A stretch of 64,000 nucleotides of DNA from Minisyncoccota bacterium (lineage in GTDB: Bacteria; Patescibacteriota; Minisyncoccia; Phycocordibacterales; PALSA-1337). Under the pieces are notes generated by a model, which saw nothing but the letters and a program-made list of their open reading frames with translations, did no database searches and was not told the origin of the DNA. The translations under genes and the position numbers were made by a program. Location: contig JAQTPC010000003.1 in the NCBI GenBank assembly GCA_028713005.1, forward strand, positions 13,022-77,021, given 5' to 3'. Positions 1 through 64,000 of the stretch are shown here, one piece after another (within the stretch, counting starts at the first letter, position 1; every line of letters begins with the position of its first letter).

Positions 1-330
1 AGTCGAGAGTATCTGGATATCCGTTGGTAGTATCACCAATGTTGGCATTGAAGTAACCTTGTTTGACGGTGAGGGTAGTAACTCCTGGTGTAGCTGTTGG
101 CCAGACTTTGGTACCTCCACCTACGGTTGCACTGTCCCAGAGGGAGAACTTGAAGTAGTAGGTAGTACCAGTACCACCAAGTGCATTACCACCTGTGTCA
201 GTGAGACGGCCTTGGTATGAGACTATACTAGGTGCTCCTGCTGCTTGAGTGAGTGGTGTGGCATATACAGAAAACACTAAAAAGAAGACAAGGAATATGC
301 CATATGCAAATGGTACCGGTGTATGTGTAC
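1..330 (-). CDS. Partial CDS running off the window start: secreted hypothetical protein with N-terminal signal peptide (MTHGTHTPVPFAYGIFLVFFLVFSVYATPLTQAAGAP...)
   Basis: ATG at 328-330 on minus strand, open frame to position 1; hydrophobic signal-like N-terminus; Thr/Gly-rich. Confidence 0.45.
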
Positions 331-397
331 CGTGGGTCATTTGGCCTTATTTTATCATGTATAGAGGTGTGCTAAAAGGAAAAGGTGGGGATTAGTT

Positions 398-1822
398 TTA
401 GTTGTGTGCGTTTTTCATCACGTACTCAATCAACTCTTCAATCATCACTCTCTCCTGCTTGCCATTATCACGATCACGGACAGTCACTCCTGTACCCTTC
501 TCGATAGTATCAAAGTCGACAGTGACACAGTAAGGTGTACCAATCTCATCTTGGCGGCGATAGCGCTTGCCGATATTTCCATTATCATCAAAGGTAACAT
601 TTGGAATAACTTTCTTGAGCATCTTGTAAACATCTTCTGCTTTTTCTACGAGTACCGGCTTATTTTTAAGTAGTGGAAAGACCGCTACACGGTATGGTGC
701 AACTGAAGGAGCGAGTTTCAAAAATACACGCTTCTCTGTGACGCTTCCTCCTTCTTTCTCCTTGCTTCCTTCTTCCGCTCCCATTTCATCTTCCTGATAC
801 GCATCCACGAGCACAGCTAACACCGTTCTATCCAAACCAAATGAAGGTTCGATACAGTGAGGTATAAATCTTTCCTTTGACTCTTCATCAAAATATGACA
901 GATCCACTTTACTGAACTCAGAATGTTGTTTAAGGTCATAGTCTGTACGATATGCAAGACCATACAGCTCTTTTTTACCAAAAGGAAAATCAAATTCGAA
1001 ATCAATTGTGCGCTTTGAATAGAATGCGCGGTCAGCTTCAGCAACTTCTAGTTCGTGCACTTTTTTCTGCGTCAAACCGATATCCTGCGTAAAAGCCAAT
1101 ACCTCAGTGCGGAAATGCTCAAAGGTCTTTTCCCAGTCTTTTGGATTGACGAAATACTCGATCTCCATCTGTTCAAACTCACGTGCACGGAAAAGAAAGT
1201 CGCGTGGCGCGATCTCATTACGAAATGCTTTGCCGATCTGGGCCATACCAAATGAAAGCTTTGGGTGGAAAGTGTCGAGGATATTTTTGAAATTAACAAA
1301 CATACCCTGTGCGGTCTCAGGACGAAGATATGAGATAGATGAACCGTCCTCGGTTGCACCAATGTTTGTCTTGAACATCATATTGAACTGACGCACAGGG
1401 CCGAGTGCATTGCCATCAGGACTCTTGAGACCCTTTTCTTTTATCTTGGCATCCATATCTGCAAGAGTCATACCCTTTACATCAACACCGGCATCTTCGA
1501 GGAGGTGGTCAGCACGAAAACGTCTTTTGGTCTTTATATCTTCAACGAGCGGGTCCGCAAAACCTGCCACGTGTCCACTCGCCTCCCACGTGCGCGGATT
1601 CATGAGGAGCGCTGCATCGACGCCATACATATCGTCACGATCATCAACAAAACGCTTCCACCAAATCTTCTTTATATTATTTTTGAGCGCTACACCGAGA
1701 GGTCCATAATCCCATGTACCAGCGAGACCACCATAGATCTCTGAACCCTGAAAGATAAAACCACGTCTCTTGCAGAGAGAAATGAGCGATTCCATTATGT
1801 TATTCTCGGCTATTTTATTCAT
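398..1822 (-). CDS. glyQS: Glycine--tRNA ligase (class II, dimeric GlyQS type)
   Basis: Full-length 474 aa; strong match to GlyRS N-terminal motif block (GSEIYGGLAGTWDYGPLG) and class II core. Confidence 0.9.
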   Translation of the reverse strand: MNKIAENNIMESLISLCKRRGFIFQGSEIYGGLAGTWDYGPLGVALKNNIKKIWWKRFVDDRDDMYGVDAALLMNPRTWEASGHVAGFADPLVEDIKTKRRFRADHLLEDAGVDVKGMTLADMDAKIKEKGLKSPDGNALGPVRQFNMMFKTNIGATEDGSSISYLRPETAQGMFVNFKNILDTFHPKLSFGMAQIGKAFRNEIAPRDFLFRAREFEQMEIEYFVNPKDWEKTFEHFRTEVLAFTQDIGLTQKKVHELEVAEADRAFYSKRTIDFEFDFPFGKKELYGLAYRTDYDLKQHSEFSKVDLSYFDEESKERFIPHCIEPSFGLDRTVLAVLVDAYQEDEMGAEEGSKEKEGGSVTEKRVFLKLAPSVAPYRVAVFPLLKNKPVLVEKAEDVYKMLKKVIPNVTFDDNGNIGKRYRRQDEIGTPYCVTVDFDTIEKGTGVTVRDRDNGKQERVMIEELIEYVMKNAHN

Positions 1823-1877
1823 ACGAACATTCTATACGAAAGGAGCCGAACTTGAAAGTCCGGCTTCTGGTGACCTA

Positions 1878-3821
1878 TTACTGAACGACAGTTTCGTCTC
1901 CCCCCTTATATGCTGGATCTGTACTAAAGCTTGAAGTCAGATAACCTTGCTCACTTGTTAGAGAAGACTGGGTATAATCATCGGTTGCAGTCAGAGTAGA
2001 CGGATTGACGAGAGTTGGTGCAGTAGAAACTTGAGTAATACTTGGTGTAAAGGCTATCTGGAATGCCACTTCACGACGCTTCGATGAATTTGCAGAGTAT
2101 GCACTGATCTGCCCTACATTCCACGTTATAGAACCAGTATTTTGATCATACGTCACACCTTCAGTTGATGGAGATACATTTCCAAGCCATGTCACGTATG
2201 GTGGCAAAGTTGCAGTGACTTGTGCACCACTGACCGAACTGGTCGTATTGCCGATAGACCACAAGACTGTGTAGGTTGTTTTTTGTTCTGCCTTTGGTGG
2301 TATTGGTCCCGTATTGGTAAATGCTCCAGTTGAGCGAACTACCCTGCCTGAAAGAGCGATGCTCGAAGCCACTTTTATTGTACGGCTTGCAGCTGAAGTT
2401 ATGCTACCAGAAGCACCTGATTCTTGAGTACGATCAGCTGACACGCTCGCTGACAGAGATACGTTCGGATTGACGACTTGATTACCTGATGAGTTCGATG
2501 TGTTTGTTGGTGTTATTGAGAATGAGATAGAACCACTTTCTCCTGCAGGGATAGATGCGAGCTCAGGATTTGTCTGTTGATTCCAGATGATCTGATTGCG
2601 CGCAGAATCAAAATAGCCAAGATCAGGCTGGATCTTTGTCTTATCGTACGCAGTACCAGAGAGATTGACTGCAATGACTGCATTTGAAACTGCCACTGAA
2701 AGATTGTTGAACCAGGTGATCGTTACGCGAGCTGGTGAACCAAAGTGCCCAACAAAATCTGTTGAAGATGTGTCATTATCAATGCCGAGCTGCAGACTAA
2801 CGAATGATTTTTCTATCGTGATATTTTGACTGACGAGCCCATATTGAGTGCCAATGACCGCACCATTTGCAGCACTTCGCGCACCGACAGCAAAGTGGAA
2901 TACGCGGGTATCAGAATTTTCACCTTGTAGCTTTCCATGAATGACGACTGAACGCTCAGCACCTGGTGGTATATCACCGATCTTCCATGTGGCATTATCA
3001 GACAGCGGTGGGATGTTCGCGGAGATAAAGCTATAACCAAATGGATACTGCCCTTTCAAGACAACACTCTTGAGTACGTCTTGAGAATTTGATTTGAGTT
3101 TTACTGTCATATCGAACTCTTGACCAGAAGCGATGCTGCTAAACGAAGAAGCAGTGAGAGTGATTGGTGACGAATTAATAAGCACTTCGTAACTTGCGAC
3201 TTTGGTGAAAAGAGCCGTGGAACCTTTTACCTTATATGTCAGCGTTGCAGTGATAGATTTTTGAGTATTCTCTTCCCCAAAGATGATTGCCGATACATTC
3301 GTCGAAGTTGAATAACCTGTTGGTATATCGCCGAGATATTGATCGAGCGACGTAAGTGTCTGTGTAGAATCATGTGCATCGGTCGCACCTGCCGGAAATG
3401 ACACATTCATATCTACCAGCTGAAGATCGATATTATTATTGTTGGTAACCTTGATACCAAAAGAAACTGGCTGACCACCCGGTATCGATACGGGACCAGT
3501 GATAGTGACATCGATATTATTTCCTGATATCAGATTTGAACCATTTAAAAAGAGATACAGACCGATACTAACTGCAATGATGCAGAATATGCCGGAGCCG
3601 ATGAGAAATTTAGTGAAAAATGACATTGAATGATCTTCGTATTGTGTATTGAGCTTTGGAGCTTCTTCTAGCGTTTTATCTGGTTCAGCCCATTCTGACT
3701 TTACCTCAGTATTCATATCTGAAAAACGAAGCTTGCGGCGCGTACGTACTTCTGGTGCACCGCGAGAGTACAGTGACTTCTTCAACTCTTCTATGCGATT
3801 TTGATCTTCTGAGGGAGGCAT
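1878..3821 (-). CDS. Membrane-anchored surface protein with repeated beta-sandwich (DUF11/CARDB-like) modules, Thr/Ser/Asn-rich
   Basis: 647 aa; ~65 aa cytoplasmic N-term, single TM (IGSGIFCIIAVSIGLYLFL), long low-complexity extracellular region. Confidence 0.55.
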   Translation of the reverse strand: MPPSEDQNRIEELKKSLYSRGAPEVRTRRKLRFSDMNTEVKSEWAEPDKTLEEAPKLNTQYEDHSMSFFTKFLIGSGIFCIIAVSIGLYLFLNGSNLISGNNIDVTITGPVSIPGGQPVSFGIKVTNNNNIDLQLVDMNVSFPAGATDAHDSTQTLTSLDQYLGDIPTGYSTSTNVSAIIFGEENTQKSITATLTYKVKGSTALFTKVASYEVLINSSPITLTASSFSSIASGQEFDMTVKLKSNSQDVLKSVVLKGQYPFGYSFISANIPPLSDNATWKIGDIPPGAERSVVIHGKLQGENSDTRVFHFAVGARSAANGAVIGTQYGLVSQNITIEKSFVSLQLGIDNDTSSTDFVGHFGSPARVTITWFNNLSVAVSNAVIAVNLSGTAYDKTKIQPDLGYFDSARNQIIWNQQTNPELASIPAGESGSISFSITPTNTSNSSGNQVVNPNVSLSASVSADRTQESGASGSITSAASRTIKVASSIALSGRVVRSTGAFTNTGPIPPKAEQKTTYTVLWSIGNTTSSVSGAQVTATLPPYVTWLGNVSPSTEGVTYDQNTGSITWNVGQISAYSANSSKRREVAFQIAFTPSITQVSTAPTLVNPSTLTATDDYTQSSLTSEQGYLTSSFSTDPAYKGGDETVVQ

Positions 3822-3850
3822 TTGTATTATTGTACCATTTATTTTTATCC

Positions 3851-4492
3851 TTACAGATGCGATTCACGGAGTGCCCTGTTGATATGCTGGTTCATGAGAG
3901 TTCGCTGTTGACCCAAAAGAGTCAGACGATCGAGGCTTATAGCATCGGATTCAATATCTTCCTTGAGTGCAGAAATACTTGCCACATAACCCAGACGGTG
4001 AAGGATACGCGTAACTATTAAGGATTCGAGGGTTTTGAATGCTTCACTTCCGAGGGTAGGCCATGAATTAATAAAATCAAATAACGAATCGAGTGCAATG
4101 AATAATTCTGGATGAGGTTCTTCTCCTTGTAGTAAACGATTAAGAAGCAATGCTATGCGCGCAATAAGTTCTTGATTTTGGTCTGCCAATTTCACCTCTT
4201 GTAGCTTGTCCCCTGTCTGCGCAAGCAGGCTTGTATCTTGCACCTTGAGTTCCTGCGCATTAGTTAGTCGCCAAAACTCTTTACCGCTGACAAATGAAAA
4301 AACGCCGAGAGAATAATCTTGAATAAAGGGGCGTAATTTTGATTTTTCGAAACGGATGCCTTGTGCCGTAGCACGGATGAGTCCGAGGTCTTTGGTAAAT
4401 ATAGATAGCAGCTTCCCTGCTTCACCAGATGGCCGTGAGCTTACGATAAATCCGGGAGTTGTGTGAATGGCGTACATAGGTAAATCAACCAA
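3851..4492 (-). CDS. recO: DNA repair protein RecO-like
   Basis: 213 aa; N-terminal OB-fold pattern (IVSSRPSGEAGKLLSIFTKDLGLIRATAQGIR) typical of RecO; no zinc finger. Confidence 0.65.
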   Translation of the reverse strand: MVDLPMYAIHTTPGFIVSSRPSGEAGKLLSIFTKDLGLIRATAQGIRFEKSKLRPFIQDYSLGVFSFVSGKEFWRLTNAQELKVQDTSLLAQTGDKLQEVKLADQNQELIARIALLLNRLLQGEEPHPELFIALDSLFDFINSWPTLGSEAFKTLESLIVTRILHRLGYVASISALKEDIESDAISLDRLTLLGQQRTLMNQHINRALRESHL

Positions 4493-4510
4493 TGATCAAT
4501 AGCGCAATGT

Positions 4511-7500
4511 TCAATTCAATCCGAGCACATCGCCAAAACTGATACTGGTCACATTCGTCAGCTTCTTCAATTCATCACTGTATTTTTCAACTATGGCACG
4601 CTCAGCTTCGGTAACTACCAATGAAGTTTTATCGCTGACTGACAAGCCCTTTTCTTTTCTCATATCTTGCACCTTACGGAGAAGTTCACGGAACTCACCT
4701 TCTGCTTTGAGCTCGGGGGTGATAACTGTATCTAACACTACAGTAAATGTAGGATCGTTTTGGTCGACACTGTTCTCCAATACTATCTCTTTTACATTGA
4801 GCTCATCCATAAGCACAACCTTGAGTTCATCCCAGCGAGGGATAGGATTATTTCTATGTTTGATAGTAAGTTTTTGCAGTGGCTGACGAACATTAACCTT
4901 GCCCTCAGTTCTCTTCATGAGACCGGCTGTAGTAAATGACTGAACAACCTTCATGCCTGACAAAACATCCTCATCTACTTTTCCTGCCTTTGGCCAACTT
5001 TCAAGATGTACACTCTCTAGTTCTCCGCCAACCTCTTGGTAAATATACTCTGCAAAGAAAGGTGTAAATGGTGCCATGACTTTTGCCAATGTAATAAGTA
5101 CATATTTTGTCGTCGCTAGAGCAGCTTCTTTGTCTGCCATATCATCACCCTTAAAACGATCACGCGAACGACGGAGATACCACTGTGAAAGATCTGCGAT
5201 AAATTCACGTATCTCACGCGTAGGTTCGAGGAAAACATAGTTATCCATATTACTCGTCACATTTTCGATCAATTGATTCAAGCGCGCCAAAATCCACTGG
5301 TCAATTATATTTTGAGATGTTCCTTGTGATTTTCCTATCTCCAGGCTCCTATCTCCAGACTCCCTGTTCTCATACGTCTTATAAAATGTCGTCACATTCG
5401 CAACCAAGTTAAATACTTTCTTCACAATCTCATCAACAGTTTTTTCTTCAAAGTTCTTTGACTCACCTGGCTGGTTGACCGAATACATCCAAAAACGCAA
5501 TGCATCAGCGCCGTACTTATCCATCATATTCCATGGATTGATGACATTGCCGAGCGACTTGGACATCTTTTTTCCTTCTCCATCGAGAATATGTCCGAGA
5601 CAGATCACATTTTTATACGCCTTACCTTTACCCATAAGAACGCCGATAGCATGTAATGTATAGAACCAGCCACGAGTCTGGTCAATCGCTTCTGAGATGA
5701 AGTCAGCAGGATAAGCAAGTTCCTGCTTCTTTGAAAACAGCTTTGCGATTACTCCTTTCTCCTTTCTTCCTGCTTCTTCTTTTCCGAATGGATAGTGATC
5801 TTGGGCAAACGGCATACCACCTGAATCAAACCAGACGTCCATGACTTCTTTTGCACGAACCATATTTCCACCGCATGAACATGAAAGCTTCACTTCATCG
5901 ATAAAGGGTTTATGGAGATCGAGCTCATATTCAGTATTGTGAGGGACAATCTTGAGATTCACTTCGCGAACACCTGCCTTTTCAATATAATTATTTTTTT
6001 CGTATTCAGCAGTCTGTTCCCTGTCCCAACCTTCCGCAGCAGCAATGAGCATCATAGCTGGACTGCCATGAGTAACGATTAAAATCTTTTTGCCAGAATA
6101 TTTTGATTCGACATCATATAAGAAATCACCAACACGCGTTTTCACATCTGCGTGATTTTCTCCACCTTTTGGCCGAGCAACAAAACGACTCTGGTTCAAT
6201 GGAAATACTTTTAACAATTGTTCGAGCGTCATACCATCCCATTCACCGAGCTCGATCTCTCTGATACGGTTGTCGGTTACTAGCTGATCATCAGTGAGAC
6301 CCAGTGCTTTTTGTACAATCTTTGCTGTCTCTTGAGTACGAATAAATGGCGAAGCAATGATGAGGTCGATACCGAGCTTCTTTATACCCTCAGCTGCACG
6401 CGCAACTTTATCTTTACCATGTTCGGTCAAATGGTTTTCAAGTGTTATATCACTATTCAGTATCTCTTTTACATTACATTCGGCTTCACCGTGGCGCATT
6501 ACGTGATATGTATTCTTTGATGACAGGGCGATATCATCGATAGAACCGACAACTTTTCTTTTGTTACAGGTATCACAATTCCACACTGGCAATGGTGTTC
6601 CCCAGTAACGTTCACGTGAGATAGCCCAGTCTTTGACATCTTTGAGCCATTCGCCAAAACGACCTTCCTTGATGTACTCAGGTTCCCAATGGATACCTTC
6701 ATTTTCTTTGAGTAATTTGTCGCGCAGATCAGACATGCGGATATACCACGAATCGCGGGCAAAATAGATGAGCGGAGTTTTACAACGCCAGCAATGAGGA
6801 TATGTATGCTTGATATTCTCCTGTGCAAAGAAAAGTCCTTTTTGTTTCAGATAATTAACAATATCAACATCGAGAGTTGGCTTACCATTTTCATCTTTTT
6901 CTTTGACGAATCTACCCTCGAGAAAAGCGGTGCCCTTTTTGAAGGTTCCATCATCGTTGACCAAGTGATATTTAGGTAGATTGTTCTTTGTGCCGAGCTC
7001 AAAGTCATCTTGACCGTACATTGGTGCAATGTGCACGATGCCAGTACCATCAGCGGTTGTGACAAAATCGCCGGCAAATACTTTGAAGGCATTTGAGATT
7101 TTATCTTTTTCTGCACCAGTGACAGCGTCTTTGAGATATGGAAAGAGTGGTTCGTAGGTGAGGCCAACGAGGTCAGAGCCTTTTACTGTTTCGATCATTT
7201 CATACGTAAGGTCTTTCAACGCTGACAATCTTTCTTTCGCCAAAATCACATAGGTAATTACTCCGTTGCCAATCGGCACGAGAGGATTCTCGCTTCCTTT
7301 TGCAGAGGCAAAACCGCGAGAACTCTCGTTGCCTCTGTCAACGGCTGACGTATCATTTAATTGGTTGACCTTAACTTTCACATACTCAATATCCTTCCCT
7401 ACAGCCAAAGCCACATTCCCCGGAAGCGTCCAGGGTGTCGTCGTCCACGCAAGTATATATGTCGCATCATCCGCAACTGTATCACCAATCTTTTGTCCTT

Positions 7501-8158
7501 TGGTAACTTTGAACTTCACATACAGCGACAAATCCTTCACCTCCTGATATCCCTGTGCCAATTCGTGTGAAGAAAGTCCAGTACCACAGCGTGGACACCA
7601 CGGAACTATCTTGTAATCCTTATAGAGTAAACCTTTCTCATCGACAGTCTTGATGATATTCCACACTGACTCTATATATTGCGGCTTATAGGTGATATAC
7701 GGATTTTTGAGATCAACCCAATATCCCATGCGGTTGGTGAAATCTTCCCATTCATGCACATAAGTCCAGACGCTGTCTTTACATTTTTGATTGAATGCAG
7801 CTATGCCATATGACTCGATTTCCTTCTTCGACTTGAGACCAAGCTCCTTTTCTACTTGGAGCTCAACGGGCAAACCGTGGGTATCCCATCCACCCTTTCT
7901 GCGTACATGAAAACCTTGCATCGTCTTGTAGCGAGGAATGGCATCCTTGAATGCCCGAGCTTCGAGATGATGTATACCGGGACGACCGTTGGCAGTTGGT
8001 GGACCTTCAAAGAATACGAACTCACCTTTTGGCGACTCTTTATCGAGAGACTTCTGAAAAACATCTTTCTCTTTCCAAAATGCCAAAACATTCTCCTCGC
8101 GAAGTGCGTGTGGAGATTTTGGTGATTGGTCTTTTTGGGTATTTGCTATTTCGGCCAT
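4511..8158 (-). CDS. ileS: Isoleucine--tRNA ligase carrying an inserted histidine-phosphatase (PGAM-like) domain
   Basis: 1215 aa; HIGH-type motif (PPTANGRPGIHH), CP1 editing motif (WTTTPWTLPGN), KMSKS (KMSKSLGNVI), D.WFDSG; extra ~200 aa RHGE...THG domain between the CDTC and CSCGG cysteine pairs. Confidence 0.9.
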   Translation of the reverse strand: MAEIANTQKDQSPKSPHALREENVLAFWKEKDVFQKSLDKESPKGEFVFFEGPPTANGRPGIHHLEARAFKDAIPRYKTMQGFHVRRKGGWDTHGLPVELQVEKELGLKSKKEIESYGIAAFNQKCKDSVWTYVHEWEDFTNRMGYWVDLKNPYITYKPQYIESVWNIIKTVDEKGLLYKDYKIVPWCPRCGTGLSSHELAQGYQEVKDLSLYVKFKVTKGQKIGDTVADDATYILAWTTTPWTLPGNVALAVGKDIEYVKVKVNQLNDTSAVDRGNESSRGFASAKGSENPLVPIGNGVITYVILAKERLSALKDLTYEMIETVKGSDLVGLTYEPLFPYLKDAVTGAEKDKISNAFKVFAGDFVTTADGTGIVHIAPMYGQDDFELGTKNNLPKYHLVNDDGTFKKGTAFLEGRFVKEKDENGKPTLDVDIVNYLKQKGLFFAQENIKHTYPHCWRCKTPLIYFARDSWYIRMSDLRDKLLKENEGIHWEPEYIKEGRFGEWLKDVKDWAISRERYWGTPLPVWNCDTCNKRKVVGSIDDIALSSKNTYHVMRHGEAECNVKEILNSDITLENHLTEHGKDKVARAAEGIKKLGIDLIIASPFIRTQETAKIVQKALGLTDDQLVTDNRIREIELGEWDGMTLEQLLKVFPLNQSRFVARPKGGENHADVKTRVGDFLYDVESKYSGKKILIVTHGSPAMMLIAAAEGWDREQTAEYEKNNYIEKAGVREVNLKIVPHNTEYELDLHKPFIDEVKLSCSCGGNMVRAKEVMDVWFDSGGMPFAQDHYPFGKEEAGRKEKGVIAKLFSKKQELAYPADFISEAIDQTRGWFYTLHAIGVLMGKGKAYKNVICLGHILDGEGKKMSKSLGNVINPWNMMDKYGADALRFWMYSVNQPGESKNFEEKTVDEIVKKVFNLVANVTTFYKTYENRESGDRSLEIGKSQGTSQNIIDQWILARLNQLIENVTSNMDNYVFLEPTREIREFIADLSQWYLRRSRDRFKGDDMADKEAALATTKYVLITLAKVMAPFTPFFAEYIYQEVGGELESVHLESWPKAGKVDEDVLSGMKVVQSFTTAGLMKRTEGKVNVRQPLQKLTIKHRNNPIPRWDELKVVLMDELNVKEIVLENSVDQNDPTFTVVLDTVITPELKAEGEFRELLRKVQDMRKEKGLSVSDKTSLVVTEAERAIVEKYSDELKKLTNVTSISFGDVLGLN
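5924..6540 (-). other. Histidine phosphatase / phosphoglycerate-mutase-family domain embedded in-frame within ileS (aa ~540-745)
   Basis: Catalytic RHGE motif (codons at 6488-6499), ASPFIRTQETA, second His motif LIVTHGSP; flanked by IleRS sequence on both sides. Confidence 0.75.
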
Positions 8159-8219
8159 GAAATTAATTTAATAGGGTTATTTTACCATAGGTCTGACCTC
8201 TCCGAGGTTGAACCTCTAA

Positions 8220-9983
8220 CTACATCCTCTTTGGAATTTTGATACCGAGGATATGAAGACCTTCACTCATTGCTTCAGCAAAACTTTTTGTTAAAAGCAC
8301 ACGATATGGAGACAATGGTTCATTCACATCAACGATTGTATTGCTTGCATAGAAACTATTGAAAGCACTTGCAAGGTTGATGAGATAGTTTGCAATGAGT
8401 TGTGGTGCATATTCACCTGAAGCGCGCTCGACTATATCTGGGAATCTTACAATGAGTTTTTCGAGCAGGCCGACTTTCTCTGGCAAAACCACTTTTGATA
8501 GATTGATCAACGTACGAATCTCCCCTTCTTTACCGAGATCCAATTCACCTTTTGCTTTTTCAATGATTGAATTCGCACGGACAACAGAATACTGGAGATA
8601 TGGACCAGAGTCACCTTCAAATGAGATGGACTTGGCTGAATCAAAGATAACATCACTACCGACTGCCTGACGAAGGATGGTGTACTTGATGGCAGCGATA
8701 GCGATCATATCTGATAGTTCTTCCACTTCTTCTGGTGTGAACTTACGGTCAGCGATTCTTTCAATAACAAGCTTTTTCATATCATCGATGAGTGTCTCAG
8801 CAGTGATGACATTGCCCGTACGTGAAGACATCTTGCCGGATGCAAAACGCAACATACCGTGTCCAATATGCTTTGTTTTCTTGCCTACATTTTCATCGAT
8901 AAGCGTGAGCGCCTTGGCGATGACCTTGAAATATTCATTTTGCTCACTTGCTGTAACAACGATCGATGTATCAGTTTCAGGATATTTTTTGAACTTAGTA
9001 ACATTTAACCCCATCTCTTTTGCTTCATACGTTGGTAGGCCATGGGAGTTGATGAATACGCGGGTATGAAGACCATGATCCTCCCCTTTGAATACAACTG
9101 CACCGTCGCTTTCAGTAAACACATTTTTTTTTAAAAATTCCTTGACGATATCGAGACCAGCTGGAGCCATCTCGCTCTCATATATATATCCATCAAAATG
9201 CGTGCCGAGACGCTTGTACAACAATTCAAAATGCTCCAAGCTCCAATTCCTTCCCTTTTCATAGAGAGCATTTATGGCAGGACTCGACTTTTCGTAGAGG
9301 ATCTTGTTCAAAGAATCAATATCATCTTTTACAGTGATACCTGCACCGCTCAATTCATCTGACTCATACATGCGTGTACCTTCAACATACATCTTGCCGA
9401 GGAATGCAGTTTTTTCTTGGATCGGTGCTGAGTCACTAGGTATTTCACTTTCATGACGTTTCATCGCCCAGATAGACTTTGCGATATGGAGGCCAATATC
9501 TGACGGGTAACAAAGACGAGTAACCTTTGCACCTCCAGACTCAATCAAACGTGAAAGCGATTCACCAATTGCATTAGCCATGAGATGCCCGATATGAAAT
9601 GCCTTGAAAATATTTGGGTCAGTGTATTCAATGAGAATATTTTTGCGTTTTATGTTTCCTTCTAACTTCTCACTTCCAACCCCCAACTTCTCTTTTATGA
9701 TCTGCTCCGCAAATACACTATCTTTCACTTTGAAGTTAATAAACCCAGGACCAGCCACACTGACAGAATCAATGCTTTCTGGCATATCTTTTTTGAATTC
9801 TTCAATGATCTTGTCAGCAAGTGCCTTTGGTGCCATCTTGAGCACCTTTGCATGGGCCATTGCGATATTTGTCGAATAATCACCGTGTTCTGGATTTTCT
9901 GGATACTCCAAAACCACAGAATCAACCTCAATTCCGAGACTTTGAGCGGTTTTTATGAGATGGCTTATAAGCTTTGATTTCAT
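8220..9983 (-). CDS. argS: Arginine--tRNA ligase
   Basis: 587 aa; ArgRS N-terminal domain, HIGH-region (FHIGHL), C-terminal anticodon-binding domain ending ...KIPKRM. Confidence 0.9.
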   Translation of the reverse strand: MKSKLISHLIKTAQSLGIEVDSVVLEYPENPEHGDYSTNIAMAHAKVLKMAPKALADKIIEEFKKDMPESIDSVSVAGPGFINFKVKDSVFAEQIIKEKLGVGSEKLEGNIKRKNILIEYTDPNIFKAFHIGHLMANAIGESLSRLIESGGAKVTRLCYPSDIGLHIAKSIWAMKRHESEIPSDSAPIQEKTAFLGKMYVEGTRMYESDELSGAGITVKDDIDSLNKILYEKSSPAINALYEKGRNWSLEHFELLYKRLGTHFDGYIYESEMAPAGLDIVKEFLKKNVFTESDGAVVFKGEDHGLHTRVFINSHGLPTYEAKEMGLNVTKFKKYPETDTSIVVTASEQNEYFKVIAKALTLIDENVGKKTKHIGHGMLRFASGKMSSRTGNVITAETLIDDMKKLVIERIADRKFTPEEVEELSDMIAIAAIKYTILRQAVGSDVIFDSAKSISFEGDSGPYLQYSVVRANSIIEKAKGELDLGKEGEIRTLINLSKVVLPEKVGLLEKLIVRFPDIVERASGEYAPQLIANYLINLASAFNSFYASNTIVDVNEPLSPYRVLLTKSFAEAMSEGLHILGIKIPKRM

Positions 9984-10023
9984 AAGGATATTGTAGCAGA
10001 AAACCCCATATCTGCACGAATAT

Positions 10024-10052
10024 TTGACAAAGAAAGTAAAGTCGGTTACACT
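10024..10052 (+). promoter_or_regulatory. Sigma70-like promoter (TTGACA-17-TACACT) driving the orphan ncRNA
   Basis: TTGACA at 10024-10029, 17-nt spacer, TACACT at 10047-10052. Confidence 0.5.
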
Positions 10053-10058
10053 ACTATT

Positions 10059-10326
10059 GGTTAAGTTGACCCTCGGGGATTGAGTTCTTACCCCTCGGAG
10101 ACGCGACGAATCGCTCCTTAAAACATCCTATTCGATACGATTGCACCGCAATCGGTTCCTCCTTCGACAATGTGAGGGTCCTTGCCTCCACCGCCCAACG
10201 GAAGGGCGTCGTCATCATTGCATGGATGTAAATACTTGTCCCTTTGTGTCGCTGGCTTTCTCCTTGCCAGACACAAAGGGACACCGCCCGCTTTAGTGCC
10301 ATCTCTTTTGAGAGGCACTTTTTTAT
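10059..10326 (+). ncRNA. Structured non-coding RNA of unknown class (~268 nt) with its own promoter and intrinsic terminator, antisense to flanking genes
   Basis: No plausible CDS; perfect 13-bp hairpin gtccctttgtgtc/gacacaaagggac (10238-10283), several shorter hairpins, terminator at 3' end; conserved motifs of RNase P, SRP, tmRNA or 6S could not be recognised by eye. Confidence 0.4.
10296..10326 (+). terminator. Intrinsic terminator (gtgcc-a-tctc tttt gaga-g-ggcac + T6)
   Basis: 9-bp GC-rich stem with one mismatch followed by TTTTTTATTT. Confidence 0.6.
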
Positions 10327-10353
10327 TTACTTGAAATACACCCTCTACGCAAT

Positions 10354-11625
10354 CTATTTTTTGCCAGTATGAGCTGTTGCACCACTCACCTTTCGAAGCG
10401 TCTCGTCGATTTTTTTAGCGATCATTTTAAAATCTTTCTCTTTTCTTCCCCGAGTAGTCTCTGCTGCTGTGCCAATACGAATACCCGATGGGTCTGCAGG
10501 CGGACGAACATCAAATGGAATAGCATTTTTATTTACGATGATACCTGATTTTTCGAGAGCATCGCTTGCATCTTTTCCTGAAACACCACCTGCTCCCTTT
10601 TCATTCTTCTTGCCATCATTCCATGTATCGATGAGGATAAGGTGCGAGTCGGTGCCTCCGGAGATGAGTCTCCATCCACGAGCATGAAGCTCCGTGGCGA
10701 GAACAGTCGCATTCTTTACTACTTGATCAGCGTATTTTTTAAAGTTTAGACTTGAAGCTTCCTTGAGAGCAACTGCAACTGCGGCGATCTGGTTCTCATG
10801 TGGACCACCCTGAAGACCTGGGAATACTGCACGATCAATCTTTTTATCGAGCTCGCGAGCATCGCGCTTTACAAAAATGAGAGCTGAGCGTGGACCACGA
10901 AGTGTCTTGTGTGTAGTCGTTGTGACGATGTCTGCATACGGAAATGGCGCTGGATAAGCTCCACCAGCAACGAGACCGGCGATATGTGACATATCAACCA
11001 TAAGGAGTGCCTCAGCTGCATCAGCGATCTCGCGCATCATAGCCCAGTCGATACGACGTGGGTATGCAGTAAATCCAGCCACGATAATGGCGGGCTTTTC
11101 TTTGATGGCCAACTCACGAAGTAGATCGTAATTGATCATCTCAGTGGTCGCATCCAGACCATATGGCACTTGTATCCAAAATTTACCAGTCGCTGAAACT
11201 TTGTGTCCGTGAGTGAGGTGACCTCCATGATCGAGAGACATACCCATGATCTTTGAAGGAACGAGGACCTCAGCATTGTCTGCACCAGGCAAAACTATCT
11301 TCTTTGGAGGAATGAGTGCTGTATAGACAGCTAGATTTGCAGGTGAACCAGAGAGAGCTTGTACATTAACGTGCCACTCAGTTGGGTCGAGTTTAAAAAG
11401 CTTGAGGGCGCGCTCGATACAGACAGATTCGATCTTATCAACTATTTCATTGCCACCATAGTAACGTTTGCCAGGGTACCCTTCTGCATATTTATTAGTC
11501 AGTTCTGAACCCAATGCTTCGAGCACGTCTTTTGAAACGTAGTTCTCTGAGGCGATGAGATTGACAACTTTCTTTTGACGTTTTTTTTCTGTCTCTATGA
11601 GTTTTTTTATTTGAGTGTCTTTCAT
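10354..11625 (-). CDS. glyA: Serine hydroxymethyltransferase
   Basis: 423 aa; SHMT hallmark N-terminus (ASENYVSKDVLEALGSELTNKYAEGYPGKRYYGG), PLP-lysine region. Confidence 0.95.
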   Translation of the reverse strand: MKDTQIKKLIETEKKRQKKVVNLIASENYVSKDVLEALGSELTNKYAEGYPGKRYYGGNEIVDKIESVCIERALKLFKLDPTEWHVNVQALSGSPANLAVYTALIPPKKIVLPGADNAEVLVPSKIMGMSLDHGGHLTHGHKVSATGKFWIQVPYGLDATTEMINYDLLRELAIKEKPAIIVAGFTAYPRRIDWAMMREIADAAEALLMVDMSHIAGLVAGGAYPAPFPYADIVTTTTHKTLRGPRSALIFVKRDARELDKKIDRAVFPGLQGGPHENQIAAVAVALKEASSLNFKKYADQVVKNATVLATELHARGWRLISGGTDSHLILIDTWNDGKKNEKGAGGVSGKDASDALEKSGIIVNKNAIPFDVRPPADPSGIRIGTAAETTRGRKEKDFKMIAKKIDETLRKVSGATAHTGKK

Positions 11626-11710
11626 GCATAGAATATACCATGCAGATATATGAAAAAGAAAATGGAGACAGGTACAAGATTATATGTTGAAAAATTAACA
11701 CCCGTACACA

Positions 11711-11751
11711 GCTAATAAAAAGGTCCGGCGCGCTGTTTTTCGCGTCGGACC
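11711..11751 (-). terminator. Intrinsic terminator on minus strand (11-bp stem ggtccgGcgcg/cgcgTcggacc + U-tract) downstream of tmk and upstream of glyA
   Basis: GC-rich hairpin followed (minus strand) by TTTTTATTAG. Confidence 0.6.
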
Positions 11752-11804
11752 TAGGGGCCCACATTCATCGGAGGAACGACTGCAGTGGGAAATTAATAGA
11801 ACTT

Positions 11805-11833
11805 GTACTCTAAAAGTATACGCCTCTTATTGC
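11805..11833 (-). promoter_or_regulatory. Sigma70-like promoter on minus strand (TTGACA-17-TATACT) located between tmk stop and the terminator
   Basis: rc of 11828-11833 = TTGACA; rc of 11805-11810 = TATACT; 17-nt spacer. Confidence 0.45.
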
Positions 11834-11859
11834 TATATGTCAATACCATATTTCTTACC

Positions 11860-12501
11860 CTATTTAATACCCAACTGTTGCCTCATTTGAATGAGAAAAT
11901 CTTTCTTCACTGTTTCGAGAGGTCGGTTAGCATCGATGATGATACATGGTGTGCCGAGAGCTTTTACTTTCTCAAAGAATTTCAAATAGCCTTTGCGAAC
12001 ATTCTGATGAAAAGTGATTTCTCTATCATCGAAGTGGTCGTACCCAATATCAAAAGACTGATTGCGTCCATGCGCTCGTTTCAATCCTTCTTCAGGATCA
12101 ACATCAACAAAGACATATATATCCGGAGTGACCATGAGCTTACTCCTCATGCTCCAAAAGAGATCTTCGAGGAGGCTCGACTGGCTTGATATCTGATATG
12201 CATATGATGAGGCGTCAAAACGATCAGCGATAACCGGCACCCCTTTCTTGAGGCTTGGAATGATAACATTTGCCACATTGTCGAAACGCGCCGCGAACAT
12301 GAGGCAGAGAGTCGTTTCTGGTGGTGCATCTTTGGCCAGAGGATTTTTGATGGCTGCTGTACGGATGAGCTCAGCGTAGGGCGAACCACCTGGCTCACGA
12401 GTCGTCATGATCAGATCACCCAAGCTTTCTTTGAGTATACGGATAAGGGTAGATTTTCCTGAACCTTCCCCTCCCTCTATGACGATAAATTGTGGTTTCA
12501 T
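11860..12501 (-). CDS. tmk: Thymidylate kinase (dTMP kinase)
   Basis: 213 aa; P-loop FIVIEGGEGSGKST, DRF/DR motif (IADRFDASSYAYQ). Confidence 0.9.
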   Translation of the reverse strand: MKPQFIVIEGGEGSGKSTLIRILKESLGDLIMTTREPGGSPYAELIRTAAIKNPLAKDAPPETTLCLMFAARFDNVANVIIPSLKKGVPVIADRFDASSYAYQISSQSSLLEDLFWSMRSKLMVTPDIYVFVDVDPEEGLKRAHGRNQSFDIGYDHFDDREITFHQNVRKGYLKFFEKVKALGTPCIIIDANRPLETVKKDFLIQMRQQLGIK

Positions 12502-12516
12502 TTCTGTATTTAAAAA

Positions 12517-12939
12517 TTATTTTCCCGTACTACCAAACCCCTTCTCACCTCTCGTACTATCACTTAATTCATCAACCTCAATCACATCCGGCACTTCGAC
12601 TTTCTGAATGAGCATCTGTGACACTTTGTGACCTGCTTCAAAAATATATTCGACATCACTGAGATTGATCATGCCAATCAACACTTCACCTCTATAGCCA
12701 GCATCAATCACTCCCCCGAGAAGTTTGATGCTGTGCTTGATAGCTATGCCGCTCTTGTCCCAAAAGAGTCCGACACATCCATGTGGAATCTCCATCGCTA
12801 TACCTGTTTTGATAGCGGCATGCTCGCCGGGCTTTATGACAGTTTTTTCCAGGACAAAAAAATCCATGCCTGCATCGCCTGGATGAGCATACGCAGGTAT
12901 CTTGGCGTCTGGATGGAGTTTTTTAAACTTAATTTGCAT
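12517..12939 (-). CDS. dut: dUTP diphosphatase (dUTPase)
   Basis: 140 aa; dUTPase motifs AGMDF, GVIDAGYRGEV, RGEKGFGSTG. Confidence 0.9.
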   Translation of the reverse strand: MQIKFKKLHPDAKIPAYAHPGDAGMDFFVLEKTVIKPGEHAAIKTGIAMEIPHGCVGLFWDKSGIAIKHSIKLLGGVIDAGYRGEVLIGMINLSDVEYIFEAGHKVSQMLIQKVEVPDVIEVDELSDSTRGEKGFGSTGK

Positions 12940-12954
12940 AAAATTTGACGCGCA

Positions 12955-13428
12955 TTATCTCTTGAACTGTTCTGTAGCCCCTTCAACCAAGTATACATCC
13001 TTGATGCCTGCCGCAATCATAGCGTCCCAACACGGCTTGCAACACCACCAATGACCCCAGTGATACAGATCAGCTCCCGTTATGTCGCCATACTTTTTTT
13101 GGGCGTCTTTTATCGCTTGCGGCTCAGCGTGCATATGAGATGAGGCACACCCAGGACATAGATAATATTTGGTGCCCGATTTTATATGAAATAATTTTCT
13201 GATACAAAATTTATTATGTAAGTTATGCATCCATTGCTTCCTCAGAAGGGACTGATTCGCCCCTACCCCGAGTATTTTTCCGTCTTTCACGATCACCGCG
13301 CCAGTTGGTTGCTTACTGTCTGTCGAATATTGGAACGTGATCTTCTTCGTCTCTGCCATGAAAGGATTCTCAATAGGCACATATATGAATTTTCTCCCTT
13401 CGGGGAGATATGGGTAGTGTTCATTCAT
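12955..13428 (-). CDS. Deoxycytidylate (dCMP) deaminase, CMP/dCMP-deaminase zinc-binding family
   Basis: 157 aa; HMHAE...PC..C zinc-binding motif (HMHAEPQAI, CKPCWDAM). Confidence 0.8.
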   Translation of the reverse strand: MNEHYPYLPEGRKFIYVPIENPFMAETKKITFQYSTDSKQPTGAVIVKDGKILGVGANQSLLRKQWMHNLHNKFCIRKLFHIKSGTKYYLCPGCASSHMHAEPQAIKDAQKKYGDITGADLYHWGHWWCCKPCWDAMIAAGIKDVYLVEGATEQFKR

Positions 13429-13455
13429 CTCTCGATTATATATAATAAAACCATT

Positions 13456-14316
13456 ATGACCAAATTCGATGAAATATATCAGGACATGGTGCGAAAGATA
13501 ATGCTAGAGGGCATAGATGAGATCAACAAGAGCAAACAAGCTGGCAGTGAAAGAGCGACCTATATTACTCGAGCGATTCCTGGTATGCACTTTACCACTG
13601 ATATTGAAAAAGATGGCTTCCCTCTCCTCACTCTCAGGAAAATCCCCGTAAAGGCACCTGTAGCCGAACAGGCATGGTTCATCATGGGGTCGAGAAAGCC
13701 AGAAGATTTTCTCCGCGAATACACAAAGATCTGGGATGCATTCACTAACCCTGGCGACGTCGTCACCGTTGCGTATGGATATCGCTGGCGCAAGCACTTT
13801 GGTCGTGATCAACTCAAACTCCTCATCGACCTTCTCCGAGCCGAGCCTGGTTCACGTCATGGGGTTGTCGTCACGTGGGATCCTGCCCAAGACGGACTAT
13901 CTCTCCAAAAGAAAAAGAATGTTCCTTGCCCCTATACATTCACGGTAAATATTATTGGCGGTCGTTTGCATCTCCATAATATTGTACGTTCAAATGATGT
14001 TATCCTCGGTGTTCCATTCGATGTATTTGGTTTTGCACTTCTCCAATGCCTTCTCGCTCAAGAGCTTGGTGTTCGACCAGGAATATATAGCCACTCTATA
14101 TCAAATGCTCATATATATGACACTCATTTTGAAGCTGCAAAAACTCTGATGGAGAGAAAAAATGAACATCAAAAGATCATCCTTGAGTTACCACAAAATT
14201 CGTTCAAAGAGATAGAAAATAGAAATCGTGGAGTTGTTGATGCAATCATTGAAAATATTGACAAGCAGTATCACCCATCAGAAGCCATTACGGGCATCAA
14301 AATCGTCGCCTACTAA
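13456..14316 (+). CDS. thyA: Thymidylate synthase ThyA-family protein (nucleophile motif PCP instead of canonical PCH)
   Basis: 287 aa from ATG 13456 (table ORF 13225 is an N-terminal over-extension); ThyA motif block VPCPYTFTVN...RSNDVILGVPFDVFGFALLQCLLAQ. Confidence 0.75.
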   Translation: MTKFDEIYQDMVRKIMLEGIDEINKSKQAGSERATYITRAIPGMHFTTDIEKDGFPLLTLRKIPVKAPVAEQAWFIMGSRKPEDFLREYTKIWDAFTNPGDVVTVAYGYRWRKHFGRDQLKLLIDLLRAEPGSRHGVVVTWDPAQDGLSLQKKKNVPCPYTFTVNIIGGRLHLHNIVRSNDVILGVPFDVFGFALLQCLLAQELGVRPGIYSHSISNAHIYDTHFEAAKTLMERKNEHQKIILELPQNSFKEIENRNRGVVDAIIENIDKQYHPSEAITGIKIVAY

Positions 14317-14364
14317 TTCGTCTCCGATTATCTTATAATTCAGAGATACTTTTAACTTACCTTC

Positions 14365-14997
14365 ATGTCCATCATCACCAAAAAAGATATCATCGACCGC
14401 ATCCGCTCTGGCTCTCTCGCCTTCAAGCCGAACCTCGACCAATTCCAGCTCCAAGAGCACTCAGCTGACTTACGCCTCGGTTTTACCTTCATGATCCCCA
14501 AGATGTGGCATATGACGCCCGGTGGACGCGAATCGCTCGATATCACCCATTTCGACAAGCGTAATCACGAGTATTTTGAAGTCGTCGAGCTCGAGCAAGG
14601 TCAACATTTTGACCTCTTACCACAGGAGTACATCCTCGTCTCAACGCTCGAAGCGATCAAGATGCCTCGTGACCTCATGGGTATCCTCTATCCTCGCTCA
14701 TCAACTAACCGCAAAGGACTTTCGCTCGACCTCACCGGTATCATCGATGCAGGCTATGATGGCCAACTCATCCTCCCTATCCGCAATAATACTCGTTCAC
14801 AAGCGATCAGACTCTTCCCTGGTGAACGTCTCTGTCAGGTCGTCTTTGAAGAACTCAAAACAGAAGTAGAACCACGTCAGAGCAAGTATCATCAAAAAGA
14901 CATCATTGAAGGAGTGCAGATGGAGAAGAAGGATGAAGTTGATCTCCTCACCAAAGGCGATATTAAAACGCTTAAGGAAAAGTACAAAGTAGAATAA
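14365..14997 (+). CDS. dcd: dCTP deaminase
   Basis: 210 aa; Dcd N-terminus (DIIDRIRSGSLAFKP), dUTPase-like fold motif GIIDAGYDGQLILPI. Confidence 0.8.
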   Translation: MSIITKKDIIDRIRSGSLAFKPNLDQFQLQEHSADLRLGFTFMIPKMWHMTPGGRESLDITHFDKRNHEYFEVVELEQGQHFDLLPQEYILVSTLEAIKMPRDLMGILYPRSSTNRKGLSLDLTGIIDAGYDGQLILPIRNNTRSQAIRLFPGERLCQVVFEELKTEVEPRQSKYHQKDIIEGVQMEKKDEVDLLTKGDIKTLKEKYKVE

Positions 14998-15008
14998 TTT
15001 TAAATACA

Positions 15009-15530
15009 ATGAAGACTTTCATCATCGCCGCAATGACCGCAGATGGGTATATCGCAAAAGATGCTCAGCATTCCCCTTTCAACTGGACGAGTAAGGCTGA
15101 TAAAAAACGCTTCATCGAAACAACAAAAAAGGCTGGCGTCATCGTCGTCGGTTCGAGCACCTATAAGACGTTTCCTGGAGCTCTCAAAGAGCGCCTCAAT
15201 ATCGTCTACAGTCGCTCACAGAGCTTTGATGGAGCAGAAACGACCCAAGATGAGCCTGCTGAGCTATTGAAGAAACTCGAAGCTCGTGGCTTCAAAGAAG
15301 TAGCTATTTGTGGGGGCGAAGCCATCTACACGATGTTTATGAAGGCCAAGGTCGTTGATCGCCTCTATCTCACGGTTGAACCAATCATTTTTGGTAAAGG
15401 GGTAAAACTTTTTAATGATGATATGCTCTTTCATCTCAAGCTGGTAAGTTCTGCAGAATCTAGTAGTGGCGCCCTCCTGCTCGAGTATACGGTGGACTAT
15501 TCGGGGAATCCTAAAACTCAGACCCACTAA
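15009..15530 (+). CDS. Dihydrofolate reductase family protein (RibD C-terminal / DHFR-like)
   Basis: 173 aa; MKTFIIAAMTADGYIA...VIVVGSSTYKTF pattern of bacterial DHFR-like reductases. Confidence 0.7.
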   Translation: MKTFIIAAMTADGYIAKDAQHSPFNWTSKADKKRFIETTKKAGVIVVGSSTYKTFPGALKERLNIVYSRSQSFDGAETTQDEPAELLKKLEARGFKEVAICGGEAIYTMFMKAKVVDRLYLTVEPIIFGKGVKLFNDDMLFHLKLVSSAESSSGALLLEYTVDYSGNPKTQTH

Positions 15531-15555
15531 AAAATCGAAGTATTAATTATACATA

Positions 15556-15590
15556 ATAAAAAACACCGACTTTCGCCGGTGTTTTTTATT
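15556..15590. terminator. Bidirectional intrinsic terminator between DHFR (+) and rplK (-)
   Basis: Hairpin acaccg...cggtgt flanked by A-tract upstream and T-tract downstream. Confidence 0.6.
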
Positions 15591-15599
15591 TCTAAAAAT

Positions 15600-16022
15600 T
15601 TATTTTACATCCACACCCATCTGACGTGCTGTACCAGCAACTGTCTTCATAGCAGCTTCGATACTACCTGCACTGAGGTCTGGCATTTTCTTTTCTGCGA
15701 TTTCCTTAACCTGAGCCTTGGTGAGTGTACCAATCTTTGCAGTATTTGGCTTACCTGAACCCTTCTCTTTCTTGAGAGCCTTCAAGATGAGACTTGAAGT
15801 AGGAGGAGTCTTGAGGACGAAATCGTAGGTACGATCTTCGTACACAGTGATGACAACTGGGATCATGTCGCCAATCATACCTTTTGTAGCATCGTTGAAC
15901 TTCTTTGTGAAATCACCAATGTTAACACCGGCCTGACCGAGAGTAGGACCGAGTGGTGGAGCTGGGGTTGCTTTACCAGCAGGAGCGATAACCTTTACTT
16001 TCTTTACAATTTTTTTAGCCAT
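15600..16022 (-). CDS. rplK: 50S ribosomal protein L11
   Basis: 140 aa; conserved L11 N-terminus ([26 protein letters not shown]). Confidence 0.95.
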
Positions 16023-16052
16023 AATCTTTATTTAGTGTATGTGGATAGTATA

Positions 16053-16598
16053 TTAAACCTTCTTAACTTGCAAGAAGTCGAGCTCGACAGGCGTCTCACG
16101 ACCGAACATCGATACGAGCACTTTGATCTTGCCGCGTTGCGTATCAACCTCAGCCACTTTGCCTTCAAAGTCCTTGAAAGGACCATCTGACACCTTGACC
16201 AAGTCGCCGATCGAGAGGTCGATCGTGTGCTCAGTGTCTGACGAAGACATGCGACTAAAGAGTGAAGCTACTTCCTTTGGGTCGAGAGGAACTGGGTTGA
16301 CTCCTGAACCAACGAAACCAGTCACGCGAGGAGTGTTACGAACGACATACCATGAATCATCGTTAACGATCATCTCAACAAGGACATATCCAGGATAGAT
16401 CTTTTCCTCTTCTTCAACGCGCTTATTTGCCTTAACTTTGATCTTCTTTTCAGTTGGAACAATCACGGCAAAAATCTTGTCCTCCATACCGAGAGACTCG
16501 ATGCGCTGCTTCAAGTTGCGGGCAACTGCGTTTTCATAGCCTGCGTACGTATGTATCGCATACCATGCTCGTTCCCCTGTTGTAAGTTGTTTCGACAT
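16053..16598 (-). CDS. nusG: Transcription termination/antitermination factor NusG
   Basis: 181 aa; NGN domain start (WYAIHTYAGYEN) and KOW motif (GDLVKVSDGPFKDFEGKV). Confidence 0.9.
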   Translation of the reverse strand: MSKQLTTGERAWYAIHTYAGYENAVARNLKQRIESLGMEDKIFAVIVPTEKKIKVKANKRVEEEEKIYPGYVLVEMIVNDDSWYVVRNTPRVTGFVGSGVNPVPLDPKEVASLFSRMSSSDTEHTIDLSIGDLVKVSDGPFKDFEGKVAEVDTQRGKIKVLVSMFGRETPVELDFLQVKKV

Positions 16599-16641
16599 AA
16601 GTTAAATAAAATTAAAAGTTAAAAATAAAAAGGCAAAAGTA

Positions 16642-16818
16642 TTAGAACAAGAGTGTGAGGAGCTTTGAGAAGACAAAATCACCGACACCAAGAATAAGAG
16701 CTGTGATAGCTGAGACCGCAATGACAAGAGCGGTGAATCGGAGTGTTTGCGCACGACTCGGCCACGTAACATGAGTCAATTCGGTACGGGTTTGTTTGAT
16801 GTATTCGGTGATTTTCAT
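16642..16818 (-). CDS. secE: Preprotein translocase subunit SecE (start trimmed to MKITEY)
   Basis: Single C-terminal TM and conserved secE-nusG-rplK synteny; table ORF over-extended at N-terminus. Confidence 0.75.
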   Translation of the reverse strand: MKITEYIKQTRTELTHVTWPSRAQTLRFTALVIAVSAITALILGVGDFVFSKLLTLLF

Positions 16819-16956
16819 ATCTTTGTGTATATAGATTCTATATCTTCTACTAAAAAACCCCTCGGGGGGATTACTTGTACACAATATACCTTTTAAGGGT
16901 CTAAGTCAAGCTACTCTTCCTTGTCATGAATAGGGTTGAATGCCACCCAAATACCA

Positions 16957-16986
16957 TTGACAAATATAGATAAAGTGGTATATAAT
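16957..16986 (+). promoter_or_regulatory. Sigma70-like promoter (TTGACA-18-TATAAT) for the 17016 gene
   Basis: TTGACA 16957-16962, TATAAT 16981-16986; SD AAGGAG 17004-17009; GTG start 17016. Confidence 0.55.
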
Positions 16987-17015
16987 TCGGACCAAACCAA
17001 CCAAAGGAGTTCCTT

Positions 17016-18059
17016 GTGAATAAAAAACTAACCAAAAAAGCTAAGCCTGCTGGCAAAAAAGCAGTTAAGGCAGTTAAGTCGAAGAAAGTGGTTATTCGCG
17101 TAGCAAAAGCCCCAAAAGCTAATCGTGCGCGTGTAATCAAAAAAACTGCCCCGACCAAGAAAGTGGCTACCCGTGGACAGCGAGTGCGGACAATAAGGCT
17201 CACTCGCGTGCACGTGGCTCAAACAGCTAATTCCCCCGGGGGAGAAGTGTTCATTGCTGAAGAGTTCATCCGTCCAACAGCACCGAGTGGTGAAAATGGA
17301 CATCGCACAGAACCTGTGCACGAAAATGGGAACGTGGTCACTTCACCACAAATTGAAGTGATACCGGAACCTGTTGTTGAAGCCGTGAGCACTGAAAGCC
17401 TGCCCCTGATCGTTGAACCAAAGATGGGCACGAGCCAGGTCGAGGTAATTTACCGCAACAATATCCGTTTTGAGCATTACATACCCGAAGAAAAAAAGTT
17501 CAAATACCCCCTGGTCATACAACCAGAGCGGTCTCCGGGTGATTGGCTGTTCAAAGAATTCTGCACGAAACTCATGGAGCACGGACACGAGTGCTATGTT
17601 TCCACCGTGCGCGAACACATAAACAACATCAGGGTTCATGATTCATCTGGGATGATTCCAGACAGCTACGACGAAGATCTTGGCAAATTTGTCAGATCGC
17701 TCGACACACCAGTAGTGCTCATCGGTTTCGCCGGTGGAAGCACTACGGCGAACAGGATCGCGCATAGCAACAAGTCGAACATAGCAGGATATGTTTCGCT
17801 CATGGGTAACCTGATTGACTGGTCTCGTGACAGACTTATACACCCGCTACCCTGTCGTAGTCTGACACTTGCACAGCGTAATGGCCTAACACCTCGCTGG
17901 ATCCACAAATGGATCTGTAGTCGGCTTGGGTTTAGTGATCTCATACTTATTCGTGACAATCGAGGGTTCATTCGTGAACGTGGTCGAGTTCGTCGCCTGG
18001 TCAGTGTGCTCTTGGACTGGCTCGATCAAAATGCGTCGTATTTAAAACCGAAATCGTAA
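17016..18059 (+). CDS. Hypothetical protein: histone H1-like Lys/Ala-rich N-terminus plus C-terminal alpha/beta-hydrolase-like domain; GC-rich relative to neighbours
   Basis: 347 aa, GTG start with good SD; N-term KKAKPAGKKAVKAVKSKK repeats; own promoter and terminator; visibly higher GC. Confidence 0.6.
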   Translation: MNKKLTKKAKPAGKKAVKAVKSKKVVIRVAKAPKANRARVIKKTAPTKKVATRGQRVRTIRLTRVHVAQTANSPGGEVFIAEEFIRPTAPSGENGHRTEPVHENGNVVTSPQIEVIPEPVVEAVSTESLPLIVEPKMGTSQVEVIYRNNIRFEHYIPEEKKFKYPLVIQPERSPGDWLFKEFCTKLMEHGHECYVSTVREHINNIRVHDSSGMIPDSYDEDLGKFVRSLDTPVVLIGFAGGSTTANRIAHSNKSNIAGYVSLMGNLIDWSRDRLIHPLPCRSLTLAQRNGLTPRWIHKWICSRLGFSDLILIRDNRGFIRERGRVRRLVSVLLDWLDQNASYLKPKS

Positions 18060-18060
18060 C

Positions 18061-18103
18061 AAACAAAAACAGCCGGAGATTACTCCCCGGCTGTTCTTTT
18101 TTT
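18061..18103. terminator. Bidirectional intrinsic terminator between convergent genes (17016-18059 + and 18114-18914 -)
   Basis: Stem cagccgg/ccggctg with A-tract before and T9 after. Confidence 0.65.
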
Positions 18104-18113
18104 ACCAAAATAC

Positions 18114-18914
18114 TTACTGTATTTCGTACGTGACTGAAACTGAACTTGTAACCTTTTGCTGACCAGCAGGAATCTCTGGAGCAGCAGACGTTTTTGCATT
18201 GAAGGCATCGCCACCCATACCATACAACATTGGGCGCGCATAACCACCATCTTCTGAGAAGTTTATGATGCGCACAAGACGAACACCGAGTTGTTGTGCC
18301 AAAACATCAGCCTTTAACTTTGCATCAGCAATGGCCTTTGCACGAGCTTCTGCCTGGATAGTGTCTGGCTTATCAACTGCAAAACTAAGACCATTGATAT
18401 TTTCAACCTGTAGAGATCCGATAGAAGCAAAGAGTGCCCCCGCCTTGTCGAGATTACGAACCTTGACCGTTATCGTCTGGCTCACATCATATCCTGTTAG
18501 GACTGATTTACCGCCTGGACAATACGAAACTGTTCCATCCACTTTTGCAGCAGGACAGATAGCATTTTGGTACTCGTAGTGCGGATTGATAGAATAATTT
18601 GTAGTTTGGATATCCTTATCTGCTACCCCGCCATCACGAACTGCCTTAAGTGCAGCATTAATCTTTTCCGTAGCTTTTGACTGTGCTTCTGAAACTGTTT
18701 TTGAAGTTTGAGAAACACTAAATGAAAATGTCGCTACATCAGGAACAGCGTATGCATCGCCACTACCAGTGACCGAGATCGTATTTGTCGCCGGAACACC
18801 TGAACCAATATATGCGATAGATTTGAGCTGACCAACGGCGAGTGCGATCAAATATATACTGAGTACCGTTCCTGCAAGGATACCAACTTGCCATGCTCTT
18901 TTTTGTAGATTCAT
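18114..18914 (-). CDS. SIMPL/DUF541-family periplasmic protein (26 kDa periplasmic immunogenic protein-like)
   Basis: 266 aa; N-terminal TM/signal and DUF541-like architecture. Confidence 0.5.
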   Translation of the reverse strand: MNLQKRAWQVGILAGTVLSIYLIALAVGQLKSIAYIGSGVPATNTISVTGSGDAYAVPDVATFSFSVSQTSKTVSEAQSKATEKINAALKAVRDGGVADKDIQTTNYSINPHYEYQNAICPAAKVDGTVSYCPGGKSVLTGYDVSQTITVKVRNLDKAGALFASIGSLQVENINGLSFAVDKPDTIQAEARAKAIADAKLKADVLAQQLGVRLVRIINFSEDGGYARPMLYGMGGDAFNAKTSAAPEIPAGQQKVTSSVSVTYEIQ

Positions 18915-18983
18915 AGTATGAATATAAATTAAATGTATAAAATAACCCTAAACTAACGCGTTTATCAATAGTAACATATCTCG

Positions 18984-19844
18984 TTATTTGCAGGCATCAA
19001 GAAGATTCTCAAAAAGGCCGAGAACTGTCATCGGCCCAACGCCACCGGGTACAGGTGTGATAGCACCAGTTGAACCGATAACCTTTGACACCTTATCAAA
19101 ATCAACATCACCGACGAGCTTGGTCTTTGTATCCAGACCAACTTCACCTTCTCGAGTAATGCCGACATCAACGATCACCTGTCCGGAACGAACATGTTCT
19201 GTAGATATTAAACGCGGTTTTCCAACCGCTACGATGATGACGTTTGCGGAGCTCGTTTCTTTCATAAGATCAATTGTCTTGCTGTGAGCCACAGTAACTA
19301 CCGCCCTATAACGAGCAAAGACCTGGGCCACAGGCGTTCCCACCAGCGCTGATCTTCCAACAACAGTTACTTTTTTATTATTAATATCGATGTTGTAATA
19401 CGACAGTAATTCTCTAATACCCCTCGCTGTGGCAGGGACGATGGCATCTGGTCTTCCCTCGCGCAAACACTGCATATTAAAAGCCGTCTGGCCATCGATA
19501 TCCTTATGTGGATCAATAGTATTTATGACTACATCGCGATCAATATGAGCAGGCAATGGCAATTGTACTATCACTCCTTTGATTAATTTATTTTCATTAC
19601 ATTTCTTAATTTCAATAACAATATCCTCTTGCGAAGCATTTTCTGGTAAATAAATATGATGCGCTACGACGCCTACTTTTTGCGCAAACGAAATCTTCGC
19701 TTTTATATACGCTGCCGAATCAGGCCGATCCCCAACTTGGATGATGGCGAGCTCTGGTGTAGGTGTGATCTCGCTGAACTTTTTAATCAATTCAACAAGA
19801 CGACTATCGCGGACAGTATTTCCTGAGAGGATTCGTGGTGACAT
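18984..19844 (-). CDS. folD: Bifunctional methylenetetrahydrofolate dehydrogenase/cyclohydrolase
   Basis: 286 aa; FolD motifs (LAIIQVGDRPDSAAYIKAKI, VVGRSALVGTPVA). Confidence 0.9.
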   Translation of the reverse strand: MSPRILSGNTVRDSRLVELIKKFSEITPTPELAIIQVGDRPDSAAYIKAKISFAQKVGVVAHHIYLPENASQEDIVIEIKKCNENKLIKGVIVQLPLPAHIDRDVVINTIDPHKDIDGQTAFNMQCLREGRPDAIVPATARGIRELLSYYNIDINNKKVTVVGRSALVGTPVAQVFARYRAVVTVAHSKTIDLMKETSSANVIIVAVGKPRLISTEHVRSGQVIVDVGITREGEVGLDTKTKLVGDVDFDKVSKVIGSTGAITPVPGGVGPMTVLGLFENLLDACK

Positions 19845-19956
19845 ATGCTTACAGTAGCAGATATCGGGTGAATTTCAATGCTTTACTTTTTACCACGTCG
19901 AGGAGTATGCTAGATGTAGAGCAAACTAAAACCTTAACAAAAGAAAGGAGGATTGT

Positions 19957-20508
19957 ATGAAACCTATGCGTGTTGAAGGCGACTATAGTCGCATCCTTAA
20001 GCCTGAAGATCGGCCTTATGGGCACTTATTTGTCCGCAGTAATGATGCTGCGAGAAAAAATCCTACATACTGGGGTGAGTTCAAATTTAAGACGAACAGG
20101 GCTTCAGTTTCATTCTGTTACATCATCCACAACCTGAACAACGAAGACAGGAGTTATGGATTATCACTTTTTAACGACCGCGAGTTTGAGTGGTGTTTTC
20201 TCACCACTGACATCTCGTTTTTTGACCGCAACTCTCGATTTATCAATAATGAAAACGCTCATGTCATCGGTATGGGCATCGGCGAATTTCCTGAAAAAAT
20301 GCTCAACATCATTCATGCCATGATCGACAGTAAACTGTTGCTCATAATGCCGACGATGCGCAAAAAAGAACGCTCTGAATTCTTTTCGACGATACACCAA
20401 TACGGCTACGTGTTTGGTATCGAAAAAAAAGATATTGAAGAGTTCGAAGAGGAGAACAGTGCTTCGCTCAAAGAATTTATTGCACAAATGAGCCTGCTCC
20501 TTGGTTAA
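19957..20508 (+). CDS. Hypothetical protein
   Basis: 183 aa; SD AAAGGAGG 8 nt upstream; followed by strong terminator; no recognisable motif. Confidence 0.5.
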   Translation: MKPMRVEGDYSRILKPEDRPYGHLFVRSNDAARKNPTYWGEFKFKTNRASVSFCYIIHNLNNEDRSYGLSLFNDREFEWCFLTTDISFFDRNSRFINNENAHVIGMGIGEFPEKMLNIIHAMIDSKLLLIMPTMRKKERSEFFSTIHQYGYVFGIEKKDIEEFEEENSASLKEFIAQMSLLLG

Positions 20509-20515
20509 ACACACA

Positions 20516-20545
20516 TGCGCACCACTGTATTGGTGCGCTTTTTAT
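20516..20545 (+). terminator. Intrinsic terminator (gcgcacca ctgtat tggtgcgc + T5)
   Basis: 8-bp GC stem then TTTTTATTATT. Confidence 0.65.
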
Positions 20546-20563
20546 TATTCCAAAAAAATGTTT

Positions 20564-21481
20564 TTATTTCCCCGACCAACGCGCAAAGATACCACACGGC
20601 AAAAGTCTTCCTTCACTCATTGAACCTTTTGCTTCTTCGAGAGCAAGCTCACCCACTTCGATGTCACCACCGAACTTATCTTTGAGTGATAGTAAATTAT
20701 TTTTATAGGCAATAGCAGAATATCCTGCAGAATAACCATTTACTAAAAAGAACAGCGGTTTATCTGCCAAAATCTCAGTACACGACTCAATGAGATCCAT
20801 AAAATCATCCTCGATCTTCCATACTTCATTTTCAGCACCATGACCAAAGGCAGGCGGATCCATGATGATACCGTGATATTTTCTACCTCTCTTGATCTCT
20901 CGCTTCACAAAAGCGCGCACATCATCGAGTATCCAACGAATGGGTTTATCCTTGAGACCAGAAAGTTCAGCATTGTCGCGTGCCCAACCTATGGCAACTT
21001 TTGAACCATCAACATGTACTACTTTTGCTCCAGCCTGTGCACATGCAATAGTAGCTCCACCGGTATACGCGAACAGATTGAGAATTTCGATCTCCCCTTC
21101 TCCCTTTTTTATCTGCTCCCTCATCCAATTCCAGTTTGGTGCTTGTTCAGGAAATATACCGACATGCTTGAATGCTGTTGGCTTTATGTAAAACTTCAGG
21201 TCAGCAAACGAAATACCCCAGCGCTCTGGCACAGTCTTTTTCAAATTCCAATCTCCACGTTCGCCCTTTTCGCGATTTTGTACATCAGTACCGAAAGACC
21301 CATCGGCCTTTTTCCAATCAGCGGGAGATAGTCTCTTTTTCCATAGTGCTTGTGGATCAGGGCGCGACAAAACTACCGTACCAAAACGTTCAAGTTTCTC
21401 CCCTTCACCTGAATCGAGGAGCTCATAATCAGCTGATGGCTTTGTAGTAAGGATGGATGAATTGTTCATATATTCGAACAC
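20564..21481 (-). CDS. Class I SAM-dependent rRNA methyltransferase (RlmI/RlmK-like)
   Basis: 305 aa; SAM-binding LFAYTGGATIACAQAGAKVVHVD and IIMDPPAFG motifs. Confidence 0.7.
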   Translation of the reverse strand: MFEYMNNSSILTTKPSADYELLDSGEGEKLERFGTVVLSRPDPQALWKKRLSPADWKKADGSFGTDVQNREKGERGDWNLKKTVPERWGISFADLKFYIKPTAFKHVGIFPEQAPNWNWMREQIKKGEGEIEILNLFAYTGGATIACAQAGAKVVHVDGSKVAIGWARDNAELSGLKDKPIRWILDDVRAFVKREIKRGRKYHGIIMDPPAFGHGAENEVWKIEDDFMDLIESCTEILADKPLFFLVNGYSAGYSAIAYKNNLLSLKDKFGGDIEVGELALEEAKGSMSEGRLLPCGIFARWSGK

Positions 21482-21490
21482 TGCAGGTTA

Positions 21491-21949
21491 CTATACGCGA
21501 TATTTTTTCAATACAGTCACTGCACTTCCAAAGAGTACCGTAGAGATTGCGGCCGAACCAAGACAGTAGAGACAATATGAATGAATCAAGAACGCCTGAG
21601 CATACAGAAACCACATCGACATAATAAAACCAAAAACAGTAAACAGTAAGACTCCACGAAGAGATGGCTCATGCTTACCTTCGATATGGGCAAATAAGCC
21701 GATTGAGATGATCAGATAGTAGATAGCACCTAAAAGAGCGACTGGAATACCAAGAATCGATGAGTAGTCACTGGTTAGGACAGTTTCACACCCTGCAGTC
21801 GTACAAGGAGGAATACGATTTTGATAGTGTTCAATCGTCAAAAATGATGCATCGGTAAAGCCGAGTAAGGCAATGACGAATAAGACGACTACAATTTTAT
21901 TTGGAACTGCCTGAAGCGGCCGCTTCAATAAGTGATTTAAATGCTTCAT
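21491..21949 (-). CDS. Vitamin K epoxide reductase (VKOR) family protein
   Basis: 152 aa; 4-TM, loop Cys pair (CTTAGC) and active-site CLYC (CXXC). Confidence 0.65.
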   Translation of the reverse strand: MKHLNHLLKRPLQAVPNKIVVVLFVIALLGFTDASFLTIEHYQNRIPPCTTAGCETVLTSDYSSILGIPVALLGAIYYLIISIGLFAHIEGKHEPSLRGVLLFTVFGFIMSMWFLYAQAFLIHSYCLYCLGSAAISTVLFGSAVTVLKKYRV

Positions 21950-22547
21950 AACTTTGTGGGTTAGCGATCACCTTTCCATTAACGATGAATGTTGGAGTTG
22001 AATTAATACCAATCTTTCGTGACTCATCCGCATCTGCATTAACAGCATCCTTTACGGCTGTGCTATCGAGGTCAGCTTTAAATTTGACCATGTCGAGACC
22101 GATCTTTTGTGCGTATGTATTCATGATAGCATGAGCATCTGGCACATCACTCCACTCAGCTTGGTTACTATACAGCAAGTCATACATCTCCCAGAATTTA
22201 CCCTGAAGTGACGCTGCTTCAGCTGCTTGGGCTGTGATGAGCGCATTTGCATGCTGTGGTAATGGGAAATGACGGAAAACGAGACTGAGTGTCGTTGACG
22301 CCTCCTGCGTCAACCGCTTTACGAGTGAATAATATGCTCCACATGCAGGACACTGGAAATCACCGTACTCAATCAAGGTGACAGATGCGTTCTTTGGCCC
22401 AAGGACATGGTCCGCAGATGTGACAGGTCCAGCAACTATTGGTCCTGAGCCAGGCGCAGGCTTATTCATAGCCACAACAAGTCCCCAGAAAATAAGTCCC
22501 AGAATGATAATAAAACACACCCAAAAAATAATACGTTTAATGTTCAT
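21897..22547 (-). CDS. DsbA-like thioredoxin-fold protein, membrane-anchored
   Basis: 216 aa; N-terminal TM, thioredoxin active site DFQCPACGAY; 3' end overlaps VKOR start by 53 nt. Confidence 0.75.
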   Translation of the reverse strand: MNIKRIIFWVCFIIILGLIFWGLVVAMNKPAPGSGPIVAGPVTSADHVLGPKNASVTLIEYGDFQCPACGAYYSLVKRLTQEASTTLSLVFRHFPLPQHANALITAQAAEAASLQGKFWEMYDLLYSNQAEWSDVPDAHAIMNTYAQKIGLDMVKFKADLDSTAVKDAVNADADESRKIGINSTPTFIVNGKVIANPQSYEAFKSLIEAAASGSSK

Positions 22548-22601
22548 AGGAGTTGATTATAGCCGAATTTTCCCTCCAAGGGTAGACCTCGGGAAGTGAA
22601 C

Positions 22602-23642
22602 CTATATAATCAGCATCGCGTCTCCAAATGAATAAAACCTAAACTTCTCTTTGATAGCTCGCTCATAGAGATCCCTCCAACTTACCTGCGCACCTTTTGC
22701 TTGTAGAAAGGCATCAACAAGCATGATGAGTGACGTATTTGGTAAATGAAAATTGGTAATAATTGCATCAACAATCTTAAAATCATAGGGTGGTGTAATC
22801 ATGAGCGTTGTCTCACCGGTATACCCTTCTCCTTTGAGAATAGAATCCGCAGTCGCTTCGAGTGTACGTGTAGCAGTTGTACCCGAAGATACGATTATTT
22901 TACCTTCATTTTTTGCTTCCAAAATACGCATTGCTGATTCAGAGCTCACTTGTATTGGTTCTGAATGTAATGACTTTGCCTGGATACTCTCTGGTGTGAG
23001 TGATGCAAATGTTCCTCTACCAACATGCAGTGTTACCGTCGCTCGATCAACACCCTTTTCTATGAGTGACCTCAAAACCTGTTCGGTAAAATGAAGTGAG
23101 GCGGTTGGAGCGGCGACAGATGCTGGTTTTGAGGCAAATACTGTCTGATATTTTGTACGAGCCTCTTCTTCATTGAGACTCGTGTGTATATATGGTGGGA
23201 GCGGTGTACGTCCGTGTGATTTACAGAGCTTTTCAAATTCTTCAACCGATATGCGCAGTCTGAAAGAAAATTCTTCATTGTGCTGATCGACAACTTCGAG
23301 GATGGCATGATGATTGAAATACAACTGATCTCTCACCGTGAGCTTACGGTCAGGCAGACCTTTGATGACACCTTGCCTGTCCCATTCATTAACCAAAAAT
23401 AGTATACGAACTGTTCCACCCGTGAGTTTCATCAGTTCGAGGCGCGCCGGCACCACCTGTGTATCATTGAAAACCATCAATGCCTTTGACGGGATATAAC
23501 GAGCGAGGTGTGCAAACGTATCCAAGACAATCTCATTTGTCTTTGTACTATATATGAGCAGTCGCGCTGAATCGCGTGGCTCAGCAGGCGTATGGGCAAT
23601 GAGTCCCTCAGGTAAATGATAGTTATAGTCAGATGGCTTCAT
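22602..23642 (-). CDS. queA: S-adenosylmethionine:tRNA ribosyltransferase-isomerase
   Basis: 346 aa; QueA N-terminus (SDYNYHLPEGLIAHTPAEPRDSARLL). Confidence 0.9.
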   Translation of the reverse strand: MKPSDYNYHLPEGLIAHTPAEPRDSARLLIYSTKTNEIVLDTFAHLARYIPSKALMVFNDTQVVPARLELMKLTGGTVRILFLVNEWDRQGVIKGLPDRKLTVRDQLYFNHHAILEVVDQHNEEFSFRLRISVEEFEKLCKSHGRTPLPPYIHTSLNEEEARTKYQTVFASKPASVAAPTASLHFTEQVLRSLIEKGVDRATVTLHVGRGTFASLTPESIQAKSLHSEPIQVSSESAMRILEAKNEGKIIVSSGTTATRTLEATADSILKGEGYTGETTLMITPPYDFKIVDAIITNFHLPNTSLIMLVDAFLQAKGAQVSWRDLYERAIKEKFRFYSFGDAMLII

Positions 23643-23667
23643 GGTTTATATTGCGATTATCATATCA

Positions 23668-24117
23668 TCAATGATGATACTTTTCTCCTCGAATGATAGT
23701 GAAGGCTCTATAGAGCTGTTCTATGAGGACAAGACGGACGAGTTGATGTGGAAACGTTAGTTTTGAGAGAGCCAGGGTCAGACGCGCACGTGAACGAACT
23801 TCATCATTGAGACCATATGCCCCACCAATGATAAAAATGAGCGTTCTAACACTTTCATTCATACGTGCCTGAATAACATCAGCAAAAGCTTGTGACGTAT
23901 ACTCCTTCCCTATTTCATCAAGAGCAACAACGTATGTCCCTGCTCCTTCTTTTTCTATAACATCAATAAGCTTTTTATTATCTTCTTGCGCGGAACTTCC
24001 CGGAATATACTTCCATTCACAAGCAGAATAATGCGATACACGTTCTGTGTATTCACGAACGATTTCATATCCGGAAAAATCTTTTTCTTTACCAATAGCT
24101 AGAATGATGATTTTCAT
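23668..24117 (-). CDS. rlmH: 23S rRNA (pseudouridine1915-N3)-methyltransferase RlmH (SPOUT)
   Basis: 149 aa; RlmH-size SPOUT protein with conserved C-terminal IEQLYRAF motif. Confidence 0.8.
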   Translation of the reverse strand: MKIIILAIGKEKDFSGYEIVREYTERVSHYSACEWKYIPGSSAQEDNKKLIDVIEKEGAGTYVVALDEIGKEYTSQAFADVIQARMNESVRTLIFIIGGAYGLNDEVRSRARLTLALSKLTFPHQLVRLVLIEQLYRAFTIIRGEKYHH

Positions 24118-24120
24118 ACA

Positions 24121-24675
24121 TTAAAGGGATGTACCGAACCACACTATAAGATATATGCCGAGAATATTGCCAATAAATGAAATTGGAATAAGCATAAGTG
24201 TACGCGTCTTTGAAAAACCAAGTAGCGTGATGCCGAATTCATCTGGCAAAGGTGAAGCGATGATCAGTGCCCCGAGTACTGGTGATATCCATTTGAAAAA
24301 ACCAACATGAAATGAACGGAGTACGTGCTTCGTAAAACCTGATCCCAATGAATTGATCAGATCATTTGAAAAACGATCGCGAATAAAATAAAAGAGGATC
24401 AAATCACCGCACACTGCACCAAGCGCTCCCCAAAGAGCCACCACGTGACTAGGTGCATGAGCAGCGATATTCCCCAGAGCAACAGATGCAGGGGCAATAG
24501 TGAACACAGATGTAAAGAACATACCCGCAACAAAACTAGCTACTTCATCACTACCAAAAAGAGCTACGAGGTGTCCAATAATACCGAGATTCGATAATAT
24601 AAGCGCAATAACTGCACCGATAACAACAAAGATAATGTCTTTTACAAGCTCATTGCGAGCGACTTTTTTGCGCAT
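24121..24675 (-). CDS. Hypothetical multi-pass membrane protein
   Basis: 184 aa, 4-5 predicted TM helices. Confidence 0.45.
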   Translation of the reverse strand: MRKKVARNELVKDIIFVVIGAVIALILSNLGIIGHLVALFGSDEVASFVAGMFFTSVFTIAPASVALGNIAAHAPSHVVALWGALGAVCGDLILFYFIRDRFSNDLINSLGSGFTKHVLRSFHVGFFKWISPVLGALIIASPLPDEFGITLLGFSKTRTLMLIPISFIGNILGIYLIVWFGTSL

Positions 24676-24692
24676 GGGTTGATTATATCACC

Positions 24693-24998
24693 TTACTTTG
24701 TTTCTTTGTCTTTGAAAAATATGCGCACAGTAACAAAGATAACAATTGCGATAATGATGAAATTTATCAGCTGAGCGATAAACGATCCATATGTTATGTG
24801 TATAGCACCAATATTGAGCACTGCCCCTCTCCATGAACCCGAAACACTCAAAACGGGCCCGAGCATAGGCATAAAGATATCGTTTACAAGTGAATTTACA
24901 AGACCGGTAGCTGCGGTACCCATGACGAATGCGATGGCGAGTGATATGACTTTATATTCCTTGAGGAATTGTGCGAACTCTTTTGCAAATGTTTTCAT
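24693..24998 (-). CDS. mscL: Large-conductance mechanosensitive channel
   Basis: 101 aa; MscL N-terminus FKEYKVISLAIAFVMGTAATGLVNSLVNDIFMP and second TM. Confidence 0.85.
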   Translation of the reverse strand: MKTFAKEFAQFLKEYKVISLAIAFVMGTAATGLVNSLVNDIFMPMLGPVLSVSGSWRGAVLNIGAIHITYGSFIAQLINFIIIAIVIFVTVRIFFKDKETK

Positions 24999-25038
24999 AA
25001 TGGTACCAGTATATGCTATTGATGTTATAATTCAAGAC

Positions 25039-25779
25039 ATGAAAAAACTTAGTCTATTCGAAGCATCTATCATTGGTTTTTTGAGTGGTGTCGTTATCGC
25101 AACCTATTTAATATTTATTACGAGCACGAGTGGTTTTATTGGTAATATCCTTGGATTGATATCGCTCCGTCCACTTCTAGATAAAATCCACTTACCTGAT
25201 AGCCAATTGCTAATTGGGTCATTCATATTTTTTGTACTGGTATACACACTTTATGGGGCACTCATTGGCCTACTCATCCATATCACTAATAAGACAAAAA
25301 TTATCTTATCCCTGCTTGCGGTAGTTATTATTGGAGGCGGTACAGAGCAGATAACTGGAATGATGAGCCACACACCAATTTCAAACGAGATTTATCCTCA
25401 AACTGCTGCAGTCATCAAATCATTTTCAAATGTAACAAAACAGTATTTTGGGACTGAAGCAACTGGGGATCTAAATGCCGATAGACGTGAAGATGTAGCA
25501 TTTTTGATTCATCGTAATGACTCTGACAGGGGCACATTGTATTATCTGGCCGCTGCATTAGATAATGAAAATGGTAAATCTGGTACCAACCTTCTCTTTT
25601 TGGGCAATAACGTATTTCCGACACACATAGCCATAGCAAGTAGTACTATTATTGTCGACTACGCACAATCAAAGAATTCTACAAGTACAAAACAGTTTTA
25701 TGCTCGACTGATAAATGACGCTCTCACGGAAGCACACTCAGCCACTACTCCAACTGCAACGACTACTGATTCTATATAA
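25039..25779 (+). CDS. Hypothetical membrane protein (start trimmed to ATG 25039; upstream part of table ORF overlaps mscL)
   Basis: 246 aa; several TM helices. Confidence 0.45.
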   Translation: MKKLSLFEASIIGFLSGVVIATYLIFITSTSGFIGNILGLISLRPLLDKIHLPDSQLLIGSFIFFVLVYTLYGALIGLLIHITNKTKIILSLLAVVIIGGGTEQITGMMSHTPISNEIYPQTAAVIKSFSNVTKQYFGTEATGDLNADRREDVAFLIHRNDSDRGTLYYLAAALDNENGKSGTNLLFLGNNVFPTHIAIASSTIIVDYAQSKNSTSTKQFYARLINDALTEAHSATTPTATTTDSI

Positions 25780-27595
25780 TTTTCTTTAGTTTCTTTTCTA
25801 TAAACTCATCGATTACATCAATATTTAATTGAAGCTCTTTAAAGATTTTCTCTTCTTTTTTATTGAGTTCACGATCTTCTTTTGCTTTTTCTAATTTTTT
25901 AAGCTGATTACCAAGCTCGTCCTTATAGAGAGATAATGCTTTGTGAATATCATTTACTGTTCCCTGTGTCTCTTTGCGTAATCTTTTTTTGAGGCCAAAG
26001 AACTTGTGCCAACCAAGATACAACATGAGTATGAGACCAATAATGAGTAATGTAGCCGGAATAAGGAATGAAAGTCCATAGATAGCTTGCTTACTGGTAC
26101 GCACAATCAAACCATCTTTAATAAAGACAACCGCCTCATTTGAAATAGGACTTTTTACATCAGTTGCAAACTGGAGCTGAGCTGAAATGCGTGTCTGACC
26201 GACAGTATTCAGTGAATCTGTAGTGACTGAAAGTGACCCATGAGCATCTGTTGTTGTCGTATAACTCTTTTTAGTTCCGTCGCCTGACTGAACGAATATC
26301 TGCATTGGCGTATTTGCATAGCGAGTATCAACAAAGACTGTAACAGCTTCTCCCCTTTGTATCTCTTGGGCAGAAACATGAACCACAGGAACTGCGATTG
26401 ACTGACTGACGAAAGAGGCTTTTGACTCTGTATGGTTGCCAGCTTTATCGTAAGCGACAACTGACAATGTATGGTTACCAGGGTTTTGTATAGGTAGAGT
26501 ATATGCACCATTTACCAACGCATCACTATCAATCCTAATGACCGATCCGGCATCAATCTTGATAAGATGATACTCAATTCCAGACAATGTATCACGCGCA
26601 TTCAACATAACCTCATTTTTCAGACACTCATCGCCAATATGCGCGCCAGCAACGTCTGCCGATGCAATGTTCGCTCCACACTCACCCAAAAAACTAACTG
26701 CAAGTGTTTCTGGTGGAGTTGAGTCGACCTGAATCTTATAATGTGTTATCGGTCCCCAACCAAGACTATTCATGTATCTTACGTGGAAATACATAATGCC
26801 ATCTGACAAATTATTTACTGTACGTTGAGAAACTGAACTATCGTAGGTGACAGTTGGTACATCGGATTTATTTTTACTCAAGAGAGTTTGAACTGATGTA
26901 ACACCCTCAGGTACCGACCAGCTAAATGTCGCCGTTGTACCGGAATACCACGCATTCTGATCCGGATGGGTCGAAGATGTCACGGCTGGTTTTGCTGGAA
27001 CAGAATCAACTAACGAATGAACTGTTGAAATATCTGTCTGAGCGGCCGCACTTACTTGTACTGATACTGGTTGTTGAGCAGTTAACACATTTGTTCCCAG
27101 ACCATCATTGGCACGAACTGCTGCATCAGCAATGAGCACAGATGCTGTGCCAGCTTTTTTTGCTTTGAACACAACCGAGATGATTTCTCCACTTTGTCCG
27201 ATGTATCCAGGATTCGGCAGACCTCCATTAAATGTGATTGTACCTTTCGAATTTGAGAATTGAGGCTCTTCCACCCATAATGAAAAAATTGAAGCACTTT
27301 TATTCACTGATAATACCTCGAGCACATCTGAAGGAAACTGAATGACTCCATCGGCACTATTAACTGCCACACCTGCCGTTGAAACCAGCGCTTTGATCGA
27401 GATGATATTTCCAACTGAGACTTTTGGGTTTACTGGCGAAAAATACAATACAGCTGCCTGCGCTGAAGATGAGACAGATCCAAAAGTACCCCATAGTACC
27501 ACAAGGAAAAAAATCTTCTTTAACAAGGTTTTATTACGCGCTGACTTAGACATTGAGTTTATTCTTTTTCCACTTTTTATACATAAAGCGCACAA
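25772..27595 (-). CDS. Membrane-anchored surface protein with N-terminal cohesin-like domain and C-terminal TM plus coiled-coil tail
   Basis: 607 aa; signal peptide; N-domain paralogous to that of 27546-28442 (VSVG...ADG...EF.L...L...GG.P..G......I..V.F.AKKAG); TM near C-terminus. Confidence 0.55.
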   Translation of the reverse strand: MCALCIKSGKRINSMSKSARNKTLLKKIFFLVVLWGTFGSVSSSAQAAVLYFSPVNPKVSVGNIISIKALVSTAGVAVNSADGVIQFPSDVLEVLSVNKSASIFSLWVEEPQFSNSKGTITFNGGLPNPGYIGQSGEIISVVFKAKKAGTASVLIADAAVRANDGLGTNVLTAQQPVSVQVSAAAQTDISTVHSLVDSVPAKPAVTSSTHPDQNAWYSGTTATFSWSVPEGVTSVQTLLSKNKSDVPTVTYDSSVSQRTVNNLSDGIMYFHVRYMNSLGWGPITHYKIQVDSTPPETLAVSFLGECGANIASADVAGAHIGDECLKNEVMLNARDTLSGIEYHLIKIDAGSVIRIDSDALVNGAYTLPIQNPGNHTLSVVAYDKAGNHTESKASFVSQSIAVPVVHVSAQEIQRGEAVTVFVDTRYANTPMQIFVQSGDGTKKSYTTTTDAHGSLSVTTDSLNTVGQTRISAQLQFATDVKSPISNEAVVFIKDGLIVRTSKQAIYGLSFLIPATLLIIGLILMLYLGWHKFFGLKKRLRKETQGTVNDIHKALSLYKDELGNQLKKLEKAKEDRELNKKEEKIFKELQLNIDVIDEFIEKKLKKII

Positions 27596-28442
27596 TCAAT
27601 ACCACGAGAACAATAATTATGATACCCAACCAGTTAACACCTCTCGACTGGCTTTGATGCAGAGCAATTTTCTTATTTCCTGCTTTATCATATGCAGTCA
27701 CTTGTAACCGTACACTATCACTTTGATCTTTGAGTACGTATGTACTGCCACTACGCACTGCTACCCCACCATTTTCAGACACATCGTAATAATCAATGCC
27801 AGACTGGTTATCGATTGCACTGAAGAAAGCGAATTTTTTACCATCAAATAAAGTTGGTTCCTGACCAAGAACAATCACGAAATCTTCTGGAGGAACAGTA
27901 TCGGCCGTCACAACTCCTGACCAATCATTTTGGATAGCTGTACCCTGCAGTTTTGGTGTTACGGTGATTGTTATGTTTTTAAACTGAACAGGAAGCTTGG
28001 TACCTTTACCATCATTGGCAAATACTGAAATATTCTGAGGATTAATAGTCACAACACCTGCTTTCTTTGCTTCAACAATAATCTTAAATATCGTAGCCCC
28101 TTCTATACTAAAACCACCTGGAACACCACCAACAAATGAAATGGTTTTCAGATCTTTCGAAAGTGATGGCGTACGAGGCCATAGACCAAATGCCGAGTTG
28201 GCCAGACTAAACTCTTGAACAGCAAGATTAAGTGATGACGACTTGAGTGTCACTTCACCATCAACGGTATTCAACACTGATCCGTCTGCATTTATTTTGA
28301 CTGTAACTACCGCCGTATCTCCAACTGAAACAGTACTTCGTGATGCCTCAAGATATACCGTTGCCGCAAATGCATGTAAAGGTACAATCACAAAAACAAC
28401 TGCGATGGCTATTGGGGCGATTATGTTGATGATTTTTTTCAT
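27546..28442 (-). CDS. Membrane-anchored protein with cohesin-like domain
   Basis: 298 aa; signal peptide, cohesin-like beta-sandwich pattern, C-terminal TM and basic tail (KKWKKNKLNV). Confidence 0.55.
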   Translation of the reverse strand: MKKIINIIAPIAIAVVFVIVPLHAFAATVYLEASRSTVSVGDTAVVTVKINADGSVLNTVDGEVTLKSSSLNLAVQEFSLANSAFGLWPRTPSLSKDLKTISFVGGVPGGFSIEGATIFKIIVEAKKAGVVTINPQNISVFANDGKGTKLPVQFKNITITVTPKLQGTAIQNDWSGVVTADTVPPEDFVIVLGQEPTLFDGKKFAFFSAIDNQSGIDYYDVSENGGVAVRSGSTYVLKDQSDSVRLQVTAYDKAGNKKIALHQSQSRGVNWLGIIIIVLVVLIVRFMYKKWKKNKLNV

Positions 28443-28460
28443 ACTATGCTGTGTTAATTA

Positions 28461-31400
28461 TTATTTCTTGCCTAAGTAATATAAGAATATCGAGAAATCC
28501 ACCGAATCCACCTTACCGTCCCCGTTCATGTCGACATACTTATTTTTAAACGGTGGTTTTGATTTCCAATAATACAGAAGGATAGAGAAATCAATCGAAC
28601 TCGGTTTACCGTCACAATTAAAGTCTCCCTTTACACATACTCCTGTCGGAGTTGGTGCGGGACTCGATGGAGCTCCCCCACTTGATCCTCCTCCTGAACT
28701 ACCTCCACCGGTACTACCCGACTCTGCAGTAGCAGTGAATGAACGAGAAGCGACTGAACTATCAGTGCCGAAGTATCCAACCACTTTAAAATAATAATTT
28801 CCTGGATTTGGAACCGTTGCCGTTAGTGTCGTATTAAAATCTTCACCGGGATTTATGTATTTTGCTGCAACTCCATTAAAGACATCATCCCCCCCTCCAC
28901 ATGCATTATTACTATTCGATACAACACACCATTCGTACTGATATTCATTTCCTGTGAGACCTTCATTGGTGAGAGTCACGTTCGCTGAGATACTTGGTAC
29001 GGTGGTATCAGTCATTGAATTTACTATGACCTGAAGTGGTGTAGTGACAACCGTCCAATAATCATTGGCACCGACTGTTTTTCCGCTTTCAACGTTTGCC
29101 GAGAATGTCGTTTCCCATGTTCCTGCAGCGGCATTTGAAGCAGTTGTATATGAATATGTATATGTACCAACTGAGACGCGTGTCATAGCGACATTATTTA
29201 CCACTATATTTCTACTTGGATCATAAATCGTGACAGTTGGCGGATTGAGGGAATCAGTTAAGGTGCCGTCGAATACTGTATGTACCGTTGCAAGATAATT
29301 TCCTCCTGCTACCACTGAACCAAAATCAGAAACTGTTGTTGACCACGATGCAGCCGTTGATGAAGTAAGTGTTCTGACTGTCGCATTCCAGATATCTGCA
29401 GTCAAAGTGCCAAATGAAGTAAGTGTTCGTGTGCTATATGACCAAATCGTTGCGGGTAGTGATATTATCGTTGACGCTAAACTGCTTGAGGCATTGTTTG
29501 TATTTGTATTAATCGAAGTGATTGCATTTGATACTTGAGAGTTTGTATTTGCATTCACACCAACATTCCCTGTTGTTATAACAGCAGCAAGTGAGGTTGA
29601 AGCGTTGAGAACTGTTGCGTTCGTACTACTGTTAATCGCAGTTTGCGTATTAGCGATACTACCTGCTGTTGAAGCAGTACCCGCAGCGATATTTGCGGCG
29701 AGAGTAGTCGACGCACTGACAACGTCAGCAGCTGTAGCTAGACTGCCAGTATCGAGAGTTCCATCTGAGAGACGGCGTGTAGCGTATGTCCAGACATCGG
29801 CTGCAGTGAGCGACCCTCCTCCACTGGTGAGTGTTCGAGTACCGTTATTCCAGACGTCTGCTGCCAATGTACCAAATGTAGTCAATGAACGAGAAGCTGA
29901 TGACCAGACCGCAGTGGCAATTGTTGATGCTAATGATGTTGAAGCAGTGAGAACTGTAGCGTTCGTATTAGTATTGATTGTTGAAATTGCTGAAGATATC
30001 TGACTATTTGTATTCGCATTCACATCAGTTGTAACTTTGGTGATCGAAGTACCGAGTGACGTAGAGGCGCTCAGCACATTTGAGTTCGTTGTTGTTAGAT
30101 TTGTTCCAACGGTAGCCAGTGTTGTACCAATCGAACTCGACGCACTACTCAACTGACTACTAAGCGCAGCAATATCTGACCAAACGATCGTATCAGTCTT
30201 TGTCTTCACGCCGGTGACATCAGACCAGTTGATGGTATCTGTTTTAGTCTTGATTCCAGTAACATCCGCCCACGCAATCGTATCTGTTTTAGCCTTAATT
30301 TGTCCTGATGAAGTAACAAGTCCCGTTACGTCACTCCATGCAATTGAATCAGTCTTTGTTTTGATTGCAGAAATGTTTCCAGTACCAATCTCGGTAATGA
30401 GAGTAGCTACATTGTTTTTAACCGTCGTTACGTCTGTCCAATCAATCGTATCTGACTTTGCTTTAACTGCGAGCACAAGTGCTGACAATGTTGATGAAGC
30501 ACTATTGGTATTTGCATTAATCGAAGAAACAGCAGATGTCACATCAGACTGAACTGCAAGTGAACCAGAACTTAGAGTAGCGCCAGTGAGGGTTCTGGTT
30601 GCACTACCCCAGACATCTGATGCAAGTGTTCCAAAGGTGGTGAGTGATCGTGTACCAGCTGACCACACGGCTGTTGCAACGTCAGACGTCAAAGTTCCGA
30701 AACTGGTAAGTGTTCGTCCAGTAAAATTCCAGATAAGTGATGGTAGCGATGCTGCGAGTGACGTCGAAGCATTTAGGATGGAGCTATTTGTATTTGCATT
30801 CACGCCAGCATTACCTGTGGTAATCGCAGCGGCCAATGAAGTACTCGCAGAAAGAACTGAAGAGTTTGTATTATTGTTAATCACTGTCTGTGCTCCAGTG
30901 ATATTACCTGCAGTAGCAGCAGTGCCCGCACTAACAGCCGAAGCAATCGAACTCGACGCACTGCTCAACTGACTACTGAGTGCAGCAATATCAGTCCAGG
31001 TGATCGTATCAGTCTTGGTCTTGATACCTGTCACGTTAGTCCAATCGATGGTATCTGTCTTGGTTTTGATGCCTGTCACATCAGCCCATGCGATGGTGTC
31101 TGTCTTTGCTTTGATGAGGCCGTTTGAGGTGACGAGACCGGTGACGTCAGACCAGATGATACTGTCTGTCTTTGTTTTAATAGCTGAAATGTTTCCTGTA
31201 CCGATTTCCGTAATGAGGGTAGCTACGTTGTTTTTGACGGTGGTGACATCAGACCAGTTGATTGAGTCTGTTTGTGTTTTGATGGCAAGTACTACCCCAC
31301 CCAAACTGGTTGAGGCAATGTTTGTGTTGCTGTTGATGGCAGTGATAGCTGCGGCGACTTGGACGTTCGTGTTGCTGTTGATACCTGCAATTGAGGTGCC

Positions 31401-32624
31401 GAGAGATGTTGATGCACTGACAACATCAGCAGCAGTAGCTAGACTGCCAGTATCGAGAGTTCCATCTGAAAGACGACGTGTACCATATGTCCATACATCA
31501 GCTGCGGTAAGTGTACCCCCTCCTGAAGTGAGTGTACGGGTGCCATTGTTCCAGATATCAGCCGCTAATGTGCCGAATGTAGTCAATGAACGAGAAGCGG
31601 AAGACCATACTGCAGAAGCAATTGTCGATGCAAGTGACGTTGAGGCATTTAAGACAGTAGCATTTGTATTTGCATTCACACCAGCATTCCCCGCTGTAAC
31701 TGCAGCTGCTAATGAAGTACTCGCAGAAAGTACTGCTGAGTTAGTGTTGCTATTGATTGCAGATTGAGCAGCACTAATATTTCCTGCTGTTGAAACAGTA
31801 CCCGCAGTAATACTTGTAGCAAGAGAAGATGAAGCGTTCGTTACATCAGATTGCGTAGCAAGCGATCCTGATGACAATGTGGCATCAGTTAAGTTACGAG
31901 TACCGTATGTCCATACGTCGGCTGCTGTAAGAGACCCTCCCCCTGAAGTGAGCGTGCGAGTACCATTTGCCCAAATATCAGCTACGAGTGTTCCAAAGGT
32001 GGTGAGTGATCGTGTTGGTGAAGCCCAGACAGCAGCTGGTAATGTTGAATAAAGCGAAGATGATGCGTTATTGATATCTTGCTGTGTAGCAAGTGATCCT
32101 GAAGTCAAACCTGCACCCGTCAGTGTTCGTGTTGAATTGTTCCAGACGTCTGCAACAAGTGTACCTACGGAGGTAAGTGTACGAGTGGCATTATTCCAAA
32201 CTGATGTAGCAAGAGTACTACTTGAAACAACTGTTGCACCGACTGAAAACGTTTTATCCATCTTCACCAAATCCCCTGTTGACACACTTCCACATGTCAT
32301 ACTCGCTGGCCATACACCTTCGGGACCAGAGGATGGTATCGAATAGCTATAGTGCGTCCAACCGTTTGCATCTGCTGTCATGGACGCGGCATTTACCAGT
32401 AATGTGCCACTCGGGTTATAAACAGACAAAACACAACCCGCGGTAGTCGTGGCCACAAAATTGTCATCATACACAAACTCACCGATAACTGCCGTATCCC
32501 CACTTGCATAACGTTCATATGCAGCGTGAACAACAAAAAAACCGTATCCTAATGCGAATGTAAGAAAAAACGCGAATAAAGATACTTTACCTAGCCTATT
32601 GGGTAGTAGTGTACGAACTGGCAT
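28461..32624 (-). CDS. Giant Thr/Ser/Ala-rich tandem-repeat surface protein with C-terminal type-I-like dockerin module
   Basis: 1387 aa; N-terminal TM/signal; ~280-430 aa units repeated about three times; C-terminal double Ca-binding dockerin repeats DFNCDGKPSSIDFSILLYY and DMNGDGKVDSVDFSIFLYY. Confidence 0.7.
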   Translation of the reverse strand: MPVRTLLPNRLGKVSLFAFFLTFALGYGFFVVHAAYERYASGDTAVIGEFVYDDNFVATTTAGCVLSVYNPSGTLLVNAASMTADANGWTHYSYSIPSSGPEGVWPASMTCGSVSTGDLVKMDKTFSVGATVVSSSTLATSVWNNATRTLTSVGTLVADVWNNSTRTLTGAGLTSGSLATQQDINNASSSLYSTLPAAVWASPTRSLTTFGTLVADIWANGTRTLTSGGGSLTAADVWTYGTRNLTDATLSSGSLATQSDVTNASSSLATSITAGTVSTAGNISAAQSAINSNTNSAVLSASTSLAAAVTAGNAGVNANTNATVLNASTSLASTIASAVWSSASRSLTTFGTLAADIWNNGTRTLTSGGGTLTAADVWTYGTRRLSDGTLDTGSLATAADVVSASTSLGTSIAGINSNTNVQVAAAITAINSNTNIASTSLGGVVLAIKTQTDSINWSDVTTVKNNVATLITEIGTGNISAIKTKTDSIIWSDVTGLVTSNGLIKAKTDTIAWADVTGIKTKTDTIDWTNVTGIKTKTDTITWTDIAALSSQLSSASSSIASAVSAGTAATAGNITGAQTVINNNTNSSVLSASTSLAAAITTGNAGVNANTNSSILNASTSLAASLPSLIWNFTGRTLTSFGTLTSDVATAVWSAGTRSLTTFGTLASDVWGSATRTLTGATLSSGSLAVQSDVTSAVSSINANTNSASSTLSALVLAVKAKSDTIDWTDVTTVKNNVATLITEIGTGNISAIKTKTDSIAWSDVTGLVTSSGQIKAKTDTIAWADVTGIKTKTDTINWSDVTGVKTKTDTIVWSDIAALSSQLSSASSSIGTTLATVGTNLTTTNSNVLSASTSLGTSITKVTTDVNANTNSQISSAISTINTNTNATVLTASTSLASTIATAVWSSASRSLTTFGTLAADVWNNGTRTLTSGGGSLTAADVWTYATRRLSDGTLDTGSLATAADVVSASTTLAANIAAGTASTAGSIANTQTAINSSTNATVLNASTSLAAVITTGNVGVNANTNSQVSNAITSINTNTNNASSSLASTIISLPATIWSYSTRTLTSFGTLTADIWNATVRTLTSSTAASWSTTVSDFGSVVAGGNYLATVHTVFDGTLTDSLNPPTVTIYDPSRNIVVNNVAMTRVSVGTYTYSYTTASNAAAGTWETTFSANVESGKTVGANDYWTVVTTPLQVIVNSMTDTTVPSISANVTLTNEGLTGNEYQYEWCVVSNSNNACGGGDDVFNGVAAKYINPGEDFNTTLTATVPNPGNYYFKVVGYFGTDSSVASRSFTATAESGSTGGGSSGGGSSGGAPSSPAPTPTGVCVKGDFNCDGKPSSIDFSILLYYWKSKPPFKNKYVDMNGDGKVDSVDFSIFLYYLGKK
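29450..31800 (-). repeat. Long in-frame tandem DNA repeats within the giant surface-protein gene
   Basis: Near-identical blocks encoding SASTSLAAA[IV]T[AT]GNAGVNANTN..., WSDVTGLVTS[NS]G[LQ]IKAKTDTIAWADVTGIKTKTDTI... recur at ~840-1300 nt spacing. Confidence 0.7.
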
Positions 32625-32647
32625 TTATTTATAGCAGAAAAGAACAA

Positions 32648-32821
32648 CCGGACTTACAAACATGAACTATGACTTCTTCTTTGTATCCTCAGTAGGATTT
32701 GTCTTGTCGCTAAAACCACCACGAATATGACGAATTGCATCTCCGATGCCGCGTGCAAGTTCAGGAATCTTCTTTGCACCAAAAAGAAGGACGATAATGA
32801 CTGCAATGATGATTATTTCCT
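32648..32821 (-). CDS. tatA: Twin-arginine translocase subunit TatA/E (57 aa; below ORF-table size cut-off)
   Basis: Own translation: MFDIGTKEIIIIAVIIVLLFGAKKIPELARGIGDAIRHIRGG... matches TatA TM plus amphipathic helix. Confidence 0.75.
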
Positions 32822-32832
32822 TTGTTCCAATA

Positions 32833-33552
32833 TCAAACATGTTTTTTAATATTACGATTTATAAAGATTGATCCTTCATATAGAAGTATCAAAGGTAGTG
32901 ACATTACCATCAATGATAAGCCATCAGTTGGTGGAAGTAAAGATACCAATATCACCACAATTACATAGGCGACACGGCGTTTTTCCTTTAAAAAGGTTAC
33001 GTCCATAGCACCTAAGCGCATGAGGATTGTAAGAACGAGTGGCATCTGGAAAATGAAGCCTAAAAGGAGTGCGGTCATGTATGTCTGAGAAACAAATAAG
33101 CCAATATCCCATATATTTTGTAAGCCGATACTCTGCCCAAATACTGAAAGCAAGCTAAACGAGTAATACAAAATGAAAAAAGCATATGCAAAACCCAACA
33201 TAAACAACAATACACTCACTGGCACATACATAAGGAGCTTTCGTTTTTCTTTTTGAGAAAGTGCCTTAGATGAAAAAGCGAAGAAATGATACAACAACAC
33301 AGGAATTGAAATAGAAAATGCACAAAAAAGACCGATGTCCATTGAAAGATTCGCGAGCTGAAATGGTGACGTTGCTGCAACAACAACATTATTCATTTTG
33401 AATATACGCAACAACAATCTCAGGATCGGACCAGAACATGAAAAGCCGACGAAAAACGTTACCGCAAAAATAATCGTAGTTTTATACAGGCGTATTCGTA
33501 TATCTTCGAGGTACGGAGTGAATTTCGAGACAAGTTCTTTGATACGTTCCAT
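32833..33552 (-). CDS. tatC: Twin-arginine translocase subunit TatC
   Basis: 239 aa; 6-TM TatC architecture, N-terminal MERIKELVSKFTPYLEDIRIRL. Confidence 0.85.
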   Translation of the reverse strand: MERIKELVSKFTPYLEDIRIRLYKTTIIFAVTFFVGFSCSGPILRLLLRIFKMNNVVVAATSPFQLANLSMDIGLFCAFSISIPVLLYHFFAFSSKALSQKEKRKLLMYVPVSVLLFMLGFAYAFFILYYSFSLLSVFGQSIGLQNIWDIGLFVSQTYMTALLLGFIFQMPLVLTILMRLGAMDVTFLKEKRRVAYVIVVILVSLLPPTDGLSLMVMSLPLILLYEGSIFINRNIKKHV

Positions 33553-33570
33553 GTGCTGAATAGTACACCA

Positions 33571-33756
33571 CTATTCGGACATAATGAAGATATTGCCACC
33601 TCCTCCACCAGTTATAAGCGGTGTTTCCATCAAGAGATACTGGGCACCACTAGATTCAACTAAAATATCAAGAGCGGGATTAGATATTCCCGTAGGCACT
33701 TCGAGGGTAAAGTCCTGCCCGTCCCCTTCTTGAAAATTAATGTCTGTTAACGCCAT
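33571..33756 (-). CDS. Small hypothetical protein, Gly-rich C-terminus (TGGGGGNIFIM)
   Basis: 61 aa ORF tightly packed between tatC and upstream gene; no motif recognised. Confidence 0.3.
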   Translation of the reverse strand: MALTDINFQEGDGQDFTLEVPTGISNPALDILVESSGAQYLLMETPLITGGGGGNIFIMSE

Positions 33757-33759
33757 ATA

Positions 33760-34587
33760 TTATAAACCTAGTTTTCTGCCGATTTGTTTCTTTGCAAATG
33801 CAATCACTGGATTTTTACTTGAAAGCGCCTGAACACCATCATTCAATATTTCTGGTGTTGTTGTTGATGCGTCAGTATTGATAACAGGAACAGTGCTTGA
33901 TGCGGTATCGATAACATCTTGTGTTGATGATGACACGACAGGGTCAACTATTACGTCAGGTGTCGTTGAACTGGTATCAGTATCGAGATCAGGAACATCA
34001 AGGGTCGTGGTTGCATTAGTTGATGTTGCAGTATCATTTGGAATATCAAATGCAGGTGTCGTTGTTGAAAATGGTGATGTTGAGGTAGAGACTGATGTAT
34101 CGACATTTGTTGCAGGAGTTGTGGTTGAAAAAGTACTTTGAGGAGTAGATGTGGCAGTGTTTGTATCGATAACATTCTCAGTTGGTGTAACCTGCTGAGG
34201 AACAACAACCTTTTGTTCTACAGGAACATCAACTTGATCTTTCCTCAACTCCCTCTTTCCAGGACCACCGCGTCTTTTTATAACTCTACCGACAAATTTT
34301 GCTGCAGGCTTTTTGCCATCCATCAACTTTCTATTATTAATCACTTCATCATGTGGCACATTCGCAAGAAGTGCGGCAACCTGATCTTCAGTTAATTCTT
34401 CTGTTTGACCATATATCGGACCACCAAATACAACATACTGTGCTTGATACATGCATGTCGGAATATTTGGGTCTGCGCCCTCAACATAACATTCGATGAG
34501 GTCGGTCTCATTGTAATCCCCTGTTGGTACAGCGGCACGAATCTTTGAATCATCCTTGAGTTGTTGATCTTGTTCGATGTGTATCAT
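33760..34587 (-). CDS. Hypothetical protein with Thr/Ser-rich C-terminal half
   Basis: 275 aa; low-complexity T/S/P region typical of O-glycosylated or surface linkers. Confidence 0.45.
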   Translation of the reverse strand: MIHIEQDQQLKDDSKIRAAVPTGDYNETDLIECYVEGADPNIPTCMYQAQYVVFGGPIYGQTEELTEDQVAALLANVPHDEVINNRKLMDGKKPAAKFVGRVIKRRGGPGKRELRKDQVDVPVEQKVVVPQQVTPTENVIDTNTATSTPQSTFSTTTPATNVDTSVSTSTSPFSTTTPAFDIPNDTATSTNATTTLDVPDLDTDTSSTTPDVIVDPVVSSSTQDVIDTASSTVPVINTDASTTTPEILNDGVQALSSKNPVIAFAKKQIGRKLGL

Positions 34588-34591
34588 GGGA

Positions 34592-36745
34592 TTAATTTTG
34601 TGTTAACAATGCACGAACTTTTATATTGTCACCGAGTGTTGTTGGTGTGTAACGAATATAGGTCGTCTCATTTGCCTTATCAGATGTATCGTACGCACCA
34701 TATGAACTACCGTCATTTGTTGATTTTGTCCACGTGCCAGATGCTGACGATGTAGTTGTATCATCGAGCAACAATCCTCCGGTAACCGCATTATAAAGAC
34801 GTATACGCATGGTTGGTACCGTACCACCAAAAGCAGTCGAGAATCTCCATGCGAAGTATTTACTTGCTGCACTCGATTGGGTCACTGATGGTTGGTAGTG
34901 GGAGTCAGTACCCAAATCTTCATAAATGACACCTGTAGCACAAATTCTTGCTGGCAGACCAAGTGTTCCAATCGTACGAAACTCTATCATCAACTGTATA
35001 CTTGTTGAACCATCAATTGAAGCTGTTCCTGTACTATCGAGCAATGTCCACGAGCCCGAATCATCCGTTATACCTGCGGTACGGTAATACATACGATATG
35101 GTTCTGTATTGAGACCAAGATTTTTACCTGTTGCACCACCAACAACCTGTACTTCTTGAGTGAAAAATTGAGTAAATTTTGAAACTTCTGGCGTAGATAT
35201 AGCTGGTAGAACTAGGCGCGAATCAGTGATTGATGCATATTCCCAATCAGCACTCAATGGCAAAGCATACAAGCGGTTTGTCGATGATGTTGTACCCATA
35301 GTTGCAACATAACAAAGCCCCCCTTCTGACCAGATCGAATACGCACCACCTGTCTGAGATGCAATCGGCGTTGATGTGGCATCAGCGTTTGAAAGATCAA
35401 GCTGAAACGTGTTAACTCCCCATATTCTATCAAGTTGACCCGCATCAGTACGAAACTGTGTTACGTAGTTACGTTGCGTAGCACCCGTGGCAATTATAAA
35501 TTTATCGATTGCCGCCGCAAATTCAATTGAACCCATAGCACCTGAAGCAGCAAATGTATTGACACCCCCTGGTGGAACTTCAGTCATGACATATCCTGAT
35601 GATAACCATGTTGTTGAACCGCTTGTAATATTTGATGTAAGCGCTGCATACACACGTGAAGCAGTCGTAAAATACAATGCTTCTTGACCAGAATATGGAC
35701 CGTGATTAGTAGTTGCCATACGTCCATTATTTAACTGTGTTGGAGCACCAGTGATAACACCACCTGAACCTGTCTTATACTGTATACCGTTTGCAGTATC
35801 TTTTCCGGCAGTGAGTGTAAGTGCGGCGCGTATGTTGTATTTGAACACAACTGGGTTTGCGAGTGTATCGAGCACGTACACCATATGTGAAGTCGGACTT
35901 GTTCGTGTCGACACAGCAAGACCGAAACTAACGGTGTTAGTAACTGTCGATGCATCGGCGAGCCAATAACATGCACGAATATTATCAACCGTTGTAGCAG
36001 CCGGGACTGTACCACCAACGTTTGAGAATGCATTGAAATTCAGTCCTTTGACTACATACAAACCACCGTTTGTTGCTGTGGCATTTGTCGTTGCCATAAT
36101 GCAACGCAAATCTTCTATGACATATGCGGTACCACCGGCAATTGTTCCGGCGGTAGTAGTAAGAGTAATTGAGGTATCAGAACCAATAGCAGATATTTCA
36201 TACCATGTCGTTATTTGTGTTGGATCTGTCGAACCAAAACCGATACGATTACCTACACAGACTTTATTTGTACTAAACAACGTACTTGTTCCCGACACAG
36301 CTGTACCAGAAACTGAAACTGTTCCAGTAATTTCCAAATCATATGCCATACGAAAACCACGAATGGTATACGCGGTGGCAGTCGGAAATGTGACTGTTAC
36401 AAAACCTTGCCAATTCCACACTGCACTCCTGCGATTAAATGTATATGCATTGATACGACGAGTTGCGGCTGCGGTAGAAAGGTCAGCAAGAAATATCCAG
36501 TCCAACTCCCCTGCTGCGTTGTTTTGCCACTGCATAGCCCACGGAAACTGAGAAGCAATGGTTGTTGTCTGCTCCATTGGACGAGCAACTGTTGTTGGAA
36601 CTGGGCCTGCATAACCCGCTTCACCTGAACCAGACTGTTGATATATCAAGTTTCCAAGACCAAGCTTGGTCGAATCATACGAATCAACACCATATCTATA
36701 TGTTGATTGTGAACCCAATCGTTGTATTACTGCTCGTGTTGCCAT
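34592..36745 (-). CDS. Large hypothetical Thr/Ser/Gly/Ala-rich protein (possible surface-layer or structural protein), no signal peptide
   Basis: 717 aa continuous ORF; beta-rich composition. Confidence 0.5.
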   Translation of the reverse strand: MATRAVIQRLGSQSTYRYGVDSYDSTKLGLGNLIYQQSGSGEAGYAGPVPTTVARPMEQTTTIASQFPWAMQWQNNAAGELDWIFLADLSTAAATRRINAYTFNRRSAVWNWQGFVTVTFPTATAYTIRGFRMAYDLEITGTVSVSGTAVSGTSTLFSTNKVCVGNRIGFGSTDPTQITTWYEISAIGSDTSITLTTTAGTIAGGTAYVIEDLRCIMATTNATATNGGLYVVKGLNFNAFSNVGGTVPAATTVDNIRACYWLADASTVTNTVSFGLAVSTRTSPTSHMVYVLDTLANPVVFKYNIRAALTLTAGKDTANGIQYKTGSGGVITGAPTQLNNGRMATTNHGPYSGQEALYFTTASRVYAALTSNITSGSTTWLSSGYVMTEVPPGGVNTFAASGAMGSIEFAAAIDKFIIATGATQRNYVTQFRTDAGQLDRIWGVNTFQLDLSNADATSTPIASQTGGAYSIWSEGGLCYVATMGTTSSTNRLYALPLSADWEYASITDSRLVLPAISTPEVSKFTQFFTQEVQVVGGATGKNLGLNTEPYRMYYRTAGITDDSGSWTLLDSTGTASIDGSTSIQLMIEFRTIGTLGLPARICATGVIYEDLGTDSHYQPSVTQSSAASKYFAWRFSTAFGGTVPTMRIRLYNAVTGGLLLDDTTTSSASGTWTKSTNDGSSYGAYDTSDKANETTYIRYTPTTLGDNIKVRALLTQN

Positions 36746-36754
36746 ATATGATGA

Positions 36755-37396
36755 TTAGACTTCCAAATAATCGATGTTAATTTGCACTGTAGTAGTACCC
36801 GATATAACACAGTATAACACCTCGTCGATACCACCCTCAATATAATTTGGGTGATTGTTTGCACCATACAGTCCACCAGCCTTTGGTGACACATATTTTT
36901 CATGATCTGTTCCTCCACTCGTAAATCTGAAGGATACTGATGCAGCATCTGCTGTCAACGAGAAACGTGAAGCGTACACACGAATCTTCTTTCCTGAAGC
37001 CGGAGTTCTTACAGTACCTGATGCGGAAAGTGAGATAGTGAGTTTTGTAACACCTTGACCTGCAATAAGAGACGAGAGCGTATCTTCAGTAGCAGGATTT
37101 ATGCGAGTATTACTTGAATTTTTGACACCCACAACACTTGAAGAAGGTGTACTACCCATCACCAAAGCCTCTGATTTCTTTGGGAGAATCTGCGATGCTA
37201 CAAGTCCGGCACCAGCAATGCCCAAGGCTTTGAGAAATACTCTTTTATTATCATCCGTGACTGCCGAAGCCTGATTTGTGTTATTTTTTGCAGAAGAAAA
37301 AGTGCCCTGTTTATGTTCAACAGACGTTTGCGTCTTTTCTATGGTTTCATTTTGAATGAATCGAAAAGAATGTTTGTTAGCAAGCATAAAAAGCAA
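36755..37396 (-). CDS. Hypothetical exported protein with twin-arginine-like (KR variant) signal: DNKRVFLKALGIAGAGLVASQILP
   Basis: 213 aa; S/T-K-R-x-F-L-K motif followed by h-region and SEA-type cleavage region; located in same minus-strand block as tatAC. Confidence 0.5.
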   Translation of the reverse strand: MLFMLANKHSFRFIQNETIEKTQTSVEHKQGTFSSAKNNTNQASAVTDDNKRVFLKALGIAGAGLVASQILPKKSEALVMGSTPSSSVVGVKNSSNTRINPATEDTLSSLIAGQGVTKLTISLSASGTVRTPASGKKIRVYASRFSLTADAASVSFRFTSGGTDHEKYVSPKAGGLYGANNHPNYIEGGIDEVLYCVISGTTTVQINIDYLEV

Positions 37397-37454
37397 TGGG
37401 TATTTGCTACAATTATCGTTTATTTACCTTGAGCGTGCAAGGTATAGCTCCCTA

Positions 37455-38327
37455 TTATGAACTTCTTAGTGACTTAAACTGGTTCTGGGCACATTTTTTG
37501 CAACAAAGAACCTTTCTCGAGGGACGGACTGAATCATCAGAATAATAATTTTCAGTTTGGGATTTACAAAATGCGCATGTTCCTACGACGATCTTATCTG
37601 GAGTCGGAACTACATCTGTCGTCATGCGGTTATCGAATACGAAGAGCGTTCCTTTGAAATTGCTACCCGGATACTCCTTCATATAGGTATGTATGCCATC
37701 CTTGAGTTGGTAGATATCGGTAAAGCCCTCCCTCTTGAGCAGACATGTGGCTTTCTCGCAGCGTATGCCGCCAGTGCAGACAGTCACCACTTTTTTATTT
37801 TTGAGCTTGGCGAGCTTTTTAATTTTATTCGGCAGGTCGCGAAAGTTCTTGAGCCCCGGATCGATAGTGCGCTCAAATTTTCCACTTGCTATCTCATAGT
37901 CATTACGTAGATCGAGAACGATAAAATCTTTATTTTCTTTGTACCATTTCTCGAGCTCTTTGGCTGGCAGTTGTGTAGCTGTCTCCCTCTTCACATTGAA
38001 CTTCCCTGCACCGAGAGTAACGATCTCATCACGTACTTTGACTGCGAGACGAGGAAAAGCAGAACCAGTACCAACACTTTCTTTGATAACAACTTTTTTG
38101 AATAGAGGATCACGTTTAAGAAAACGTTTATATTTATCTGTATTTTCTGTAGTTCCTTCGAAGGTAGCGTTGACCCCCTCTTCCCCAACGATCATGCGGC
38201 CCTTGAGACCAAGAGCTTGGCACTTGGTACGATGAAGTTCTGCGAACTTCACCGGGTTGCGGATACGCGTAAAGGTATAAAAAAGGAGGATGGTATATGC
38301 AGACTTAGTCATGACAGTAATATACAC
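37455..38327 (-). CDS. trhO: Rhodanese-domain tRNA U34 hydroxylase TrhO (YceA/UPF0176 family)
   Basis: 290 aa; rhodanese active-site CTGGIRCEK and C-terminal Cys cluster. Confidence 0.75.
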   Translation of the reverse strand: MYITVMTKSAYTILLFYTFTRIRNPVKFAELHRTKCQALGLKGRMIVGEEGVNATFEGTTENTDKYKRFLKRDPLFKKVVIKESVGTGSAFPRLAVKVRDEIVTLGAGKFNVKRETATQLPAKELEKWYKENKDFIVLDLRNDYEIASGKFERTIDPGLKNFRDLPNKIKKLAKLKNKKVVTVCTGGIRCEKATCLLKREGFTDIYQLKDGIHTYMKEYPGSNFKGTLFVFDNRMTTDVVPTPDKIVVGTCAFCKSQTENYYSDDSVRPSRKVLCCKKCAQNQFKSLRSS

Positions 38328-38344
38328 GGAATCACCCTTCTATA

Positions 38345-39154
38345 CTACATGCACTGATAGTAACGTGCGTAGTCACCATTTATCATACGTACCCATTTTG
38401 AACCATCCCAACGGTACTTATAGTTTTCTGGAGAACCCATACCATTTGTATGAGATGAACCATTTATATACTGGTGATTTGGAACTGCCTTACACCATTG
38501 TGTCGCTGATACATCATCATTAGCGGGAGCAAGTCCAGCGTCCCACATTGAACTATATATACGTGGATTGTAGTACGTCGAGTAATCAGGCTGAAGATCC
38601 CAACTGACAGACGCAAACTCTGCGAGTGGAATTAATGCCGGTGAGGGATTCTCGAGATTTACGGTGTAACTTGGTCCATCGACTTTTGTATTGCCGTACA
38701 TAACTCCAACGGTGAAGATGCCTGATCCGAGATATGGAACCAATACATCAATCTGATTTGGACTCAAAGAAACTGTTTGGGCTGTTTTAAAGAAATCTTG
38801 ACCAGTAACTGTTTTGATAAAGAAATACACGACTGTACCTGGAACAAAACCACTTCCCCGAACAGTGAGGGGCGTATTTTCTTTACTCAATCCTGTTGTT
38901 GAAGATATAGAGTCGACAGTCATGTGAGGTGCAGGAGCTGATTGTTGCTGTACTACGGCAGTTGGATACTGATACCCCTGATAATATCCCCTTTGTGCTT
39001 GTTGAGATGAAACATTCTGTGTTGTGATTGGAGTAGGCATGAGAAGCGCATTCTTTCTCACATTCTTTTGATGAACATAGATGAGAGGTAACAATACTGC
39101 CAATATGACACCTACCACACTAAAGAATATGATGACGGTGCGGTTTGGATTCAT
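38345..39154 (-). CDS. Hypothetical membrane-anchored extracellular protein
   Basis: 269 aa; N-terminal TM. Confidence 0.45.
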   Translation of the reverse strand: MNPNRTVIIFFSVVGVILAVLLPLIYVHQKNVRKNALLMPTPITTQNVSSQQAQRGYYQGYQYPTAVVQQQSAPAPHMTVDSISSTTGLSKENTPLTVRGSGFVPGTVVYFFIKTVTGQDFFKTAQTVSLSPNQIDVLVPYLGSGIFTVGVMYGNTKVDGPSYTVNLENPSPALIPLAEFASVSWDLQPDYSTYYNPRIYSSMWDAGLAPANDDVSATQWCKAVPNHQYINGSSHTNGMGSPENYKYRWDGSKWVRMINGDYARYYQCM

Positions 39155-39160
39155 GTGTTT

Positions 39161-39724
39161 TTAGAAAAGAAAAGCTGAAAAGAAGAAGTAGATACCAGCA
39201 AGAACAAGCAAAACTATGAGCGGGCCAGGTGAATTGACGTCCTTTTTGTGAAGAATTGGACTATTTTCACGATCGAGACAGGTGAGCACTATGAGGAATG
39301 AGCTGAAGGCAAGGATAGCTACTGAACCGAGTGACTTGTAGAGTACGCTATGATCACTAAATGCATCCCAGATGGTAAGTACGCCGAGGATAGCGAGAAT
39401 AGATAAAGAGATAATAAGAACAGTGAGAATGATCTGACGAATACTTCTGAAAGATGGGTCTGGTGCCTGTGGGACGGGGATCACTCCTTCTTGCTGATGA
39501 TTGAGGAATTTTCCTGCAACGATAATGATAATGGAAACGATAGCGAGCAAACCGAGTGTCTGAGTCGACTTCAAGATCACATCTCCACCAAATACGTTCC
39601 AAACACCGAGAACTGAGATACCTGTCAGGATAATAATAGCGCCAATAAAGATAAAGGCGGTTATGTTTTGAATGTTTTTCATATGGGTCAAGTATACCAA
39701 AATTTTAGTTAAAAAAATCCCCAC
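39161..39724 (-). CDS. Hypothetical integral membrane protein
   Basis: 187 aa; ~5 TM segments. Confidence 0.45.
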   Translation of the reverse strand: MGIFLTKILVYLTHMKNIQNITAFIFIGAIIILTGISVLGVWNVFGGDVILKSTQTLGLLAIVSIIIIVAGKFLNHQQEGVIPVPQAPDPSFRSIRQIILTVLIISLSILAILGVLTIWDAFSDHSVLYKSLGSVAILAFSSFLIVLTCLDRENSPILHKKDVNSPGPLIVLLVLAGIYFFFSAFLF

Positions 39725-39762
39725 ACATGGTGCGGGGATTAAATTGTCTGCACTAATTACTT

Positions 39763-40344
39763 TTACCTCCCGAAAATAAAAAGAGTGTCGGGTGGTAATG
39801 TTGGAACTACTTTAGAATACACGTCCCAACCAAGCAATGTCGGTTTACCGAGGAAGTGATCGAATCTAAACACTGTCTGCCTTTCCTGTTTTTTTTCAAG
39901 TGAGACAGAAACACTAACAGATGCAACAAAAAACGAAAGCTCTTCAGTCAGTTCGCCTGTTTGTATCATTAGTTGTGGTCCAGCCTCCAGAGGAAGCATT
40001 TTCAGACCAAACAAAGGAGTTTGTGCTGTCAAAAGGACTTCATGATACATCGGCCAGTTCATGTATTCTTTCTTAAATCCGAGCTCGCCTATTGGAATTG
40101 CCACAAGTTCAATCTCGGTCTCCACCGGACTGATCATAGCTGCAAACTCCTGACACTGAAGCACGGCACTTGCCCACTGCTCACATTCTTTACCTGATTT
40201 TTTGATAGCTGATTGAAAGTCATCAGCCGTTTTTAAACCTGTCCCCACTTTTATTTTATGAGGAATAAGATTTGCGTATGTTTTTTGTTTTTTCATTTTA
40301 TTCAATGATTTGAATTTCGTCCCTTTGGGGGAAGAAAACAACAA
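39763..40344 (-). CDS. Hypothetical protein
   Basis: 193 aa; no motif recognised. Confidence 0.45.
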   Translation of the reverse strand: MLFSSPKGTKFKSLNKMKKQKTYANLIPHKIKVGTGLKTADDFQSAIKKSGKECEQWASAVLQCQEFAAMISPVETEIELVAIPIGELGFKKEYMNWPMYHEVLLTAQTPLFGLKMLPLEAGPQLMIQTGELTEELSFFVASVSVSVSLEKKQERQTVFRFDHFLGKPTLLGWDVYSKVVPTLPPDTLFIFGR

Positions 40345-40514
40345 AAAATATCGCTACAGGCGATACATCTTCCAGGTTTCAAAGGGCTCTTATTTTATAT
40401 AATAACATGAAATATGGATAAAAGCAATAGTACAAAACTGTCGTGTTTATTTGAATAAATCTAATTTATGTGGTAATTTCCAACTAGAACAATAACAAAG
40501 AAAGGAGGCCTGCA

Positions 40515-40952
40515 ATGGTCTACACAACTAAATCTATCAAAAACCTATTCAATGGTGAGCCCTTTACGCTCGATGTTCCCCCTGAAAAGATGGCTCGCTT
40601 TGAAAAAGCGATGAAATACGCCGAGTCAGGTGGGCACATGTTCCATACCAAAGAAGCGTTCATCCGAATGTGGGAACTGTCACTCTTTCCGTCTTACCAG
40701 GAACTACTCAAAATCTGGTTTGACAATGGATACACCCCCGAGCTCATGGCACAAATCCTCAGAGATTTTGGGATCCCTAATGACTTTGCCCAAAAACTTC
40801 TCGAAGATGAAAGATTCATCGAAGGACTGAGGGGCTGGTTCGAAGGTATCACCTGCGACGGCGAGAGGGCATCAAGAACCCTAGGATGTGTCTATGACGC
40901 TATTGCCGGACACTTCTCAGTCAAGGAACATGCTTCGACGTGGATACACTAA
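40515..40952 (+). CDS. Hypothetical protein
   Basis: 145 aa; SD AAAGGAGG upstream; strong terminator downstream. Confidence 0.55.
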   Translation: MVYTTKSIKNLFNGEPFTLDVPPEKMARFEKAMKYAESGGHMFHTKEAFIRMWELSLFPSYQELLKIWFDNGYTPELMAQILRDFGIPNDFAQKLLEDERFIEGLRGWFEGITCDGERASRTLGCVYDAIAGHFSVKEHASTWIH

Positions 40953-40958
40953 ACGCAA

Positions 40959-41000
40959 CACCCGCAAAACCATTATTGGTCTTGCGGGTGTTTTTATTTT
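40959..41000 (+). terminator. Intrinsic terminator (acacccgcaa / ttgcgggtgt, 10-bp stem + T5)
   Basis: Perfect 10-bp stem, 14-nt loop, TTTTTATTTT. Confidence 0.65.
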
Positions 41001-41068
41001 GCTTCGTGGGTCACTGTCCGATGATTAACACAAATTGCCACGAAGCAGGTATTTTCTGAGTAAGAACA

Positions 41069-41581
41069 CTACTCTTCATCTGGCACAAAATACAGCGCCA
41101 CGGAATTCATACAGAACCTCTTGCCTGTTGGCTGTGGTCCATCGTCAAAGACGTGTCCGAGGTGAGAGCCGCAGGTATCAAGCACTTCTACCCTGTCATC
41201 GAGCAAGTTCGTCTCCTTACGAAGCACAAGTGCATCAGGCGATATGGGAGCCCAGAAACTCGGCCAACCAGTACCTGAATCATACTTCTGTTCTGACCTG
41301 AAAATCGGCTTATCACAACCAACGCTGTAATATGTTCCTTTTCGTTTCTCATGATTGAGCGCTCCCGTGAAAGGCTGCTCCGTTCCCGCCTCTCTTAGAA
41401 CGTGATACTGCTCAGGCGTTAGAATTTCCCTCCAGTGATCCATTGCAACGCTCCTATTTGAGATTTCTTTTTGTCTGACAGTTCTGTTGTGTATATACAA
41501 AAAACTACCGCCAACAAGCAAGAGTAAAAGGATTGTAACGAACGTTTTCTTATAAGCGAAACGCTGCTGAGAATGATCCAT
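41069..41581 (-). CDS. msrB: Peptide methionine-(R)-S-oxide reductase MsrB, membrane-anchored
   Basis: 170 aa; N-terminal TM; MsrB motifs GTGWPSF and HLGHVFDDGP, catalytic RFCMNS. Confidence 0.85.
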   Translation of the reverse strand: MDHSQQRFAYKKTFVTILLLLLVGGSFLYIHNRTVRQKEISNRSVAMDHWREILTPEQYHVLREAGTEQPFTGALNHEKRKGTYYSVGCDKPIFRSEQKYDSGTGWPSFWAPISPDALVLRKETNLLDDRVEVLDTCGSHLGHVFDDGPQPTGKRFCMNSVALYFVPDEE

Positions 41582-41589
41582 GATTATGA

Positions 41590-43374
41590 TTATCCAAACG
41601 TAAAGGTAAATGCGCTCAACCCGGCTTTTGGCACCACGATCTTAAGCGTATGCTTTCCATAATCTGTATCTTGAATAAGCGGATACAGCGTCTCGTCTTT
41701 GACATTTACTTTCTTTACGAAGGCGCCATCTTTATAGATTTCAATCTCGACGCCCTGTACTGATCCTGCAGTGATGTAAACATTCTTTGCCTCATAATTG
41801 AAAATGATACTTCCTGCGCTTTTACTTTCTGCATACTCAGTAGTCATGCTCCAGGTTCCTCCGAGATAAAGCATATTGGGCACTACCGTTGCAGGGATTG
41901 AAAGGGTTTGTTCACCTGCAAGCCTCGAAATGCCGTTCGCAAGGTATATATTTCGTGCTGAGCCAAAATACGTCTCAGGACTTTTGACTTTGCTTGAATC
42001 AACCGAAACAACATCAAGCGGCTTGCTTGTAGTTGTAGACACCTTGTCTTCCATGCCCATGCGAGCTGCGCGTTCTTTGAGAGCATTTTGAATGGCTTTT
42101 TCTGTTTCATCATACGACCCTTCACCGATATGGTCATAGACTATGTATCCGTCGATATCGACGAGATATTTACGTGGCCAAAACTGATTGCCAAGCGCAT
42201 TCCATGTTGAGTAATCATTATCAAGCACGACTGGATACTTGATACCAAATTTTTCCACGGCTGTTTCAACATTTGACTGCAACTTTTCAAAGGCGAATTC
42301 GGGAGTATGAAGTCCGACAACAACAAGTCCTTGATCCTTATATTTGGCATACCATTCGTTTACGTACGGCAGTGTTCTCTGGCAGTTGATGCAGCTATAC
42401 GTCCAGATATCGAGAAGCACCACCTTCCCTTTGAGCTCCGCAAGCGTGATCGGCTTTCCGTCTGTATTGATGTAACCGTCGATCGTGCTGAGTTCAGGAA
42501 CTTTTTTATACATCGACTGTTTTTGTTGCATGCTGAGATATATGCCTGAATCTTTTTCTACCACGCTTTGTTTTGAAGGCGCATCCTGCGTCGCAGCATT
42601 GTTTTGCAAAAGTTTCTGCTCGATTTGAGTAACATCAAAGAAACCTGACTCAAGAAGAAACAGCTGGGTTTTCTTGTCCAATCCGCCGATGATAGCGATA
42701 CCGACGATAAGGAAGATGATACCGAGGGTTTTTTTGAACCACCCCTTTGGATCAGCTACAACACCGAGCTTATCCATGATCTTTTGTCCAACAATCGATA
42801 CGATGAAGAGCGAGAGGCATAAGCCGATGGTATAGGCGAACAAGTAGGTAAGCCCGAGAAAAAAGTTGACCGGCAACACTGTTGCCAAGACAATGAAGTA
42901 TGTAGGGCTGCATGTCGAGAATACGGGACCAAGCGATGCGCCGATGATTACATCCCCCATTACATTTTTCTTCTGATACCCCTTACCCATCAACATATTT
43001 GATTTGGCACTGAGTCGTGCAAGAAACTTACTTTCCCAAAGAGAAGGAAAAAGAGTGACCAAACCAAAAAATATTATTATTCCCCCCGAAATCCACTTCC
43101 AAACATATTCGGGAATATCGATAAAGAGCGTGCTCGCCTTGAGAAGTAGGGTGAATAGAATAACTGAAATACCGAGCGAAAGAATAATTGTAAAGGCTTT
43201 TCTTTTATTAAATCCACTCGTTCCCTCACCTGAAAGTGTTCCACCTACGATTACGGGAAGAAGCGGCAAAATACAGGGCGCAAGCACGGTAAGAACACCC
43301 GCAACAAATGAGATGAAAAGGAGAAACATATTATTGTACTTGAGATACGATCGCAGAGAGTGTTGGGCTCGCAC
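41590..43374 (-). CDS. Thiol:disulfide interchange fusion protein (CcdA/DsbD-like TM domain + TlpA-like thioredoxin domain + C-terminal beta domain)
   Basis: 594 aa; N-terminal CcdA-type Cys (LAPCILPLLP), thioredoxin WTYSCINCQ (CXXC). Confidence 0.7.
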   Translation of the reverse strand: MRAQHSLRSYLKYNNMFLLFISFVAGVLTVLAPCILPLLPVIVGGTLSGEGTSGFNKRKAFTIILSLGISVILFTLLLKASTLFIDIPEYVWKWISGGIIIFFGLVTLFPSLWESKFLARLSAKSNMLMGKGYQKKNVMGDVIIGASLGPVFSTCSPTYFIVLATVLPVNFFLGLTYLFAYTIGLCLSLFIVSIVGQKIMDKLGVVADPKGWFKKTLGIIFLIVGIAIIGGLDKKTQLFLLESGFFDVTQIEQKLLQNNAATQDAPSKQSVVEKDSGIYLSMQQKQSMYKKVPELSTIDGYINTDGKPITLAELKGKVVLLDIWTYSCINCQRTLPYVNEWYAKYKDQGLVVVGLHTPEFAFEKLQSNVETAVEKFGIKYPVVLDNDYSTWNALGNQFWPRKYLVDIDGYIVYDHIGEGSYDETEKAIQNALKERAARMGMEDKVSTTTSKPLDVVSVDSSKVKSPETYFGSARNIYLANGISRLAGEQTLSIPATVVPNMLYLGGTWSMTTEYAESKSAGSIIFNYEAKNVYITAGSVQGVEIEIYKDGAFVKKVNVKDETLYPLIQDTDYGKHTLKIVVPKAGLSAFTFTFG

Positions 43375-43807
43375 TCCATTTTTTAATTAGGTTTCCATCT
43401 TTATCTACCTGCACAAAGGTATGCTGATACGTAACCCCATACTTTTGTTTGAGCGCGGTTGAATCATCATAATTCACATCGAGAATAGAGAGACTTGAGG
43501 GAATCTTCGAAAGGTTTACTTTGATATCAGCGTCAACTGCTCGACAGGTCGGACACCATCCTGCTCGGAAAAAGAGAACTACATCGTGAGTGCTTGATGC
43601 GAGCATCACCTTTTCTGGTGCGTATGCCTCGTATGAGCCGACCTTCATCATAGTGTCACTTTTCGTTGTATCGGCTTTCATCATGGTAGTATCCTCAACC
43701 TTATTCTGTATCATTGCATCATCCTTATTACTCATCGATACATATACCCCGATGATAATCACAACCACTCCTATGATCCCAAAAATAATTCCTGTAGTTT
43801 TTTTCAT
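43331..43807 (-). CDS. Membrane-anchored thioredoxin-family protein
   Basis: 158 aa; N-terminal TM; FRAGWCPTC active site. Confidence 0.7.
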   Translation of the reverse strand: MKKTTGIIFGIIGVVVIIIGVYVSMSNKDDAMIQNKVEDTTMMKADTTKSDTMMKVGSYEAYAPEKVMLASSTHDVVLFFRAGWCPTCRAVDADIKVNLSKIPSSLSILDVNYDDSTALKQKYGVTYQHTFVQVDKDGNLIKKWSASPTLSAIVSQVQ

Positions 43808-43846
43808 ATAATTATGCGATCTATTAATTTATATAATGTACTTATT

Positions 43847-43883
43847 ATATACAATACAAAATAGCATGTAAAGTCTACTTTAC
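43847..43883. terminator. AT-rich perfect 17-bp inverted repeat (aaaatagcatgtaaagt/actttacatgctatttt): bidirectional terminator and/or operator
   Basis: Perfect IR with 2-nt spacer, A/T tracts on both sides; shares the 9-mer ATGTAAAGT with the XRE-gene promoter region. Confidence 0.45.
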
Positions 43884-43918
43884 ATGCTATTTTGGCCTAC
43901 AGTTGAAAATTCTCACTA

Positions 43919-44293
43919 TTAAAGGTTTTTATCGCTCCAGATGCGGGTCCCAATCTTGGTCACCACCATCACAATGAGCGCCACTACTAGCCACTCATCG
44001 ACTGCATGAGAATAACCTTGAACCATAATGCCGAAAATAAGGATGGCTGATCCTGCAAGGAACGCATTGCGACCGGCGAGAGTCCGATGCTGATCGTCTC
44101 GTTCATCAATAGTTTTTTCTCTTAAGATAAAGCTAGCGAATACAGCAAAGAGAACGAGAATAGCCGCAAGCATACTCATCACCATCATATCTGGCATCCA
44201 AAAATGAAAAGGATTCAAAAGCAATATCGCTGTGACGATAAGGCCGAGGGTAACGATTGATTCGCCGATTATTTCTTTTAGATTATTTTTCAT
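43919..44293 (-). CDS. Small membrane protein downstream of XRE regulator (start trimmed to MKNNLKEII)
   Basis: ~124 aa, 3-4 TM; typical HTH + membrane-protein two-gene pair. Confidence 0.45.
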
Positions 44294-44495
44294 AGGTGAT
44301 TTTAAATATTTTATCAACAGACAGTTCAAAAAAACCAGCAATCTTAAGGGCGAGCAAGATTGATGGGGTGTAATTGCCCTTTTCAAGAGCAATGATGGTC
44401 TGACGGCTGACATTAACTTTCGCCGCCAAATCTTCTTGTGTTACACCGCTTTCTACGCGAAGCTTACTGACTTCATTTTTAATATATTCTCTCAT
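44283..44495 (-). CDS. XRE-family (Cro/CI-type) helix-turn-helix transcriptional regulator
   Basis: 70 aa; HTH motif [23 protein letters not shown]. Confidence 0.8.
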
Positions 44496-44584
44496 ATTTT
44501 TGTATCACTCGGATTATATAGTGCGACATAAAGAATGTAAAGTTATCTTTACTTATAGAAGTTTGGTTGCAATCTTATTTTATT

Positions 44585-44720
44585 GGGGTGGCTAGAGAGA
44601 ATCGAGTCCTACAGACTCAGTACAGGTTTCCCATTTTCTCAGAGCGAAGCTCTTCGAAAATATGGGAGAACCTTTTCGATTCTCTCACGCAAGCAAAATT
44701 GTTTGCTTGCTTAGCCACCC
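44585..44720 (-). ncRNA. tRNA-His-linked structured element A (tRNA-mimicking ends, ~136 nt) lying 3' of tRNA-His
   Basis: 20-nt direct repeat of tRNA-His 3' end (gggtggctagagagaatcga); termini reproduce acceptor strands (GGTGGCTA/TAGCCACC) and T-arm half (TCGATTCTCTC); internal hairpins incl. UUCG tetraloop; homologous to element at 56535-56680. Confidence 0.4.
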
Positions 44721-44758
44721 ACAAATGAAAAAGCCCGCATACGCGGGTTTTTCTCGTG

Positions 44759-44830
44759 GGTGGCTAGAGAGAATCGAACTCTCGATATCGGCTCCACAAA
44801 CCGAAGTTTTACCACTAAACTATAGCCACC
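44759..44830 (-). tRNA. tRNA-His (GTG) with encoded G-1
   Basis: Manual cloverleaf: G-1, acceptor GTGGCTA/TAGCCAC, D GTTT/AAAC, anticodon stem TCGGT/GCCGA loop TTGTGGA, T GAGAG-TTCGATT-CTCTC, discriminator C. Confidence 0.8.
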
Positions 44831-44857
44831 ATATTGCGAATCTATTCCCCGCCTCAA

Positions 44858-45415
44858 TTACTTATAACTTGGGGGTTGCTCAGTTATACCAGATTTATGG
44901 TTAGTAAGTCTAGCTAAAGCATAGAACAACGAAGAAAGTCGATTAAGGAATGCGAGCGTAGCAGGATCCAAAACGAACTCTCCCTTCTCTCCTCCAGCGA
45001 CCACACGACGCTCGGCTTTACGTGCAAGCGTGCGAGAAACATCAAACAACGCCGCAAGTTCAGTACCCCCTGAGATGAAAAATGTTTTTATGGGTGGTAA
45101 TTCTTTTTCAACCCAATCGATCCACTGCTCCATTTGAGTTACCTTACCCTGCCCTACCTTCATCTCTGCTCCAGCTACTTCTGCCTGGACAGTGAAAAGA
45201 TTGTTCTGAACCCAAAAGACAATATCAAATGGTTTTACTCCATCAACGGCCCAACCTGCTTCAACTGATTTCAATTTTGCTAGACCAAGAAATGCGCCAA
45301 GCTCATCGAGAGCACCGAGCGCTTCTGTCTGACAGGAACTTTTTGATTTACGTTCTCCTGGCTTGGATTTAAAATCCTTTGTCGTGCCAGCATCGCCTTT
45401 GCGGGTATAGAGCAT
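44858..45415 (-). CDS. PduO-type ATP:cob(I)alamin adenosyltransferase (MMAB family)
   Basis: 185 aa; N-terminus YTRKGDAGTT...E.LGALDEL typical of PduO/EutT-like adenosyltransferases. Confidence 0.7.
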   Translation of the reverse strand: MLYTRKGDAGTTKDFKSKPGERKSKSSCQTEALGALDELGAFLGLAKLKSVEAGWAVDGVKPFDIVFWVQNNLFTVQAEVAGAEMKVGQGKVTQMEQWIDWVEKELPPIKTFFISGGTELAALFDVSRTLARKAERRVVAGGEKGEFVLDPATLAFLNRLSSLFYALARLTNHKSGITEQPPSYK

Positions 45416-45422
45416 GGTTTAA

Positions 45423-46082
45423 TTATATTAAAGAAATATATTTCATCGGATCTGGAAACCTTTTCTTGTTTTGTTCAATCTTATTTGGAGAACCGTATCC
45501 ATCTAGATTTGCCCACGAATTATTTTGATTTAACTCATTGAAATACTCGGTTGAAATCGTTTGTACGTGTAGATGAGGAAACCAGTTGCCATTATAAGGA
45601 GCTTTTCCTACACTTGCAAAGATAGTATTTTTTTTAAGAAAATCTCCAACTTTACAACCAATTTCTCTGTCGAGATGTGCGTAGACGACATAAATGTCAC
45701 TTTCCATATTTCTTAATATAACTCGTGGGCCCCAGCCTCCCTGCTCAGGATAGTCATCATCGATTCGAACAACCTCAGCACTAAAATCTGTCGCCACTTT
45801 TGTGCCTGGTGGCACATTAAGATCTACACCAAGATGTATATATGCCCTATCCTTATCAAGATAGCTTCCATGCCAAAGGAAACTACGATCCTCCATCCAT
45901 CCACCATATGAAAAAACCACATCATATTTTTTATGAACATCGTCAACCATTTCTTGGCAAATTGCAGGATCAAGAAGAGGATGATCTGTACTTGGAAAAA
46001 TCTTACCCTTGATCCAATCAATTGCCTCTGCATTGAGATTTACGCATTTAGTATTTATATTTTTGAGTTCAGGAAAAATCAT
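45423..46082 (-). CDS. M23-family metalloendopeptidase (peptidoglycan DD-endopeptidase-like)
   Basis: 219 aa; HxxxD (HLGVD) and HLH zinc-ligand motifs. Confidence 0.7.
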   Translation of the reverse strand: MIFPELKNINTKCVNLNAEAIDWIKGKIFPSTDHPLLDPAICQEMVDDVHKKYDVVFSYGGWMEDRSFLWHGSYLDKDRAYIHLGVDLNVPPGTKVATDFSAEVVRIDDDYPEQGGWGPRVILRNMESDIYVVYAHLDREIGCKVGDFLKKNTIFASVGKAPYNGNWFPHLHVQTISTEYFNELNQNNSWANLDGYGSPNKIEQNKKRFPDPMKYISLI

Positions 46083-46151
46083 ACACTAATTATAACAGGC
46101 GCACAGGCGCCTTGTATCCCAAATTACCTATTGTAACTAAACTAAACAATG

Positions 46152-46235
46152 TGCGCGGGAGAAGACTCGAACTTCCATGCCCAAATGGGCGCTACCACCT
46201 CAAGGTAGTGCGTCTACCAATTTCGCCACCCGCGC
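46152..46235 (-). tRNA. tRNA-Leu (GAG), long variable arm
   Basis: Manual cloverleaf: acceptor GCGCGGG/CCCGCGC, anticodon stem CTACC/GGTAG loop TTGAGGT, variable arm CGCCCATTTGGGCAT, T-loop TTCGAGT. Confidence 0.85.
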
Positions 46236-46262
46236 GAATTTTGCACTGCAAAATTCGGATCG
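46236..46262 (-). promoter_or_regulatory. Palindrome (gaattttgca-c-tgcaaaattc) plus GATCCGAATT motif immediately upstream of tRNA-Leu
   Basis: 10-bp perfect IR abutting the tRNA 5' end; 15-mer cttt[ct]gatccgaatt is shared with the tRNA-Val upstream region. Confidence 0.4.
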
Positions 46263-46364
46263 AAAGACTTATTTTTTGGCAAAGCCCGGAAATAAGTTTT
46301 CGACCAGAACTTCTTTACTTACAAGGAACCTGCACACTATAGCTGAAACGAAGCTATTTATCAA

Positions 46365-46402
46365 TAAAAAAGAGGGTTATTGCACCCTCTGTGAAAAAAA
46401 AC
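46365..46402. terminator. Bidirectional intrinsic terminator (agagggt tattgc accctct flanked by A7/T8)
   Basis: 7-bp stem with A-tracts on both sides. Confidence 0.6.
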
Positions 46403-46415
46403 ATGAGTTACCCCA

Positions 46416-46646
46416 TCAACAAGAGTGAAAACCCAAACCAGGCAAATTACCCTCGCCTTGAAACAAATCTTGGAACTCTTCGTGTGGAAGAACGATAGGT
46501 TTTGACAACTCTTCTTGACGCATTGGTTCAATTGCAGCAATAAGTTCTTTGACGCCACCTAAGGCGCCGCAATCTTCAGGCGAGACGTCCGATCCGCAAC
46601 GATGCGCAAGTATACACTTGGCACATATTGGTGATGTAGCATTCAT
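46416..46646 (-). CDS. Small cysteine-rich hypothetical protein
   Basis: 76 aa; CAKC...C...C pattern; followed by terminator. Confidence 0.4.
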   Translation of the reverse strand: MNATSPICAKCILAHRCGSDVSPEDCGALGGVKELIAAIEPMRQEELSKPIVLPHEEFQDLFQGEGNLPGLGFHSC

Positions 46647-46692
46647 AGTTTTTAAATAACCGCAGGTTTAATGTAACTATAGACCTCCCCCA

Positions 46693-46728
46693 ATACAAAA
46701 ACAAGTCACCAAAGTGACTTGTTTTGAT
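46693..46728. terminator. Bidirectional terminator after rplS (acaagtcac caaa gtgacttgt)
   Basis: 9-bp perfect stem flanked by A/T tracts. Confidence 0.6.
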
Positions 46729-46741
46729 ATTGAAAGTGAGA

Positions 46742-47200
46742 CTATTTTGCTTCCGCAACAACCTCTTCTTTTTCTCCAACCTTTGTTCCCTTCTTGACGA
46801 CATCTGTGGCAATGACTTCATCTGGGTATTTGGTATCCATAACCTTACGCATCTTCTTGCGAATCTCCTTTGCAGCCTGTTCACGAACGAAGTAGAGCTT
46901 TGCACGGCGAACCTTTGAACGACGGACGAGCTCAATCTCATCGATCATTGGTGAGTAGAGTGGAAAAATACGCTCTACACCGATACCGTCGATAACCTTG
47001 CGAACAGTGAAAGTAGCACCTGACTCACTGCCGTGCTTGTGTGACAAAACGAGACCTTCAAAAGCCTGGAGACGGAACTTACCCTTTGTTTCCTCAATCT
47101 TCTGCCAGACGCGGACGAGATCACCAGCGTGAATGTCGAGATTCTTGCGCGCTTCTGCGTTGATTGGGGTAACTATCTTAGTTGTTGCCTTGATTGACAT
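46742..47200 (-). CDS. rplS: 50S ribosomal protein L19 with C-terminal extension
   Basis: 152 aa; L19 core GDLVRVWQKIEETKGKFRLQAFEGLVLSHKHG. Confidence 0.9.
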   Translation of the reverse strand: MSIKATTKIVTPINAEARKNLDIHAGDLVRVWQKIEETKGKFRLQAFEGLVLSHKHGSESGATFTVRKVIDGIGVERIFPLYSPMIDEIELVRRSKVRRAKLYFVREQAAKEIRKKMRKVMDTKYPDEVIATDVVKKGTKVGEKEEVVAEAK

Positions 47201-47254
47201 AGTGGAAAGAGCTTATCATATGGATAATAAATAATCAAGAATACAGCTCAATCT

Positions 47255-47285
47255 AAGACAGAAAAAGCCAGATCTGTCTGTCTGG
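47255..47285 (-). terminator. Intrinsic terminator (gccaga cagatc tggc + T5) after the 47298-47579 gene
   Basis: Hairpin followed by TTTTTCTGTC on minus strand. Confidence 0.5.
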
Positions 47286-47297
47286 CTTGAAACTAAA

Positions 47298-47579
47298 CTA
47301 GCGATACTCACCTTCCTTTGAATCCCATGGTGGCTCGGGATAATCAGGACGCTCCGTAAAAACAGCTTGGAGACGTAATCTCGGCCGACCCTCTGGAACA
47401 TCAAGAATATGCTTTTCTGCAGGTGGCTGCGCATGAGGAGGACAATGCTCAGTGATTTGAGTGCGGGTGCACGTAGAAAACTCCGGACATAGCTGACATA
47501 ATTTGGCGCTCATAGAATACCTTTCAATAAAACTACCAGACCTAACTATAACTCCACCAGACTGCACCGCAATGCCCAA
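47298..47579 (-). CDS. Small hypothetical Cys-rich protein
   Basis: 93 aa ORF with downstream terminator; CQLCPEFSTCT...HCPPH. Confidence 0.4.
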   Translation of the reverse strand: MGIAVQSGGVIVRSGSFIERYSMSAKLCQLCPEFSTCTRTQITEHCPPHAQPPAEKHILDVPEGRPRLRLQAVFTERPDYPEPPWDSKEGEYR

Positions 47580-47648
47580 CAGTGGATAAGAAAAAACACC
47601 AGTGAATGATCTGGCGCTTTTTCTGTTTACCGATTACTGTTTACTTCC

Positions 47649-49472
47649 CTACGCCACTACCCCATCCTTTCTACCCGCCTTTGATCTATCAGTCGGAGTC
47701 AAAAACTTCTTGCGGAGGCGCACATTGATAGGAGTAATTTCGAGATATTCATCACCACGCATAAGTTCCAAACCTCGTTCAATACTAAGCTCAAACGGAG
47801 GTACGAGCATGAGGGCCTCATCTTTACCGGATGAACGCATGTTCGACATAGCCTTACCCTTACATGGGTTCACGTCCATATCATCACCCTTTGAAGTATC
47901 GCCCACAACCATGCCTTCGTACACCTCAACAGCAGCGCCGATGAAGAGACGTCCACGATCCTGGAGATTCCAGAGAGAGAAGCCGAGAGACTTGCCTGAG
48001 ACCATAGAAGTCATTGAACCTGTTTCGCGCTTTTCGATCTCACCAGCATATGGTTTGAAATCGAGGAAACGACTTGCGAGGATACCCTCACCTTTTGTAT
48101 CGATAACAAACACGTTGCGATACCCGAGGAGACCACGTGTAGGAATCTCAAAGAGGATACGTGACTGACCTTCCTTTGTCTTCATGTCTGTCATGACGGC
48201 CTTGCGCTTGCCGAGCTTGTCGATGATAGCACCAGTGAACTCTTCAGGAATATCGATTGTGAGTTCTTCAAAAGGCTCTGACTTGATCATCTTGCCAGAC
48301 TCATCAGCGATATCTTTGACGATAACCTGTGGCTGAGAAACTTGCATTTCATATCCCTCGCGACGCATATTTTCGAGAAGCACGGCGATGTGGAGTTCAC
48401 CGCGACCGAACACTTTGAAATATTCATTTGCTGAAAAATCCACTTTGAGACCAACGTTGATCTCAAGCTCTTTTTCGAGACGCTCACGGATCTGACGACC
48501 TGTGACGAACTTACCTTCCCTACCTGCGAATGGTGAGTTGTTAACGAGGAAGTTGAGACTGATAGTAGGCTCATCGATCTTGATAGTTGGGAGAGCTTCT
48601 GTCGCTTCATTATCTACGAGAGTTTCCCCAATATAGATATCAGGCAAACCTGCAACAGTGACAATGTCACCTGCAAAAGCTTCTTTGACTTCAACGCGCT
48701 TTTTTCCTTCAAAAGTGAAAAGCTTTGTAATCTTTCCGGTAAATGTCTTTCCGTTGATATCTTTGACCCAGAGACTCTGTCCATCTTTGATAGAACCATC
48801 ATAAACACGACAAACACCGAGACGACCGAGGAAGTTGTCGTAACCGAGGTTAAATACCTGAGCCTTGAGTGGTAAGTTTGCCTGCTCAGCAGTATTTGCA
48901 GGAGCAACATGTGAAAGGATACAGTCGAGGAGCGGAGTGAGGTCTTTTGACTCATCAGCGAGACTCATCTTTGCAATACCCTGACGGCCGATAGCATAGA
49001 CAGTTGGAAAATCGATCTGAGCATCATGCGCACCGAGTTCGATGAAGAGTTCGAGGACTTGTTCATGGACGAGGTTTGGGTTTGCCGCTGGCTTGTCGAT
49101 CTTATTAATGATGACAATAGGTTTGAGACCGAGCTCGAGCGACTTCTTCAAAACAAAACGAGTCTGTGGCATAGGACCTTCCTGTGCATCAACAACAAGT
49201 AGAACTGTGTCGATAGAACGAAGAACGCGTTCAACCTCAGAACCGAAGTCGGCGTGACCAGGAGTGTCAACGATGTTGATCTTTGTGCCCTTGTAGATGA
49301 CTGAGGTATTCTTTGCGTAAATAGTGATACCGCGCTCTTGTTCGAGGGCGTTTGAGTCCATACTTCCCTCATCACCGTGACCACACTGAGTCATGATGGC
49401 ATCAGTAAGAGTAGTCTTACCGTGGTCCACGTGAGCGATGATAGCTATGTTACGTATTTCTTGCTTGTCCAT
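47649..49472 (-). CDS. typA: Translational GTPase TypA/BipA (start trimmed to MDKQEIRNIAIIAHVDHGKTT)
   Basis: 607 aa; GTP-binding AHVDHGKTT, DTPGH, NKID motifs; EF-G-like domains. Confidence 0.9.
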   Translation of the reverse strand: MDKQEIRNIAIIAHVDHGKTTLTDAIMTQCGHGDEGSMDSNALEQERGITIYAKNTSVIYKGTKINIVDTPGHADFGSEVERVLRSIDTVLLVVDAQEGPMPQTRFVLKKSLELGLKPIVIINKIDKPAANPNLVHEQVLELFIELGAHDAQIDFPTVYAIGRQGIAKMSLADESKDLTPLLDCILSHVAPANTAEQANLPLKAQVFNLGYDNFLGRLGVCRVYDGSIKDGQSLWVKDINGKTFTGKITKLFTFEGKKRVEVKEAFAGDIVTVAGLPDIYIGETLVDNEATEALPTIKIDEPTISLNFLVNNSPFAGREGKFVTGRQIRERLEKELEINVGLKVDFSANEYFKVFGRGELHIAVLLENMRREGYEMQVSQPQVIVKDIADESGKMIKSEPFEELTIDIPEEFTGAIIDKLGKRKAVMTDMKTKEGQSRILFEIPTRGLLGYRNVFVIDTKGEGILASRFLDFKPYAGEIEKRETGSMTSMVSGKSLGFSLWNLQDRGRLFIGAAVEVYEGMVVGDTSKGDDMDVNPCKGKAMSNMRSSGKDEALMLVPPFELSIERGLELMRGDEYLEITPINVRLRKKFLTPTDRSKAGRKDGVVA

Positions 49473-49536
49473 GTAATAAAATGAGGTTAATAAGGTTTTT
49501 GTAGTTGCACCGAAGTTGAGGGATAATTTAAACAAA

Positions 49537-49560
49537 AAAAATGACCGAAGTCAAGCAGTG
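49537..49560 (-). terminator. Short intrinsic terminator (tgac-UUCG-gtca + U8) between structured RNA and bipA
   Basis: 4-6 bp stem with UUCG tetraloop followed by TTTTTTTT on minus strand. Confidence 0.45.
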
Positions 49561-49745
49561 TCTTTATGACAACAAGAAAACCGCCAAGGAGACGGGATCT
49601 TGCAGTCGGAGTCACATGGACCCAACGTACCCCTTCTGCATCGAACGTTAGCCGTTCGAGCATTATCGCGGCCTAGACCTTTCGGTTGGCCAGTAACCCT
49701 GGGTATCTAATCCAGGATCCACCTTGGCGGCACATGTCACGAGTG
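49561..49745 (-). ncRNA. Structured RNA upstream of bipA (leader or independent sRNA) containing a 16S rRNA h24 790-loop mimic hairpin
   Basis: Long-range stem ccgccaagg/ccttggcgg plus ggatc/gatcc; internal GAAA tetraloop hairpin; cgaacg-gctaa-cgttcg hairpin; CCUGG-AUUAGAUAC-CCAGG hairpin identical in loop to the 16S 790 loop. Confidence 0.35.
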
Positions 49746-49805
49746 CATACAGTAATCTAGTTACACGAATGCTTTACGTAACTTCAAAATAAACAATACC
49801 ACCCC

Positions 49806-50051
49806 TTAGAAGAAAATAACATACGTCGACCACAGGATAGCGAGCATGAGAATAAATGGTATGAAGATATTCCTCAATGACTGCTTTGGTGATACTGATG
49901 CATGATCTTTGAACATGTAATAGATGAGAAATACTGTGACAACAGCGACGAAAATACCCCAGTTCCGATGTGGATACCATGCATATTTCACATCGATGAT
50001 ACCGAGCGCTGATATAATGAATGGAAGAAGCCTCCCAAATCGAGGAATCAT
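49806..50051 (-). CDS. Small hypothetical membrane protein
   Basis: 81 aa; 2-3 TM. Confidence 0.4.
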   Translation of the reverse strand: MIPRFGRLLPFIISALGIIDVKYAWYPHRNWGIFVAVVTVFLIYYMFKDHASVSPKQSLRNIFIPFILMLAILWSTYVIFF

Positions 50052-50088
50052 ATGCTTCTATTGTAACAAATCTACAGAAAAGGAGATA

Positions 50089-51006
50089 TTAAAATTGATC
50101 GGCAATACCCAATTCCTTACATGCATTCTTGAAGTCTTTTGGTAGAGGTGCCTCAACCTTCATCTTCTCCCCTTTTACGGTTGTAAACTCAATGGAACGA
50201 GCATGGAGTGCAGTACGTTCAAATCCAAGCATCATGGGGCGATTTGGTGCGTAGAGAGTGTCTCCTACGACTGGATGCTGTATCGCTGAAAAGTGCACAC
50301 GGATCTGGTGAGTACGTCCTGTACGAGGTTCTGCTTCCATGAGAGTGAATCGTTGCTTGCTCTCTGTGGCATCCATGTTTCTTCCTGATGATGCCGTGAG
50401 CTTCATAGGAACAACGACGGTGGCGAGCTTTGTCCAATACGTCTCAGCTTCGCGCTCTACTCCGCGACTGCCACGACTCGCTGAATATCGACGAAAATCT
50501 GAACCACTACGTCCAATCGGACGAGTGATAGTACCGAACTCTTCTTTGAGATCACCCCAGACGAATGCAACGTACTTCTTTTTCATTGTTCTATCTTGAA
50601 ACTGTTGTTTGAGATGCGCATGACCTTTTGCTGTCTTTGCAATGAGAAGCACGCCTGACGTTTCGCGGTCGAGACGATGGACAATACCGGGACGAATGAT
50701 CTCAGTTCCATCTGGAGTACGAGAAGGCTCCCCTACGTTCTTTGTTCGGGGAAACTCCTTTACTACCCAGTCAGTAATGAATGGCCCTGGTGCACGGCCG
50801 TCAGGATGTACCATAAGACCAGCAGGCTTGTCGATCGCCACAATGTCAACATCCTCATAGAGGATAGTGATCTTTGGGATCTTCATTGCTTTGCGGGGAG
50901 CGCTCTGTTGCGTCTTTTTTGATGACTTATTGCTCATATGATGAATATACGCTATTGTATCGGGTAAGGCAAAGTTCTGGTCAAAAATTTCTTTAGGCTT
51001 CGCCAA
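50089..51006 (-). CDS. RluA-family pseudouridine synthase (true start may be internal, e.g. MSNKSS at 50937)
   Basis: RluA catalytic motif HRLDRETSGVLLIAKT; no S4 domain. Confidence 0.8.
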   Translation of the reverse strand: MAKPKEIFDQNFALPDTIAYIHHMSNKSSKKTQQSAPRKAMKIPKITILYEDVDIVAIDKPAGLMVHPDGRAPGPFITDWVVKEFPRTKNVGEPSRTPDGTEIIRPGIVHRLDRETSGVLLIAKTAKGHAHLKQQFQDRTMKKKYVAFVWGDLKEEFGTITRPIGRSGSDFRRYSASRGSRGVEREAETYWTKLATVVVPMKLTASSGRNMDATESKQRFTLMEAEPRTGRTHQIRVHFSAIQHPVVGDTLYAPNRPMMLGFERTALHARSIEFTTVKGEKMKVEAPLPKDFKNACKELGIADQF

Positions 51007-51009
51007 AAG

Positions 51010-51086
51010 AAATCTTTTGATCCGAATTCCGTAAAATCGGAATTCGGGCGATTAGCTGTCTTGGTAGAAATGCAAAAGTATGTCAT
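51010..51086 (+). promoter_or_regulatory. tRNA-Val upstream region: GATCCGAATT motif, 10-bp palindrome ccgaattccg/cggaattcgg, and a degenerate copy of the first ~25 nt of tRNA-Val
   Basis: gggcgattagctgtcttggtaga (51047-51069) vs tRNA 5' gggcgattagctcagttggtaga; 15-mer cttttgatccgaatt shared with tRNA-Leu upstream. Confidence 0.4.
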
Positions 51087-51159
51087 GGGCGATTAGCTCA
51101 GTTGGTAGAGCAATCCATTTACACTGGAAAGGTCACAGGTTCGAGTCCTGTATCGCCCA
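51087..51159 (+). tRNA. tRNA-Val (TAC)
   Basis: Manual cloverleaf: acceptor GGGCGAT/ATCGCCC, D GCTC/GAGC, anticodon loop TTTACAC, T ACAGG-TTCGAGT-CCTGT. Confidence 0.85.
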
Positions 51160-51164
51160 CAGAA

Positions 51165-51197
51165 ACAAAAAACCACCGCTTGGTGGTTTTTTGTTTT
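51165..51197 (+). terminator. Intrinsic terminator after tRNA-Val (aaaaaaccacc gctt ggtggtttttt)
   Basis: GC stem extended by A/T pairs, T-tract. Confidence 0.6.
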
Positions 51198-51211
51198 ACT
51201 GTAACTCTCTA

Positions 51212-51436
51212 TTACATCTGTGCAGGAGTTGCAGGTGCTGATGTCTCACAATGCTTACAATCTTTCTTGTGTGTAACGACAAGATAGATCGCAGAGAGAC
51301 CTACGATAATATAGATAATCTTTGCGATCATCATACCTACAAGGTCAGCGACTCCCCAATCAAAGATACCGACGAGGAGCCAGTTCAAACCACCGATAAT
51401 AACGAGGATAAACGCAATAGCGTGTGCTACTTTCAT
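51212..51436 (-). CDS. DUF378-family small membrane protein
   Basis: 74 aa; GGLNWLLVGIF motif typical of DUF378. Confidence 0.55.
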   Translation of the reverse strand: MKVAHAIAFILVIIGGLNWLLVGIFDWGVADLVGMMIAKIIYIIVGLSAIYLVVTHKKDCKHCETSAPATPAQM

Positions 51437-51544
51437 ATTAGTGAATTATTAACTGATAATGACAATTTACCTGTATCAATTGTATCACAACACCACCTGA
51501 GCAAAAGTCAGATATACACATGATATCAACATATTATGCACAAC

Positions 51545-51610
51545 TTGGTCCTCCTGGTTGGAATCGAACCAACATCAACGGCTTAGAAGTCCGCTGTTCT
51601 ATCCATTGAA
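51545..51610 (-). tRNA. tRNA-Arg (TCT), encoded CCA; two non-canonical pairs
   Basis: Acceptor CCTCCCG/CAGGAGG (one C.A mismatch), D GTTC/GAAC, anticodon loop CTTCTAA, T GTTGG-TTCGATT-CCAAC, 3' ACCA. Confidence 0.6.
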
Positions 51611-51961
51611 CTACGGGAGGGAGGGATCTTTAGGGCCAACATAGCCTTTACCTAACATTACCCTCTCATTGGTACGAGCGTCAAATGTGGTGATGATACT
51701 TTTCAGTTTAACGACATCAAAATTTGCTGCAGCTGCTGATGCAGGAAGTATGCTTCCTTGAGAATTGAGCTCGGCTTGAGTCTCAACATAGACATACCCC
51801 CCAACCCCAATGAGTGCCCCCGCAATCAAACAAGTTGCCAGTATGATCAGTGCCCAATCCGCAAACGCATCATTACCGATAAGTGACGAATACTTTACAT
51901 ATCCTGCCTGCATCTTGGCAGGATTATTTTTCTTTTGTAAAAATGGAAATGGGTTTTTCAT
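51611..51961 (-). CDS. Hypothetical membrane protein (pilus-cluster associated)
   Basis: 116 aa; one TM; immediately downstream of pilO-like gene. Confidence 0.4.
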   Translation of the reverse strand: MKNPFPFLQKKNNPAKMQAGYVKYSSLIGNDAFADWALIILATCLIAGALIGVGGYVYVETQAELNSQGSILPASAAAANFDVVKLKSIITTFDARTNERVMLGKGYVGPKDPSLP

Positions 51962-51966
51962 AAATA

Positions 51967-52536
51967 TTATTGGGTAACAGCTGACGCTGCAGTTACGAGA
52001 ACTGCGGCTTGTAAATCAAGAGATATTGTCCACATAACCTGTTTTTTTTCATCTGGTGCACTGCTACTGAGACGCACGTGGCTTATTGAAGCGGCATACG
52101 GCATTTGTTCTGAGAGCGCCAATAGACGCATGACTGAACCCCACGTACCAGCTCCATCGATATGTGCACGAGCATGACCTATCGTTCCTGGCTCCGCATT
52201 GGTGAGTGGATCTGAGTCGATACCTGTAAGCGAGACTGTCGTACCTGACTGTGGGCCCAGTGATTCAAGGCTTGTAATAAAAGAAACTACATTATCAGAT
52301 GGAATAAAGAAGTTAGGGAGTTGCGCTCGATCAAATGCGCTATCTGAGGCTATGACTGACAATTTTTTTGCTTGTGTCTGGTCATTTTGTTCAGTGATGA
52401 CAATGTCGCGTGCAAGACCCGCTCGGTTTATAGAAACTGATGTTGCTTGATACATGTATCCATACAGTGCTGCCACCACGAGCGTGACCGCTATAGCAAA
52501 AATAAGTAATGGAATGTGACTGTGGGAATGTTTCAT
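51967..52536 (-). CDS. PilO-like type IV pilus assembly protein
   Basis: 189 aa; N-terminal TM then periplasmic domain; position after pilM/pilN-like genes. Confidence 0.4.
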   Translation of the reverse strand: MKHSHSHIPLLIFAIAVTLVVAALYGYMYQATSVSINRAGLARDIVITEQNDQTQAKKLSVIASDSAFDRAQLPNFFIPSDNVVSFITSLESLGPQSGTTVSLTGIDSDPLTNAEPGTIGHARAHIDGAGTWGSVMRLLALSEQMPYAASISHVRLSSSAPDEKKQVMWTISLDLQAAVLVTAASAVTQ

Positions 52537-53108
52537 CAGAGTGTTTCTGTTACTACGATTGAGAAGTTAATATTCGTATCTTTGGTGAGAGCCGATATTG
52601 GCAAATCAACTACAACTTTTTTTGCTACACCATTTAATCGACTCTTAAATGCGAGAAGATCGGCACGAGTTGGAGCAATACCAGACAAAGCAACTTTCAT
52701 TGTTGAAGGTGCAGTATATTCAAATGAAAGCGCTGTAAGCGTCACTGCGCCACGTACATTAACAATCGCTTCAATAGACTGAGAGAAGGGGCTCGGTTGC
52801 ACATATCCTGTGAGCGAAGCAACTAATGTTGCACTTTGTCCGAGCTGCTTTTGTGTTGCTGCAATAGATGTAGCGTCAACGCTCTTTTTGAAAGCGGCAA
52901 CTTGCTCGAGATGGACCTGTTCTGCTAAAACCGAATATATATATGCAGGAAAAAGAGATCCTACGCCAACAATAATTGCGATTGAGAGAAAGAAAAGAAA
53001 AACGATCAAGACTCTCAGACGATACTCTCGCTTTATCCCCTGTTGTTCTATGTATGGTAAGAAAGTATAACTCATAACATTATAATGCGAGGCCAGCAGC
53101 CGGCGCAT
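52536..53108 (-). CDS. PilN-like type IV pilus assembly protein
   Basis: 190 aa; N-terminal basic segment then TM then periplasmic coiled region; overlaps pilM-like gene 3' end. Confidence 0.45.
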   Translation of the reverse strand: MRRLLASHYNVMSYTFLPYIEQQGIKREYRLRVLIVFLFFLSIAIIVGVGSLFPAYIYSVLAEQVHLEQVAAFKKSVDATSIAATQKQLGQSATLVASLTGYVQPSPFSQSIEAIVNVRGAVTLTALSFEYTAPSTMKVALSGIAPTRADLLAFKSRLNGVAKKVVVDLPISALTKDTNINFSIVVTETL

Positions 53109-54036
53109 ACTCGAACGAATCTTCTTTTAAGATTGGTGGGACGTAATGATTCGTATTAAAAATACCACGCCACACATCGACCACTTCAACTGGTAACGGT
53201 TCAGCCAACTTGGTTCTGAGCATACCCGCCACTCGCTCAGCATCATGCCCTACTATAACCACCTTTTTTATTGGAGACCCCACGTGCTCATTTTTTGCGA
53301 ACCAGTACGTGTTGACGCGTGCAACTTCGGCCGCAAGCGTCTCAGTATATGATGCAGGATTAACTTCTTCAGACCCAACAGATATGGTCGAGGTAAATCC
53401 GACAGCATGCTGAGAAACAATATATATACCTGTTTTATGTTTCATTGTATGTACTACCAACACATCCTCTTCTTGGCTTGAAGACACTACACGTGCAATG
53501 GCACGCGGTATAGTCTCAAAAGAGACAGGGGTGATACCTGCCCCGCGGAACAATTCCATCATATGCTCGATATAAGTCCGTGGCACAGCTGAAACGCTCG
53601 CTTTCCATGATCTACTGTTTTCACCAGTCAAAATATCAAATGCGAACACTGCATCCGCAGCCGAAAGTGGAATATTTTCTTCAAGCTTGAACTCAATATT
53701 CTGACTAATAGTACGAAAATCGCCATAAGGTACCTCTGCCTCAAACAAATATGCCTTTTCTTCTGGTATAGAAACTTTTGCGTAGCTGATACCATGCTCT
53801 TTGACAAGTTCAGCCAAGATAGTAATGAGTTGGTTTTCATCTTTAACATCGCCACCTTCTATGACTCCCACAGGAAGCGGAACGTGCGCATATTTTGTAA
53901 TCAATCGCTCACCAACGGGTCTAGAATACTCGACAAAAGAGATAGCGTCGTCAGAGATATCGATACCAACATGTGGCATCAAGAGGAATTTTGGAGGAGG
54001 AAATAGTTTAAAGAAAAGCGATGAGTGCATCAGCAC
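53080..54036 (-). CDS. pilM: Type IV pilus assembly ATPase-fold protein PilM-like (actin-like)
   Basis: 318 aa; N-terminal HVGIDISDDAISFVEY (actin/Hsp70-fold phosphate-1 motif). Confidence 0.6.
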   Translation of the reverse strand: MLMHSSLFFKLFPPPKFLLMPHVGIDISDDAISFVEYSRPVGERLITKYAHVPLPVGVIEGGDVKDENQLITILAELVKEHGISYAKVSIPEEKAYLFEAEVPYGDFRTISQNIEFKLEENIPLSAADAVFAFDILTGENSRSWKASVSAVPRTYIEHMMELFRGAGITPVSFETIPRAIARVVSSSQEEDVLVVHTMKHKTGIYIVSQHAVGFTSTISVGSEEVNPASYTETLAAEVARVNTYWFAKNEHVGSPIKKVVIVGHDAERVAGMLRTKLAEPLPVEVVDVWRGIFNTNHYVPPILKEDSFEYAPAAGLAL

Positions 54037-54043
54037 TATTGTA

Positions 54044-54637
54044 TCATATTCTTTTTCTGAAAATCTCTCTCAATGTTGGTGTTGCTGATACGACAATGAT
54101 CACAATGACCATCGGTATGATATATCTATCTGGATTGGGGATAAGACTGCCAAATACATACCCTAGAAGAACCATTCCCCATGTCCACAGAAATGCACCG
54201 ATAATATTGAAAGTTAAAAAAACCTTATATGGCATCATGCCTACCCCGGCAACGATTGGAGCAAATGTTCTGATGATCGGTAGAAAACGAGCAAGTATTA
54301 TGGTTTTCTTGCCATGTTTTTCATAAAAATGCTGTGCGCGGGAAATATGTTCTTTATTAAATAAAACAGAATTTTCCTTAGTAAAAATTGCGGGGCCGAT
54401 TTTCTTTCCAAAAGCATACCCGACACTATCCCCTATCACTGCCGCCACGAAAGTACCGATAAGAAGCCATACGAGTGGAAGATGATGCTCCGAAGCCAAA
54501 AGACCTGCGGTGAACAACAATGAGTCACCAGGAAGAAAAAAACCAAAAAAAAGTCCAGTCTCAGCAAAAACAATACCGATGACACCAATAAGCCCTGCTA
54601 CTGCGATAAGTGTTTGGGGATTTAAAAATGAAAGCAT
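54044..54637 (-). CDS. DedA-family (SNARE-associated) membrane protein
   Basis: 197 aa; DedA motif GFFLPGDSLLFTAGLLAS. Confidence 0.8.
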   Translation of the reverse strand: MLSFLNPQTLIAVAGLIGVIGIVFAETGLFFGFFLPGDSLLFTAGLLASEHHLPLVWLLIGTFVAAVIGDSVGYAFGKKIGPAIFTKENSVLFNKEHISRAQHFYEKHGKKTIILARFLPIIRTFAPIVAGVGMMPYKVFLTFNIIGAFLWTWGMVLLGYVFGSLIPNPDRYIIPMVIVIIVVSATPTLREIFRKRI

Positions 54638-54660
54638 GGAGAGATTATAACACTCCTGCC

Positions 54661-55056
54661 CTATTTATTTTTATGACTGTCTAAATATGACTGAAGTATG
54701 AGAGCGGCGGCTGATGCGTCAGTATTTTGCGTCTTGCCTTGAAATCGTTCTGCTTGCTGACTTGTCATGAATTCAAGTTCAAGATGAACAGTGAGATTAT
54801 GTTTCTCTAATTCTTTTTTCAATTCCAAAACATCTGGCAAGATCTTATTTGCAACGCCTTTATAGTCACGCGACTCACCGACAATAACCTTCTGTACTGC
54901 ATTTGCCGTAGCAATTGAAATAATTGCATCTATAACGGATTGTTTTTTTGAAATGGAATTTTGTAAAACAGAATGAGGTAACGCAAATTGCGCATTGGGA
55001 TCAGAGATCGCTATACCAATGCGTTTAGTTCCGTAATCTATTCCAAGTATTCTCAT
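54661..55056 (-). CDS. ruvX: Holliday-junction resolvase-like RNase RuvX/YqgF
   Basis: 131 aa; N-terminus MRILGIDYGTKRIGIAISD. Confidence 0.85.
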   Translation of the reverse strand: MRILGIDYGTKRIGIAISDPNAQFALPHSVLQNSISKKQSVIDAIISIATANAVQKVIVGESRDYKGVANKILPDVLELKKELEKHNLTVHLELEFMTSQQAERFQGKTQNTDASAAALILQSYLDSHKNK

Positions 55057-55060
55057 TGTG

Positions 55061-55147
55061 CGGATGGGGTGAGATTCGAACTCACGGCCCCCTTGCGAGG
55101 GCGACGGTTTTCAAGACCGTTGCCTTAGACCGCTCAGCCACCCATCC
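55061..55147 (-). tRNA. tRNA-Ser (TGA), long variable arm
   Basis: Acceptor GGATGGG/CCCATCC, anticodon stem ACGGT/ACCGT loop CTTGAAA, variable arm CGCCCTCGCAAGGGGGCC, T GTGAG-TTCGAAT-CTCAC. Confidence 0.85.
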
Positions 55148-55247
55148 TTCGAACTGCGGTCCATGCATAATTGCACAAATTACTACAAAATTCAATCTAT
55201 TACTTTATTCACAACCATTCAACATATAAGAATGCTATAATTTCGAC

Positions 55248-55712
55248 ATGGCTACCGAAGCTCTCATCTCATGGCAAGCGCCCGCACATTTCTATGTTGA
55301 AAAGAAACCTGATTGGTATTGGGCAGTGGGTATCATCACTCTTTCTTTGGCAGCTGTGTGTGTTATTTTTGGTTCTATTATCCCAGGTATTTTCGTCGTT
55401 GTTGCAGCTGTAGCTCTCGTACTCCATGCATCACATCCACCAAAGTTAGTGCGCTATGAAATAAATGACCGCGGCATTGTCGCAGATAATACTCTCTACC
55501 CTTTTCTCACGCTTGAAGCTTTTTGGATTCCTCATGACGAAGTTCCTCATAAGCTTATATTGAAATCACACAAGCTAGTCATGCCTCTTTTGGTCATATA
55601 TATAGAAGAAGTCGATCCAGAAGAAGTTCGTGAGATTCTTTTGAAGTATATTGCTGAGACTGAACAACATGAACCGTTTTTGAAACACCTCTTAGAGGGA
55701 TTCGGCTTCTAA
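55248..55712 (+). CDS. Hypothetical membrane protein
   Basis: 154 aa; two TM helices near N-terminus. Confidence 0.45.
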   Translation: MATEALISWQAPAHFYVEKKPDWYWAVGIITLSLAAVCVIFGSIIPGIFVVVAAVALVLHASHPPKLVRYEINDRGIVADNTLYPFLTLEAFWIPHDEVPHKLILKSHKLVMPLLVIYIEEVDPEEVREILLKYIAETEQHEPFLKHLLEGFGF

Positions 55713-55713
55713 A

Positions 55714-56520
55714 CTATTGGAGAATAAAATCTCCAATTTTTGTTCTCTTAATGCTCAACGCGAGAGCATGTATACCGAGAGATTCACCAAGCTTTTCTGC
55801 AAGCGTTCTCATATAGGCACCTGAAGATGAATGAACTTTTAATTTAATTACCTGAAAATATTCCTGTGTTGTGCCCCCAGCTTTGATCACCTGTTTCCAT
55901 GAATCAACTATTTCTTCTTGCCTAAAATTACCTTTCACCTTCTGGATCCGCTCAATAATAATTTTCATCAATTCCTTTTTTGAAATTTCCTGCTGACCAA
56001 GAAAATCTATCGAATACACTTCAATCTCTTTTTTGGGCATCTCTATATCATCGAGACTGCCCGATTTTGCATGTTCAAATAGAGGTTTGCCGTTCACTGG
56101 TTTTGAAGAATACGCAGGATATTTTTCTGTGCGTTTACCGACAAGGTTATTTAGTTGTTTCTGAATTATTTCTTCTGATATTTTCTGTGTTTTTCTCTGA
56201 TTCTCAAATCTAACATCTAAAATCTGACCTCCTTGTATTATTTTCCCCAAAACATCCGCCGTATCACTCCCTATCCCGAGCAAGATTTCAACCTCATATT
56301 CTTTGTCGAGCCCTAGATACTGATCTTTCATTTTACATTCATCACCAATGAGGATAAGGAGTAGTCCTTCTGCCATTGGGTCGAGACGGCCGGCGTATGT
56401 CATTGGTACTGACGAATCTATCCCCTTTTCATGACGAAGATGCTCGAGAGCTTCGAGGGGGGTTTGACCTATTAATTTATTTACGAAGAAATATTTTGGC
56501 ACAAGGACATTCTGACACAC
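55714..56520 (-). CDS. truB: tRNA pseudouridine(55) synthase TruB
   Basis: 268 aa; catalytic Asp motif YAGRLDPMAEGLLLILIG. Confidence 0.8.
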   Translation of the reverse strand: MCQNVLVPKYFFVNKLIGQTPLEALEHLRHEKGIDSSVPMTYAGRLDPMAEGLLLILIGDECKMKDQYLGLDKEYEVEILLGIGSDTADVLGKIIQGGQILDVRFENQRKTQKISEEIIQKQLNNLVGKRTEKYPAYSSKPVNGKPLFEHAKSGSLDDIEMPKKEIEVYSIDFLGQQEISKKELMKIIIERIQKVKGNFRQEEIVDSWKQVIKAGGTTQEYFQVIKLKVHSSSGAYMRTLAEKLGESLGIHALALSIKRTKIGDFILQ

Positions 56521-56534
56521 TCTTTTGAATCGGT

Positions 56535-56680
56535 CACAGGAATCTCGCCTTACAGGAATCGAAGCTTACAGCTTCAGTACAGTCTTCGTGTGGTACTCGC
56601 TTCGCTCCGTGCCACATGCTCAGACTTTTCGATTCCTACACGTGAGATGCGCAGGCATCTCACTCGGGGTCACATAAAAT
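56535..56680 (-). ncRNA. tRNA-Arg-linked structured element B, homolog of element A, immediately 3' of tRNA-Arg(GCG)
   Basis: 22/30 identity to element A core (ggaatcgaaGCttacagCTtcagtacag); contains TTCGATTCCTAC identical to the tRNA-Arg T-arm 3' half in inverted orientation; terminal inverted repeat aggaatcgaa/ttcgattcct. Confidence 0.4.
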
Positions 56681-56697
56681 TCGCTACGCTCATTTTC

Positions 56698-56772
56698 TGG
56701 TGCCCCCGGTAGGAATCGAACCTACATTGCAAGATCCGCAATCTTGCGTCCTATCCATTGAACGACGAGGGC
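56698..56772 (-). tRNA. tRNA-Arg (GCG), encoded CCA
   Basis: Acceptor GCCCTCG/CGGGGGC, D GTTC/GGAC, anticodon stem CAAGA/TCTTG loop TTGCGGA, T GTAGG-TTCGATT-CCTAC. Confidence 0.75.
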
Positions 56773-56852
56773 AGTTGAAATACGATACCACACCTTCAGT
56801 AAAACACAAAAGAAAAACCGCTCAATGATTTCACTGAGCGGTTTTCTCGAAG

Positions 56853-57116
56853 CTAGGCAATCTTCGCGAGCGCCGCCATCACACGAGACTTGGTACGTGA
56901 TGAAGCGTTCACTTTGATATAACCAGTCTTAACTGCTTTATCGAGAGCCTGATAAATGACAGGAACAAGCTTTGCTGCTGCTACCTTATCCTTTGCGAGG
57001 ACAAGCTTGCGGAATGCTTTGACGTTCTTTTCAATATCTGACTTGCGGCGGAGATTGAAAACACGCTTCTTTTTTGAAGCACGGAGGGCCTTTTTAGCTG
57101 AAGATGTAATTGCCAT
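56853..57116 (-). CDS. rpsT: 30S ribosomal protein S20
   Basis: 87 aa; S20 N-terminus SSAKKALRASKKKRVFNLRRKS. Confidence 0.9.
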   Translation of the reverse strand: MAITSSAKKALRASKKKRVFNLRRKSDIEKNVKAFRKLVLAKDKVAAAKLVPVIYQALDKAVKTGYIKVNASSRTKSRVMAALAKIA

Positions 57117-57221
57117 ATGATTTAAATGTCCTTGAAAGGTAACATATCACTTAAAAAATGGCAAGAATCCTCGAGGTCTGACCTTGGAATCCAGGCTACA
57201 AAGGTCGGACCTTGCGATTTC

Positions 57222-57230
57222 TGATATAAT
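57222..57230 (+). promoter_or_regulatory. Extended -10 element (TGaTATAAT) 7 nt upstream of ruvA ATG, implying a leaderless or near-leaderless transcript
   Basis: ctgatataat at 57221-57230; ruvA ATG at 57237; no SD. Confidence 0.35.
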
Positions 57231-57236
57231 CAGGCC

Positions 57237-57815
57237 ATGATCGCTACCCTACGTGGACAAGTCACTGAACTCGGCAATCGTTATGCCATCATCGAAGTTG
57301 CCAATATCGGTTACAAAGTATTTTTGACTGATGATTCTATCCATTCATTGAAAGTGGGTACCGAAACATTCCTCTCTATATATAATGTCATTCGTGAAGA
57401 TGCCAATGACCTCTATGGCTTCGTATCACGAAAGGAGCGTGACTTCTTTGAGCTCCTCATCAGTATCTCCGGCATAGGCCCAAAGAGTGCTCTCAATATC
57501 ATGTCCCTCGTTTCAAGTGACACCCTTGTATCAGCCATCCGCAGTGGTTCAACTTCACATCTCGTAAAGGTTTCCGGCATAGGTAGAAAGACGGCTGAAA
57601 AGATTGTACTTGAACTCAAGGATAAGCTCGCTCCCTTTGCGGTTAGTCATGACAGTGAATACTCTGCTGAAATCTCAAGTGATATGGATGCTGTCGAGGC
57701 CCTCATGGCTCTTGGTTTTAGTGCTGACGAGAGTCGTGAAGCACTCAAAAAAATAGATAAGAGTATTTCGGCGACGGGTGCCAAGGTAAAGGCGGCGTTG
57801 AAGATGTTGAGTTAG
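57237..57815 (+). CDS. ruvA: Holliday junction DNA helicase RuvA
   Basis: 192 aa; RuvA N-terminal OB domain and helix-hairpin-helix GIGPKSALNI. Confidence 0.9.
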   Translation: MIATLRGQVTELGNRYAIIEVANIGYKVFLTDDSIHSLKVGTETFLSIYNVIREDANDLYGFVSRKERDFFELLISISGIGPKSALNIMSLVSSDTLVSAIRSGSTSHLVKVSGIGRKTAEKIVLELKDKLAPFAVSHDSEYSAEISSDMDAVEALMALGFSADESREALKKIDKSISATGAKVKAALKMLS

Positions 57816-57881
57816 CACTACGTATAATATTCAGATAAAAAATACCCCGAACGAGTAATATCGTTCGGGGTGATTAAAAAA

Positions 57882-58211
57882 CTATTTCCTCTTAAATGCA
57901 CCCTTAGTGCTTAAACTGCACGCCAGGTGGCCAGCATTTTCTGTTTTTTTCCAAAAACCTTGGAAACCAAGAAAACGTAGAATCGGGTGTGCAATTATCA
58001 TACCGAGCCCCGCTAGGATAATAAGTGCCAGCGCAACAATTAAAAACGGAATAATCAGTGCACTTCCCACGGCAAATATTACCGCGATAATTCCAATTAC
58101 AGCTACTATGCACAGGAATTTGAGAACAGGATTTTTAACTTCCTTTCCCCCAACCTCAACTGTGCTAACGCATTTTCTTTTCATATTACAATCTTTAATT
58201 TCCTTCGCCAA
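57882..58211 (-). CDS. Small hypothetical membrane protein
   Basis: 109 aa; 2 TM. Confidence 0.4.
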   Translation of the reverse strand: MAKEIKDCNMKRKCVSTVEVGGKEVKNPVLKFLCIVAVIGIIAVIFAVGSALIIPFLIVALALIILAGLGMIIAHPILRFLGFQGFWKKTENAGHLACSLSTKGAFKRK

Positions 58212-58353
58212 AATTTAGTGTAAATTCCAGCAGAGTCGCCTTTTCTAAGGGCATTGTTTATTTCAAACTTCAAAACTACTTGGTCGCATTATATCACAGT
58301 ATTTGTATAAAAGCAATATCCCATAAACCCCCGAAATAAGCCATACTATACCC

Positions 58354-59619
58354 ATGCTCGACTCATTCCTCGCCAAAACACGTAACTGGATACCAAAAGC
58401 TCTATTCCGCATCGCCAACCCGCTCTACCATCGTACACTCGCTTTCGTGGCAGCCTGCATATACCGCTTCCCTTCTCGTCACATCAAAGTCATCGGTATC
58501 ACCGGAACCAAAGGCAAAAGCTCAACAGTGGAAATACTCAATGCCATACTCGAAGAAGCTGGCTACAAGACCGCCCTCACGAACACTATCCGTTTCAAGA
58601 TCGGTGACATGTCATCTGATAACCTCTACAAGATGAGCATGCCCGGACGTTTCTTCATGCAAAAATTCCTCCGCAGTGCAGTCAAACATAAATGTGATTA
58701 TGCGATCCTCGAAATGACATCTCAAGGCGCAATCACCTACCGTCACCTCTTTATCGACATGGACGCATTCATTTTCACCAATATTTCTCCTGAGCACATA
58801 GAGGCCCACGGCTCATATGAACATTATCTCAATGCCAAAGTATCCATCGCTCGTCGTCTGGCAGTTTCAAAAAAGAAAAATCGTATCATGATCGCTAATG
58901 GCGATGATAAGGAAGTTGAGAAATTCCTTGAGTGTGACGCTGATCAAAAGATGCGCTTCCACATAACAGACGTTGCACCCTACACTATTAAAAAAGAAGG
59001 TATTGATTTTACTCTGACAAAGACACCAGTCACCTCTCAGCTCTCTGGCCTCTTTAATCTCTACAATATCCTCGCCGCTATCACTGCAGCGCAAAGCCAA
59101 GGCATTTCAAACGATATCATCATCCGCGCTATAGAAAAATTTAATGGCATAAAGGGTCGTGTTGAGCTCATCGATGCAGGACAAGATTTCAAAGTAGTCG
59201 TCGACTATGCCCATACGCCAGATTCGCTTGAAAAAGTGTATCAAGTTTTCCAATCGTCTCGTAATATATGTATTCTTGGTGGGACAGGTGGTGGACGTGA
59301 CACATGGAAGCGCGGAGAGATGGGGCACATCGCTGACGAATACTGTGATGAAGTTATTCTGACTGATGAAGATCCTTATGATGAAAATCCTGAAAATATT
59401 GTAAACGACGTAGCAAAAGGCATGACTCATGCGCCAACTATCATAATGGACCGTCGTATGGCTATCAGAGAAGGCATCAAACGTGCACAAACAGGCGACG
59501 TTGTCATCATCACTGGAAAAGGAACCGATCCGTATATCATGGGACCACAAGGAACAAAGACGCCGTGGAGTGATGCTCGTGTAGCAAAAGAAGAACTCGA
59601 GAAAAGACTTTCTAACTAG
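58354..59619 (+). CDS. Mur ligase family protein (MurE/MurF-like central and C-terminal domains; no N-terminal domain)
   Basis: 421 aa; ATP-binding GITGTKGKSST, FTNISPEHIEAHGS, C-terminal DYAHTPDSL...GGTGGGRD. Confidence 0.7.
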   Translation: MLDSFLAKTRNWIPKALFRIANPLYHRTLAFVAACIYRFPSRHIKVIGITGTKGKSSTVEILNAILEEAGYKTALTNTIRFKIGDMSSDNLYKMSMPGRFFMQKFLRSAVKHKCDYAILEMTSQGAITYRHLFIDMDAFIFTNISPEHIEAHGSYEHYLNAKVSIARRLAVSKKKNRIMIANGDDKEVEKFLECDADQKMRFHITDVAPYTIKKEGIDFTLTKTPVTSQLSGLFNLYNILAAITAAQSQGISNDIIIRAIEKFNGIKGRVELIDAGQDFKVVVDYAHTPDSLEKVYQVFQSSRNICILGGTGGGRDTWKRGEMGHIADEYCDEVILTDEDPYDENPENIVNDVAKGMTHAPTIIMDRRMAIREGIKRAQTGDVVIITGKGTDPYIMGPQGTKTPWSDARVAKEELEKRLSN

Positions 59620-59622
59620 CCA

Positions 59623-60927
59623 CTAGAAACTTATACCGTAATTAGTATTTAATATTTGCATTGTCCTTTGTCCGACAATGTTTGTTTCACCAGATATACT
59701 GTACTTTTTTTGAAATTGTTGAAGCGCTGTTTGGGTGCATGGACCGAGCTTCCCTGTACGCGGACAATCACTCAGATCACGTGCATAGGGCGGATACTCC
59801 CCGTCAACAAGGAGTGCTGACTGCAGAGCAAAGACATCTGTATTTTGAGTATTTTTTTCTGAAATAACACTCTTCCATGTATGTGGTAATGCAACCGTAT
59901 CATATGCCCGACTTACAGCCGCAGCATCAGGAGCACTAAAGAAATCTTCGAGACCGAGATATGTCTGAAATGCGAGGTCTTTGATGGCAAGATCGCGTGT
60001 GCCTGCATTCAAAAACTGTGGTTCGTAGATATATCCATACTCAATCAACATACTCGCCGCATCAGCGGTATCATGTGCACCGATTGCGATCAGATCGGGA
60101 TCTTCAACTATACCTGCAGATTCACCCGTCAAACTGCTCACGGGATTATACTTACTTAACCGTTTAAATATTGTTTCAGCGACAACTTTGCTTGTAGCAC
60201 TATTAGCATACTGACGTTCAGGGATATATATTGCAAAACCAGTATGATCGCCAGGAGTTCGACTACCATGACCTGGTGCATCATTGAAATGAATATGGAT
60301 AGTTATATCTACATCATTCTCATTTGCCCACTTTGTGATACCGTAAAGTCTATATGCTACATTACTTGGTGCCTTATTGTGGTATACGGTCTTTGTAGGA
60401 GGTACCACTGTGCCCGAAGATATACGGTGAGCAATATCCTGAGCTGAGCCGGCTTGCCAATCGATGATATTCTGCCAGTTATTCTTAAAATACTCAGCGA
60501 AAATCGGTGACCAATCGTTACCGTCTCGAGTAACAAAAACTTCATAATGGGTGTCCTTCTCAAGAAAACCGGCAAGGTCTTGCGCGAGTTCCACGGTCAT
60601 ATCACGCTCTTTGAGTGAACTGTATTCTGCCCCACCATAGTTTGGTTCATGTCCGGGTACAATCAAAATACGAACTTTATTATGGATACTTTTATCATTT
60701 ATAGATGCAACTTGAACTATGGGAGAGGTGTAGCGTGACTTTATGTCAGCGACAGTCTTTGGATTATGACTCAAAATAACAGCAGCGAGTTGTTCGGTCG
60801 CTTGGGAGAATATCTGTGCAACATAATCAACTTCCCCGCCAAAACGAGATGAGACGGCCGGGACGCCAAAGAGCATCAATGCCAAAATAGTGACAAGGTA
60901 GTACTTCACGTATGTATTATAACTCAT
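59623..60927 (-). CDS. N-acetylmuramoyl-L-alanine amidase (Amidase_3-like) with C-terminal peptidoglycan-binding (PG_binding_1) domain
   Basis: 434 aa; signal/TM N-terminus; ILIVPGHEPNYGGAEY amidase motif; C-terminal LQSALLVDGEYP...GKLGPCTQTALQQFQ. Confidence 0.7.
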   Translation of the reverse strand: MSYNTYVKYYLVTILALMLFGVPAVSSRFGGEVDYVAQIFSQATEQLAAVILSHNPKTVADIKSRYTSPIVQVASINDKSIHNKVRILIVPGHEPNYGGAEYSSLKERDMTVELAQDLAGFLEKDTHYEVFVTRDGNDWSPIFAEYFKNNWQNIIDWQAGSAQDIAHRISSGTVVPPTKTVYHNKAPSNVAYRLYGITKWANENDVDITIHIHFNDAPGHGSRTPGDHTGFAIYIPERQYANSATSKVVAETIFKRLSKYNPVSSLTGESAGIVEDPDLIAIGAHDTADAASMLIEYGYIYEPQFLNAGTRDLAIKDLAFQTYLGLEDFFSAPDAAAVSRAYDTVALPHTWKSVISEKNTQNTDVFALQSALLVDGEYPPYARDLSDCPRTGKLGPCTQTALQQFQKKYSISGETNIVGQRTMQILNTNYGISF

Positions 60928-60935
60928 TTTTGTTT

Positions 60936-60973
60936 CTGCGCAGGTCTACCCTTGCAAGGGTAGACCTGCGCAG
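60936..60973. promoter_or_regulatory. Perfect 38-bp palindrome (16-bp arms ctgcgcaggtctaccc / gggtagacctgcgcag around ttgcaa) between divergent amidase and fpg starts
   Basis: Read directly; 9 nt from amidase start codon and 23 nt from fpg start. Confidence 0.5.
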
Positions 60974-60995
60974 AGGTTTGGTTTACTATGCCCAT

Positions 60996-61937
60996 ATGCC
61001 CGAACTCCCCGAAGTGCAAACAACAGTCACCGGACTCAATCGGACCATTACCGGGCAAACCATCACTGATGTATGGACTGATTACAATAGCCCTTATTTC
61101 AAAGGATCTAATACCATTAAAGATCCAGTTTATTTTAAGCATTTCAAAAAAGAAATTCTTAATAAAAAAATTACCTCTGTCACCCGTCGGGCAAAAAATG
61201 TGCTTATACATCTCGATTCAGGAAAGACTATCCTCATTCACATGAAAATGACTGGACATATCATCATTGGACGATATGTATTTGATTCAAAAAAGAAAAA
61301 AGACTCATGGGTTCCTGCACCTGATGAACGAAAGGCTCTTCACGATCCATTCAATCGTTTTATCCATTTTGTCCTAACTTTTTCCAATGGAAAACAGATG
61401 GCTTTTTCTGATATGAGAAAATTTGCCAAAGTAACTTTGCTAGAAAATCACACTGAGCATTTGATAGACCTTGGCCCTGAACCATTGGAAGCTGGTTTCA
61501 CCTACTCTATTTTCAAATCTCAACTCAATAAAAAACCTACGGGAAAAATAAAAACTGTCTTGATGGATCAAACTGTTATCTCTGGTGTTGGAAATATCTA
61601 CAGTGATGAAGCTCTCTGGCGCGCTGGTATACATCCAGAAAAAAGAGTTCGCGATATTCCTGATCAATCACTCAAGATACTATACTCAGCAACTAAAGAT
61701 GTTCTCGAAAAAGGCATCGATTTTGGCGGGGACTCTATGTCTGACTATAGAAACATCGATGGGGAGCGTGGAAAATTTCAAGAACAGCACCAAGCCTATA
61801 GAAAAACTGGCAAGATTTGTGGCATTAAAATCAAAGCCATGCCTGGCGGCAGACAGGAAAAGACCTGTAAAGGAATTATTCAAAGAAAAGTCATTGGTGG
61901 CCGAAGTGCCCACTTCTGCCCTGTTCATCAGTTGTAG
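60996..61937 (+). CDS. mutM: Formamidopyrimidine-DNA glycosylase (start trimmed to MPELPEV)
   Basis: 313 aa; N-terminal PELPEVQT catalytic Pro2/Glu3, C-terminal zinc finger CxxC...CxxC (CKGIIQRKVIGGRSAHFCPVHQ). Confidence 0.85.
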   Translation: MPELPEVQTTVTGLNRTITGQTITDVWTDYNSPYFKGSNTIKDPVYFKHFKKEILNKKITSVTRRAKNVLIHLDSGKTILIHMKMTGHIIIGRYVFDSKKKKDSWVPAPDERKALHDPFNRFIHFVLTFSNGKQMAFSDMRKFAKVTLLENHTEHLIDLGPEPLEAGFTYSIFKSQLNKKPTGKIKTVLMDQTVISGVGNIYSDEALWRAGIHPEKRVRDIPDQSLKILYSATKDVLEKGIDFGGDSMSDYRNIDGERGKFQEQHQAYRKTGKICGIKIKAMPGGRQEKTCKGIIQRKVIGGRSAHFCPVHQL

Positions 61938-61964
61938 CTTTCCTCGAGGTTGAACCTTGAGGTA

Positions 61965-62474
61965 TTAGTCAGTATCGAGCAAACGATATAAAAATATTCC
62001 CGCCGACACTGAAACATTCAGAGACTCTTTTTGACCTCGGAGGGGTATCTCGGCGATAACATCAGCGAGCTCAAGAATTGGTTTTGATACTCCTTCGACT
62101 TCATTGCCAAGGATAATGACTACTTTATTTTTTGAAGAGGATGCGAGACTAATCTGTTTGTAGTCGAGCGATCGTGGTGATTGTTCGAGAGCCACGATCT
62201 TTGCACCAGCTTTCTTTAATTTGTTGAGGATGGAACCTCCCTCTTCTGCATGCTCCCAAGAAATGGTATTTTCTGCACCTAAAGCAACTTTTGCAAAATC
62301 ACTGCGCTTATTGCCAAAACGATCATGTGGCGTTGGAGTTGTACCAATGCAATATATCTTTGATATACCAAGTGTTTCGGCTGTTCTAAATATAGAACCG
62401 ACATTATGGACGCTACGGATATTATCAAGTAACAGATGAGCCTCTCGCCTTTTTTGCTTATTTTCTGTTATCAT
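61965..62474 (-). CDS. SpoU/TrmH-family RNA 2'-O-methyltransferase
   Basis: 169 aa; SPOUT motifs LLDNIRSVHNVGSIFRTAE, IILGNEVEGVS. Confidence 0.8.
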   Translation of the reverse strand: MITENKQKRREAHLLLDNIRSVHNVGSIFRTAETLGISKIYCIGTTPTPHDRFGNKRSDFAKVALGAENTISWEHAEEGGSILNKLKKAGAKIVALEQSPRSLDYKQISLASSSKNKVVIILGNEVEGVSKPILELADVIAEIPLRGQKESLNVSVSAGIFLYRLLDTD

Positions 62475-62879
62475 TACTCTACATTAACTGAATATAACAT
62501 TAACATCAATATGCTTTCTCTCTTTCCATCACTTCTCGCATACGAACAAGTTGGTCCAATGATCATCCGTCTCGTTCTCGGTATTACTCTTCTTTATTTT
62601 GGATATGAAAAATTGATCAAAAAGGGCACCAGCTCTGGTAGTAATGCAAAAGGTTACGGCGCAGTCGAAGTCATCATTGCCCTCTTCCTCATCATTGGTC
62701 TTTTCACACAACTTGCAGCGCTCTTGAATGCTATCATCCTCGTCATCAAACTTGGTTTCAAGGCACGCGACAAAGAACTCCTTTCGAATGGCATCAACTA
62801 CTACATTCTTCTTTTGGCTATGGCTATCGCGGTTATCTTCATGGGGCCAGGATTGCTCGCATACGATTTGCATGTGTAA
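62436..62879 (+). CDS. DoxX-family membrane protein
   Basis: 147 aa; 4 TM, DoxX-like N-terminus. Confidence 0.65.
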   Translation: MSLSPFLLIFCYHYSTLTEYNININMLSLFPSLLAYEQVGPMIIRLVLGITLLYFGYEKLIKKGTSSGSNAKGYGAVEVIIALFLIIGLFTQLAALLNAIILVIKLGFKARDKELLSNGINYYILLLAMAIAVIFMGPGLLAYDLHV

Positions 62880-63011
62880 GTAAAGCATAAGAACGAAACT
62901 TGATTTAAAGTTGATTTATAAGTATAGTTTTTACCACGCGCCCATATTTCCATATAGGCGCTGCGCTCAGGTCCACAGCCCGAGCGAGCTCGGTCTCCGG
63001 TCCCTTCGCTT

Positions 63012-63084
63012 GCGCCCATAGCTCAGTCGGTAGAGCAACTCCCTTTTAAGGAGTGGGTCGTTGGTTCGATTCCAACTGGGCGCA
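63012..63084 (+). tRNA. tRNA-Lys (TTT)
   Basis: Acceptor GCGCCCA/TGGGCGC, D GCTC/GAGC, anticodon stem ACTCC/GGAGT loop CTTTTAA, T GTTGG-TTCGATT-CCAAC. Confidence 0.85.
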
Positions 63085-63089
63085 CATAA

Positions 63090-63114
63090 GAAAATCCGCT
63101 TCGGCGGATTTTTG
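63090..63114 (+). terminator. Intrinsic terminator after tRNA-Lys (atccgc ttcg gcggat + T5)
   Basis: 6-bp stem, UUCG loop, TTTTT. Confidence 0.6.
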
Positions 63115-63325
63115 AATGAGCGGTCAAGCAATGCACCTTCGTGCATTGCGGGTTGGAATCGAACGGTGAGCGATGTCGAGTTCAGCAGGACGAGACCGTG
63201 AACCGGTGCCCAGGAGGAGTTTGCGGGTAGCAAACGACGACGAGGGCGATTCCAGTTTGATGTAGCACAATCAGCACATAAAGCTGTATAATATTTCCAA
63301 ACAAACTAGAACCTTTTAATAATAT

Positions 63326-63499
63326 TATGAATAGACCAAAATCGCTTTTGGAAGAGATGATTGCAGATGATCCTGAGCTGACAAACCTTTTCAGTAAGAC
63401 TCGTGAGCAGTTTCAAAAGGCTGCCGAGGAAGAAAGAAGGTTTTCGGGAGAAGCTGAGATAATCTCCCCAGAAGATCTTGCGGTGATTGTCAGGTAAGT
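63326..63499 (+). CDS. Small hypothetical protein (57 aa; own translation MNRPKSLLEEMIADDPELTNLFSKTREQFQKAAEEERRFSGEAEIISPEDLAVIVR)
   Basis: ORF below table cut-off; extended -10 TGTATAAT at 63281-63288 upstream; strong terminator 63505-63538 downstream; no SD. Confidence 0.3.
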
Positions 63500-63504
63500 T
63501 CCAC

Positions 63505-63538
63505 ATCACGCACAACCTTGGTTGTGCGTGATTTTTCA
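63505..63538 (+). terminator. Intrinsic terminator (atcacgcacaac cttg gttgtgcgtgat + T5)
   Basis: 12-bp perfect stem followed by TTTTT. Confidence 0.65.
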
Positions 63539-63624
63539 TACCCAGGAAACCCCGTGCGAAGCGAGAGCGCGGGGAGGAGGTCATTATTGGACACACAATT
63601 GATACCAAGTGCTATACTTATAGC

Positions 63625-63897
63625 ATGAGAACATATGTTTACTTTCTCCTCATCCTCGCTGGATGCATCGCCTTGGCTTACTACCATGACAAGTGGCTAC
63701 CGAGAGTGATTGATTTTACTTTTCACAGTAGCACACCGACAAAAAATATAGACGATTCAGGTCGTGCACTATACGAAAAATACAAATCAGCAACCTATAG
63801 CGAACCATTTGAAGAATGTTATGTTCATTGTGCAGAAGATGGTTTTGAAGCATTCAAGTTTTGTGCAGCCACAAATAAGTGTGCTGCTATAAAATAA
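63625..63897 (+). CDS. Small hypothetical secreted/membrane Cys-containing protein
   Basis: 90 aa; N-terminal hydrophobic segment; 4 Cys in C-terminal third. Confidence 0.4.
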   Translation: MRTYVYFLLILAGCIALAYYHDKWLPRVIDFTFHSSTPTKNIDDSGRALYEKYKSATYSEPFEECYVHCAEDGFEAFKFCAATNKCAAIK

Positions 63898-64000
63898 ATC
63901 GTTTGAATTAAAAATCCGGATCGCACTGGGTGCAATCCGGATATGAACTAAAACTATTTTAACGCGAGTGGAGCAACGGGTTCCCTGTCCGAGATGATAT

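What the first reader, a model, noticed from the sequence alone, without database searches (positions are those of the whole stretch)
5924..6540. Histidine-phosphatase (PGAM-type) domain inserted in-frame inside isoleucyl-tRNA synthetase
The ileS product (1215 aa) is ~200-250 aa longer than typical IleRS. The extra segment (aa ~540-745) has the diagnostic catalytic signature of the histidine phosphatase / phosphoglycerate mutase superfamily (RHGE near its start, ASPFIRTQETA, and a second His in LIVTHGSP). It sits between two Cys pairs (WNCDTC ... SCSCGG) that in ordinary IleRS form a compact zinc knuckle with a ~20-aa spacer. IleRS sequence (CP1 editing motifs upstream, DVWFDSG and KMSKS downstream) continues in the same frame on both sides. 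This therefore reads as a domain insertion into an essential enzyme, not a fusion or frameshift artefact, and no intein motifs are visible. A phosphatase embedded in an aaRS could act on a nucleotide such as Ap4A or a 3'-phosphate, or be a degenerate structural insert. I do not know it as a described architecture.
Basis: partly seen in the sequence, partly recalled or inferred. Interest (0 to 1): 0.7.

Follow-up and report, generated by a model that had tools for sequence, protein, structure and literature searches.

The report
Active phosphatase domain nested inside IleRS
An essential translation enzyme (isoleucyl-tRNA synthetase) of a Patescibacteria bacterium carries a complete, apparently active histidine-phosphatase domain spliced into a surface loop of its catalytic core, an arrangement shared by hundreds of relatives, sometimes in 2-4 copies, which I could not find described in the literature.

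Summary
ORF 4511-8158 (-) encodes a 1215-aa type-2 IleRS (TIGR00392, 912 bits). About 193 aa (aa 544-736) replace a 2-3-residue turn between the CxxC and CxC halves of the CP-region zinc knuckle. The insert is a His_Phos_1 domain (E=5e-35), modelled at pLDDT 92.6. Its nearest folds are the ~200-aa small-molecule phosphatases GpgP, PspA and PhoE, not dPGM.

It is neither an artefact nor degenerate. All 120 best full-length homologues (57-100% identity, independent Patescibacteria assemblies) carry it. R555, H556, R607, E634 and H697 are 99-100% invariant, and pN/pS is about 0.11, close to the host's.

New here:
- The module sits at four or more different loops of IleRS and in up to four copies, every copy catalytically intact.
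- It survives loss of the zinc cysteines.
- It is also fused to TsaC, though Patescibacteria TsaC is a promiscuous fusion partner.
- Embedded and stand-alone copies share the same conserved positions and a neutral charge.

Best reading: a bifunctional IleRS plus an autonomous phosphomonoesterase (about 0.5). Coupling to tRNA or adenylate chemistry remains possible (about 0.3). The substrate is unknown. Ten full-text searches found no description, so I rate it a new variant of a known kind.

The parts
4511..8158 (-). ileS ORF, 1215 aa: type-2 IleRS carrying the nested phosphatase domain
   Evidence: ORF. TIGR00392 912 bits against cutoff 621. Pfam tRNA-synt_1, Anticodon_1 and DUF5915. An identical protein, P0121, is in NCBI on an 84-kb contig.
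5951..6529 (-). Inserted histidine-phosphatase (HP) module, aa 544-736 (193 aa)
   Evidence: Boundaries come from the alignment to PDB 8c8w: query 543->737 = chain 474->477. AF2 model of insert plus flanks: pLDDT 92.6, pTM 0.88. Foldseek best matches are GpgP, PspA and PhoE, E about 1e-13, TMt about 0.75.
5999..6502 (-). Pfam His_Phos_1 (PF00300) match, aa 553-720
   Evidence: E=1.8e-33 in the whole protein; 121 bits for the insert alone against a gathering cutoff of 21.7.
6485..6496 (-). RHGE motif: R555, H556 (predicted phospho-acceptor nucleophile), G557
   Evidence: Position. R and H are 100% and G 99% conserved in 120 orthologues. R and H are present in 135/135 embedded copies with a residue at that column.
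6323..6352 (-). SPFIRTQETA: second catalytic Arg (R607)
   Evidence: R607 is 100% conserved and present in 138/138 embedded copies.
6239..6259 (-). EIELGEW: E634, predicted general acid
   Evidence: 100% conserved in 120 orthologues. E in 128 and D in 8 of 138 embedded copies. Aligns with the conserved 'rEI.lG.WeG' segment of PhoE (1h2e/1ebb) in the alignment.
6059..6076 (-). VTHGSP: second catalytic His (H697)
   Evidence: 100% conserved. Present in 133/134 embedded copies with a residue at that column.
6566..6583 (-). WNCDTC: first half of the CP-region zinc knuckle (C528, C531), upstream flank of the insert
   Evidence: The cysteines are 99% conserved in close orthologues but lost in several distant HP-bearing IleRS.
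5867..5884 (-). SCSCGG: second half of the zinc knuckle (C760, C762), downstream flank of the insert
7967..7978 (-). G-I-H-H: altered class-I 'HIGH' signature (GXHH type) of the host IleRS
   Evidence: The best PDB hit is the GVHH mutant 8c8w. The GXHH motif confers mupirocin hyper-resistance in IleRS2 according to PMC10485003.
5555..5569 (-). KMSKS loop of the host IleRS, intact
7427..7447 (-). WTTTPWT editing-domain (CP1) threonine-rich motif, intact
   Evidence: aligned to 8c8w.

Best explanation
The gene encodes a bifunctional protein.

SHOWN: It is a complete type-2 IleRS. The GXHH-type HIGH motif, KMSKS, the CP1 editing motifs, the anticodon-binding domain and the type-2 C-terminal domain are all present. 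A 193-aa histidine-phosphatase (branch 1) domain is nested in the hairpin of the CP-region zinc knuckle, just before the second half of the Rossmann fold. The domain is predicted to fold confidently even when modelled with only the knuckle flanks. It keeps every catalytic residue of the superfamily, is under purifying selection like the host, and is ancient and lineage-wide in Patescibacteria.

INFERRED mechanism: It works as a phosphomonoesterase through the standard superfamily chemistry. The phosphoryl group of the substrate is held by R555, R607, H697 and N562 and is transferred to H556. E634 protonates the leaving group and then activates water to release Pi. It is a phosphatase of the small ~200-aa PhoE/PspA/GpgP/CobC type, not a phosphoglycerate mutase.

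INFERRED physiology (the step I commit to, with only moderate confidence): The module does the same job as its stand-alone ~190-aa paralogues. It dephosphorylates a small phosphorylated metabolite or nucleotide and rides on IleRS as an autonomous passenger, gaining co-expression and retention in a minimal genome that readily fuses small housekeeping enzymes to tRNA enzymes. It does not take part in aminoacylation.
For: Domain identity.

Clean nesting.

Catalytic residues: R555, H556, G557, N562, R607, E634, E667, R675 and H697 are 99-100% invariant in 120 orthologues, while neighbouring positions vary. The same holds over 138 embedded copies.

Purifying selection: pN/pS is 0.086/0.758 for the insert and 0.056/0.627 for the host.

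Lineage-wide: 120/120 best full-length hits carry PF00300. Loci come from Paceibacterota, Parcubacteria, a Saccharibacteria-labelled MAG and Peribacteria.

Host intact.

Autonomy:
- Embedded and stand-alone copies share identical conserved positions with no embedded-specific residue, and net charge is about 0.
- The module persists when the zinc-knuckle cysteines are lost.
- It works from at least four different loops.
- Patescibacteria TsaC is fused to many unrelated small enzymes, including this HP, which shows a general fusion habit.
- The closest NCBIfam model is the phosphatase half of RnhC/Rv2228c. Its two domains are functionally dissociated in vivo (PMC7466739; bioRxiv 2022.11.09.515703).
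Against: - Among the 150 closest relatives of the insert, every large host but one is IleRS.
- The module was placed in, or moved to, four or more IleRS loops and amplified to 2-4 catalytically intact copies. Such exclusivity and dosage are not what a neutral passenger predicts.
- The one other host, TsaC, is, like IleRS, an adenylate-forming, tRNA-linked enzyme.
- HP and GNAT are each found on both IleRS and TsaC.
- No substrate is identified. No curated equivalog cutoff is reached.
- Inter-domain geometry could not be examined, because the tools return no coordinates.
Confidence: 0.5

Rival explanations
1. Coupled third active site. The nested phosphatase acts on something produced or handled by IleRS. 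Candidates are a by-product shared by adenylate-forming enzymes (PPi or AMP), a 2'/3'-phosphorylated tRNA CCA end so that damaged tRNA-Ile can be recharged, or a phosphorylated inhibitor or analogue aimed at IleRS.
For: - IleRS is almost the only host among the 150 closest relatives.
- There are at least four insertion sites, all in or at the edge of the catalytic body and none in the editing or C-terminal domains.
- Copy number reaches 4, with all catalytic residues kept.
- The only other host found is TsaC, which also makes an acyl-adenylate plus PPi for tRNA modification.
- TsaC is alternatively fused to a 2H cyclic phosphodiesterase and to NUDIX, which are RNA-end or nucleotide housecleaning enzymes.
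- The window clade also carries the GXHH motif linked to resistance against a natural IleRS inhibitor, showing that this enzyme is under antibiotic pressure.
Against: - No embedded-specific conserved residue and no basic surface charge relative to stand-alone paralogues.
- TsaC fusions are promiscuous: Ogt, TruB, MPG, GNAT.
- The RnhC precedent shows dissociated functions.
- Stand-alone relatives are not next to ileS or tRNA genes.
- Nearest structures are small-metabolite phosphatases.
Confidence: 0.3
2. Structural or regulatory module. The domain serves mainly to dimerise or stabilise IleRS (many HP enzymes are dimers), or to sense a phospho-metabolite and tune IleRS, with catalysis secondary.
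For: - Tandem 2xHP stand-alone proteins and tandem copies inside IleRS fit a dimer-forming unit.
- The module replaces a zinc knuckle whose cysteines can then be lost, as if it took over a structural role.
Against: The complete catalytic set is invariant across the 120 closest orthologues, nearly so across 138 more divergent embedded copies, and complete in every duplicated copy of the multi-copy proteins. This is not needed for a scaffold. Conservation is the same as in stand-alone enzymes.
Confidence: 0.08
3. Cryptic glycolytic enzyme. The insert is the cofactor-dependent phosphoglycerate mutase that appears to be missing from some Parcubacteria.
For: [quoted passage not shown] The insert belongs to the same superfamily. 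The archaeal dPGM model NF038349 gives 91 bits.
Against: - All dPGM models fall far below their curated cutoffs: NF038349 91 against 225, TIGR01258 21 against 81.7, NF010713 16 against 305.
- The module is 193 aa with no C-terminal tail, since it runs straight back into IleRS.
- The nearest folds are phosphatases, with dPGMs ranking lower.
- 2-4 copies are hard to explain for a mutase.
Confidence: 0.07
4. Artefact or selfish element: chimeric assembly, frameshift fusion, or an intein-like mobile insertion.
For: None beyond the unusual length. One relative (P0300) does carry an IS200-like Y1 transposase domain in frame.
Against: - The ORF is continuous and composition is uniform.
- There are no intein or endonuclease domains.
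- An identical protein is in NCBI, and more than 120 orthologues from independent assemblies share the junctions.
- Copies are only about 35% identical to one another, so they are old, not recently mobile.
- Purifying selection acts on the insert.
Confidence: 0.02

Closest known systems
PhoE (B. stearothermophilus YhfR, 1h2e/1ebb), PspA phosphoserine phosphatase (4ij5), GpgP Rv2419c (4pz9/6s2q), CobC (6nru): small branch-1 histidine phosphatases
   Same: About 200-aa fold, RHG...R...E...H catalytic set and a cap of similar length. Best sequence matches (E about 3e-15) and best structural matches (E about 1e-13, TMt about 0.75).
   Different: Those enzymes are stand-alone and share only 20-25% identity with the insert. 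None of the curated family cutoffs is reached. Here the domain is nested inside another enzyme.
RnhC / Rv2228c / MSMEG_4305: RNase HI fused to a CobC-like acid phosphatase
   Same: A branch-1 HP module joined covalently to a nucleic-acid enzyme. It is the best NCBIfam hit of the insert (NF005567, 98 bits over the phosphatase half only). It is a precedent for functionally independent domains.
   Different: RnhC is an end-to-end fusion, not a nested insertion. It is confined to actinobacteria, and its partner is RNase H, not an aaRS.
Type-2 IleRS with GXHH signature (P. megaterium IleRS2 structures 8c8u/8c8v/8c8w; PMC10485003)
   Same: This is the host enzyme. There is 775-bit similarity over the whole IleRS body, the same domain order and the same altered HIGH motif.
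   Different: The reference has a 2-3-residue turn where the window has 193 aa. No phosphatase is mentioned in that paper, or in the 96,219-sequence IleRS survey.
IleRS with a GNAT domain (NCBIfam NF040702 'ileS_w_GNAT')
   Same: An IleRS carrying an additional catalytic domain. A relative here (P0300) has both HP and GNAT, with the GNAT at one of the loops that hosts HP elsewhere.
   Different: The extra domain is different. The window protein scores 314 against a cutoff of 1999, so it is not a member.
CP1 editing domain and other connective-peptide insertions of class Ia synthetases
   Same: A hydrolytic domain nested in the Rossmann fold of IleRS, ValRS and LeuRS. This is the evolutionary precedent that these loops tolerate whole domains (established knowledge; CP nomenclature in PMC11685878).
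   Different: CP1 is universal and acts on the enzyme's own mis-acylated product. For the HP insert, no link to the IleRS reaction is shown.

Membership tests
Histidine phosphatase superfamily, branch 1 (Pfam PF00300) | Score above the Pfam gathering threshold | tested here: met
   121.3 bits for the insert and 116.3 in the whole protein, against a cutoff of 21.7.
Histidine phosphatase superfamily, branch 1 (Pfam PF00300) | RHG motif with nucleophilic His, plus second Arg, second His and an acidic proton donor | tested here: met
   R555, H556, G557, R607, E634 and H697 are present. They are 99-100% conserved in 120 orthologues and in 138 embedded copies.
Histidine phosphatase superfamily, branch 1 (Pfam PF00300) | Alpha/beta fold of dPGM/PhoE type | tested here: met
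   AF2 pLDDT 92.6. Foldseek against PDB gives E=4e-14, TMt 0.75, rmsd 2.6 A to 6s2q, and 321 hits at E<=1e-3; all 50 listed are HP-superfamily members.
Histidine phosphatase superfamily, branch 1 (Pfam PF00300) | Phosphatase (or mutase) activity via a phospho-His intermediate | not testable with these tools
   Needs an enzyme assay.
Cofactor-dependent phosphoglycerate mutase (dPGM) | Curated dPGM HMM cutoffs | tested here: not met
   NF038349 91 against 225; TIGR01258 21 against 81.7; NF010713 16 against 305; NF002339 46 against 316.
Cofactor-dependent phosphoglycerate mutase (dPGM) | Length of about 230-250 aa with a flexible C-terminal tail that closes the active site | tested here: not met
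   The module is 193 aa and returns directly into IleRS at aa 737. dPGM structures rank below the ~200-aa phosphatases.
Named small HP phosphatases (PspA NF045917, CobC TIGR03162, RnhC NF005567, SixA TIGR00249) | Equivalog cutoff | tested here: not met
   Scores 76 against 350; 85 against 163; 98 against 326; 43 against 74.5. This is a distinct subfamily shared with ~190-aa stand-alone proteins, at least one from a Patescibacteria MAG.
Isoleucyl-tRNA synthetase (TIGR00392), type 2 | Equivalog cutoff, class-I signature motifs, CP1 editing motifs and type-2 C-terminal domain | tested here: met
   912 bits against a cutoff of 621. GIHH (GXHH variant), KMSKS, WTTTPWT and GTGIVHIAP are present. Anticodon_1 and DUF5915 match. 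The best PDB relatives are IleRS2.
Intein / homing-endonuclease insertion | Hint/intein splicing blocks or an endonuclease domain; sporadic distribution | tested here: not met
   No such Pfam family at E<=0.01. The insert is present in 120/120 closest homologues.
IleRS with GNAT domain (NF040702) | Model cutoff | tested here: not met
   314 bits against a cutoff of 1999. No GNAT Pfam hit in the window protein.

The most novel reading that the evidence does not exclude
The nested histidine phosphatase is a genuine third catalytic site of an aminoacyl-tRNA synthetase, alongside synthesis and editing. It would be coupled to the enzyme's own chemistry, for instance by healing 2'/3'-phosphorylated tRNA-Ile ends, by removing PPi or AMP at the source, or by destroying a phosphorylated IleRS inhibitor. 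That would explain why this one module has been placed in four or more loops of IleRS, amplified to up to four active copies, and also fused to the adenylate-forming tRNA-modification enzyme TsaC.
Probability: 0.2. Interest if true: 0.85.

Novelty: new variant of a known kind. Interest (0 to 1): 0.6.

Why it matters
Aminoacyl-tRNA synthetases are among the best-studied enzymes, and their domain additions usually reveal new biology, such as editing, signalling or resistance. Here a catalytically intact phosphatase is built into the catalytic core of an essential synthetase across a large part of the Patescibacteria (CPR), with variable site and copy number.

If the phosphatase is coupled to IleRS chemistry, it would be a new class of synthetase-associated activity.

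If it is an autonomous passenger, it is a clear and large natural data set on two points. One is how minimal genomes nest housekeeping enzymes inside essential proteins. The other is which loops of a class-Ia synthetase tolerate whole domains, which is useful for aaRS engineering.

It also shows that recent large IleRS surveys built on IleRS-specific domain models make no mention of this architecture. Metabolic reconstructions of CPR genomes may likewise overlook enzymes hidden inside other genes.

Tried and rejected
1. I corrected them to 5924-6541.
2. The first homologue search with insert plus flanks returned only fragments under 470 aa. I repeated it with the full-length protein.
4. Gene neighbourhoods of 'stand-alone' relatives gave no link. 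P0047 sits among secA and mur genes. P0046 sits among unrelated genes. P0035 turned out to be a fragment of a UGA-recoded HP-IleRS, not a stand-alone gene.
5. Neighbour-joining and identity analysis of HP copies: copies are only about 35% identical to everything, so duplication versus repeated capture could not be resolved. The exception is that copy 2 of the Peribacteria-type tandem forms a group.
6. The AFDB50 fold search with the full-length model was not available.
7. Inter-domain geometry, meaning the distance from H556 to the synthetic or editing site or to tRNA, could not be examined because the structure tool returns no coordinates or PAE.
8. The ArgRS check of UGA meaning in L014 was uninformative, with a single UGA.
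9. Looked for a second HP or a second IleRS in the window and found none.
10. Ten literature searches found no description.
11. Rejected readings: intein or mobile element, assembly chimera, degenerate insert, dPGM.
Full report
OBSERVATION. Window 4511..8158 (minus strand) is one uninterrupted ORF of 1215 aa. It is an isoleucyl-tRNA synthetase by the curated equivalog model (TIGR00392, 912 bits against a cutoff of 621). Pfam finds tRNA-synt_1, Anticodon_1 and the type-2 C-terminal DUF5915. Inside it, Pfam His_Phos_1 (PF00300) matches aa 553-720 (E=1.8e-33). No intein or endonuclease family is detected, and base composition across the insert equals that of the rest of the gene.

BOUNDARIES AND HOST. 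The closest solved structures are the type-2 IleRS of Priestia megaterium (8c8w/8c8u/8c8v, E about 1e-230). The alignment is collinear except at two places. At the first, query 543->737 corresponds to chain 474->477. So 193 aa (aa 544-736, window 5951-6529) replace a 2-3-residue turn in the hairpin between the CxxC (C528, C531) and CxC (C760, C762) halves of a zinc knuckle in the connective-peptide region, just upstream of DVWFDSG. At the second, query 264-314 against chain 247-265 is a separate, low-complexity extra segment of about 33 aa. The ordinary Cys-to-Cys spacer is about 40 aa, not about 20. The host keeps KMSKS, the CP1 editing motifs and an altered HIGH motif, G-I-H-H.

NOT AN ARTEFACT, NOT DEGENERATE. 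An identical protein is in NCBI (a MAG labelled Candidatus Pacebacteria, 84-kb contig). All 120 best full-length homologues (57-86% identity, 1115-1242 aa, many on contigs of 100-850 kb from different sources) carry PF00133 and PF00300 together. In an alignment of these 120, R555, H556, G557, N562, R607, E634, E667, R675 and H697 are 99-100% invariant, while surrounding insert positions vary freely. Against the nearest relative (L001), pN/pS is 0.086/0.758 in the insert and 0.056/0.627 in the rest of the gene. Both are therefore under strong purifying selection. GTDB genomes with the insert include Paceibacterota and Parcubacteria MAGs and one labelled Saccharibacteria, each with a full-length 1115-1153-aa ORF. 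A two-copy form comes from Candidatus Peribacteria.

WHAT KIND OF PHOSPHATASE. No curated equivalog cutoff is reached. The best models are the phosphatase half of RnhC (98 against 326), archaeal dPGM (91 against 225), CobC (85 against 163) and PspA (76 against 350). By sequence, the nearest solved proteins are PspA (4ij5), PhoE (1h2e/1ebb) and GpgP (4pz9). An AlphaFold2 model of the insert plus knuckle flanks is very confident (pLDDT 92.6, pTM 0.88). Its best Foldseek matches are the same ~200-aa small-molecule phosphatases (6s2q, 4ij5, 1h2e, 4qih, 9mmh, 6nru; E about 1e-13, TMt about 0.75), with true mutases ranking lower. In a full-length model of the 86%-identical orthologue P0122 (pLDDT 81.8), the insert is the most confident region (block means 88-97). 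The module is thus a complete, compact PhoE/PspA/GpgP-like phosphomonoesterase domain. The mutase reading fails the curated cutoffs and the length and tail criterion.

WIDER ANATOMY (new). An exhaustive HMMER search with the 193-aa insert found 13,431 relatives, of which 1,147 have E<1e-10. I mapped IleRS and HP segments on the best 150 with HMMs built from the orthologue alignment and checked the odd ones with Pfam. About 100 are IleRS or IleRS fragments with HP at the same knuckle site. Some IleRS differ:
- Two tandem copies at that site: P0331, P0351 (1468 aa), P0367.
- A copy in the loop after DVWFDSG (window aa ~787-813): P0268, P0291.
- A copy between the catalytic body and the anticodon-binding helices (window aa ~933-951): P0286, P0291, P0268.
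- In P0251, one copy near window aa ~475-482 plus at least three tandem copies at the knuckle.
P0291 has six cluster members on contigs up to 1.06 Mb, so these forms are real. Every copy in these multi-copy proteins keeps R, H, R, E and H. Copies within one protein are only about 35% identical, so the arrangements are old. The insert persists in IleRS that have lost the knuckle cysteines (L014, P0248, P0303, P0360, P0362, P0286, P0351). P0300 additionally has an IS200-like Y1 transposase domain in frame in CP1 and a GNAT domain at the post-DVWFDSG loop.

CLUES TO FUNCTION. (a) Among the 150 closest relatives, the only non-IleRS host is P0312, a TsaC (Sua5/YciO/YrdC) domain fused to HP. That fusion recurs in four clusters at 52-65% identity, one of them labelled Patescibacteria. 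TsaC and IleRS both make an acyl-adenylate plus PPi and both serve tRNA function, which suggested a shared substrate.

(b) The same search shows that Patescibacteria TsaC is fused to many partners: Ogt in most hits, and also TruB, 2H cyclic phosphodiesterase, MPG glycosylase, GNAT and NUDIX. Fusion as such is therefore common and not necessarily mechanistic. HP and GNAT do each occur on both IleRS and TsaC.

(c) Embedded and stand-alone (~190-aa) copies have the same conserved columns, with no embedded-specific residue. Net charge is near zero (-0.6 against +1.4; the window copy is -4). There is thus no sign of a new specificity or an RNA-binding surface.

(d) Stand-alone relatives are not encoded near ileS or tRNA genes.

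(e) In the nearest named family, RnhC/MSMEG_4305, the RNase H and phosphatase domains are functionally dissociated in vivo (PMC7466739; bioRxiv 2022.11.09.515703).

(f) Jaffe et al. report PGM missing from some Parcubacteria clades (PMC7304191). This keeps a metabolic role conceivable, although the dPGM membership tests fail.

MECHANISM. Shown: a complete IleRS2 with a nested, confidently folded, selectively maintained HP domain bearing the full catalytic set.

Inferred from the established chemistry of the superfamily: the phosphoryl group is transferred to H556, held by R555, R607, H697 and N562. E634 acts as the acid and base, and the phospho-enzyme is hydrolysed. This makes it a phosphomonoesterase.

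Inferred physiology: most likely (about 0.5) an autonomous small-molecule phosphatase riding on IleRS. A coupled role remains a serious rival (about 0.3) because of the exclusivity for IleRS, the multiple sites and the multiple active copies. That role could be removal of PPi or AMP, healing of phosphorylated tRNA ends, or detoxification of an inhibitor. Purely structural or regulatory (about 0.08), dPGM (about 0.07) and artefact or mobile element (about 0.02) readings are less likely.

NOVELTY. The sequences are public and machine-annotated as 'class I tRNA ligase family protein', 'histidine phosphatase family protein, partial' or 'PhoE'. I found no description in ten full-text searches. The two recent IleRS evolution studies do not mention a phosphatase or Patescibacteria (PMC10485003; bioRxiv 10.64898/2026.02.03.703510). 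The latter annotated 96,219 IleRS with IleRS-specific domain models. Extra or nested domains in synthetases (CP1, GNAT-IleRS) and HP modules fused to other enzymes (RnhC) are known kinds. An HP domain nested in a synthetase core, at variable site and copy number, is a new variant. Interest 0.6: surprising to an aaRS specialist and directly testable, but the function is unresolved and a passenger role is at least as likely as a coupled one.

Noticed in passing
window 7967-7978 (-), aa 61-64: The class-I HIGH motif of this IleRS reads G-I-H-H (the swapped 'GXHH' form). In type-2 IleRS this form confers hyper-resistance to the natural antibiotic mupirocin (PMC10485003). Among HP-bearing IleRS, both GXHH and canonical HxGH forms occur.
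   Followed up: partly
window 7217-7369 (-), aa ~264-314: A second extra segment of about 33 aa sits at the start of the CP1/editing region. It is Ser/Gly/Asn-rich and low in complexity, and has no counterpart in 8c8w. Close orthologues are 35-60 aa shorter overall (1156-1180 aa against 1215), which would fit a shorter segment there, but I did not align this region. Function unknown.
   Followed up: no
window 5720-5800 (-), aa ~787-813: The Lys-rich loop after DVWFDSG (GKEEAGRKEKGVIAKLFSKKQE) is about 15 aa longer than in P. megaterium IleRS2. AF2 confidence is below 50 for a segment (residues 747-759) in about this region of the orthologue model. It is the same loop that hosts an HP domain (P0268, P0291) or a GNAT domain (P0300) in other IleRS.
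   Followed up: partly
L014 3480-6929 (NCBI GCA_964635125.1, contig CAZWMQ010000001.1, GC 29%): A relative with the same thyA-tmk-argS-ileS-recO gene order has an HP-IleRS interrupted by 12 in-frame UGA codons. Of these, 9-10 align with invariant Trp, and the ORFs end in TAA. This points to UGA=Trp, whereas recoded Patescibacteria are known to read UGA as Gly, and UGA=Trp is listed only for Mycoplasmatales, Entomoplasmatales and insect endosymbionts (PMC8629427). I did not establish the taxonomy of the assembly.
   Followed up: partly
P0300 (JGI metagenome, 1066 aa): This IleRS has an IS200-like Y1 transposase domain in frame inside the editing domain (aa 340-461), an HP domain at the knuckle site, and a GNAT acetyltransferase domain at the post-DVWFDSG loop. 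The ORF ends after the GNAT domain.
   Followed up: no
P0312, P0396-P0398 and P0399-P0512: Patescibacteria TsaC (threonylcarbamoyl-AMP synthase) is fused to a wide range of small enzymes: Ogt/MGMT (PF01035) in most hits, and also TruB, 2H cyclic phosphodiesterase, methylpurine glycosylase, GNAT, NUDIX and this HP subfamily.
   Followed up: partly
L014, P0248, P0303, P0360, P0362, P0286, P0351: Several HP-bearing IleRS have lost all or most of the four cysteines of the CP-region zinc knuckle that flanks the insert. The zinc site is therefore dispensable once the domain is there.
   Followed up: no
window 398-14997: ileS lies in a cluster with two other synthetase genes, a class-II one (398-1822) and argS (8220-9983). 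The cluster also holds recO, glyA and a complete dTMP-synthesis set: tmk, dut, dCMP deaminase, thyA, dcd. Part of this gene order is conserved in the distant relative L014.
   Followed up: partly
window 28461-32624 (-), 1878-3821 (-), 34592-36745 (-): Large, probably surface proteins typical of episymbiotic Patescibacteria: a 1387-aa ORF with a C-terminal dockerin and an MG2 domain, a 647-aa DUF11 protein, and a 717-aa ORF with no Pfam match.
   Followed up: no

Follow-up and report, generated by a model that had tools for sequence, protein, structure and literature searches.

Among the described systems in which a cohesin on the cell surface receives a dockerin-bearing protein, ScaE of Ruminococcus flavefaciens resembles the present locus in that its single surface cohesin takes the C-terminal dockerin of an elongated non-enzymatic protein and thereby tethers it. 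Its partners bearing dockerins are ScaB and the cellulose-binding protein CttA, the latter reportedly acting in this role. ScaE is covalently linked to peptidoglycan via sortase/LPXTG, and SLH modules or sortase/LPXTG attachment are a defining feature of the anchoring scaffoldins of cellulosomes (review PMC12484212), whereas the anchors described here end in a TM helix. Moreover, ScaE pairs are of type III with an X-module, in contrast to the symmetric, type-I-like dockerin of this locus, which lies behind a flexible linker. A single, cell-bound type I cohesin that binds type I dockerins is also present in OlpA and OlpC of Clostridium thermocellum (3ul4, 4dh2), but these proteins are attached by SLH modules and serve cellulosomal enzymes, as compared to TM anchors, a cargo devoid of CAZyme domains and a CPR host in the present case. 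The non-cellulosomal modules of Clostridium perfringens (the GH84C tandem 2w1n, 2jh2 and 2vo8) share with our anchors the order of a cohesin followed by FN3/Ig domains; however, they are reported to belong to secreted glycoside hydrolases or toxins and to assemble enzyme complexes, whereas here dedicated membrane anchors bear the cohesins, with a repeat fibre as cargo. A cohesin fold outside cellulose degradation is likewise represented by Archaeoglobus fulgidus 2xdh, which differs in being archaeal and in having no adjacent dedicated fibre gene. In Patescibacteria, SEML1_0315 of the Saccharibacterium Southlakia epibionticum is an essential dockerin-domain envelope protein, which, as its authors suggested, may act in adhesion to the host or in the targeting of glycans (Wang et al. 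2023, PMC10633639). Judged by its description, it is like the fibre in being a dockerin-domain envelope protein of a Patescibacterium, but it belongs to another class (Saccharibacteria), with no cohesin partner or gene triad described.

Paceibacteria (Parcubacteria), which rank with the most abundant of the uncultured bacteria, presumably live attached to other cells, by a surface machinery that has, to our knowledge, hardly been described. Examination of the minus-strand ORFs of a 64-kb stretch of DNA (the window) from an uncultured CPR bacterium belonging to Paceibacteria (Patescibacteria) revealed a locus that looks like a reuse of cellulosome-style coupling for tethering a fibre to the outside of the cell. 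We consider it probable that this locus constitutes a non-cellulosomal, type-I-like cohesin-dockerin surface-display module conserved in Paceibacteria and anchored by TM helices, with transmembrane anchors most likely replacing SLH modules or sortase. In the literature searched, no description of the arrangement of a fibre with two cohesin anchors was found. Such a module would extend the cohesin-dockerin principle to a new anchor type (a type I membrane protein as opposed to SLH or sortase attachment), to a new client (a dedicated non-enzymatic fibre) and to a new host with a minimal genome and a non-cellulolytic lifestyle. It also provides a concrete candidate for attachment, consisting of three co-conserved genes and a predicted protein-protein joint that can be assayed in vitro without cultivation.

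The genes are arranged on the minus strand in the order tatC (nt 32833..33552; PF00902 TatC, 128.3 bits), tatA (nt 32667..32840; 57 aa, MFDIGTKEIIIIAVIIVLLFGAKKIPELARGIG...; TIGR01411 tatAE, 56.5 bits, cutoff 53.9), the fibre gene (nt 28461..32624), encoding a secreted repeat protein of 1387 aa with a C-terminal dockerin, the short anchor coh298 (nt 27546..28442; 298 aa) and the long anchor coh593 (nt 25772..27553; 593 aa). tatA overlaps the stop of tatC and ends 42 nt ahead of the fibre start, an 18-nt gap separates the fibre gene from coh298, with which it shares one frame (TAA TAA plus 5 codons between), and the coh298 stop and the coh593 start overlap by 8 nt. The ORF check recovered the three minus-strand ORFs of the initial annotation, except that the latter had extended the long anchor to a TTG at 27595 (25772-27595, 607 aa), while its start is most likely the ATG at 27553, giving 593 aa in agreement with the NCBI annotation. 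In the source-genome record, both coh298 and coh593 are deposited as 'hypothetical protein'. Scans for promoters and terminators gave a signal no higher than in shuffled sequence. Over the whole window, the count of dockerin-type double F-hands is one and that of cohesin-like domains is two.

Besides two other contigs, 36 species-level genomes of Paceibacteria show this gene order (tatC, tatA, dockerin fibre, short anchor, long anchor). When the triad was counted over 36 species genomes plus L001 to L003, a dockerin-ending ORF was present in 35/35 loci with upstream sequence and the long anchor in 38/39, so that the proposal to look for the same triad in relatives was borne out. In all these 35 loci, the cohesin pair is immediately preceded by one dockerin ORF, and never more, which is the sole one within +/-10 kb. 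The fibre gene directly follows tatC in 16 related loci, and in L001 one or two TatA genes occupy the place of the window tatA.

The dockerin (aa 1328-1387; nt 28464..28643, minus strand) is type-I-like, with two F-hands and a Cys pair. The initial annotation had recognized two tandem Ca-binding dockerin segments at the end of the fibre, and Pfam Dockerin_1 (PF00404) indeed covers aa 1332-1380 with 37.9 bits, as compared to a gathering cutoff of 22.9; two orthologous giant fibres are also matched above the Pfam threshold, with 27.4 and 31.9 bits. The F-hand segments correspond to aa 1334-1352 (DFNCDGKPSSIDFSILLYY) and aa 1365-1383 (DMNGDGKVDSVDFSIFLYY). The spacing of Ca ligands, which had been recommended for inspection, is canonical, as positions 1, 3, 5, 9 and 12 are kept in both segments in 35-36/36 genomes, following the pattern D-x-N-x-D-x-x-x-N/D-x-x-D. 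Position 9 in the first Ca loop of the window dockerin is Ser. Residues C1329 and C1337 co-vary, being both present in 28 genomes and both absent from 6, and a C1329-C1337 disulfide probably staples the dockerin. Its two helices are nearly identical, and hence a dual-binding mode, or the use of either cohesin, is expected from the sequence. Such a symmetric, highly conserved and apparently disulfide-stapled dockerin could serve protein engineering as part of an orthogonal coupling pair.

The fibre itself is composed of a Sec signal, an MG2-like tip, a variable stalk, two Ig-like domains, a flexible linker and the dockerin, in this order. In line with its earlier portrayal as a huge Thr/Ser-rich repeat cargo other than an enzyme, it contains 17% T, 14% S and 12% A over 1387 aa, without any CAZyme domain. 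The signal peptide (aa 1-34, ...FFVVHA|AYERY; nt 32523..32624, minus strand) is of Sec type, with an AxA site that is followed by a conserved mature N-terminus in 18 orthologues, and its region includes the only hydrophobic segment of the protein (aa 14-32). Since tatCA adjoins directly upstream, a Tat route was considered for the fibre, but it was rejected because the twin arginine of the Tat motif S/T-R-R-x-F-L-K is absent from its signal peptide and from those of the 18 orthologues. The tip domain (aa 35-139; nt 32208..32522, minus strand) is a distal, conserved MG2-like β-sandwich with 40-77% identity across loci and two invariant Cys residues (C30 and C77 in domain numbering); PF01835 MG2 matches 16/27 family members (best E = 8.1e-8), while a profile search of the PDB with this domain gave nothing significant. 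The stalk (aa 140-1095; nt 29340..32207, minus strand) varies in length and is a mosaic of three motifs, VWxxxTRxLT (16 copies), KTKTDxIxW (7 copies, 15-residue period) and NxNTN (10 copies), with 35% T+S, no Cys and a hydrophobic period of ~3.7 overall and 7.2 in b-repeats. The base (aa 1096-1300; nt 28725..29339, minus strand) comprises two conserved Ig/MG2-like domains with 55-75% identity in 38/39 loci, and Pfam MG2 matches at aa 1127-1177 (36.6 bits, cutoff 32.8). It is followed by the flexible Gly/Ser/Pro linker (aa 1301-1327; nt 28644..28724, minus strand), at the equivalent place of which poly-Gly/Ser occurs in orthologues. A phage origin of the fibre found no backing, as PHROG matches were obtained neither for the fibre nor for coh298 or coh593.

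Both anchors begin with a signal with an AxA site, of Sec and not Tat type, and possess one single C-terminal TM helix, as had been anticipated. In coh298, the signal peptide (aa 1-26) is followed by the cohesin (aa 27-165; nt 27948-28364), an Ig-like domain (aa ~185-262; nt 27657-27890) with sub-threshold OmpL47-type/Big_13 matches, the TM helix (aa 268-288; nt 27579-27641) and a 10-aa basic tail, all on the minus strand; members of this family in CPR share 57-70% identity. In coh593, also on the minus strand, the signal peptide (aa 1-33) precedes the cohesin (aa 34-170; nt 27044-27454), an FN3-like domain (aa ~188-285), Ig-like repeats (aa ~286-480), which resemble the Lap adhesin (PDB 6xi3, E = 2.8e-11), the TM helix (aa 491-515; nt 26009-26083) and a cytoplasmic tail (aa 516-593; nt 25775-26008). 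The basic cytoplasmic tails ascribed to the two anchors apply to coh298, but not to coh593, whose tail is a conserved, charged and helical segment of ~78 aa and one of the most strongly conserved regions of coh593. One orthologue of coh593 is called TatA by JGI; this name is treated as spurious, since neither the protein nor the family scan gave a TatA_B_E match, and a TatA-like nature of the TM helix and tail was dismissed.

The N-terminal domains of the two anchors are paralogues of each other (31% identity over 163 aa, E = 8e-15), as the initial annotation had maintained. The cohesin-like residue pattern that it ascribed to them is undetectable by HMM in the window anchors, because Pfam Cohesin (PF00963) matches neither coh298 nor coh593 at E <= 1, but the predicted folds and the orthologues agree with a cohesin. 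Among the top-listed families for the 42 members of the coh298 family Cohesin is absent, and 30 of these members match BatD/DUF11-like β-sandwich models weakly, below threshold. PF00963 matches 7/56 orthologues of coh593 (best E = 6.1e-9), and a few orthologues bear the NCBI title 'cohesin domain-containing protein'. Searching the PDB by sequence and by profile retrieved no cohesin for either anchor, the sole adhesin match being that of the coh593 Ig repeats to 6xi3. However, when AF2 models of coh298 (pLDDT 87.7) and of coh593 aa 1-300 (pLDDT 90.8) were compared with the PDB by Foldseek, the top matches for both were almost exclusively cohesins (target TM 0.66-0.82) and not generic or unrelated Ig-like domains. 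The best match in both cases was the C. perfringens cohesin-FN3 tandem 2w1n (E = 1.9e-11 for coh298 and 6.6e-12 for coh593). The coh298 model further matched 2vo8 (target TM 0.82), the A. fulgidus cohesin 2xdh (0.77) and many type I, II and III cohesins, while the coh593 model matched type I cohesins (0.70-0.76), including the OlpA/OlpC structures (0.72-0.74), and also the ScaE cohesin 2zf9. The modelled N-terminal domains agree with the nine-stranded β-sandwich (jelly-roll) fold of cohesins and can be superimposed on solved structures of these. The predicted cohesin identity of both anchors rests on this fold and on the orthologues. Conserved residues common to the two families of cohesin paralogues map to β3, β5, β6 and the β8-β9 loop, and the dockerin-binding face of type I cohesins is reportedly the 8-3-6-5 sheet.

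Measured against a cellulosome, the locus departs in its cargo, which consists of MG2-like/Ig-like domains and repeats without a CAZyme domain in place of CAZyme-borne dockerins; in its receptors, with one cohesin per anchor and no CBM match instead of a multi-cohesin scaffoldin and/or CBM; and in its attachment, as no SLH or LPXTG match was found and the anchors terminate in a TM helix and a cytoplasmic tail. The reading of a cell-bound receptor with a dockerin-bearing cargo is supported by the dockerin HMM, the cohesin folds, the orthologues and the linkage of the triad.

Under the preferred explanation, the fibre would be exported by Sec with removal of the signal peptide, as the conserved AxA site suggests, and the mature protein would carry no membrane anchor of its own. 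Its C-terminal dockerin, probably disulfide-stapled, is then presumed to fold around two Ca2+ ions and to plug, in a Ca2+-dependent manner, into the membrane-distal cohesin of either or both of the neighbouring type I membrane proteins. The Ig/FN3 stalks of the anchors would hold the cohesins off the membrane at two different heights, with the short anchor made up of a cohesin and one Ig domain and the long one of a cohesin, FN3, Ig repeats and a cytoplasmic helical tail. The fibre would thus point outward from the cell surface with the MG2-like tip distal and a stalk length dependent on lineage, and could act as an adhesin or a spacer; a part in host attachment is conceivable.

A possible, though less favoured, reading is that the cohesin anchors form a general docking platform for several dockerin proteins encoded elsewhere, with the fibre being one client and possibly a minor one, for which cohesins presented at two different heights could be suitable. 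A word-indexed search with the dockerin alone had retrieved 7 homologues, all contig-end fragments and all carrying PF00404 (7/7), and was replaced by an exhaustive profile search. The latter gave 770 representative clusters at E <= 1e-10, and among the best 149 of these, 71 carry the Ig base module of the fibre, whereas 78 lack any similarity to the fibre. About 28 matches beyond these 78 share only the Ig base module and have other N-terminal cargo, for example FN3-like repeats. The occurrence of this dockerin subtype on other cargo implies that the cohesins may serve several ligands, and we know of many non-cellulosomal dockerins for which no cohesin partner has been proven. On the other hand, a single dockerin ORF is invariably found within +/-10 kb of the cohesin pair, as also in the 64-kb window, and a platform of this kind is more an extension of the surface-display module than its contradiction.

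An unlikely alternative would place the fibre, the anchors, TatAC and the conserved proteins p213, p717 and p275 encoded upstream in one larger envelope apparatus, in which the cohesin-dockerin contact is one joint and the helical tail of coh593 links cytoplasmic partners or clusters the anchors. It draws on the synteny of an eight-gene block (p213, p717, p275, tatC, tatA, fibre and two anchors) in many loci, to which the genes downstream do not belong, on the direct adjacency of tatC-tatA upstream of the fibre gene, on the strong conservation of the coh593 tail and on a Tat-like KR-x-F-L-K signal conserved in p213 orthologues and not seen in the fibre. However, the Sec-type signals of the fibre and both anchors speak against it, physical association does not follow from synteny alone, and p213, p717 and p275 obtained no assignment in Pfam, NCBIfam and PDB searches, the only match among them being that of p717 to a phage tail-fibre, which is weak (E = 7.7e-5).

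Quite improbable as a whole, in our estimate, is a combined scheme of a Paceibacteria-specific attachment organelle, in which the stalk would be an oligomeric non-heptad coiled-coil fibre (period ~3.7, with 15- and ~19-residue repeats), several symmetric dockerins would bridge short and long anchors at once to create a multivalent base, the cytoplasmic coiled-coil tail of coh593 would couple occupancy of or load on the fibre to the cytoplasm, and the co-conserved TatAC, p213 and p717 would supply more folded extracellular parts. If this were true, differences in stalk length would adjust how far the fibre reaches towards the surface of a host cell. Finally, that the two partners do not bind, the dockerin being a module for Ca2+-dependent stabilisation or for binding glycans, the anchors unrelated Ig-type proteins of the envelope and the linkage a matter of co-regulation of envelope genes, is very improbable. 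Although the cohesin HMM misses both window anchors and BatD/DUF11-like models are weakly matched, the structural matches are specific to cohesins, as opposed to DUF11 or generic Ig folds, the strict 1:2 linkage over ~36 species and the tight translational coupling would be difficult to account for if the partners did not interact, and the fibre would be left without means of cell attachment.

With the surface-display module as the preferred explanation, the tip and the base of the fibre are conserved while its length varies, ranging in the family from ~331 aa (stalkless) to >1100 aa and amounting to 1923 aa in the L002 member. A recent DNA duplication behind this variation was rejected, as the internal DNA repeats of the fibre gene are only 63-81% identical.

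Three ORFs lie in succession on the minus strand, as the initial annotation had read them from the window: a 1387-aa secreted repeat protein with a C-terminal dockerin (the fibre; 28461-32624) is followed by two cohesin-type membrane anchors of 298 aa (coh298; 27546-28442) and 593 aa (coh593; 25772-27553). For coh593, the initial annotation gave the extent as 25772-27595, and the start at the ATG at 27553 is backed by the NCBI annotation and by all orthologues. The source contig (84 kb; locus tags PHG25_01330 and PHG25_01335) belongs to a metagenome-assembled genome of Candidatus Pacebacteria/Paceibacterota. The genes are closely packed: those for the fibre and coh298 are separated by 18 nt and share the same reading frame, with an 8-nt overlap between the coh298 stop and the coh593 start. 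Between the fibre and coh298 (28443-28463, minus strand), just two successive TAA stops and five codons are found.

The fibre carries a Sec-type signal peptide with a conserved AxA site, which constitutes its only hydrophobic segment, and hence the mature protein, with its conserved N-terminus (AYERYAxGDTAVIGEFVYDD...), must rely on a partner for retention at the cell. Its tip domain (aa 35-139), an MG2-like beta-sandwich with two invariant Cys, is followed by a T/S/A/N-rich stalk of 956 residues (aa 140-1095; 29340-32207, minus strand), two conserved Ig/MG2-like domains (aa 1096-1300), a linker and the dockerin. The stalk is a mosaic of three short motifs, without Cys and with Pro scarce, in which the dominant hydrophobic period is ~3.7 residues overall, 7.2 in the 15-residue 'KTKTDxIxW' repeats and a beta-like 2.2 in the 'NxNTN' regions. 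This periodicity and the repeat lengths of ~15 and ~19 residues resemble those of non-heptad (right-handed) coiled-coil fibres, with NxNTN-rich parts beta-like, and the stalk may thus be helical, possibly a non-heptad coiled coil. Internal DNA repeats of the fibre gene are old (63-81% identity).

The proposed dockerin is matched by Pfam Dockerin_1 on fibre aa 1332-1380 with 37.9 bits against the curated cutoff of 22.9, and both F-hand segments named at the outset sit at aa 1334-1352 and 1365-1383. Ca-ligand spacing is as expected from that proposal, with D, N, D, N/D and D at positions 1, 3, 5, 9 and 12 in 35-36 of 36 genomes for both F-hands. The helix after each loop, S-[IV]-D-F-S-I-L-L-Y, is near-identical between the two segments, whose mean identity to each other is 64%; the dual-binding mode of characterised dockerins rests on such segment symmetry (PMC12484212). 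Across the 36 loci, the presence of a Cys ~8-10 residues ahead of the first loop goes together with that of a Cys at position 4 of the loop: 28 genomes have the pair, six lack both, and in the remaining two the second Cys has moved to position 6. This co-variation suggests that the pair, represented in the window by fibre aa 1329 and 1337 (dockerin 28464-28643, minus strand), could form a disulfide staple of the dockerin. Since a 27-residue Gly/Ser/Pro linker parts the dockerin from the preceding Ig-like domain, there is no X-module arrangement of the type II/III kind.

The anchor N-terminal domains are paralogous, as initially proposed (31% identity over 163 aa, E = 8e-15). At the sequence level, neither coh298 nor coh593 matches Pfam Cohesin even at E <= 1, whereas seven of 56 full-length coh593 orthologues scanned singly match PF00963 (best E = 6.1e-9), and a few orthologues carry the NCBI name 'cohesin domain-containing protein'. 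No cohesin was retrieved when PDB sequences were searched with the anchors, either as single sequences or as profiles, and the coh298 family yielded BatD/DUF11-like matches only, all sub-threshold. The fold, which decided the assignment, was taken from confident AlphaFold2 models built on family alignments (pLDDT 87.7 for full-length coh298 and 90.8 for coh593 aa 1-300) and compared with the PDB by Foldseek, where the top matches of both models are almost all cohesin modules, in line with the initial claim. The best match of both is the C. perfringens GH84C cohesin-FN3 tandem 2w1n (E = 1.9e-11 for coh298, 6.6e-12 for coh593), followed by type I cohesins of C. cellulolyticum, C. acetobutylicum, C. 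thermocellum OlpA/OlpC and A. cellulolyticus (target TM 0.66-0.82), with type II, type III and archaeal A. fulgidus cohesins also among the matches. On these matches, the N-domains are not predicted to be unrelated Ig-like folds. Residues conserved in both paralogue families map to beta3 (N58), beta5 (L87, W88, P92), beta6 (G105, G106, G110) and the beta8-beta9 loop (D144, G145, G147, T148), a spread that fits a common ligand-binding 8-3-6-5 face, although this is suggestive only, as many of the conserved residues are Gly or Pro.

In coh298, a signal peptide (AFA|A) precedes the cohesin (aa 27-165), one Ig-like domain with sub-threshold matches to OmpL47-type/Big_13, a TM segment (aa 268-288) and a 10-residue basic tail. 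In coh593, the signal peptide (AQA|A) and cohesin (aa 34-170) are followed by an FN3-like domain, Ig-like repeats resembling those of a Lap biofilm adhesin (6xi3, E = 2.8e-11), a TM segment (aa 491-515) and a cytoplasmic tail (aa 516-593; 25775-26008, minus strand). Thus, the basic tail attributed to both anchors applies to coh298, but in coh593 it is a conserved 78-residue charged helical segment. Few parts of the protein are as well conserved as this segment (GWHKFFGLKKK ... LNKKEEKIFKELQ.NID.ID.FIEKKLKK), which has no family match and is probably a coiled-coil. The JGI label 'TatA' on one coh593 orthologue, P0125, looks spurious.

Conservation was surveyed by a pattern scan with one genome per species, which found 36 loci, labelled Paceibacterota, Paceibacteria, Taylorbacteria, Adlerbacteria and Parcubacteria besides many auto-labelled 'Saccharibacteria' MAGs; context look-ups added one complete Campbellbacteria genome and two metagenome contigs. 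The three-gene set recurs as anticipated: in all 35 loci with upstream sequence, the ORF immediately ahead of the coh298 homologue has the same dockerin at its end, coh593 comes next in 38 out of 39 loci, with a contig end in the remaining one, and each locus has exactly one dockerin ORF (+/-10 kb). Across loci, the fibre base shows 55-75% identity and the tip 40-77%, while fibre length varies (1387 aa in the window, 1923 aa in the related locus L002). In the 149 top-ranking representatives for the dockerin profile, the Ig base is common to 71 and the tip is shared too in 43, with full-length members ranging from ~331 aa (no stalk) to >1100 aa. Many contigs of related MAGs begin within the fibre gene (e.g. 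among L006, L008, L010, L013, L014, L016, L018 and others) or have it split (271 + 851 aa in L016, 266 + 617 aa in L018), and hence the gene is systematically under-assembled. Evidently the repeat stalk breaks or corrupts assemblies, and the family is therefore under-represented in protein databases; the 1387-aa fibre is missing from a 15-billion-protein collection, and both its neighbours are present there.

The best-supported reading of the triad is a non-covalent display system, and the observation in the initial annotation is confirmed, its interpretation being upheld as to domains, topology and conserved linkage. Once secreted by Sec, the fibre would be retained through its dockerin, loaded with Ca2+, by the cohesin of either or both membrane anchors, which would place their cohesins at two different heights over the membrane. 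The fibre would thereby be surface-exposed and could act as an adhesin, with the variable stalk determining reach and the conserved tip domain as the distal end, presumably ligand-binding. A plausible extension of this model is that the anchors serve as a multi-client platform.

A further possibility is that the triad forms one joint within a larger envelope apparatus associated with Tat. The conserved block comprises, in order, genes for p213, p717 and p275 (proteins of 213, 717 and 275 aa), tatC, tatA, the fibre, coh298 and coh593; conservation does not extend to the downstream genes (MscL and others). The PF00902 match of TatC reaches 128 bits. The gene for the canonical 57-aa TatA (32667-32840, minus strand; TIGR01411 56.5 bits, cutoff 53.9), too short for the 80-aa ORF listing, overlaps the stop of tatC, and 42 nt separate its end from the fibre start. 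In the window as in related genomes, the fibre gene comes immediately after the tatC-tatA pair. The fibre signal is nevertheless Sec-type, for which reason the fibre was rejected as a Tat substrate. The likely substrate of the adjacent TatAC is p213 (36755-37396, minus strand), which together with its orthologues in L001, L004, L007, L015 and L022 has a conserved Tat-like KR-x-F-L-K signal with Lys-Arg replacing Arg-Arg (..NKRVFLKALGIAGAG..AEA). Co-conserved with the tatCA-fibre-anchor block are p717 (34592-36745, minus strand), without signal peptide, and the adjoining Thr/Ser-rich p275 (33760-34587, minus strand). No family was assigned to these three proteins apart from a weak phage tail-fibre PHROG match, the sole one of p717 (E = 7.7e-5); orthologues at the p275 position give faint Glucosaminidase matches. 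A complete lack of interaction between dockerin and cohesins is unlikely, given that they are linked strictly 1:2 and that the fold matches are specific to cohesins.

As a display system, the triad would by analogy play the part of a cellulosome's anchoring end. The single-cohesin surface proteins ScaE of R. flavefaciens and OlpA/OlpC of C. thermocellum are the closest analogues, and nearest in fold and context are the cohesin-FN3 modules of C. perfringens, which are non-cellulosomal. A cellulosome itself is ruled out by published criteria (PMC12484212), as the triad comes without CAZyme cargo, multi-cohesin scaffoldin, CBM, SLH or sortase anchoring. No description of the triad was found in the literature searched, which covers a part of the journals; a dockerin-domain protein was reported essential in the Saccharibacterium Southlakia, with no cohesin partner described (PMC10633639). 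New features are an anchor that is a type I membrane protein, the pairing of a short and a long anchor, one with a conserved cytoplasmic domain, a dedicated fibre of variable length as the client, and a CPR bacterium as the host.

Follow-up and report, generated by a model that had tools for sequence, protein, structure and literature searches.

The window analysed here, a stretch of 64,000 nucleotides, carries a tRNA-His(GTG) gene on its minus strand, followed on the same strand by a terminator-like hairpin and then by an element of 135 nt (element A, 44586-44720). The parts of this locus, in the direction of the tRNA, are as follows.

44758..44829, minus strand: tRNA-His(GTG), the gene preceding element A (ARAGORN; Rfam tRNA model, 67.2 bits)
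44758-44777, minus strand: left direct repeat, tRNA-His positions 55-74 (repeat search)
44728..44752, minus strand: H0, intrinsic-terminator-like hairpin AAAAACCCGC-GTAT-GCGGGCTTTTT between tRNA-His and element A (terminator scan)
44712..44720, minus strand: X', the 5' strand of P1, GGGTGGCTA, complement of tRNA positions 66-74 (inverted repeats, fold)
44689..44710, minus strand: P2, hairpin of 9 bp with loop CAAT (inverted repeat, fold)
44676..44686, minus strand: Y', the 'guide' and 5' strand of P3, GAGAGAATCGA, complement of tRNA positions 55-65 (inverted repeats)
44625..44675, minus strand: J3/4 (AAAAG) and the long hairpin P4, GGTTCTCCCATATTTTC...GAGAAAATGGGAAACC (fold, consensus structure, covariation)
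44604..44624, minus strand: J4/5 (TGTACT) and hairpin P5, GAGTC-TGTAG-GACTC (fold, shared pattern, consensus structure)
44586..44605, minus strand: right direct repeat, reproducing tRNA-His positions 55-74 exactly and supplying the 3' strands of P3 and P1 (100% repeat, boundary analysis)

Element A opens with tRNA positions 55-74 in inverted form, interrupted by P2, continues with a conserved three-way junction (GAAAAG, P4, UGUACU, P5) and closes with a direct copy of the same tRNA segment. P2 sits at the acceptor/T-stem boundary of the inverted copy, J3/4 shares nucleotides with the guide's end and with the initial G of P4, and P5 leads with its 3' strand straight into the right direct repeat. 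The guide matches tRNA-His itself at 12 of 12 positions when T54 is counted in. H0 is the tip of a long imperfect palindrome composed of the tRNA-His 3' end (11 nt) and the 5' arm of element A, and the repeat search returned the inverted repeat 44712-44722 / 44756-44766 (11/11) around it.

A preliminary description had placed a tRNA-mimicking segment 3' of tRNA-His on the same strand, a location borne out by ARAGORN and Rfam, which put tRNA-His on the minus strand. The exact 20-nt direct repeat that it reported, reading GGGTGGCTAGAGAGAATCGA on the plus strand and TCGATTCTCTCTAGCCACCC on the tRNA strand (tRNA positions 55-74), is present, with one copy at 44758-44777 as described and the first copy at 44586-44605 rather than 44588-44607, a shift of 2 nt. 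The listed hairpins are likewise present, gcaagcaaa/tttgcttgc corresponding to P2 and cccatattttc.../...gagaaaatggg, with the AGAGC-UUC-GCUCU tip, to P4. The terminal arms GGGTGGCTA (44712-44720) and TAGCCACCC (44586-44594), which had been taken for the two acceptor strands of the tRNA, are complementary at 9 of 9 positions, but the 5' arm is for the most part the complement of the tRNA 3' strand and not a copy of the 5' strand, and the supposed T-arm half has the letters CTCGATTCTCTC, not TTCGATTCTCTC. The mimicry applies to the 'top half' of a tRNA, acceptor and T stem, and does not go as far as a tRNA call by ARAGORN or the Rfam tRNA model.

A 138-nt stretch at element A folds as RNA at -69.6 kcal/mol (z = -9.3), a value equalled by 0 of 200 shuffles, and as DNA at -42.9 kcal/mol (z = -9.6), both strands being of equal folding quality as DNA. 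The 150 nt between the direct repeats contain no ORF; ORFs around the element encode HTH, thioredoxin-like, TruB, S20 and RuvA proteins. Element A lies between a strong predicted terminator and a promoter-like site of the next gene, which suggests, from these predicted signals, that its position is transcriptionally silent.

A second homologous copy had been proposed behind tRNA-Arg(GCG). Its presence is upheld by a 27-position pattern common to both copies, which matches the window twice against 0 matches expected, and by a covariance model built from other genomes, in which they reach 80.5 and 79.0 bits, compared with 11.9 bits for the next best site in the window. The parts of this copy (element B) and of a third element behind tRNA-Lys(TTT) are given below, some end positions being shortened to their last digits.

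56527..56697, minus strand: element B, after tRNA-Arg(GCG) (56698-72) (alignment, covariance model)
56673-97, minus strand: H0-like hairpin of element B
56664-73, minus strand: X'-like segment
56642-63, minus strand: P2
56629-39, minus strand: guide
56582-625, minus strand: P4
56576-81, minus strand: J4/5
56561-75, minus strand: P5
56546-62, minus strand: truncated direct copy
63091..63268, plus strand: third element, after tRNA-Lys(TTT) (63012-85), same frame, z = -4.4
63091-112, plus strand: terminator of the third element
63127-49, plus strand: P2
63152-62, plus strand: guide
63248-68, plus strand: decayed copy

P2 is fully compensatory between elements A and B, and also between orthologues. 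Element B is fused to the 3' end of a second element with a different core (56527-45), and from comparison with the orthologous locus L079 we infer that the fusion probably arose through a ~133-nt deletion. The core of the tRNA-Lys element also differs, consisting of two hairpins (63163-247) inside the same frame as in element A. ARAGORN called the 7 true tRNAs of the window alone and none of the elements. At E <= 10, the Rfam scan over 44400-44900 returned the true tRNA-His as its sole match and that of 56400-63300 only true tRNAs; around the three elements, no known RNA family besides tRNA was found at E <= 10 or E <= 1.

The elements belong to a large family. An exact-pattern scan recovered at least 117 genomic and at least 120 metagenomic loci, and, among the matches listed, nearly all named genomic records with the element are Patescibacteria. 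A tRNA gene on the same strand lies within 120 nt upstream in 81 of the 124 genomic pattern matches listed (30 anticodon classes) and, in the metagenome replicate, 72 of 125 matches listed are tRNA-linked (28 anticodons), an overall share of ~60-65% of loci among the matches listed. Many of the seemingly tRNA-less cases are contig ends or have tRNA 3' ends missed by ARAGORN, some of them apparently intron-containing. Elements have no coding capacity, measure roughly 110-190 nt and follow the consensus GAA(A)AG - P4 - (U)GUAC(U/A)G - P5, with a YGUAR loop in P5. In most cases their inverted copy is split by a conserved P2 hairpin where its acceptor and T-stem parts join. The H0 hairpin is often a terminator, which stands in front of 44 of 81 copies and is missing from 37. 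In the fetched loci, a biased sample, an element is present after 80 of 168 tRNAs, and in tRNA clusters elements are found between co-oriented tRNAs.

The arms follow the neighbouring tRNA. The direct copy has a median score of 18 against the cognate tRNA versus 8 against non-cognate ones, and the guide similarity medians are 11 and 7, respectively; in 71 of 79 cases the guide shows no more than 2 mismatches (0-2), and 46 of the 79 direct copies are perfect. Only about one in three family members forms the acceptor-like stem P1. The repeat runs family-wide from T54/55 to just after C74, and the CCA-less tRNA genes inspected all end at C74, as does the direct copy. Where the tRNA has a G·U pair, the 5' arm complements the 3' strand by Watson-Crick pairing in 27 cases and repeats the 5' strand in 12, so that the arms look templated; in several elements linked to tRNA-Ala, G3·U70 is replaced by A:U. 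P4 identity is nearly equal in pairs with the same anticodon (0.637) and with different anticodons (0.632), indicating that the core type is independent of tRNA identity. P2 similarity, which is uninformative here, shows no correlation with the anticodon, and tRNA-type-specific lineages were rejected because neither P4 nor P2 similarity follows the anticodon.

The preliminary description had regarded a small element family or a functional trailer RNA as likelier than a random remnant, to be abandoned if no further copies and no covariation were found. Hundreds more copies exist, next to ~30 kinds of tRNA, and P4 and P5 covary strongly, with 94.2% of cells paired versus 77.1% in shuffles and 288 versus 76 double-change cells; copies and covariation together support that view. 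The core of ~96 positions recurs with compensatory changes at more than 240 independent loci, and conservation of its unpaired nucleotides, in junctions and loops, extends to 28 divergent members outside the pattern selection. On the tRNA-sense strand, G·U outnumbers A·C in P4 and P5 by 39:11 among the genomic elements and by 56:19 in an independent set from metagenomes, and this ~3:1 bias in two sets led us to reject an RNA of the antisense strand ending at the bidirectional-looking terminator. The terminal loops are GNA in 32 of 48 triloops and GNRA in 6 of 36 tetraloops, with no UNCG. GNA mini-hairpins of the GCGAAGC/GCGTAGC type, which are unusually stable DNA hairpins, repeat in H0, in P4 tips and in the T-loop insert. 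P2 is always on the strand of the inverted copy, and an insert of 2 nt or a hairpin of 13-14 nt always on that of the direct copy, after TCGAN. When folded, the sense strand forms a rod in which the tRNA segment is paired with its own complement and the junction serves as cap.

A plain tRNA-His trailer in relatives had been named as a finding that would point to a one-off decayed duplication. Close relatives do lack the element behind an identical tRNA-His, with a flanking gene 83-91% identical, but, taken with the other evidence, the absence reads as presence/absence polymorphism rather than such a duplication. In five related lineages the DNA behind tRNA-His diverges exactly after C74, and in two of them a large-serine-recombinase island begins there; we rejected this island as the parent element, since no element core or second tRNA-His end lies within 10 kb. 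When the orthologous tRNA-Arg elements of two related genomes are compared, P4 shows 5 double compensatory changes and the P2 stem has changed at 6 of 9 pairs, all by transitions, while the 57 nt of guide, junctions and P5 show no difference. Judged by these substitutions, the pattern looks like long-term selection on a copy in place, favoring a host-level function.

Elements with different cores can stack after one tRNA (L079, L074 and L012), the proximal repeat being perfect and the distal one decayed. Tandem units are 100% identical in P4; P4 identity within assemblies is 0.52-0.88, and dispersed near-identical copies are absent. A metagenome scan for tandem arrays with gaps of 45-75 nt, a range too narrow for most known arrays, returned none. 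Besides element B, truncated or deletion-fused copies occur at L006, L057 and L072. Ten sequences with different cores ('family B') yielded no consensus alignable beyond the closing helix.

Searches for known families and partner proteins returned no counterpart. Rfam 15 at gathering thresholds, applied to the window and 12 loci, gave no ribozyme or riboswitch match, the phage, plasmid and IMG/VR collections gave no element match, and no description of such elements was found in the full-text literature searched; the family is thus absent from Rfam and from that literature, and is unannotated. Clustering of 1074 neighbouring ORFs from 117 loci produced housekeeping families only, with no recombinase enriched, no recombinase, transposase, reverse transcriptase or HUH-type enzyme linked to the elements, and no consistent neighbour or downstream gene as with riboswitches. 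No integron integrase was seen among the window ORFs scanned. An HTH_23 protein with a LAGLIDADG-like GLYWGEG motif, encoded upstream of some tRNA-plus-element units, was dismissed as a partner, tblastn placing it at only 8 of ~240 loci. A phage origin of the window, suggested by its many tRNAs, was likewise discarded: its genes are bacterial housekeeping genes (TypA, TruB, Mur ligase, PilM), there was no phage DNA match for the window, and the closest protein is named Candidatus Pacebacteria.

Several known classes fail as well. A tandem tRNA paralogue conflicts with the 5' arm being mostly the complement of the 3' strand at G·U positions, and a tRNA or tRNA pseudogene (RF00005) with the lack of a cloverleaf detectable by ARAGORN or Rfam. 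A MITE is unsuitable, as the terminal inverted repeats vary with each tRNA and near-identical copies occur only as tandem units, and a tmRNA/YrlA-type RNA has no ARAGORN tmRNA or Rfam match, the elements being multi-copy and tRNA-linked. A group I or II tRNA intron is excluded by the intact upstream tRNA and the absence of intron-model matches; PMC13011429 reports anticodon-loop group I introns only, and detected no group II introns in Patescibacteria. Of the marks of an integrase island, the direct repeat of the tRNA 3' end is present, and an integrase or recombinase gene or remnant inside the insert is not.

We tentatively favor, at somewhat short of even confidence, the interpretation that element A is a copy of a protein-less insertion cassette that is specific for tRNA 3' ends and folds as a single strand. 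Such a cassette would enter at the tRNA 3' end and leave the tRNA intact, both junctions falling right after C74 and the duplication from T54/55 lying directly next to the core with its conserved junction. A putative trans-acting factor would recognise the element by this junction, and the paired arms would be either the determinant of the target or the substrate itself. Once inserted, cassettes could pile up behind one tRNA or give rise to tandem duplicates, and recombination between repeats could remove them, selection keeping the fold of those that persist; about half, without a terminator in front, would be transcribed as tRNA trailers. This interpretation is supported by the tRNA linkage with matching arms, the sharp boundaries, presence/absence, stacking and the sense-strand fold, and also by the templated arms, the tRNA-independent core type, the silent position predicted for element A and the lack of coding capacity or of a steady neighbour. 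Against it stand the missing recombinase, transposase or reverse transcriptase and the missing near-identical dispersed copies within a genome, hence no sign of recent transposition bursts. The compensatory changes with identical junctions in orthologues point instead to a host-level function, the matching of both arms to each new tRNA has no account in the cassette interpretation, the copies without terminator predict co-transcription with the tRNA, and presence at about half of tRNAs, even in a biased sample, is high for junk in reduced genomes.

The main rival is a functional tRNA-trailer RNA, which we regard as only slightly less likely than the cassette. Transcription would run from the tRNA into the element, through read-through or within a tRNA cluster, and the RNA, a mimic of the tRNA top half (acceptor plus extended T stem), would take part in the metabolism of tRNA 3' ends or in its control. 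It could, for instance, serve RNase P, RNase Z or the CCA-adding enzyme as substrate, decoy or sensor, or it could be a switch whose guide pairs with the tRNA 3' end or the downstream copy; a cassette-like origin would be mere history. The structured strand is indeed the tRNA-sense strand, junction and loop nucleotides are kept in the 28 members outside the search pattern, and orthologues combine compensatory transitions with invariant junctions. P2, moreover, takes the place at which a real tRNA has its D and anticodon arms branching off the acceptor/T stack, the direct copy ends at C74 like CCA-less tRNA genes, and the 37 terminator-less copies, the elements between co-oriented tRNAs in clusters and the prevalence in the (biased) fetched loci all fit. 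However, element A stands behind a canonical terminator and upstream of the next promoter-like site, a terminator also precedes 44 of 81 members, and the element is dispensable at tRNA-His in close relatives. P1 is formed in about a third of members only, and in several tRNA-Ala-linked elements A:U stands in place of G3·U70, so that the element is no identity mimic; the loops are mostly GNA triloops, with few GNRA and no UNCG tetraloops, and a purely structural helix has no cause to match the neighbouring tRNA.

We consider it unlikely that the elements are a protein-gene-free system programmed by base pairing, in which a junction module is joined to a 20-nt reader of one tRNA 3' end that is checked by a built-in copy. 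Two versions are possible: an RNA- or ssDNA-guided self-inserting cassette that takes its target specificity from the inverted copy and has it re-written with every tRNA, or, where tRNA genes are single-copy, a sensor or regulator that monitors the 3'-end integrity of one tRNA each. Either, if true, would be a kind of element so far undescribed.

Decidedly unlikely, in our view, is a folded single-stranded DNA site, a mechanistic version of the insertion cassette in which the sense strand extrudes as the active branched hairpin and would be acted on by a host or mobile-element enzyme. It would be an attachment site mimicking a duplex tRNA end, as in CTX attP and integron attC, or an IS200/IS605-type end of hairpin plus guide. 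The sense strand is the lagging-strand template for co-directional tRNA genes, and the order of repeat, hairpin, inverted copy, core and repeat would be the trace of integration of a folded single-stranded circle. The strand-specific extra-helical features (P2 and the insert after TCGAN), the Watson-Crick rather than G·U arms, the recurrence of GNA mini-hairpins in H0, P4 tips and the T-loop insert, the predicted silent position of element A and the equal folding of both strands as DNA agree with such a site. Nevertheless, attC and CTX attP have conserved, protein-bound outer arms and a variable centre, the reverse of the arrangement here, no integrase or HUH-type enzyme gene is linked, and the GNA triloops and the excess of G·U over A·C also fit RNA.

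It appears highly improbable that the element is a self-cleaving ribozyme or a riboswitch aptamer of a new type in which P3 would be the open or switching helix. The core would suit such an identity, being a compact three-way junction whose junction strands are conserved and whose peripheral stems vary, as would different cores in the same frame, ribozyme classes being able to share a genomic context; yet there is no Rfam ribozyme or riboswitch match even at E <= 10 and no downstream gene association of the riboswitch type, and in our comparison the junction strands (5, 6 and 0 nt) did not map onto the CUGANGA/GAA/H layout of a hammerhead-like core. Finally, inert scars, either attL/attR leftovers of integrase islands or decayed duplications of tRNA 3' ends with no structural role, are hardly credible: duplicating 20 nt of a tRNA 3' end is what integration classically leaves behind, the 3' flank of tRNA-His serves relatives as an integration hot spot and some copies are truncated or deletion-fused, but covariation and recurrence of the core at so many independent loci effectively refute this explanation, which also gives no reason for conserved junction nucleotides, for orthologues keeping the fold through multiple double substitutions or for a tRNA-specific inverted copy at every site.

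Patescibacteria have ~1-Mb genomes in which most tRNA genes are single-copy and in which few mobile elements and few regulatory RNAs have been recognised, and in the fetched loci, biased as the sample is, roughly every second tRNA gene is trailed by a conserved structure fitted to its tRNA. If mobile, the elements would target tRNA ends without an element-encoded enzyme and with arms tracking the target, which bears on the origin of tRNA integration hot spots and on possible programmable insertion. If functional RNAs, they would be a large missing tRNA-linked RNA class in a major, mostly uncultured bacterial lineage, with an unusual tRNA 3'-end biology, as the inspected CCA-less tRNA genes all end at C74. 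In either case, the elements can confuse calls of tRNA flanks and island boundaries, and a covariance model is now available for finding more.

Compared with known systems, the elements resemble tRNA-integrated islands and prophages in their position 3' of an intact tRNA, in the direct repeat from the T loop to the tRNA end, in tandem stacking at one tRNA and in presence/absence between relatives. They differ from these in their size of 110-190 nt without an integrase or other gene, in combining an inverted copy of the attachment segment with a covarying three-way junction, and in using one core at ~30 tRNA types with arms matched to each. With integron attC and CTX attP they share a length of about 60-140 nt, an imperfect one-strand hairpin with strand-specific extra-helical features, the arrangement of site, rest, inverted site, loop and site, and independence of a gene of their own. 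In those sites, however, the paired arms are conserved recombinase boxes and the tip is variable, whereas here the arms follow the tRNA and the tip is conserved; an unsystematic look revealed no dif-like boxes or integron integrase for the elements. Like MITEs, REP/BIME and IS200/IS605-derived palindrome elements, they are small, non-coding, hairpin-rich, intergenic and multi-copy and would have to be mobilised in trans, but unlike in those elements their terminal repeats equal the end of the neighbouring tRNA instead of being constant, location and orientation 3' of tRNAs are strict, and there are no near-identical copies per genome. Among tRNA-like RNAs (YrlA/Y-RNA-like RNAs, viral 3' tRNA-like structures, the tmRNA domain and mascRNA), similar stacked helices of acceptor- and T-stem type with a continuous 3' strand and a branch where D and anticodon arms would be are found, and enzymes reading the top half could see the elements. 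Here, by contrast, a three-way junction stands in place of the T loop, which is base-paired throughout, positions 73 and 74 are included in the acceptor helix, the sequence is that of the neighbouring tRNA, and tRNA, tmRNA and YrlA models do not detect the elements. Unlike the guide-directed mobile elements, namely group II introns with EBS-IBS pairing, IS110 with its bridge RNA and IS608 with guide-target pairing, they come with no intron or transposase protein and their 20-nt complementary segment is paired with an accompanying sense copy, but they have in common with them a conserved structured scaffold joined to a variable segment that is complementary to the insertion site.

A conserved core recurs behind about 30 tRNA types, flanked in each case by the last 20 nt of its own tRNA in one direct and one inverted copy; this is the central fact that any account of these elements must explain. 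Element A, the 135-nt segment 3' of tRNA-His, lies in a bacterial chromosome segment with housekeeping genes (including TypA/BipA, TruB, RluD-like, Mur ligase, PilM and L19); Candidatus Pacebacteria, which belongs to the Patescibacteria, is the name on the closest database protein. The locus reads as follows.

44758-44829, minus strand: tRNA-His(GTG)
44728-44752, minus strand: canonical terminator hairpin, directly after tRNA-His in minus-strand order
44712-44720, minus strand: X' (GGGTGGCTA), complement of tRNA-His positions 66-74
44689-44710, minus strand: P2, perfect 9-bp hairpin
44676-44686, minus strand: Y' or guide (GAGAGAATCGA), complement of tRNA-His positions 55-65
between guide and P4, minus strand: AAAAG
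44625-44672, minus strand: P4, long hairpin
between P4 and P5, minus strand: TGTACT
44604-44618, minus strand: P5, short hairpin
44586-44605, minus strand: exact copy of tRNA-His positions 55-74, 3' end of the element

The exact 20-nt direct repeat given in the preliminary description is real and occupies 44586-44605 and 44758-44777, the first coordinate having been placed 2 nt off. Element A folds much more stably than shuffled sequence both as RNA (-69.6 kcal/mol, z = -9.3) and as DNA (z = -9.6). Its inverted copy matches tRNA-His itself over a slightly longer stretch than it matches the downstream copy, with 12/12 positions in the T-arm part (T54 included) and 11/11 in the acceptor part (two trailer bases included); thus, the tRNA-His end, the terminator and X' form one long palindrome. 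Just downstream of the element, a strong sigma-70-like promoter match (TTTACA-17-TATAAT, 11/12; 44513-44541, minus strand) faces a 70-aa XRE-type HTH gene (44283-44495).

Element B, the second copy after tRNA-Arg(GCG) noted earlier, spans 56527-56697 (minus strand) and indeed shares the architecture of element A, with fully compensatory P2, P4 and P5 stems. In L079, the tRNA-Arg(GCG) orthologue from a related genome (Cob adenosyltransferase 90% identical), 57 nucleotides across the guide, junctions and P5 are identical; P4 has 7 pairs unchanged, 5 double compensatory changes and 1 pair broken, and 6/9 pairs of P2 are changed, every one by paired transitions, with the loop CTGC kept. This orthologue is the most telling comparison in support of selection on the fold. 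Compared with L079 (alignment A4), element B lacks approximately 133 nt, and its copy runs into the 3' end (GTGACC|GATTC) of another element, one with a different core, which L079 retains intact. The odd 3' arm of element B (56527-56562) is thus accounted for by a deletion of this length, which fused an A-type element to the different-core one. The window contains one further tRNA-trailing element:

63091-63268, plus strand: third element, after tRNA-Lys(TTT) (63012-63085)

Its frame is that of element A, with a terminator, a P2 hairpin, an 11-nt guide matching the tRNA-Lys T arm and a decayed copy, but its core consists of two hairpins unlike the core of elements A and B. In the retrieved loci, about 20 tRNAs are trailed by such other-core elements, which appear heterogeneous.

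The preliminary description had proposed a tRNA-targeting small element family or a functional trailer RNA, and the covariance model and genome scans revealed both further copies and covariation. An exact pattern derived from the two window copies (TCGAAAAG-N30-60-CTGTACTGANNCTGTA) was present in at least 117 genomic loci (one genome per species) and at least 120 further metagenomic contigs. Among the matches listed, nearly all named genomic records are Patescibacteria, including Saccharibacteria, Paceibacteria, Kaiserbacteria, Taylorbacteria, Campbellbacteria and Minisyncoccia. Typical elements also occur on contigs in bins with other names (L020, L022, L061 in a MAG labelled Patiriisocius, and L024 in a MAG labelled Acidimicrobiales); the Patiriisocius- and Acidimicrobiales-labelled contigs are probably mis-binned. 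Two other loci, L037 (Acetatifactor) and L184, were rejected as chance pattern matches within other sequence. The covariance model R1, built from 69 non-redundant sequences (alignment A2), scored the two window copies at 80.5 and 79.0 bits (next best, 11.9 bits) and gave 131, 32 and 128 matches in the retrieved genome and metagenome loci, some from members outside the search pattern.

Linkage to tRNAs is pervasive. Among the matches listed, a same-strand tRNA ends within 120 nt upstream in 81/124 of the genome set, representing 30 anticodon classes, and another 14, most of them the second unit of a tandem, lie 120-400 nt from a tRNA; linkage in the metagenome set is similar (72/125 of those listed, 28 anticodons). 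Many of the apparent tRNA-less exceptions are at contig ends or follow a tRNA 3' end located after an intron-like stretch missed by ARAGORN. Upstream of two elements without a detected tRNA (L138:200-300 and L163:3400-3500), a common motif, GGTTCT(A/T)GCCCGAGAC(C/G)GC..., preceded by GAGCACGAGAC..CGTC..CGGTCAAGC, occupies the expected tRNA position and may represent a tRNA or other RNA gene that has an intron or is unusual in some other way. Arm sequences fit the cognate tRNA much more closely than they fit other tRNAs: among the matches listed, the 11-nt guide has 0-2 mismatches in 71/79, 46/79 copies show no mismatch over 11 nt, and X' can be made out in only around one-third. Clean repeats start at T54/T55 and end directly after N73-C74. 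In a subclass spread over many different tRNAs, the copy is interrupted after TCGAN by a 2-nt bulge or a 13-14-nt hairpin. Conversely, 80/168 tRNAs in the retrieved loci have a guide within 200 nt downstream, about 20 of them with other cores. In all CCA-less tRNA genes inspected (window ends 44758, 46151, 51160, 55060 and 63085, and most retrieved loci), the encoded end is N73-C74, in most cases with an A next, and DNA specific to the lineage begins directly after C74, which suggests an unusual, conserved 3'-end boundary of tRNA genes in these organisms.

Covariation was computed on the MAFFT alignment A2, in which 94.2% of cells have standard pairs, compared with 77.1 ± 0.6% in shuffles and 31-50% with slid partners. 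Both sides change in 18/26 pairs, and double-change cells number 288 (76 ± 7 in shuffles). In P3, the guide pairing, covariation is trivial because the arms are tRNA-derived; that in P4 and P5 is independent evidence for the fold. Conserved nucleotides, namely GAA in the junction strand J3/4, GUAC(U/A)G in J4/5 and the YGUAR loop of P5, persist in 28 divergent members outside the pattern selection, and the junctions may act as a recognition module. On the tRNA-sense strand, G·U exceeds A·C in P4 and P5 in both the genome set (39:11) and the independent metagenome set (56:19), identifying this as the structured strand. At three loci (L006, L061 and L118, the last on the minus strand beyond the second unit of the tandem), a conserved insert of ~75-85 nt (AAYAARTTT...AAAAGTAAACTT...AGTA) lies right after CTGTA of the P5 loop and may be another tiny element targeting this loop.

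Orthologous tRNA-His loci, located via the flanking Cob adenosyltransferase (83-91% identical; tRNA-His identical), all lack element A. Unrelated DNA follows tRNA-His in L119/L120 and L121. In L122-L128 and L125 (e.g., L126:10638-20558), C74 is directly followed by the start of a genomic island, which opens with a large serine recombinase of 528 aa (Resolvase, Recombinase and Zn_ribbon_recom domains) and also has restriction-modification genes of DpnII type; a search within 10 kb revealed no second tRNA-His end. In the window and all compared relatives, divergence begins directly after C74. Different-core elements are stacked behind one tRNA in L079, L074 and L012, with the perfect repeat in the tRNA-proximal one. 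Units of a tandem are identical (100%), but copies dispersed through one assembly share only 52-88% identity in P4. P4 similarity is independent of the anticodon (0.637 vs 0.632) and somewhat higher within assemblies (0.52-0.88) than between them (mean 0.63). Only housekeeping genes recur near the elements in the retrieved loci. Some tRNA-plus-element units (L105, L028, L009, L132, L186, L167/L210 and L201) have, upstream and in the same orientation, a gene for a protein of ~220 aa that combines an N-terminal homeodomain-like HTH with a GLYWGEG (LAGLIDADG-like) motif; tblastn placed it in only 8 of ~240 listed loci.

Direct and inverted copies of each tRNA's last 20 nt require a duplicative, insertion-like origin at each site. 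Given such an origin, the stacked and tandem copies, the sharpness of the boundaries and the presence/absence pattern, we rank first, albeit tentatively, the account in which the element would be a non-autonomous insertion cassette specific for tRNA 3' ends. Nearly as likely, and likewise short of an even chance, is a functional tRNA-trailer RNA, consistent with compensatory evolution in place, with no sign of recent bursts and with the large share of occupied tRNAs in very small genomes. These accounts are compatible, since a cassette can be domesticated. Mobility, any function and the junction's part as a recognition module are inferred; the anatomy, distribution, tRNA matching, boundaries, covariation, strand, polymorphism and lack of database matches are observed. 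The most concrete version of the cassette account, judged separately, has a folded single strand as the mechanism and seems improbable. A new ribozyme or aptamer is a remote possibility, and the covariation all but excludes inert scars.

The evidence on whether the folded form is RNA or single-stranded DNA is divided. Strand-specific G·U pairs, conserved single-stranded nucleotides, the placement of some elements inside tRNA clusters and the lack of a terminator in front of 37/81 copies among the matches listed point to RNA. Single-stranded DNA, or at least the lack of a highly expressed RNA, is favored by the terminator preceding the other 44/81, the position of element A between a strong terminator and the promoter-like site of the next gene (11/12 consensus positions), and arms that are Watson-Crick at tRNA G·U positions (27 vs 12). 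The same holds for the terminal loops, where GNA triloops (e.g., GCGAAGC, GCGTAGC) dominate (32/48 triloops), GNRA occurs in only 6/36 tetraloops and UNCG in none of the loops. The mini-hairpin motif (U)GAGCG(A/U)AGCGAA, which includes GCGAAGC or GCGTAGC with a GNA triloop (56673-56697 in the window), is found at P4 tips, in the H0 hairpins between tRNA and element and in T-loop inserts, as well as in spacers, at many loci.

The elements have no known counterpart in Rfam 15, which gave no family match to any of them even at permissive thresholds, nor similar DNA in virus or plasmid collections: the exact pattern had zero matches in IMG/VR, BLAST of element A found no match among phages and plasmids, and the wider region 44000-46500 none among phages. 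The full-text literature search returned no description of the elements, the only related paper concerning anticodon-loop group I introns (PMC13011429). The nearest known systems are tRNA-integrated islands, folded attC/attP sites, MITE/REP-type elements, tRNA-like RNAs and guide-directed mobile elements; each has some features in common with the elements described here, yet differs from them in at least one of the defining features tested.
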